Source: Promethearchaeia archaeon
GTDB taxonomy: Archaea > Asgardarchaeota > Lokiarchaeia > Sigyniarchaeales > SOKP01
Reading direction: 5' to 3'
NCBI GenBank assembly: GCA_029856125.1
Contig: JAHQWJ010000119.1
Span: 1-21,393 of the forward strand
Length of the DNA stretch: 21,393 bases
Below, one piece after another: positions 1 through 21,393 of the stretch. Below the pieces are notes generated by a model. That model made no database searches. It saw only the letters and a program-made list of their open reading frames with translations, and was not told the DNA's origin. The translations under genes and the position numbers were made by a program. Within the stretch, counting starts at the first letter, position 1; the number at the start of each line of letters is the position of its first letter.

Positions 1-2
1 GT

Positions 3-125
3 TTAAAAAGGTTTAAAATTACTCGAATCGTTTTAGACAAAAGTTGTTATAATGATTCCATTAGCTTATTTAAATCCTATTTGCGAAACAGCGCCATTTG
101 TTTACTAATAGATATTTATCACTGA
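3..125 (+). CDS. Possible 3' end of an upstream gene (partial, unknown product)
   Basis: Frame 3 is open from the window edge to TGA at 123-125 (LKRFKITRIVLDKSCYNDSISLFKSYLRNSAICLLIDIYH) and converges on the GT2 stop. No recognisable motif. Confidence 0.25.
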   Translation, partial: LKRFKITRIVLDKSCYNDSISLFKSYLRNSAICLLIDIYH

Positions 126-991
126 CAAGGATTTTTAATTCTGTAGAGTATTTTAAGAATGGTATTAATCGAATGTTTCATAAAAGAAGTGTTGAATTTA
201 AGTTTGGACCTTTTAAAATAATAGATTGCTATACAGTTAAGAATTGATTTAAATATTTTTAGTAAATCAACATAAGATGTTCCATGCTCGCGTGGTCTGA
301 GGCTTATAGGAACTTCAAGAATTTTTAAATCATTGTGCGCACATTCAAATAAGAATTCAGTAGTAAATCCCATTCCGACATAAATGTTATCACTTAACAG
401 ATTTAAGATTTCTTTCCTAAAACAGCGATATCCGTTTTGGTTATTCCCTATTCTTTGGCGAAATAAAGTCAAAATGCAGATATTAACGCAATATTCTCCA
501 ATTCGGGTAAGAAGTGGAACTTTATAGTCACAATTACCTAAATATCTAGATCCAATCACTAAATCAGCTTTATTCTGAAGTATTGGTTCCATCATTTTCT
601 CGATTTCCTCAGGTTTGTGTTGACCATCGCTATCCAATGTAACAATGATATTTCCAGTTGCATTTTTGAATCCTGTTATCAAAGCGGCTCCATACCCAAG
701 ATTTTTCTGATGCTGCAATATTATTATATTATCTCTATTAATTTCTTTTACTTTAGAAACGCTGTTATCGGTTGAGCCATCATCCACGATAACAATTTCA
801 TACTTTCGGTGATTCGGGATTCTTTCTATAACATCCTTAATTGAGTTTTCTTCGTTATAAACAGGAATAATTACGGATATTAATGAATCAGAGTTGATTA
901 GCCGGGATATGTAAGAATCTGAATCCTCTAACTGACTTTCTTGACATTTTTCTTGGATAGTCTGATTTAGGGGGGCACTTCTCAGATTCAT
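119..991 (-). CDS. Glycosyltransferase family 2, DPM1-like (polyprenol/dolichol-phosphate sugar synthase type)
   Basis: SVIIPVYNEE, IVDDGSTD, NLGYGAAL, DSDGQH (DxD), DLVIGSRY, GYRCF and EVPISLRPREHGTS are hallmark DPM/DPG-synthase-like GT2 motifs. About 35-aa N-terminal extension. Confidence 0.92.
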   Translation of the reverse strand: MNLRSAPLNQTIQEKCQESQLEDSDSYISRLINSDSLISVIIPVYNEENSIKDVIERIPNHRKYEIVIVDDGSTDNSVSKVKEINRDNIIILQHQKNLGYGAALITGFKNATGNIIVTLDSDGQHKPEEIEKMMEPILQNKADLVIGSRYLGNCDYKVPLLTRIGEYCVNICILTLFRQRIGNNQNGYRCFRKEILNLLSDNIYVGMGFTTEFLFECAHNDLKILEVPISLRPREHGTSYVDLLKIFKSILNCIAIYYFKRSKLKFNTSFMKHSINTILKILYRIKNPCQ

Positions 992-1320
992 ATTATTGTA
1001 CTCTTTTGTTATTTATATTTTAAATTCAGATTATAAATTCGTTATAATCAAATATAAACGTTTTGCCATTTGGGGTGATTATTTTATAATATCAAGCATA
1101 CACATTTAAATCTATCTTAATGGATATGGTTTTGTATGAGATTATAATAAAAAGCGTTATTAAACATTCTATTGGTTTTAATCAGTTATTACAAAAAAAT
1201 TCGTTGAGATAGATAAATAAACAAGTAACTTTTCTGATTGAACCGAAAAAATCTTGCTATTTCCTTACAGATATGATACTTATCAGATATCTTAACTAGC
1301 GATCTTTTAGGTAAATAGAT

Positions 1321-1328
1321 TTTTATAA
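1321..1328 (+). promoter_or_regulatory. Candidate archaeal TATA box
   Basis: TTTTATAA ends 22 nt before the ATG at 1351, with no Shine-Dalgarno in between, consistent with a leaderless archaeal transcript. Weak because the DNA is AT-rich. Confidence 0.35.
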
Positions 1329-1350
1329 CCAACTACATTATTTTCTTTTA

Positions 1351-3258
1351 ATGACAATCATCTTACATCTCCTAACCACATACGCAATCTTTTCATTATT
1401 TTTTATTCTTCTTGCATCATTAGGAGGTTTAATTCTGCATATATTTCAAAAATATAGAAAAAGTAAGTGGAATTTAACGCGATTGGAGTATTTTTTTATT
1501 TCGTTTATTATCGGCATTGTAACATATTTAGTTTTATCATACATTATTACATTTTTCCATATTTTCAATTTTTATACTATATATTTACCGCTAATAGCTT
1601 TATCTTTAATATATATACTAATTTTATATAGAGAAAGAAAATTTCATAACTTATGGATCTGGATAAAAGCATTTATCCGTACAAATTCAGGAGCTTTTTT
1701 TAAATATATTTTGATAATAGCAATAGCCTTCTTGATGCAATTACTAATGTTTTTACCTATAGTCATGGAAAATATCCAATTGTCATATGGGGATCCTTAC
1801 TTCTGGACAAAACAAGTATTATATCTTGAGAAATATAGTGTAACAAATTATAACGATATGGGCATAAGTTATCCTTGGGGGTTTGTTCTTTTTTGTGGAG
1901 GTAGTTTATTGATCTCACCGGATTTCGTTACTACTTTTTATTTTATGAAATTATCATTTTTCCCATTTTTAAACATTTATCTCATCGTTATATTTTCGCT
2001 CACAAAAAGGTTATTCAAAAAGAAATATTTAGTATTTTTCTGCCTATTTGCGGTTCTATCTAATATTTATTTTGTGTCTCGAACGATGGCGTTTCTTTCT
2101 TCCTCAATTGCGGATTTATTAATTTTAATCTCACTTTTAATTTATTTGACAAATGTTCCTAAATTCTTCATGGGATTTGTGGTATCAGGAACATTTCTAC
2201 TCAATCCAGTTTATTCAATTTATTTCGTAATGGCATTAATTTTATATTATTCAATAAAACTTTATAATTATCAAGGGAAAAAAAAAGTAGTAATTAAAGA
2301 ATTTTCAAGTATATTCCTTGTTTCAATAATGGGGTTGATTATTTATGGGTTGAGTGCTATTTTGATTTATCATTTTGATTTAATAATTTTTTACAACTTA
2401 TTTTTATCCTATTTTAGTATCCAATCGATCACAATTCCAGATGTCCCTATATATATTCAGGACTGGAACTTATTATATAACATTTTAGAGATACCTTATC
2501 TTATTGTATTTTTTGGCTTTCCAATTTTAGCAATTACCTCCAAATTCAAAAAAAGCAAAAACATTATGTTTAGAGATTTTATTTATTTTATAAAGGGAGC
2601 GGGGATATTGACTTATTTATTTATATTTATACTTCCATTAATTATACATTCACGTTTTTTTGATATATTTTACCCCAGAGTTCTTGAGATTTTTTTGCCA
2701 TGTCTGATCTTCCTCACAATTTTCTCATTAGAAACATTTGAATCAATTATTTCTAAATTATGGTTGAAATTGAAGTTCTTGCAAGTTAAAATCCGGAATT
2801 GGAAGAATAAAAATAGATTTGTTAATAAATATTTCAAGGTACCAATTCTGTCGAGCATTTTTTTTGGGATATTGTTAATTTTATCGAATTTTTATACCCA
2901 CGTTAATTTAAAAGTAGATTATAGATATGAGGATTCAATTATGGATTGTATTTTTTATATCCAGGATAATATTTCATCTAATTCTAATATTGGAGTAAAT
3001 AGATTTGGTGAAACTGATTTTTATCTATCGCATTCTCCCGCAGCATTATTATATATTTATGATTTGAGCTATTTTCCATCAGAAGATCATTTATCGTTTT
3101 CGGAGTTTACAAATTTTATTCAAATGAATGAAATCCACTATTTCATTATTAGATTATCATCTTATAATGTGAGTTTTAATGAGGATTTCTTAAACTTTTC
3201 TTTTACTTGGTTAGGTGGAGGAACAAATGCAATCAAGTTTCAGGTTTTCGGAACATAA
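1351..3258 (+). CDS. Polytopic membrane protein, probable GT-C-fold glycosyltransferase
   Basis: Many hydrophobic segments. External loop carries GDPYFW and YPWGF (GT-C-type acidic loop motif). Soluble C-terminal domain of about 115 aa (DCIFYIQDNISSNSNI...EIHYFII). No WWDYG motif. Confidence 0.6.
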   Translation: MTIILHLLTTYAIFSLFFILLASLGGLILHIFQKYRKSKWNLTRLEYFFISFIIGIVTYLVLSYIITFFHIFNFYTIYLPLIALSLIYILILYRERKFHNLWIWIKAFIRTNSGAFFKYILIIAIAFLMQLLMFLPIVMENIQLSYGDPYFWTKQVLYLEKYSVTNYNDMGISYPWGFVLFCGGSLLISPDFVTTFYFMKLSFFPFLNIYLIVIFSLTKRLFKKKYLVFFCLFAVLSNIYFVSRTMAFLSSSIADLLILISLLIYLTNVPKFFMGFVVSGTFLLNPVYSIYFVMALILYYSIKLYNYQGKKKVVIKEFSSIFLVSIMGLIIYGLSAILIYHFDLIIFYNLFLSYFSIQSITIPDVPIYIQDWNLLYNILEIPYLIVFFGFPILAITSKFKKSKNIMFRDFIYFIKGAGILTYLFIFILPLIIHSRFFDIFYPRVLEIFLPCLIFLTIFSLETFESIISKLWLKLKFLQVKIRNWKNKNRFVNKYFKVPILSSIFFGILLILSNFYTHVNLKVDYRYEDSIMDCIFYIQDNISSNSNIGVNRFGETDFYLSHSPAALLYIYDLSYFPSEDHLSFSEFTNFIQMNEIHYFIIRLSSYNVSFNEDFLNFSFTWLGGGTNAIKFQVFGT

Positions 3259-3403
3259 AAAATTTATGATGAAGCGCAAAATTTTAGAATTTTCAAAAAA
3301 AGAACATCTTTTTTGTATTAAATCATGACATATCAATAAATTTTAAGTAATTTTACCTTTTACATAATTAAAGATAAAGAGAAATTTTAAAGTAAAGCTA
3401 ATT

Positions 3404-3565
3404 ATGTCTGATGATATTCATTTTATTGCTGGGGCACGACCCAATTTCATGAAGATTGCTCCATTAATTCATGAGCTAAAAAATTATGATATTCAATTTA
3501 GGATAATTCACACAGGTCAGCATTATGATTATAATATGTCAAAGATCTTTTTTGATGAACTTTAA
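3404..3565 (+). pseudogene. wecB: Truncated UDP-N-acetylglucosamine 2-epimerase (N-terminal 53 aa only)
   Basis: Hand translation: MSDDIHFIAGARPNFMKIAPLIHELKNYDIQFRIIHTGQHYDYNMSKIFFDEL*. GARPNFMK and HTGQHYD are signature WecB motifs. No continuation seen downstream. Not in the ORF track. Confidence 0.92.
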
Positions 3566-3576
3566 AATTTATATCC

Positions 3577-3937
3577 TCACAAGGAAAGTACAGAACCATA
3601 AAGATGCCCCTTCAAAAGAAACAGAGAATTTGTCTTCTTTAGCATCGTATTTAAATTATTTAGATCTTGATCTGTTAATCTAAAAGTTGAAGTTTGAAAA
3701 TCTCTAAAAGTGGGGCAGTATAATATAACCCGATCATATTTATCTGAGATATTATTTTTTTTCTTTAAAGATTTGATAAATTCTTGATTAGTGTTGAAAA
3801 TTATGTCGTGTCTCAGGTAACCGAGGTTCAATATCTTATTTAATGAGACCTTGAAAGCAGAACATAAAATTTTATGTTCTAGATTGCCTTTAGTTGGAGT
3901 TTATATTGATTGGGATTCAATAAAAAATTGATCCATT
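3577..3937 (-). pseudogene. Internal fragment of a TagF/TagB-like CDP-glycerol glycerophosphotransferase paralogue
   Basis: Minus strand reads WINFLLNPNQY/(frameshift)/TPTKGNLEHKILCSAFKVSLNKILNLGYLRHDIIF...RVILYCPTFRD...LFLLKGHLY. This is collinear with WVRILKLKSYPNQY..TPARGKYEHEILTKAFRV..LDLGYPRND..YAPTFRD..KGHAY of the adjacent intact gene. Both ends are missing. Confidence 0.9.
3859..3880. repeat. Perfect 22-bp palindrome
   Basis: AGAACATAAAA|TTTTATGTTCT read directly from the sequence. Confidence 0.9.
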
Positions 3938-4014
3938 AAAATCTCCCGTTGAGTTATAAAGTGATAAAACATTCTTTAAATTTAATTGAAGAACTGAAAA
4001 TAGCTGAGAATGAT

Positions 4015-5241
4015 ATGAATCTTCAACTCGAAAGATATTATTTTTTGAAAACGAGCAAATTTTACAAGGTATTAAGAGATATAGTTATACCTTTTTGTTT
4101 TAAATTTATTTCTAAGGTTTTTCGAAGCAAAGTTGACGAGAACCTAATTATAATGGGTGCTTACAGTGGAAATTCATATATGGATAATACAAAATATTTA
4201 TTTGAATTTCTAAACAAACGGTCAAATTATAGGGTAGTATGGTTTACGAAATCGCGAGGGTTGCTTGTAGAACTCAGAAATAAAGGCTATAACGTAGTCT
4301 ATATGTTGAGTTTGGATGCAATAAAGCTTCTGAGAAAGGCGAGGTTTATATTTCTTACTCATGGTGTTTACGATGTATTACCTATAGATTTCTCTCCAAA
4401 AACTGAGATAATCATGACTTGGCACGGCACGGTGATTAAAGATATAACCGAAGATTTTGACGCTACTTATTCCTATAAAAAATGGGTTAGAATTCTTAAG
4501 TTAAAGTCTTACCCTAACCAATACATTGATTATGTTTTGACGCCTGCTAGAGGAAAATATGAGCATGAAATTTTAACTAAAGCATTCAGGGTGGATTCCA
4601 CTAAAATACTTGATTTGGGATATCCCAGAAATGACATATTGTTTGATTACAATATAGAATTCAAACAAAAACTAAGAAAGAAATATGGAATTCCCAAAAA
4701 TATTAAAAGAGTGATTTTATACGCCCCAACTTTTAGGGACGCTGGAAGTTTAAGATTTCCCTTTAAAGACAAAGATTTAGAGGATTTAAATACTCTTCTT
4801 AAAAAAAGTGATTCAATTTTTCTATTTAAAGGGCACGCTTACGAAAAGAAAATCAATTTTGGCGAACTTGAATACATCCATTTAGTAAAGAAACCATCAG
4901 AGATACAAGAGCTTTTAATAATCTCAGATTTACTTATTTCGGATTATTCATCGGTTACATTTGATTTTTTACTTACTATGAAACCAGTTATATTATTTCC
5001 CTATGACTTGGAAGTATACGAGAAAGGCAGAGGGCTTCATTATGATTTGAGGGAAATAGCTCCTGGACCAATTGTTTACGATGTAGAAACTCTTCTTGAA
5101 ACGCTTCAAAACATTGAAAAAGTAGAAGTTAAATATAAGAAGATTCGAGAGGAAATTAGTGCCAGGTTTAATAAGTACCACGATGGGAAATCTAGTGAAA
5201 GGCTTTTAACTTTTTTGAATATACCTTTTGATCGTCCATAG
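4015..5241 (+). CDS. CDP-glycerol/CDP-polyol phosphotransferase, TagF/TagB family
   Basis: DNTKYLFE, TWHGT (first catalytic His), GYPRND, ILYAPTFR, KGH (second His), ISDYSSV, DG..S motifs. ATG at 4015 preferred over the TTG at 3949 in the ORF track. Confidence 0.92.
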   Translation: MNLQLERYYFLKTSKFYKVLRDIVIPFCFKFISKVFRSKVDENLIIMGAYSGNSYMDNTKYLFEFLNKRSNYRVVWFTKSRGLLVELRNKGYNVVYMLSLDAIKLLRKARFIFLTHGVYDVLPIDFSPKTEIIMTWHGTVIKDITEDFDATYSYKKWVRILKLKSYPNQYIDYVLTPARGKYEHEILTKAFRVDSTKILDLGYPRNDILFDYNIEFKQKLRKKYGIPKNIKRVILYAPTFRDAGSLRFPFKDKDLEDLNTLLKKSDSIFLFKGHAYEKKINFGELEYIHLVKKPSEIQELLIISDLLISDYSSVTFDFLLTMKPVILFPYDLEVYEKGRGLHYDLREIAPGPIVYDVETLLETLQNIEKVEVKYKKIREEISARFNKYHDGKSSERLLTFLNIPFDRP

Positions 5242-5515
5242 GTAAAAAATATATCTCAAGATAGTATTGAATTATAATAAATTTCTTCTTACTCTCCAAA
5301 GAGTTTTAATAAAATTTTGAATAAGAGAGAGAAGACAATTAAAATTAGGGAAAAAATAATTGAAATACCTAATAAAGTAATGAAAATTTAACCTCCATAC
5401 CTAAATAAAAATTCATAGTATTCTGAATAACTAAAAAAACCTCTGAAAATCAAATTCCTAAATGTTTTTATAGGTAAATGCCTTTCTATAGTTAATTATC
5501 TTTTTAGTTAGTTAT

Positions 5516-6448
5516 ATGCCGAAACAAAAATATTCAAATCTTGAAGATATTAAGGAAATTTATCAGAGTGTAAAAAAAATCGGATATAAAAAAACATCTG
5601 AAAAATTTAACGAGCATATTTCACTTTTAGAACGAATTGTAACACGATATGAAGAAAACAAGGAAGTAAAAGAGATGAAAGTAATTATAATTGCAGCCGG
5701 GATGGGATCCCGATTAAAGGAAATGACAAAATATCTCCCAAAACCATTATTAGAAATCGAAGATGGTAAATCTATTATTGAACGAGAGATTGAAACACTT
5801 CGAGCAGTAGGCTTTGAAGACATTGTAATTGTCCGAGGATATCAGAAAGATAAATTTACACTTTCCAATATTAAATACTATGATAATGATGTGTACACAG
5901 AGAATAACATCTTAGAATCGCTTTTTTACGCAGAAGAGGCTATGGGAGAAGGGTTTATTTGTACCTATGCCGATAGTGTTTTCTCAAAAGATATTTTCCA
6001 AAGAGTATTGGATGCACCCTATGATATTTGTATCGGTGTAGAACCAAATTGGAAAAAGAGATATGAAAATCGTAATGATCATCCTACAGATGAAGCAGAA
6101 TTAGTAAAAATTAAGGCTGGTAAAATAATATCTCTGTCTAAATTCTGTAATCCTGAAGCGTATGATGGAGAATTTATTGGAGTTGCGAAGTTTACTAAAA
6201 AGGGAGCAGAAATCCTGCGAAGAAATTATCATCGAGCAAAAGAAAGCAAATCCTGTCGATTTGCAGAAGGTCAGCGATTTCACGATGCGGTTTCTATCCG
6301 GAAAGCCTATCTTACCGATATGTTTCAAGAACTCATTGATAGAGGATATCCTATACATGCTGTAATGGTAAATCATGGATGGGTTGAAATTGATACCCAA
6401 CAAGATTATGAATATGCCCAAGAATTAATTAGAGATGGAAAAATATAA
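5516..6448 (+). CDS. LicC/PntC-type (phosphocholine/phosphonate cytidylyltransferase family) nucleotidyltransferase with N-terminal HTH-like extension
   Basis: IIIAAGMGSRL...PKPLL, IVRGY, NNILESL, YAD, GEFIGVAKF, WVEIDTQQD motifs. Catalytic domain begins at MKVII (residue 54). Confidence 0.85.
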   Translation: MPKQKYSNLEDIKEIYQSVKKIGYKKTSEKFNEHISLLERIVTRYEENKEVKEMKVIIIAAGMGSRLKEMTKYLPKPLLEIEDGKSIIEREIETLRAVGFEDIVIVRGYQKDKFTLSNIKYYDNDVYTENNILESLFYAEEAMGEGFICTYADSVFSKDIFQRVLDAPYDICIGVEPNWKKRYENRNDHPTDEAELVKIKAGKIISLSKFCNPEAYDGEFIGVAKFTKKGAEILRRNYHRAKESKSCRFAEGQRFHDAVSIRKAYLTDMFQELIDRGYPIHAVMVNHGWVEIDTQQDYEYAQELIRDGKI

Positions 6449-6478
6449 CAAATCAATTTAATAAATGGTTGAAAAATT

Positions 6479-7768
6479 ATGGCTACTAATGAAAATGAAG
6501 TAAAGCAAAAATTAAAGTCATGGAGATTACGAATTTTCTTTACAGTGTGGATCACTTACATGATTTATTATATAGGGCGCGCTAACCTTTCTATTGCAAA
6601 ACCTCTTTTAATGACTGAATTGGGTATTACACCAGCAGTAATGGGGCTTATCGGAACAACTTTTTTTCTTGCGTATGCATCTGGACAATTTATCAACGGT
6701 TTCCTAGGTGATAAAGTTGGAGCTAGAAAATTTATTGCTATAGGTTTGATAGTTTCTTCAGTGATAAATTTATTTATGGGAGTTGCATTTGAATTTATCT
6801 GGCTAGCATTCCTTTTATGGGGATTAAATGGATACTTCCAATCAATGGGATGGGCTCCTTCTGTAAAAACAATAGCAAATTGGCATCCTCCAGAGGAAAG
6901 AGGGAAATGGTCTAGTAGACTTGCCACATCTTATTTACTCGGAGGTGTAGTATCGTGGCTTATAGCCATTCTGATAACTGAAACTTTCAGTTTAAATTGG
7001 AGATTTTCTTTTATTGTTCCCGGTATTATCATGTTTTTTATGGCGATTCATTTTTATCTGCGGGCTAGAAACGCTCCTGAAGAATGTGGGTTACCAACTA
7101 TAGAAGAAGAATGTGAAGGTAAAATTGAATTAGGAGAATGTCGAGATGATGAATTTCTAGGATTTAAATATACATTTGGAAAAGTAATTAAAACGAAAAC
7201 TGTTCTTTTTGCTGCATTTGGATTATTCTGTTTAAATATGGTTAGGTATGGTTTAACCGACTGGCTTCCATTAATAATAGTAACAGAAGGAGAATTTTTT
7301 CATATATGGAAATCCATATTCTATCCCATCGGAGGAGTTATTGGCGTTATTCTTGGAGCTTGGATATCTGATAAATTTGTTGGTAAAAAAAGAATGCCTG
7401 TAATTAGTGTTTTTTTCATATTACTATCGTTAACATTATTTGCGTATACATTACTACCCGCTCTAGATATGATCTTTGGGATTCCCGTATTGTTAGTAAT
7501 AGGAATATTGAACTTTGCCCCTCATGCACTTTTAGTTTCTACGATACCGATGGAATTCAGTACAAGAAAAGCAGCATCTGCCGCAACGGGATTTATTGAT
7601 GGATGTGGTTATATTGGTGCCGCAATTACATCTTTTACGTCAGGAGCTCTAATAGGTGCTGTAGGTTCTGGAGCCGCATTTTTACTCTGGATAGTTGTCG
7701 CATTTGTAGGTGGACTTGTTATGATTGCCGCGTGGAATGCACTTCCTGAGAAAGGAGAATATTTATAA
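6479..7768 (+). CDS. MFS transporter, organophosphate:Pi antiporter family (GlpT/UhpT/PgtP-like)
   Basis: YYIGRANLS (TM1 Arg), GFLGDKVGARK, NGYFQSMGW, ERG, PEECGLPTIEE loop, NMVRYG (TM7 Arg), GAWISDK, AASAATGFIDGCGYIG. About 12 TM segments. Confidence 0.9.
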   Translation: MATNENEVKQKLKSWRLRIFFTVWITYMIYYIGRANLSIAKPLLMTELGITPAVMGLIGTTFFLAYASGQFINGFLGDKVGARKFIAIGLIVSSVINLFMGVAFEFIWLAFLLWGLNGYFQSMGWAPSVKTIANWHPPEERGKWSSRLATSYLLGGVVSWLIAILITETFSLNWRFSFIVPGIIMFFMAIHFYLRARNAPEECGLPTIEEECEGKIELGECRDDEFLGFKYTFGKVIKTKTVLFAAFGLFCLNMVRYGLTDWLPLIIVTEGEFFHIWKSIFYPIGGVIGVILGAWISDKFVGKKRMPVISVFFILLSLTLFAYTLLPALDMIFGIPVLLVIGILNFAPHALLVSTIPMEFSTRKAASAATGFIDGCGYIGAAITSFTSGALIGAVGSGAAFLLWIVVAFVGGLVMIAAWNALPEKGEYL

Positions 7769-7796
7769 AAAATTGGATTTAACTTGAGAGAATATT

Positions 7797-7818
7797 TATT
7801 ATCTCTTTTTTTTATTTT
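7797..7818 (+). terminator. T-rich tract, candidate intrinsic terminator between convergent genes
   Basis: T8 run at 7806-7813 followed by ATTTT, about 40 nt after the transporter stop. No strong hairpin. Confidence 0.4.
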
Positions 7819-7820
7819 AA

Positions 7821-9071
7821 TTAAAACTTATTAAAAATATCTATTAACTTAGGCGTTAAATTGTCCCAAGTATAGTTTGATAGCTGCTTTGGATCGATTT
7901 CCAAGTTAATTTGGTTAGATGCCAATCTATCTATCAGAGAAATGAATTTCTTGACACCCGCTTCGTGATTATTAACCGGAATTGTGAAACCTAAATTGTT
8001 TTCTTTTAGAAATCTAGCCGTAAAGGAATCCACCCTGCCTAAATAGACTATTTTTTTTCTCATGCTCAGGTAATCCCAAACCTTAAAACTAATTGTTGGG
8101 TAGTCAAAGTTTTCTCCAACATGTAATGTAAGAGTTGATTCCGCTATTTTTTTTAGACATTCATTACGCGGAATAAATCCGTTTAAACTAAAATACTCTG
8201 AAACATTATATTTTTGAATTATATTTGATAAATATTCGAAATTGTATCTTCCAAATATATTAATTTCTAAGGGAACTCCTTTTAATTTCCCTAAATCTTT
8301 GACAGAGGATATAATTTTTATAAGCGGTTTGAGGTCTCTTAGACCATACAATTTTCCTGTGAATGTTAAAATTAATTTGTTAGTTGGAGGAAAAACGACA
8401 TCAGTTGTTAAAGAAGAACTCATATCTAATCCGTTTGGTAAAACAAAAACCTTTTCTTCTTGTATGATTGAAGGAAAAGATTTTAGTAGATATTCTTTTA
8501 ACCCTTCACTTATAGCGATAATAGCGTCAGAGGTTTTCAATACCTTCTTGTCAATTTTATTATAATTCTTTTTTGTAAATTCGGAAACATTTCCTAAGAA
8601 ATATGGATTATCTGACCAAGGATCTCTGTATTCAGTTATGAGTGGGATTTTAAAGATTTTTTTTAGCAGGTATCCTAATGCCAACGAAAAAAAGGGAGGC
8701 GCGGAAGTATAGATTGTTCTAATATGATTCTTTCTTATAATTTGGCAGCTTTTAAGGAAACTTAACGGCAACCAATGGAAAAAAAGAAAGACATTAAAAA
8801 GTTCCTTCAAAAATGATATTTTTTTAACACTCGAAGCCATACCGCTTGAAGAAAAACTTAAATTGTAAACTTGAGTGTTTTTAATCAAGGGTGAGTCAAC
8901 AGCTTTTAAAAGTTCTTTGTCGATTGGAGCGTTTTTATTATTTTTTGCACTTACAACAAAGATTTTATAATCAGATTCTATTAATCTTCTTGTGAATTCT
9001 GTAGCTCTATTACTAAGGATATTGCTATAAGGGGGAAAATGATATGATATGTATAATATTTCTTTAGTCAT
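7821..9071 (-). CDS. Glycosyltransferase family 4 (GT-B)
   Basis: ILYISYHFPP, TSAPP, EYRDPW, VLPNG, TFTGKLY, FKVWDYL, C-terminal YTW. Confidence 0.85.
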   Translation of the reverse strand: MTKEILYISYHFPPYSNILSNRATEFTRRLIESDYKIFVVSAKNNKNAPIDKELLKAVDSPLIKNTQVYNLSFSSSGMASSVKKISFLKELFNVFLFFHWLPLSFLKSCQIIRKNHIRTIYTSAPPFFSLALGYLLKKIFKIPLITEYRDPWSDNPYFLGNVSEFTKKNYNKIDKKVLKTSDAIIAISEGLKEYLLKSFPSIIQEEKVFVLPNGLDMSSSLTTDVVFPPTNKLILTFTGKLYGLRDLKPLIKIISSVKDLGKLKGVPLEINIFGRYNFEYLSNIIQKYNVSEYFSLNGFIPRNECLKKIAESTLTLHVGENFDYPTISFKVWDYLSMRKKIVYLGRVDSFTARFLKENNLGFTIPVNNHEAGVKKFISLIDRLASNQINLEIDPKQLSNYTWDNLTPKLIDIFNKF

Positions 9072-9210
9072 TGCTTTACAGACAAATTCAATTTTTAATC
9101 AATTTCTGATTATATATATTAAAATCTTCAAATGGTAAAGAATAATAATAAGAGAAATAATAAAATTTTAAAAAATATTATTATATTCAACTTAATTTTT
9201 CTTTTGGCAA

Positions 9211-11253
9211 ATGAATTATCAAAAAGTACTCAAATCGTTAAAAAAAGTTTCATATTTCAATATAATTAACTACTATAAACCAATATTAGAAAAGAAGTTA
9301 AATTCGATTTTTCTTAATAAAAATAAAGTATATTTAAGGAATTCTAGTAAGTCAAATGATATTTTAAAAAAAAATTTTGGAAAAAATCTAGATTTTGATG
9401 AATTTAACAGAGTTTTTTTTAATAAAAGGATATTTAGTTATTCAAATAGTAGAGAGAAGTCAAAAATAATTGAAGAATTAAACCAAAATCACTTCAATTC
9501 GATAAATAAGTATATAAAATTAGCAAATCAGGTTATTTCAAAAGAATTTATTATTTTTGAAAAAAATTATAAGTTTGAAGACAAAATTGATTGGCATTAT
9601 AGCTTTTTTGATGATTTCAGGTGGAAACTTGAGAAATCAGACAAAATAAATATTAGACCAAGATATAAAAGTCATTTTATTGATGTAAAATATGTTTGGG
9701 AATTAAATCGACACCAATTTCTTCCATATTTAGGATTTGCTTATTTTATTACTAAAGATGAGAAATATGCAATAGAATTTAAAAAATTAATTCTTGATTG
9801 GATTGAAAAAAATCCTCCTTTATATGGAATAAATTGGGTTTCAGGATTGGAGATATCCCTAAGGTTAATTTCTTGGATTTTAACACTATTTTTCTTCAAA
9901 GAATCAAAAGAAATTAACGATAAACACTTCTTTTCAAAAATATTTAAAGTTCTGTTTCAACATGCTTATTATCTTAGATATTTCTATGCAAAGCGTTCAT
10001 TAAATCATACTGTTGGGGATCTTTTTGGGGTTTATTTATTCTCTAAAATATTCGAAGAGATTAAACTACTTAAAAAATGGGAAAAAAAATTCTTTAAAAA
10101 ATTAAAAAAACAAATAATCTTGCAAATAAGATCCGATGGTGTTGATATAGAGCAATCTGTTAATTATCATAAGTTTGTATTGGAATTTTTCTCTCTTTTT
10201 GTTATTTTAAATCCTAAACTTATTGATGAATCAGAGGGGGTTTTAATCGAAAAGATGTTTGATTATTTACTTCACTCTATCAAACCCGATTCTCTTTTTC
10301 CTTTAATTGGGGATGTTGATGATGGGAAGGTATTATTCCTCACCAATATTAAAGATAATAAGTTTTTTGATTTGTTAAATGTGGGTTGTATCTTATTTAG
10401 AAAAAAAGAGTTAAAATTCATTACTAAAAAAATATCCCCAATTTCAATCTTATTATTTGGTGAAAAAGGAATTGAAACGTTTAACGAATTAGAATCAATT
10501 GAACCAAACAAAAAATTTGAATATTTTGATAGGTCGGGATATTTTATTATAAGAAATAATTGGACAGAAAATGCTACTTACTTGTTTGTAGATTATGGAA
10601 GATTTGGTGCCTTAGGTGCTGCTCACTCTCATAGTGACATTACTAATATTATCTTCTCTTATAATGGAAAGAATATTTTTATTGATTCTGGAAATTATTC
10701 CTACAATAGATCGTGGAAAGAGAGAAAATATTTCCGAAGCAGTAAGGCACATAACATTTTATCCATTAACAACAAAAACCAAGCCCAATCAATAGGTTGG
10801 TTTAGTTGGGAGAAGAAACCAAAAATTAAAAGAAAAGTGAATTTAAAAGATTCTGTAATTGAATTGAGTTGCCTCCATAATGGGTATCAAGGATTTTTAG
10901 TTAAAAGAAAAATTATAACAAACAGAAACCTTGATGAACTAATCATTGAAGATACTGTATTTCAAAGCAGTAATAAATTCGATGAAAAGCCATCTGATAT
11001 TGATCTATACTTTCATTTTGATAAAGACATCAATTTAAAAGTTGAAAAAAATTCATTGCAAATTGATAATGAATTATTATTTACTGTAAAATCAAATCAA
11101 CAATTTAGTATGAATATTCAAAAATCATTCTATTCTCCGGCTTATGGGCAAAAATATGAAAACAATGCATTGGTTATTCATTTAAGGCATTCTTTTAAGA
11201 AAAATGATAAAATACAAATTATTTCTAAAATAAATCCAATAAAATCTCATTGA
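9211..11253 (+). CDS. Heparinase II/III-like protein (alginate-lyase-like N domain plus Hepar_II_III domain)
   Basis: DVKYVWELNRHQF, NPPLYGINW, LEISLRLISW, NH, DGVDIEQSVNYH, GDVDDG, AHSHSD, IDSGNYSY, AHN, YSPAYG. No signal peptide visible. Confidence 0.9.
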   Translation: MNYQKVLKSLKKVSYFNIINYYKPILEKKLNSIFLNKNKVYLRNSSKSNDILKKNFGKNLDFDEFNRVFFNKRIFSYSNSREKSKIIEELNQNHFNSINKYIKLANQVISKEFIIFEKNYKFEDKIDWHYSFFDDFRWKLEKSDKINIRPRYKSHFIDVKYVWELNRHQFLPYLGFAYFITKDEKYAIEFKKLILDWIEKNPPLYGINWVSGLEISLRLISWILTLFFFKESKEINDKHFFSKIFKVLFQHAYYLRYFYAKRSLNHTVGDLFGVYLFSKIFEEIKLLKKWEKKFFKKLKKQIILQIRSDGVDIEQSVNYHKFVLEFFSLFVILNPKLIDESEGVLIEKMFDYLLHSIKPDSLFPLIGDVDDGKVLFLTNIKDNKFFDLLNVGCILFRKKELKFITKKISPISILLFGEKGIETFNELESIEPNKKFEYFDRSGYFIIRNNWTENATYLFVDYGRFGALGAAHSHSDITNIIFSYNGKNIFIDSGNYSYNRSWKERKYFRSSKAHNILSINNKNQAQSIGWFSWEKKPKIKRKVNLKDSVIELSCLHNGYQGFLVKRKIITNRNLDELIIEDTVFQSSNKFDEKPSDIDLYFHFDKDINLKVEKNSLQIDNELLFTVKSNQQFSMNIQKSFYSPAYGQKYENNALVIHLRHSFKKNDKIQIISKINPIKSH

Positions 11254-11354
11254 AGTTCAAACAATTAGTTTTACTAAAATATTTTTTTTACAATATATTT
11301 TATTACACAATAAAGCATCAGAAATATACCAACTACTTTTAAGTCAATAAAAAA

Positions 11355-13538
11355 ATGAAAAAATTGGAAATTAGTAAAAATGGTCAAGTAACTTTACAAG
11401 AAGCCCGAGAGCCCCAAATTGAAACCAAAGGGGTAATAGTTCATACTAGTTTTGCTTTAATAAGTTCTGGAACAGAATTATCTGTAATTAAATGGAATAG
11501 ATTAATGAATTTACCAATTTATAAACAAATCATTAGATCTAAACATATTCGAAAGCGGATTTTTGCGGAATTAAAAAAGAATACTATAAAAAACGTATTT
11601 AATTTATTTAAAATCTATAAAGAGAGGAGTTCTTATAAAAATTATTCTAGAACATCTAATAGTTCAACACCAATAGGTTATAGTTGCTCTGGAATTGTGG
11701 GAGAATCAAATATAGAAAATCTTCAAATTGATAATAGAGTAGCTTGTGCCGGTTCCTATCACGCTGAAAAAATATTTTCTCCTAAAAATTTGACTGTCAA
11801 AATACCAGATAATGTCAGTCTTGAAGAAGCCGCTTTCGCTACATTGGGTGCAATAGCTTTACAGGGTGTTCACCGAGCAGGTATTAAGCAAGGTGAAAAT
11901 GTTGGAATAATTGGAACTGGTTTAATAGGGTTGATTACTGTTGGATTAGCGAAAGCTGCAGGTGCGAAAGTATTTGCTTTTGACTTAATCAATAACCGGT
12001 TAAATTTAGCAAAAAAATTAGGAGCTGATATTTTAATCAATCCTAACTATCACAACTCAAAATTAGAAGTAGATAGACAGACAGATAGTAAGGGTTTAGA
12101 TTCTATTATCATATGTGCCTCATCAACAACTAATAAACCATTGGAAGACGCTGCTGAATTAATCCGCGATAAGGGTAAAATCGTTATGTTGGGAGCCTTC
12201 CCAATAAATGTTGATCGTAATAAACTTTATTATAAAGAAGTTGATTTACTAATCTCACGGTCCTATGGTCCAGGACGGTATGATGAATCTTACGAATACG
12301 AAGGATTTGATTACCCAAAAAAATATATCCCCTGGACAGAACAACGTAATATGGAATACTTTTTAAACCTAATATCAGAAAAGAAAATAGATGTTAAATC
12401 CTTAATATCAGAAATTATTCCTGCAGAGAATGCTAATGATGCTTATAAGAAATTAGAAATGAATCCAGCAAAAAATATTGCCATTTTATTAAAATTTGAA
12501 AAAGAGGATACTCCACAAATAATCGCTCAAAAAGAAGAGATATTACACAAAGAAATACGTAAAAAATCGTTAATTGGATTAATTGGATGTGGTTCTTTTG
12601 CTCAAGGAGCTCATCTTCCTTTCCTTTTGTCCAATCCACATTGTAAAATAAAGGCAATCTCCACTAATTCCCAGAAAACAGCAGATTTTTGTAAACGGAC
12701 GTACAAACCGGAATATACGACAACCAATTACAAGAAAATTTTGAAAGATCCTGATATTGACACAGTTTTCATCTACACAAGACACGATTCACATGCAAAA
12801 TTCACAATTGATGCAATTAAATCAGGAAAAAATGTCTTTGTTGAAAAACCAATGGGTTTAACGCTAGAAGAGTGTCAAAGGGTATACGACGTAGTGAAGG
12901 CCTCTGAAATGAATTATGTTATTGGCTTTAATAGAAGATACAGTCCTTTAATTAAAATAGCTAAGGATTTATTGCACGATGTTTCGAACCCAATTATAAT
13001 CAATTATCGAATTTCAAGTCAATTCATACCCGGAAGTCACTGGGTCTTCGACCCTAAAGTAGGAGGGGGACCAATTATTGGCGAATTTTGTCATTTTATT
13101 GATTTAGTATTATTTCTAATAAATTCTAAACCAGTTGAGGTAATTGCTCGTGGAGGGGCTATGAGTCATAAAAATACAACAGTTTTTGATAGCTGTGTAG
13201 TTTTACTAAAGTTCGAAAATGGTTCTATAGCGAATTTAGTTTATACAGATTTAAATGGCCCAAAAATGTCAAAAGAACGAATAGAAATTTATTCAGGAGA
13301 TTCAGCAATTATTATTGATGATTTTATAACATTAAATACTAGTGGTTTTGACTTTGGAAATTTACTATTAAGTAAGCAGGATAAAGGTCATAAGAATGAG
13401 TTAGAAAATATTATTCAGACGAATTTAGGATTTAAAGACTCTTTAGTAGGAATAGATGATGCTATGAAATCAATGGAAATTGTATTTAAAACGATTGAAT
13501 CCATAAAAACAAATAAAACCATTCAAATTAATAACTAA
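11355..13538 (+). CDS. Bi-domain oxidoreductase (MDR-type dehydrogenase plus Gfo/Idh/MocA domain)
   Basis: LISSGTE, PIGYSCSG, GTGLIG, SRSYGPGRYD..YE, WTEQRN in the N domain. IGCGSFA, TRHDSHA, FVEKP, GFNRR, GEFCHFID in the C domain. Confidence 0.92.
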   Translation: MKKLEISKNGQVTLQEAREPQIETKGVIVHTSFALISSGTELSVIKWNRLMNLPIYKQIIRSKHIRKRIFAELKKNTIKNVFNLFKIYKERSSYKNYSRTSNSSTPIGYSCSGIVGESNIENLQIDNRVACAGSYHAEKIFSPKNLTVKIPDNVSLEEAAFATLGAIALQGVHRAGIKQGENVGIIGTGLIGLITVGLAKAAGAKVFAFDLINNRLNLAKKLGADILINPNYHNSKLEVDRQTDSKGLDSIIICASSTTNKPLEDAAELIRDKGKIVMLGAFPINVDRNKLYYKEVDLLISRSYGPGRYDESYEYEGFDYPKKYIPWTEQRNMEYFLNLISEKKIDVKSLISEIIPAENANDAYKKLEMNPAKNIAILLKFEKEDTPQIIAQKEEILHKEIRKKSLIGLIGCGSFAQGAHLPFLLSNPHCKIKAISTNSQKTADFCKRTYKPEYTTTNYKKILKDPDIDTVFIYTRHDSHAKFTIDAIKSGKNVFVEKPMGLTLEECQRVYDVVKASEMNYVIGFNRRYSPLIKIAKDLLHDVSNPIIINYRISSQFIPGSHWVFDPKVGGGPIIGEFCHFIDLVLFLINSKPVEVIARGGAMSHKNTTVFDSCVVLLKFENGSIANLVYTDLNGPKMSKERIEIYSGDSAIIIDDFITLNTSGFDFGNLLLSKQDKGHKNELENIIQTNLGFKDSLVGIDDAMKSMEIVFKTIESIKTNKTIQINN

Positions 13539-13561
13539 TTATACTTTTAGAGTTAATTAAA

Positions 13562-14389
13562 ATGTTGATAAATACTGATGATATAATCGATCCTGTTCAA
13601 ATTGAAAATAAGTATGCGATTTTTTCTACTTTTAAAAATGATGTTGTTTTTCACAGAGAAAACATTAATACTCCTATTTTCTGCGGAGGTATTATTAAAT
13701 CTATTAGTCAAAATGTATATAACTTTAAAATTAATGAGCATATTGGATATATTTCATGTAAACAAAGTCCTGATTTAACTTTATCTACTAATCAGATTGT
13801 AAAAATTGCTATTATCAATAATGAAAAACTAATCGCAGTATTGCCATATGCCTCTTATGCTATGAAAATTCTTAGACTTGTAAACCCGAGTTTAAATCAG
13901 AGTATTGCTATTGTTGGGATAAATTTTTTCTCAATTTTATTAGAGAGGTTAATCAAATTATCTGGAGCAAATGTGTCTTTAATTGATTCTAAAGATATTT
14001 CAAAAATTATGCTTGAATTTGATAAGGAAGCTAAAAAATTGAATGGTGCTTCGATTAATACCATAATTTATGACCCATTAACACCTAAAGTGAAAGAATT
14101 TATTTCTAATATAAATTGCAGACATAAAATTGATTTAAACAGCATATCTGTTTATGACAAAGGACTAAATGATAATAATTATATTAAAGGTGTTAAATAT
14201 CCATATTCATATATAAGATGGGACTTTAAAAGAAATTTGGAATATTTCCTTCATTTAATTGACACTAAAAAAGTATTATTAGATTTCTTTGAAGTTCACG
14301 TTATAGAAATAAGTCAATTGGATGAAATGAAGCGAAAAATTAGTGAATTTAGAGAAAATTCTTTAATTCTATTTAAATTATCAATTTAA
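13562..14389 (+). CDS. Degenerate MDR-like protein homologous to the N-terminal domain of the upstream oxidoreductase
   Basis: By-eye alignment: PIFCGGII~PIGYSCSGIV; IAIVGINFFSILLERLIKLSGANV~VGIIGTGLIGLITVGLAKAAGAKV; KYPYSYIRWDFKRNLEYFLHLIDTKKV~DYPKKYIPWTEQRNMEYFLNLISEKKI. Confidence 0.8.
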   Translation: MLINTDDIIDPVQIENKYAIFSTFKNDVVFHRENINTPIFCGGIIKSISQNVYNFKINEHIGYISCKQSPDLTLSTNQIVKIAIINNEKLIAVLPYASYAMKILRLVNPSLNQSIAIVGINFFSILLERLIKLSGANVSLIDSKDISKIMLEFDKEAKKLNGASINTIIYDPLTPKVKEFISNINCRHKIDLNSISVYDKGLNDNNYIKGVKYPYSYIRWDFKRNLEYFLHLIDTKKVLLDFFEVHVIEISQLDEMKRKISEFRENSLILFKLSI

Positions 14390-14413
14390 TTAGACCCATT
14401 TATTCAATAATGA

Positions 14414-15661
14414 TTATATTACTTTCTGTAAGATATCAATAAAATCGTAATATCTCTTTTCCCATAGAAATTCATTAATAACTCTATTGTATCCATGCTT
14501 TCCCATTTCAGTTCTTATTTCTTCTTTGTCGAATAAATATAACATCTTCTCAATTAGATCCTCTAAATTATTTGGTTTTACTAATAATCCTGATTTACCA
14601 TTTTTAACCGCGTCTCGAATTCCACCTGAATATGATCCAATAACGGGAACTTTATTGTAATTTGCTTCTAAAAATACTAACCCAAAGCCCTCAATTGAAT
14701 CATTTGTTGTAATTGAGGGCATAACAAAAATATCTGCTAATTTGTATAATTCATTTCTAATACTATTCTCGCATTCTCCAAAAAATTTTACTGTATCTTC
14801 CAATTCTAATTCTTTAGTTAAATCTTTCAAATATTTTGTAGAGGTCCCTTTACCAACTGAAAAATATTTAATATCTGAATTTGGTCGCTTTTCTTTAATA
14901 ATTTTTATAGCTCTAATCACTAAATCAAATTTTTTCCTTGGAACATGCCATCCAACGCTTAAAATTATAAATGTTTTTTCTGAAATATTATATTTTTTTC
15001 TTAATTCCTCTCTTGATTCATTTATTGTGTAATCCTCTGGAAAGATTGCTAAAGGTAAAATTTCAATTTTCCTTTCATTTATATTATGAATTCTTTGAAA
15101 GAAAAATTTAGTTGTATCTCCTAAAACTATTACTTTGTTAATATTTTTAAAATAAATTGTCTTCAAATGAAATGTTTTCTCCAACGGCTTGTTTTTTAAA
15201 AAGTCATTTCCATAGGTAAAAGAAATAGCTTCTTTATTAAGTAGCTTTGAGAGGAAAAAAATTAAAGGAAGGGTTTTAGAAGGGAAACCCCCAACTATAA
15301 TGTCCACATCTAATTTTCTTAAATAAGGTATGATGTTAACAACATTATTAAAGACGATAACTAGATTTCTTGGATTAATCCATAAATAAAAAATTATCTT
15401 TAATTTATCTTTTAATGATGTGTTTTTATCTCTAAGTAATTTTTTCATCGATATAAAGAGGTAATAAAAAAATTGCTTATTTATTTTTAAATGCTTTATA
15501 CTTACAATTAGATTATTATAAACTCGATTGCTTTTATGATAAGGATTGAATACATATAGTTTATGATTTTTGTTTTGAAAAGCTTTACATAATGAATTCA
15601 AATGATGACTGATTCCACCCTTTAATGGATAAAACGCATCTGTTATTAAAGCAATCCTCAG
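14414..15661 (-). CDS. Glycosyltransferase family 4 (GT-B), probable CTG start
   Basis: SVGWHVPRKKFD, DIFVMPS, EGFGLVFLEA, PVIGSYSGG. The frame extends upstream of the track's TTG (15601) to LRIALITDAFYPLKGGI starting at CTG 15661. Confidence 0.88.
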   Translation of the reverse strand: MRIALITDAFYPLKGGISHHLNSLCKAFQNKNHKLYVFNPYHKSNRVYNNLIVSIKHLKINKQFFYYLFISMKKLLRDKNTSLKDKLKIIFYLWINPRNLVIVFNNVVNIIPYLRKLDVDIIVGGFPSKTLPLIFFLSKLLNKEAISFTYGNDFLKNKPLEKTFHLKTIYFKNINKVIVLGDTTKFFFQRIHNINERKIEILPLAIFPEDYTINESREELRKKYNISEKTFIILSVGWHVPRKKFDLVIRAIKIIKEKRPNSDIKYFSVGKGTSTKYLKDLTKELELEDTVKFFGECENSIRNELYKLADIFVMPSITTNDSIEGFGLVFLEANYNKVPVIGSYSGGIRDAVKNGKSGLLVKPNNLEDLIEKMLYLFDKEEIRTEMGKHGYNRVINEFLWEKRYYDFIDILQKVI

Positions 15662-15672
15662 CCCTCTCTCTT

Positions 15673-17313
15673 TTATAAGATTCTTTTCAGGAATTTCAAT
15701 AACCTCTTAATAACGCGATATGGGAATTTATCAGTACTTAGTAATGCTTCTAAAAATTCAATTTCTTTGCGAGAAAAAATTTTAAAAAGTATATTTAAAA
15801 GAAAATACATTAGTAAGAACGATATTAAACTTAAAACACTTAAATTCTTAAAAAGTAATAAATTGAGATTTTGGAGAACATTTATTCGTATCTCTCTGAA
15901 TAATATATCTTCTAAAATAACAGCTAAAAATAAAGAAATAAAAAATATTAAATATTGGAAAAATATTTTATTGATTTTTATTTTGACATTTCCAATTTTA
16001 ATGCTTATTAACAGCTGAATTAGAAATACAATGAATTTTGAGATTATTAATCCAATAATAGCGCCAACTATACCATAAAAAACAATTCCAATAAAGAATA
16101 AGGGTATAATTATAAATAAATTAATAGTTGTTAATATCGGCAGAATTTTAATTTTATTTTTTGCATTTAATAGTGGTATAAGGATATTTCCTAAAACAGA
16201 AAAAATGATCGTTATTAAGTATAATTTAACAATTGTTGAATAAATTAAGTATGATTCTCCATAAACCAATATTAGAAAAAAATCAGTTAAAATGTATAGA
16301 GCCCCTGAAATTAATAACATCAAAAACAGCGAATATTTAAAGGTCATATTATATATTTGAGTAATTTGGTTGTGTTCTTTTTTAACATCTAAACTGGAAA
16401 AGGATGTGATTAAGGGGTTGGAAAAGGAAGATGCTGCTGTTAGAGAGATATGGGAATAATATTTTGAGATAGTAAAACCAGTTATTGTACTTAAGGGTTC
16501 AAATCCACCTATTATAGGAGTCTGAATTTGTTTCCACGTCTCATTTAAGAATATGTTAATACTTAAAGGAGTTCCATATTTTGTTAATTTTGAAAGAATT
16601 TTTTTAAAAGAGTCCTTTGGTTCTCCAGTAGGTTTAATATTAAAATAAATTTTTATGAAAATTAGACTACTTACTAAAAATGGAATTAAGTATGATAATA
16701 AGTTTAGTAACGCAATTATTTCAAGATTAGTTATTCCAAATATTAAGCATATTATAAGAGCCGAAATATAAAAAGAAAATTTTAATAGGGTTAAGAGGAA
16801 AATTAGTTTATATTTAAATAAACCTTGGTAAATAGAATCTAATAAGGTACTTAATCCCATTATAAAAATAAGTGGTGATAAAAGAAATAAAAGGTTGGTG
16901 TAACCTAATAAATACATAGAAAAAAAGGATTGCAATAAATAAAAAATAATCACACTTATGAAGAAAATAATTAATGCAAATAATGTTTTAAGATAAAGAC
17001 AGGCTTTTATCATCCTTTTTAAATTATTATTTTGATTCAAAGCAACGTATCTTGGAATATAATAATTCAATGAGAAAGTTAGAGCTGGAGGAAAAAATGA
17101 TAAAATTAGTGAAACAATGTTAATATAGGCCATTGCTAATAGGAAAAAACCCCATAATTCTTGCGAAATTAGTCTAGCCATAAAAAAAGAAATAATAATT
17201 TGAAAGATAAAAATTCCATAACTATTGAATAAAGAGTAAAATGCACTTTTAGCAAATTTTCTATGATCTGTGCTAATAATTCCGACTTTCTCAGAATCTT
17301 TCATATTCCTCAT
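15673..17313 (-). CDS. Oligosaccharide flippase (Wzx/MOP superfamily)
   Basis: About 14 TM segments; FFMARLISQELWG, YYIPRY, KYGTPL, LVYGESY motifs. Confidence 0.85.
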   Translation of the reverse strand: MRNMKDSEKVGIISTDHRKFAKSAFYSLFNSYGIFIFQIIISFFMARLISQELWGFFLLAMAYINIVSLILSFFPPALTFSLNYYIPRYVALNQNNNLKRMIKACLYLKTLFALIIFFISVIIFYLLQSFFSMYLLGYTNLLFLLSPLIFIMGLSTLLDSIYQGLFKYKLIFLLTLLKFSFYISALIICLIFGITNLEIIALLNLLSYLIPFLVSSLIFIKIYFNIKPTGEPKDSFKKILSKLTKYGTPLSINIFLNETWKQIQTPIIGGFEPLSTITGFTISKYYSHISLTAASSFSNPLITSFSSLDVKKEHNQITQIYNMTFKYSLFLMLLISGALYILTDFFLILVYGESYLIYSTIVKLYLITIIFSVLGNILIPLLNAKNKIKILPILTTINLFIIIPLFFIGIVFYGIVGAIIGLIISKFIVFLIQLLISIKIGNVKIKINKIFFQYLIFFISLFLAVILEDILFREIRINVLQNLNLLLFKNLSVLSLISFLLMYFLLNILFKIFSRKEIEFLEALLSTDKFPYRVIKRLLKFLKRIL

Positions 17314-17400
17314 CCAATATCTTAGAAATAAGAGAAATTAACATATAAATTAAAAATTTTTATTTGGGCTTTTATTATATTTTAAATCTCCAGCTTATTT

Positions 17401-17433
17401 TTCAGCAAATTTTAGCAAATTTTATCAAATTTT
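17401..17433. repeat. 10-bp tandem repeat, three copies
   Basis: TTCAGCAAAT TTTAGCAAAT TTTATCAAAT (TTT) in the divergent intergenic region. Confidence 0.75.
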
Positions 17434-17458
17434 TTTAATTCATTTAATTAGATTATTT

Positions 17459-18808
17459 ATGGAAAAAGTCATATTTTTAGCTTTAGATGGTCTTAGTTGG
17501 AATATGATTGATGAGCTCCTTGCTGTCAACCGACTTAAAAATTTTCGAAAGATCATCGATACGGGGGTTTCCACTGTTATGAGAGCAGAAGGCTTTTTAA
17601 GTTCTCCGAAAATTTTCTGCTCTATTTTTACCGGAAAAAAAGTAGAAAAGCATGGAATAAGAGATTTTTATTCTAAAGAAGAAGATTTAAAAACCGAACA
17701 AATTTGGGATTTATTAAACGAAAAAGGCTTCAGAGTCGGCGTTTATAGACCGTTGAGTGTTTGGTCTGCGAAAAAATTTGACGGTTTTTGCGTACCCAAC
17801 CCCTTACTTTTAGAGAAAAATACTTATCCTCAAAGTCTAAATTTTATTGGTGAATTAGATAAAAAAGCACGATCAGAGAAGTACTCTATATCTTTTATGA
17901 TTAAAATCTTTTGGAAACTTATGACATTTGGTTTTCCATTAACACAGCTTCTTAAAATAATAAAAAGAAGTATATTGTTAGCTTTTAAAAAAGGCTTGGA
18001 AGAAAGGATGTATCTTTTAAAAGAATTAGAATTAATAATTCATACAAATTTGTATTACAGGTTATTAAAAAAATATTCCTTAGATTTTTCTGTATTTTTT
18101 GATTATTCATTTGATACTCTTGGTCATATATATTGGAGAAAAAAAGGAGAGGAGTCGAAATATTCTGATGTTGTTCCTAATACTTATAGAATTATCGATA
18201 AATTCGTGGGGAAAGTAAATGACTATGCTAAAAAGAACAATTTTCATTTAATTATCTGCTCTGATCATGGATTTGAAAAAAAGGAAAAGCAAAATCAAAG
18301 AAGTTTTCGAGCGATCAATATTTTAAATCTATTAAGAGAACTTGGTTTTTATTACGACATTTACGGCATCTACATGACAGAAAGCGTAGTTTTTCGGTTG
18401 AGACCTGACTCACTAGGTTCGTTAAGAGATTTCGAAAACGCAATCGAGTCGATTAGGTGCGAAGGAGTTGAACTTTTTACTATCAAATCTTACGAAAAAA
18501 AGTTAATACTTAGAATAAACGATGTTTTTGGAGATAATAAAAGTTTAAAAGTCGATTTACCAAATAAGAAAACCGTGAGTTTAGATTCTATCATCGATTT
18601 TAACCCCGGACACACGGGTTCTCATTCTGAGGACAACGGCGTTTTTATATTTAATGGACCTCGCATTAAAGAAGGTTTTAGAATTAAGGAGATAACTCCC
18701 TATGACGTAACACCAACAATTTTGGCATTGAGTGATCAACCAATACCTTCTGATGTTGATGGTAGAGTTTTAAAAGAATTTTTTAAAGAAAAACCAGAAC
18801 TTATTTGA
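17459..18808 (+). CDS. Alkaline phosphatase superfamily protein (nucleotide pyrophosphatase/phosphodiesterase-like)
   Basis: LALDG, SSPKIFCSIFTG...HGI (nucleophile region), DTLGH, CSDHG, GSH, DVTPTIL, DGRVL. Confidence 0.88.
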   Translation: MEKVIFLALDGLSWNMIDELLAVNRLKNFRKIIDTGVSTVMRAEGFLSSPKIFCSIFTGKKVEKHGIRDFYSKEEDLKTEQIWDLLNEKGFRVGVYRPLSVWSAKKFDGFCVPNPLLLEKNTYPQSLNFIGELDKKARSEKYSISFMIKIFWKLMTFGFPLTQLLKIIKRSILLAFKKGLEERMYLLKELELIIHTNLYYRLLKKYSLDFSVFFDYSFDTLGHIYWRKKGEESKYSDVVPNTYRIIDKFVGKVNDYAKKNNFHLIICSDHGFEKKEKQNQRSFRAINILNLLRELGFYYDIYGIYMTESVVFRLRPDSLGSLRDFENAIESIRCEGVELFTIKSYEKKLILRINDVFGDNKSLKVDLPNKKTVSLDSIIDFNPGHTGSHSEDNGVFIFNGPRIKEGFRIKEITPYDVTPTILALSDQPIPSDVDGRVLKEFFKEKPELI

Positions 18809-20066
18809 AAATCTTATATATTGGTCTGCTCCTTCCATCAGATTGTTTAGTTATTAATTCAAATTTGTTTAAACACGAATGTTTAATAATAAACCTGACA
18901 AACTGCTCGTTGTCGTAGTTCACGAAGGCGTTACGCATTATTTTCTCGCTAGGGTCGTGTGGTTGAAAATACATCGTCTTTAGTTTCAAACTGCCTAAAA
19001 ATTTAATTAAGTTCAGATAGAGTCCCTTTTCTCTTAAGAAGTGATGAAAAATGTTAAGCGCTAATACTATATCGTAATCTAATTTTTCATTCAAATCAAA
19101 AATAGATTTATTTATTATTTTAAACTTCTTGCCCTCAATATCTCTTAGTTTTTTCATATAATAAACATTGCTGGGTCTAATTTCAACAGCATAGCAATCA
19201 AATCCCAAATCCTCGAATTTGTGGCAAAAGTAAGCAATATTCGCTCCAATATCCAGTAATGATCCCTTTTCAATTGTTAGATTCTTACTTATTATTACGA
19301 ATCTTTGATCCGTATAGGAAGATTTAAACCTTAAATCAGGGTGGATTAGTGGTTGGTAAAGTTCTCCATGAATAGATTGAAATTTTAAGAAATCGCTGCT
19401 AAATTTGAGCCACAAAGGGTGTCTGATCACGATCTTAACAGTGACATCTTTTACTTTTAACAGCTTTAGAAGGGAAATGATAAACAACCCATCAAACACA
19501 ACAAAATTTCCCCCCCTTTCTATACCTACTTTAATATTTTCTATAGATTTATTTGGTTTGAAGTTTTGATATGTATTTTCCAAAGTATTTAAAAACTTTA
19601 GAAATTCTCTTTGGTCTGAACAACCAGCGACAAGTTGATTGGAAGTAATTTTATCGATAAATTCCTTAAATGCACCAATATCTTCCCATTTTAATTTTTT
19701 AATTAAACGAGATTCAAGTAGATTGTATTCTCTGGTTTCAACAATGGGGATCAAACTACCAGAAGAATCCCAGTCGTTTGTAAGATTTGGCAAATTCATC
19801 AATATGTTATCTCTCGTTTGTATCGAATGATTTATTCTGTTAAGTTCCACTTTATAGCTATTAACCTGATACTTGGAAGGATCAAAATTTTTATTTTCAA
19901 TAATCAGCTCAATAAACCAGAATTTATCGTACGCTTTATATATTAATTTCTTAAAATAGGGAACAATTTCAAAAATCCTCCAAGCGTAAAATCGATAAAA
20001 AGTGTTTTTCAATTTCGGAATTTTATCAAAAAAATACCAAATCGTTCGAATTATTTTTTTTTTCAT
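18801..20066 (-). CDS. Class I SAM-dependent methyltransferase with N-terminal ParB/Srx-like domain
   Basis: C domain: LLDIGANIAYF, YAVE, YDIVLALNIFHHF. N domain: IKVGIERGG.FVVFDG....LLKLLKVKDVTVKIVIRHPLW. The start overlaps the upstream GT4 stop (ATGA, 20063-20066). Confidence 0.75.
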   Translation of the reverse strand: MKKKIIRTIWYFFDKIPKLKNTFYRFYAWRIFEIVPYFKKLIYKAYDKFWFIELIIENKNFDPSKYQVNSYKVELNRINHSIQTRDNILMNLPNLTNDWDSSGSLIPIVETREYNLLESRLIKKLKWEDIGAFKEFIDKITSNQLVAGCSDQREFLKFLNTLENTYQNFKPNKSIENIKVGIERGGNFVVFDGLFIISLLKLLKVKDVTVKIVIRHPLWLKFSSDFLKFQSIHGELYQPLIHPDLRFKSSYTDQRFVIISKNLTIEKGSLLDIGANIAYFCHKFEDLGFDCYAVEIRPSNVYYMKKLRDIEGKKFKIINKSIFDLNEKLDYDIVLALNIFHHFLREKGLYLNLIKFLGSLKLKTMYFQPHDPSEKIMRNAFVNYDNEQFVRFIIKHSCLNKFELITKQSDGRSRPIYKIFK

Positions 20067-21271
20067 GATTTATGCTTTATTTTATTATTATTTAATACAC
20101 TCATATAGAGTTTATAGTGTGCATCTGCTGCTTTCTCCCAAGTATAATTCTTTTTAACTCGTTCAAGACTTTTTTTACCCATTTGAGTTAACAACATCCT
20201 GTTATTGAACAGCTCAATAATCTGTTCACTTATCTTTGTTAAGTCCATAAAGTCAGAAGTGTAACCCGTCTCTCCATTTACAATTATCTCACTTGGACCC
20301 ATAATATTAGAACCTATAACAGCTTTACCACATGCCATTGCTTCAACCAAGACAAGTCCAAAAATCTCTTGTCGCGAAGGATATACGATTAAGTCCGCCA
20401 TGGAATAATATTCTGGGAGGTTAAATTTGGAGACATAGCCTACAAGGGTAACATATTTTGATAAATTGTATTGTTGAATTAGGTTTTTAACTATTGGGAG
20501 GTATCCCGCATCTCCTCCAATAATAACTAGTCTTACTTTTTTATTTTTTTTAATCACTAAATTTAGGATTTTTATTAACTTATCCACACCTTTACCTTTA
20601 GCGATACGTCCAACGTACAGTATGATGTCGGAATTTTCTAGACCTAATTTTTTTTTTAAGCTACTCCCATCAACGGGTTTAAAAATATCTGTATTGACAC
20701 CATGGGGAATAAAATGTATGTGATCGTCGTCAGCGCCATATTCCTTTATAATAGGTATCTCCATTTTGGTAACAGCAATGTAATGTGGTTTCAAATATTT
20801 TTTAAGATATCCAGTTGTTTTATCAGAAATCATTTTTGGAATTTTGTCTTTATAATCCCAGTTTATACTGATTCCTCCGTGCGCAGAAATTATTAGTGGT
20901 TTTTTCTTGATAAGCGAGACAATTAATCCGTTATCTTCTTGAAAGCTTCGTAAAGAGTGGGAATGGACAATATCTATATTTTTTTCATTCTTCAATAAAA
21001 AGGGTAGTAGTTTAAACGAAGTTCTATATTCCTTAAATTTTAAGTAAGAATCAAAACGATAAATTTTAAAATTTTTACTTTTTTCTTCGTAAAATTCGGT
21101 TCTTGCCCGTCCAAATTTCCGAATAGCTGACGTAGTATATATATTAGTGGCAATTCCTTTTTTCTCTAGAATTGGAGCAAGTTCCATTATAACATTGTAT
21201 GGTCCGCCTAACTTTCCCGTGAAAAACGGAGTTAACATCGCAATATTAATCATAAGATCTTGGTTCTCCAA
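20063..21271 (-). CDS. Glycosyltransferase family 4 (GT-B)
   Basis: IAMLTPFF..GG, DIVHSH, ISAHG, IPHGVN, YVGRIAKGKG, EIFGLVLVEAMACG, YTW. Start is TTG 21271 or ATG 21253. Confidence 0.93.
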   Translation of the reverse strand: MENQDLMINIAMLTPFFTGKLGGPYNVIMELAPILEKKGIATNIYTTSAIRKFGRARTEFYEEKSKNFKIYRFDSYLKFKEYRTSFKLLPFLLKNEKNIDIVHSHSLRSFQEDNGLIVSLIKKKPLIISAHGGISINWDYKDKIPKMISDKTTGYLKKYLKPHYIAVTKMEIPIIKEYGADDDHIHFIPHGVNTDIFKPVDGSSLKKKLGLENSDIILYVGRIAKGKGVDKLIKILNLVIKKNKKVRLVIIGGDAGYLPIVKNLIQQYNLSKYVTLVGYVSKFNLPEYYSMADLIVYPSRQEIFGLVLVEAMACGKAVIGSNIMGPSEIIVNGETGYTSDFMDLTKISEQIIELFNNRMLLTQMGKKSLERVKKNYTWEKAADAHYKLYMSVLNNNKIKHKS

Positions 21272-21282
21272 TAAATTCTATA

Positions 21283-21393
21283 TTAACTTAATTGGTTCTT
21301 TTCTTTAATCAAATCGAGCATTATTTTTTTCAAATCATTCAAAATATTTGGCCACATATAGTGCTTCTTAATTAATTCGTAGCCTCGCAGACC
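21283..21393 (-). CDS. C-terminal end of another GT4 glycosyltransferase (partial)
   Basis: Hand translation GLRGYELIKKHYMWPNILNDLKKIMLDLIKEKNQLS* matches the GT4 terminal G..g...i...Y.W helix pattern seen in the neighbouring GT4s. Confidence 0.7.
   Translation of the reverse strand, partial: GLRGYELIKKHYMWPNILNDLKKIMLDLIKEKNQLS

Follow-up and report, generated by a model that had tools for sequence, protein, structure and literature searches.

Genes and features of the locus

The window, i.e., the entire stretch of 21,393 nucleotides analysed here, lies on a contig of a Lokiarchaeial Asgard archaeon whose genome is a 99.1% complete draft in 153 contigs. Its ORF listing contains three intact, same-strand genes within a surface-glycan cluster, encoding a TagF-like transferase, a LicC/PntC-type nucleotidyltransferase (NTase-A), and an OPA-type MFS protein. 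An earlier note on this DNA had described these co-oriented genes and ascribed them to a probable archaeon, and both statements hold: the genes are backed by Pfam and solved-structure matches, the MFS gene begins 30 bp past the end of NTase-A in the same orientation (6448 to 6479), as had been noted, and the NTase is 85% identical to that of Promethearchaeum syntrophicum MK-D1 and 78% to that of Lokiarchaeum ossiferum. It was also correct that tagD, tarI, licA, licD, and pepM are missing from the window. The features are as follows.

119-991, minus strand: GT2 (Pfam), upstream glycan gene
1351-3258, plus strand: 635-aa polytopic membrane protein for which hydropathy predicts 10 or more TM segments, upstream glycan gene
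3577-3876, minus strand: remnant (pseudogene fragment) of another TagF-like gene, divergent relative to the intact copy
4015-5241, plus strand: stand-alone TagF/TarF-like CDP-/CMP-donor phosphotransferase of 408 aa, 0 TM segments predicted
5242-5515, plus strand: TagF-NTase spacer with promoter-like block
5516-5674, plus strand: N-terminal extension of NTase-A, 53 aa, possible helix-turn-helix
5675-6448, plus strand: catalytic core of NTase-A, LicC/PntC-type (COG1213), predicted CTP:phosphonate/organophosphate cytidylyltransferase
6479-7768, plus strand: MFS antiporter of the OPA family, from a separate subfamily linked to NTases; predicted phosph(on)ate head-group importer exchanging Pi
7821-21271: downstream glycan genes (Pfam matches)

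The downstream region encodes, by Pfam, two GT4 proteins, a heparinase II/III-like protein, an ADH_zinc+GFO oxidoreductase, a 275-aa ORF, a GT1, a flippase-like protein, an AP-superfamily Phosphodiest protein, and a methyltransferase. The intact TagF-like ORF spans 3949-5241 and its homologs are 406-412 aa long; the true start is likely the ATG at 4015, which yields 408 aa. The remnant beside it (3601-3876, minus strand, in an ORF of 84 aa) matches positions 146-237 of PF04464 (2e-12), and is 43-50% identical to the corresponding segment of TagF homologs.

Properties of the three proteins

The TagF-like protein matches the Glyphos_transf family (PF04464) essentially over its full length (4e-77, profile positions 7-364 of 367) and the structure of Staphylococcus epidermidis TagF (3l7i, 1.3e-35). 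In the latter alignment the SDYSSV motif is kept, and H444 and H584 of TagF align to histidines in the WHGT and KGH motifs; from the TagF structure papers, we take these to be the catalytic and the pyrophosphate-binding residue, respectively. The protein scored far below the cutoffs of the equivalog models for TarF (175 bits, cutoff 550), TarL (111 bits, cutoff 1000), and TarB (67 bits, cutoff 500). Nevertheless, TarF and TarL were its top models and, to our knowledge, the TagF-family enzymes characterised to date use CDP-glycerol or CDP-ribitol. Both points favour an explanation that we consider unlikely overall, in which the same kinase-free logic of import, CMP/CDP activation, and transfer operates on a phosphate ester, such as glycerol phosphate (teichoic-acid-like), 2- or 3-phosphoglycerate, phosphoethanolamine, or phosphocholine, with alternative surface chemistries occupying one slot in different genomes.

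NTase-A (5516-6448, 310 aa; Pfam NTP_transf_3/NTP_transferase) has LicC as its top solved relative (1jyk, 9.7e-16), followed by PntC-AEPT (6pd1, 2.9e-8), and carries the N-terminal nucleotide-binding signature G-x-G-S-R-L (AAGMGSRL) of LicC/PntC-type enzymes. Its 53-aa extension is typical of the 307-319 aa forms, including those of MK-D1, L. ossiferum, Hermod, and Hod, and is lacking in the 254-aa forms; Pfam gave 0 matches to it, and in a bacterial relative (P0121) XRE-type HTH domains are fused to an NTase of the NTase-A type. Among 16 long relatives 8 are PEP mutase fusions, and an aminotransferase-fused form is also found (36-47% identity). The phylogeny, which the earlier note had put forward as a check, places NTase-A in one family with two clades of PepM-fused NTases and the aminotransferase-fused form (SH-aLRT 96). 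The PepM-fused NTases and NTase-A share a YSDI motif where LicC has IDADN, and the column of LicC D105/PntC E104 does not discriminate within the family. NTase-A is predicted to be a CTP:phosphonate/organophosphate cytidylyltransferase. The fused proteins most closely related to it carry PepM or an aminotransferase, which argues against a phosphate ester as substrate, although COG1213 NTases accept diverse substrates (phosphocholine, AEP, inositol-1-P, phosphoglutamine, phosphoglycerate) and one of them, CpgD, is able to make CDP-glycerate (PMC12275187), which counts in favour of the ester.

The MFS protein has the MFS fold together with the paired arginines of GlpT (R45/R269) that mark the OPA family, TC 2.A.1.4 with GlpT, UhpT, and PgtP, and it aligns to GlpT (1pw4) at 2.2e-41. 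Its top-scoring model is TIGR00881 (OPA/PgtP subfamily, 6.7e-68), in agreement with a phosphate-ester substrate, whereas the GlpT equivalog level is not reached (TIGR00712, 189 bits vs a cutoff of 633). GlpT residues R45, R269, Y38, Y42, Y76, Y270, and Y393 are retained; replacements are K46 to A, leaving no basic residue at that position, K80 to Q, H165 to Y, Y266 to N, N162 to A, and G389 to D. In GlpT, K80 and H165 are substrate contacts (PMC4598623). Both K80Q and H165Y occur in 46/46 NTase-linked MFS proteins, in which R269 (TM7) is likewise invariant and R45 (TM1) is R in 44, with K in 2 non-Asgard members. Transport of glycerol-3-phosphate is unlikely, given that K80Q and H165Y are invariant while the arginine pair is retained, and the changes at N162 and Y266 weigh against it as well. 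D374 in the pocket region (D in 38/46) could pair with an amine, which would suit some phosphate esters. K80Q and H165Y in 46/46 and the sub-cutoff TIGR00712 score set the protein apart from GlpT proper.

A comparable pattern has been described for AepP of Pseudomonas putida, a GlpT-like MFS protein that takes up 2-aminoethylphosphonate (Murphy et al. 2021, PMC8316502) and in which, by the published description, the phosphate-binding residues of GlpT are kept and the glycerol contacts lost. AepP is coupled to catabolic phnWAY and phnWX, whereas the MFS protein of the window is coupled to an anabolic NTase.

Conservation of the gene pair and linkage to phosphonate synthesis

NTase-A and MFS genes are adjacent in 53/80 species loci, with 16 informative loci lacking the adjacency, and in 28/28 informative Asgard loci. 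The pair is found across at least 8 phyla in an operon-like arrangement with spacing from 30 bp down to overlap, and is a tightly conserved two-gene module. Locus L092 has the gene order of the window, with identities of 89% for TagF, 90% for the NTase, and 64% for MFS, and 0 PepM genes within the contig stretch examined. The spacers of the two loci are 81% identical, with the highest identity directly upstream of the NTase start. A TATA-like TTTTTATAGG is located in the spacer ~40-50 nt upstream of the NTase ATG at 5516, suggesting that this block may act as a promoter, and an Rfam search of the spacer matched 0 families.

The co-conservation of all three genes for which the earlier note had called was found for the pair only: the full trio is conserved in one lineage and not broadly. 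TagF adjoins the pair in 3/31 Asgard species loci, confined to one TagF lineage (window, L092, an ENA contig, G111, and L024), and in MK-D1 a distant TagF also adjoins it. These numbers, the presence of a separate promoter-like element in the 275-bp spacer between TagF and the pair, the many TagF-like genes far from both the pair and PepM cassettes, and the three Heimdall-type genomes of the phylum sample that hold the pair with neither TagF nor PepM found (G063, G100, G118) would fit TagF and the pair being mere neighbours in a mosaic glycan island, with the TagF donor coming from elsewhere and the pair serving another transferase or lipid head-group synthesis. We regard this as rather improbable: the TagF-pair linkage survives in two distinct arrangements inside one TagF clade, TagF occupies the equivalent position beside a PepM cassette in locus L093, and the search of the window's genome revealed no alternative enzyme that could supply a CDP-/CMP-linked polyol or phosphonate donor.

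Besides TagF-like genes, other CMP/CDP-using transferases adjoin the pair in several lineages, namely LicD or a CDP-alcohol phosphatidyltransferase in bacteria, and these too would be compatible with a phosphate ester. The most frequent Asgard neighbour is an AP-superfamily gene, which was not found in the window's genome. A NUDIX hydrolase is frequently located downstream of the pair; in one genome each, its neighbours are pst/phoU genes (Heimdall) and a Na/Pi cotransporter-PhoU gene (Planctomycetota).

An association with phosphonate synthesis is seen in Asgard archaea, where 14/31 loci, including L. ossiferum and many MAGs, have the pair beside a four-gene PepM/Ppd/Fe-ADH/NTase cassette for 2-hydroxyethylphosphonate (HEP). 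PepM also lies near NTase-A in Chloroflexota, as it does in an unclassified bacterial MAG (L075); this recurrence in several phyla speaks against a phosphate ester, while the lack of a detected PepM in 7/10 sampled Asgard genomes carrying the pair, and in most bacterial loci with it, speaks for one. Since a complete cassette stands beside the pair in 14/31 Asgard loci, the pair does not just stand in for synthesis; there it may provide a further component or have some other role.

The presence of the pair inside complete PepM clusters that already hold their own NTases, together with its phosphate-related and NUDIX neighbours, also bears on a different explanation, namely that the MFS protein does not feed the NTase. 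It might export free phosphonate or swap it for Pi while NTase-A uses an endogenous metabolite, so that the pair would have another phosphonate/phosphate role and be, in the window, the leftover of a lost PepM cluster. The reversibility of OPA antiporters is in line with this. We give the idea little credence, as the NTase and MFS genes are intact, show no signs of decay (90% and 64% identity to L092), follow a conserved promoter-like spacer, and persist in the 7/10 genomes mentioned above; moreover, uptake is the simplest explanation for a transporter tightly coupled to a cytoplasmic activating enzyme.

The TagF-like family is linked to PepM as well. Among 201 Asgard genomes 14 are TagF-positive, and PepM is present in 9/14 (Fisher p 2e-6; within the family, p 8e-5; relatives are not independent). 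In 6 loci, with at least 4 arrangements, the PepM cassette adjoins a TagF-like gene, which is at odds with a phosphate-ester donor, and many other TagF-like genes have neither cassette nearby. From this linkage, we infer CMP-phosphonate as the donor of the TagF-like enzyme. The window protein belongs to a 100/100 clade of TagFs linked to the NTase-MFS pair, and as this import-linked group is separate from, and ~54% identical to, the PepM-linked TagFs, donor specificity may have changed.

Locus L093 has the order GT2, membrane protein, TagF, PepM-NTase fusion, Fe-ADH, NT238, Ppd, GT4, heparinase, and oxidoreductase. The window and L092 share this order, with NTase-A and MFS instead of the four cassette genes between TagF and GT4, and in the window this slot is contiguous. 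Orthologs of GT4, heparinase, and oxidoreductase follow the cassette in L093 and the pair in L092; window and L093 orthologs are 72% (GT2), 40% (membrane protein), 56% (GT4), 59% (heparinase), and 73% (oxidoreductase) identical. Within the genus of the window the two supply routes exclude each other: two genomes (G114, G162) have TagF and PepM and no NTase-A, and two (that of the window and G111) have TagF and the pair and no PepM.

A candidate route for scavenged phosphonate and its relation to known systems

Searches of the window's genome gave no match to PEP mutase (PF13714), LicD (PF04991), or choline kinase/LicA (PF01633), and tblastn with Asgard PepM, Ppd, and NT241 gave 0 matches; a LicB-type permease, PhnJ, and PhnX were not found either. 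The top TIGR01518 score of 38 bits (cutoff 165) leaves the genome without a TagD equivalog, and IspD reached 22.7 bits at most, under its cutoff. Thus neither pepM nor tagD, which the earlier note had suggested searching for, was found, and LicA and LicD of the Lic pathway, PEP mutase and Ppd of de novo Pnt synthesis, and TagD/TarD and TarI of wall teichoic acid synthesis went undetected.

Pair conservation, the undetected kinase and donor enzymes, the transferase neighbours, and the replacement in the PepM slot fit the sequence of import, CMP activation, and transfer that the earlier note had proposed, with the qualification that the trio as a whole is not broadly co-conserved. Its glycerol-phosphate, teichoic-acid-like version is disfavoured by K80Q/H165Y and by the PepM linkage of the TagF-like and NTase families; that linkage and the cassette swap favour its phosphonate version. 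Because the trio genes occupy the exact slot of the carbon-phosphorus synthesis genes of close relatives, the organism probably scavenges a C-P compound to decorate its surface.

As a leading but still tentative explanation, a small phosphonate, probably HEP, would be imported, CMP-activated without a kinase, and transferred to a glycan by the TagF-type enzyme, the activated head-group donor of this Lokiarchaeial surface decoration stemming from scavenging rather than synthesis. The OPA-family MFS protein (6479-7768) would take up an environmental phosphonate, most likely HEP or a close analogue, against phosphate. NTase-A (5516-6448) would join it to CTP to form CMP-phosphonate, a step that could do without a kinase as the imported solute already carries phosphorus. 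Finally, the TagF/TarF-like enzyme (4015-5241) would move the phosphonyl group onto a hydroxyl of the glycan made by the surrounding glycosyltransferases, with release of CMP. Marine organic matter bound to polysaccharides is reported to be rich in HEP (PMC13576164). Against the phosphonate route, genomes that have the pair and no detected PepM fit a common phosphate ester equally well, and cassette swaps in glycan loci often alter the chemistry instead of keeping it. Held with more reserve is the broader possibility that members of the Lokiarchaeial Asgard family decorate their surface glycans with HEP via TagF-like phosphonyl transferases, which, as HEP has a hydroxyl of its own, might even assemble poly-HEP chains of a teichoic-acid-like kind, and that some lineages, including that of the window, dropped C-P synthesis for salvage by an OPA (K80Q/H165Y)-cytidylyltransferase module. 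If true, this would be a dedicated salvage-for-anabolism route with a distinct OPA-subfamily antiporter coupled to a CTP:phosphonate cytidylyltransferase, and the two-gene module would be a marker of phosphonate scavenging in Chloroflexota, Planctomycetota, Saccharibacteria, and further phyla.

The proposed phosphonate route resembles several known systems in part. The Pnt pathway consists of PepM-Ppd-(AEPT)-PntC and a LicD-like transferase (Rice et al. 2019, PMC6697681), and also employs a LicC-related cytidylyltransferase that makes CMP-phosphonate for surface glycans or lipids, in keeping with the family shared by NTase-A and the PepM- and aminotransferase-fused NTases. In the window, however, the NTase has an OPA antiporter as its partner, the transferase is TagF-like rather than LicD-like, and PepM and Ppd were not detected in the genome; Asgard cassettes, moreover, have Fe-ADH (HEP route) in place of AEPT. 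The PepM, Ppd, and Fe-ADH steps to HEP, followed by cytidylylation, are common to the Asgard cassette and the Fom1/FomC/Fom2 front end of fosfomycin synthesis, whereas the window's genome has only the transporter/activator module and the transferase. The Lic pathway of Streptococcus pneumoniae and Haemophilus (LicB permease, LicA kinase, LicC, LicD) similarly scavenges a head group, activates it with CTP through a LicC fold, and transfers it to a surface polymer, but its permease, kinase, and LicD have no detected counterparts in this genome, the solute imported here would already hold phosphorus, and NTase-A has YSDI rather than IDADN. With wall teichoic acid synthesis (TagD/TarD with TagF/TarF/TagB) the locus shares a TagF-family transferase of TarF-like size with both histidines and the nucleotide-binding motif; it differs in that the TagD equivalog was not found, the fold of NTase-A is not that of TagD, the host is archaeal, and the TagF family is here associated with PepM cassettes.

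The three genes and their genomic setting

With a length of 21.4 kb and an AT-rich composition (GC content 22-35%), the window makes up contig C119 of a draft genome (3.69 Mb in 153 contigs, 99.1% complete). Its source had been called a probable archaeon in the earlier note, which was correct: the identities of its nucleotidyltransferase (NTase) to Asgard proteins place it with a Lokiarchaeial Asgard archaeon. The NTase shares 85% identity with its counterpart in Promethearchaeum syntrophicum MK-D1 and 78% with that of Lokiarchaeum ossiferum, and among the best 120 homologs every one with a named source organism came from Asgard archaea. The three genes singled out in the same note were borne out as intact and co-oriented, and their surroundings in the window consist of glycan machinery throughout.

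3949-5241, plus strand: TagF-like open reading frame; an in-frame ATG at 4015 gives 408 aa (homologs, 406-412 aa)
5516-6448, plus strand: LicC/PntC-type NTase (NTase-A) with a G-x-G-S-R-L signature
6479-7768, plus strand: MFS transporter of the OPA family, beginning 30 bp past the NTase

The TagF-like protein matched Pfam Glyphos_transf (4e-77) and Staphylococcus epidermidis TagF (1.3e-35), keeps both catalytic histidines and the SDYSSV motif, and scored far under the cutoffs of the TarF, TarL, and TarB equivalog models. The best solved relatives of NTase-A were LicC (1jyk, 9.7e-16) and a PntC-AEPT fusion (6pd1, 2.9e-8), and the transporter matched GlpT (1pw4, 2.2e-41) and the OPA/PgtP subfamily model (6.7e-68). 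ESM Atlas look-ups of the NTase and MFS returned generic names only, an Rfam scan of the window gave no match, and a sigma-70 promoter scan of the window equalled the shuffled expectation, this model not being applicable to an archaeon.

NTase-A carries an N-terminal extension of 53 aa (5516-5674), which the forms of 307-319 aa share (MK-D1, L. ossiferum, Hermod, Hod) and the 254-aa forms lack. A regulatory DNA-binding role of this extension is plausible, because XRE-type HTH domains are fused to the same NTase in a bacterial relative (P0121).

The lack of pepM and tagD, noted earlier for the window, was found to extend to the genome: neither a PEP mutase nor a TagD equivalog was found in the 99.1% complete draft. 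Likewise, searches of this genome did not find Ppd and NT241, an MK-D1-type AP-superfamily gene and NUDIX, LicD, choline kinase, IspD above cutoff, PhnJ, or PhnX above cutoff, and they found no recognised phosphonate catabolism. Because alternatives were not found genome-wide, the TagF-like enzyme has no evident supplier of a CMP- or CDP-linked small-molecule donor other than NTase-A.

The NTase-MFS pair as an accessory module

A scan of one genome per species yielded 317 NTase relatives, and 80 loci were fetched and annotated by tblastn, using the window proteins and the L. ossiferum phosphonate genes as queries. An MFS of the window type was located at most 1 kb from the NTase in 53 of the 80 loci and was missing beside it in 16 that had sufficient flank. 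The pair was present in all 28 informative Asgard loci, and also in Bathyarchaeia, Chloroflexota, Planctomycetota, Saccharibacteria, and others; the gap between its genes, 30 bp in the window, is 1 bp in MK-D1, and the genes overlap in L. ossiferum. Of the trio presented as one system in the earlier note, the conserved unit is therefore the NTase-MFS pair, and TagF or another transferase varies by lineage. A housekeeping role of NTase-A was rejected, since only 10 of 201 sampled Asgard genomes (at least 80% completeness) and 2 of 18 in the window's genus carry the pair, which is an accessory module.

The pair displays mosaic identity. The window NTase is 85-90% identical to those of MK-D1 and locus L092, but the window MFS is only 58-64% identical to theirs and matches the MFS proteins encoded in PepM-type clusters more closely, at 74-79% (comparison with loci L003, L092, and L091); these differing identities suggest recombination between the NTase and MFS genes.

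Aligned to GlpT, the window MFS keeps R45, R269, Y38, Y42, Y76, Y270, and Y393, and carries the changes K46 to A, K80 to Q, H165 to Y, Y266 to N, N162 to A, and G389 to D. K80Q and H165Y were invariant in 46 NTase-linked MFS proteins (28 Asgard, 18 from other phyla), in which position K46 was never basic. In GlpT, K80 and H165 are substrate contacts (PMC4598623), and AepP, a GlpT-like importer of 2-aminoethylphosphonate, has reportedly kept the Pi-binding residues and lost the glycerol contacts (PMC8316502). The invariance of K80Q and H165Y, together with the non-basic K46 position, sets these proteins apart as an OPA subfamily of their own, with a substrate class common to its members; judged from these residues, glycerol-3-phosphate is an unlikely substrate. 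The invariant signature provides a simple marker for genome searches.

Different lineages place different transferases beside the pair, all of them types that act on CMP- or CDP-activated head groups, consistent with a module that supplies a range of transferases. For example, a Dehalococcoidia locus combines the pair with a second NTase, a NUDIX hydrolase, and LicD, and a Saccharibacteria locus places it with a CDP-alcohol phosphatidyltransferase within a nonulosonic-acid cluster. Moreover, the pair adjoins a Na/Pi cotransporter-PhoU fusion in Planctomycetota (L078:6938-8599) and stands with NUDIX and pst ABC transporter/PhoU genes in a Heimdall genome; this proximity to phosphate-uptake genes hints at a tie to the phosphate balance of antiport.

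Several Dehalococcoidia loci (L065:9194-13491, L049, L045, and L040) have tandem NTase-A paralogs, approximately 40% identical, ahead of the MFS; L065 additionally has NUDIX interposed between NTase and MFS and has LicD after them. An AP-superfamily protein (sulfatase/phosphodiesterase-like, approximately 500 aa) adjoins the pair in 18 of 31 Asgard loci (L003:13238-14782 and 17 others, e.g., L091:8326-9831). Its gene lies directly upstream of NTase-A nearly everywhere and downstream of the pair in MK-D1, where neither a TM segment nor a signal peptide is predicted for the protein. Searches against solved structures gave a single weak LtaS match (2.5e-4) for the MK-D1-type protein and no match for the window's own AP-superfamily protein. 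A function as transferase or as phosphonate-ester hydrolase is conceivable for the approximately 500-aa protein.

Phosphonate genes and the proposed route

The L. ossiferum pair stands in divergent orientation to genes encoding a CTP-transferase-PepM fusion, Ppd, Fe-ADH, and a 241-aa NTase, and MK-D1 carries the same four phosphonate genes 300 kb from its pair, so that both cultured organisms have the pair and a de novo cassette. The order AP-superfamily gene, NTase-A, MFS, PepM-NTase fusion, Fe-ADH, NTase, Ppd was encountered in 14 of 31 Asgard loci. Following established Fom1/Fom2/FomC and PhpC chemistry, PepM, Ppd, and Fe-ADH yield 2-hydroxyethylphosphonate (HEP) (PMC6697681, PMC13576164). 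Proximity to PepM was also seen for NTase-A relatives of Chloroflexota and of a single unclassified bacterial MAG (L075), and of 16 longer relatives (36-47% identity), 8 carry a PEP mutase fusion and 1 an aminotransferase fusion. In a tree with PepM fusion as functional marker, in place of reference LicC, PntC, Fom1, and AepP sequences, NTase-A grouped with two PepM-fused clades in a single family (SH-aLRT 96), whose internal backbone had weak support. The active-site motif YSDI is common to NTase-A and the PepM-fused forms, and LicC has IDADN. The LicC D105/PntC E104 column was dropped as a sign of a non-amine substrate, because YSDI is family-wide, including aminotransferase- and PepM-fused forms.

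In the reading favoured here, the MFS would work as a Pi antiporter that brings in a small phosphonate, probably HEP; NTase-A would use CTP to form the CMP-conjugate of the imported phosphonate; and the TagF-like enzyme would move the phosphonyl group onto a glycan hydroxyl with release of CMP. This full chain is put forward tentatively, at somewhat less than an even chance. What the analysis demonstrates is who the genes are, which residues they keep, how conserved the pair is, the exchange of cassettes described below, and the failure to detect a de novo pathway; the direction of transport, the nucleotide used, the substrate, and the acceptor are inferred. The import-activate-transfer proposal of the earlier note is partly supported, being favoured in its phosphonate version and disfavoured in its glycerol-phosphate version. 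The system would resemble the Lic pathway in its working (scavenging, CTP activation, transfer) and the Pnt pathway in CMP-phosphonate tailoring (PMC6697681), but is a member of neither, LicA and LicD being missing for the former and PepM and Ppd for the latter; it differs from the teichoic-acid pathway by having no TagD, and its transporter belongs to the OPA family but not to GlpT proper.

The same logic with a phosphate ester as head group is a less probable alternative: the very diverse substrates of COG1213 NTases, among them phosphoglycerate (CpgD, PMC12275187), and the fact that most pair carriers have no PepM are weaknesses of the phosphonate chain, to be set against the kinship of NTase-A with PepM-fused enzymes. 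A further weakness is that the pair often stands alongside a complete PepM cassette, where it might have a non-import role; with the pair also present in the window's genome, where the de novo pathway was not detected, such a role is considered improbable.

The TagF slot itself displays an exchange of cassettes. The closest TagF homologs (83-92% identity) lie in clusters with the window order TagF, NTase-A, MFS, GT4, heparinase-like, oxidoreductase. Locus L093, with a TagF of 54% identity, is syntenic with the window (GT2 72%, membrane protein 40%, GT4 56%, heparinase 59%, oxidoreductase 73%), and between TagF and GT4 it has a PepM-NTase fusion, Fe-ADH, NT238, and Ppd instead of NTase-A and MFS. 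TagF-like genes (E at most 1e-60) were found in 14 of the 201 sampled genomes, every one in the window's family, and 9 of these 14 have PepM (Fisher p 2e-6; 8e-5 within the family; related genomes being non-independent). TagF directly abuts the PepM cassette in genomes G162, G114, G198, G117, and G045 and in L093, in at least four arrangements. Within the window's genus, G114 and G162 have TagF and PepM without NTase-A, and the window and G111 have TagF and the pair without PepM.

The four import-linked TagFs form a single clade (100/100 support) nested among PepM-linked and unlinked TagFs, with one PepM-linked clade branching deeper, so that the import-linked arrangement looks like one derived lineage. 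Their separation from the PepM-linked TagFs weakens the full chain, and TagF and the pair might merely be neighbours; given the cassette exchange in L093 and the role of NTase-A as only evident donor source, this is assigned a low probability.

A large part of the dissolved organic phosphorus in the sea is phosphonate, and to our knowledge phosphonate uptake is so far known mainly as a catabolic route for P or N. A literature search found no account of coupling between OPA carriers and PntC-type NTases, no mention of phosphonate genes from Lokiarchaeia, and no anabolic salvage route feeding imported phosphonate directly into surface decoration. If the phosphonate chain is true, the transporter-cytidylyltransferase module would constitute such anabolic salvage, and phosphonate surfaces would be possible in organisms without pepM, so that pepM counts would underestimate phosphonate-bearing microbes. 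Moreover, it would extend the TagF family to phosphonyl transfer and offer a first functional handle on Asgard envelope chemistry.

Other genes of the TagF clusters

A second TagF-like gene fragment in the window (3577-3876, minus strand) covers profile positions 146-237 only, is divergent from the intact gene, and is probably a leftover of rearrangement at the TagF slot. A candidate for a glycan polymerase or ligase is the 635-aa protein encoded at 1351-3258; it has at least 10 predicted TM segments, no Pfam or NCBIfam match, and orthologs (40-42% identical) adjoining TagF in both L093 and G162. The 275-aa open reading frame at 13562-14389 has no family match; a 77% identical ortholog at the same position in L092 indicates a real conserved cluster gene. 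Loci L107 (G198:C10) and L108 (G132:C2) contain 820-aa open reading frames of two tandem TagF-like domains, and further single TagF-like genes also surround the PepM cassette there. In G111, of the same genus as the window, the TagF-like gene is followed by genes for APS kinase, a sulfatase/phosphodiesterase-like protein, and ATP sulfurylase (L090:12157-16615), and the glycan of this organism may also be sulfated.
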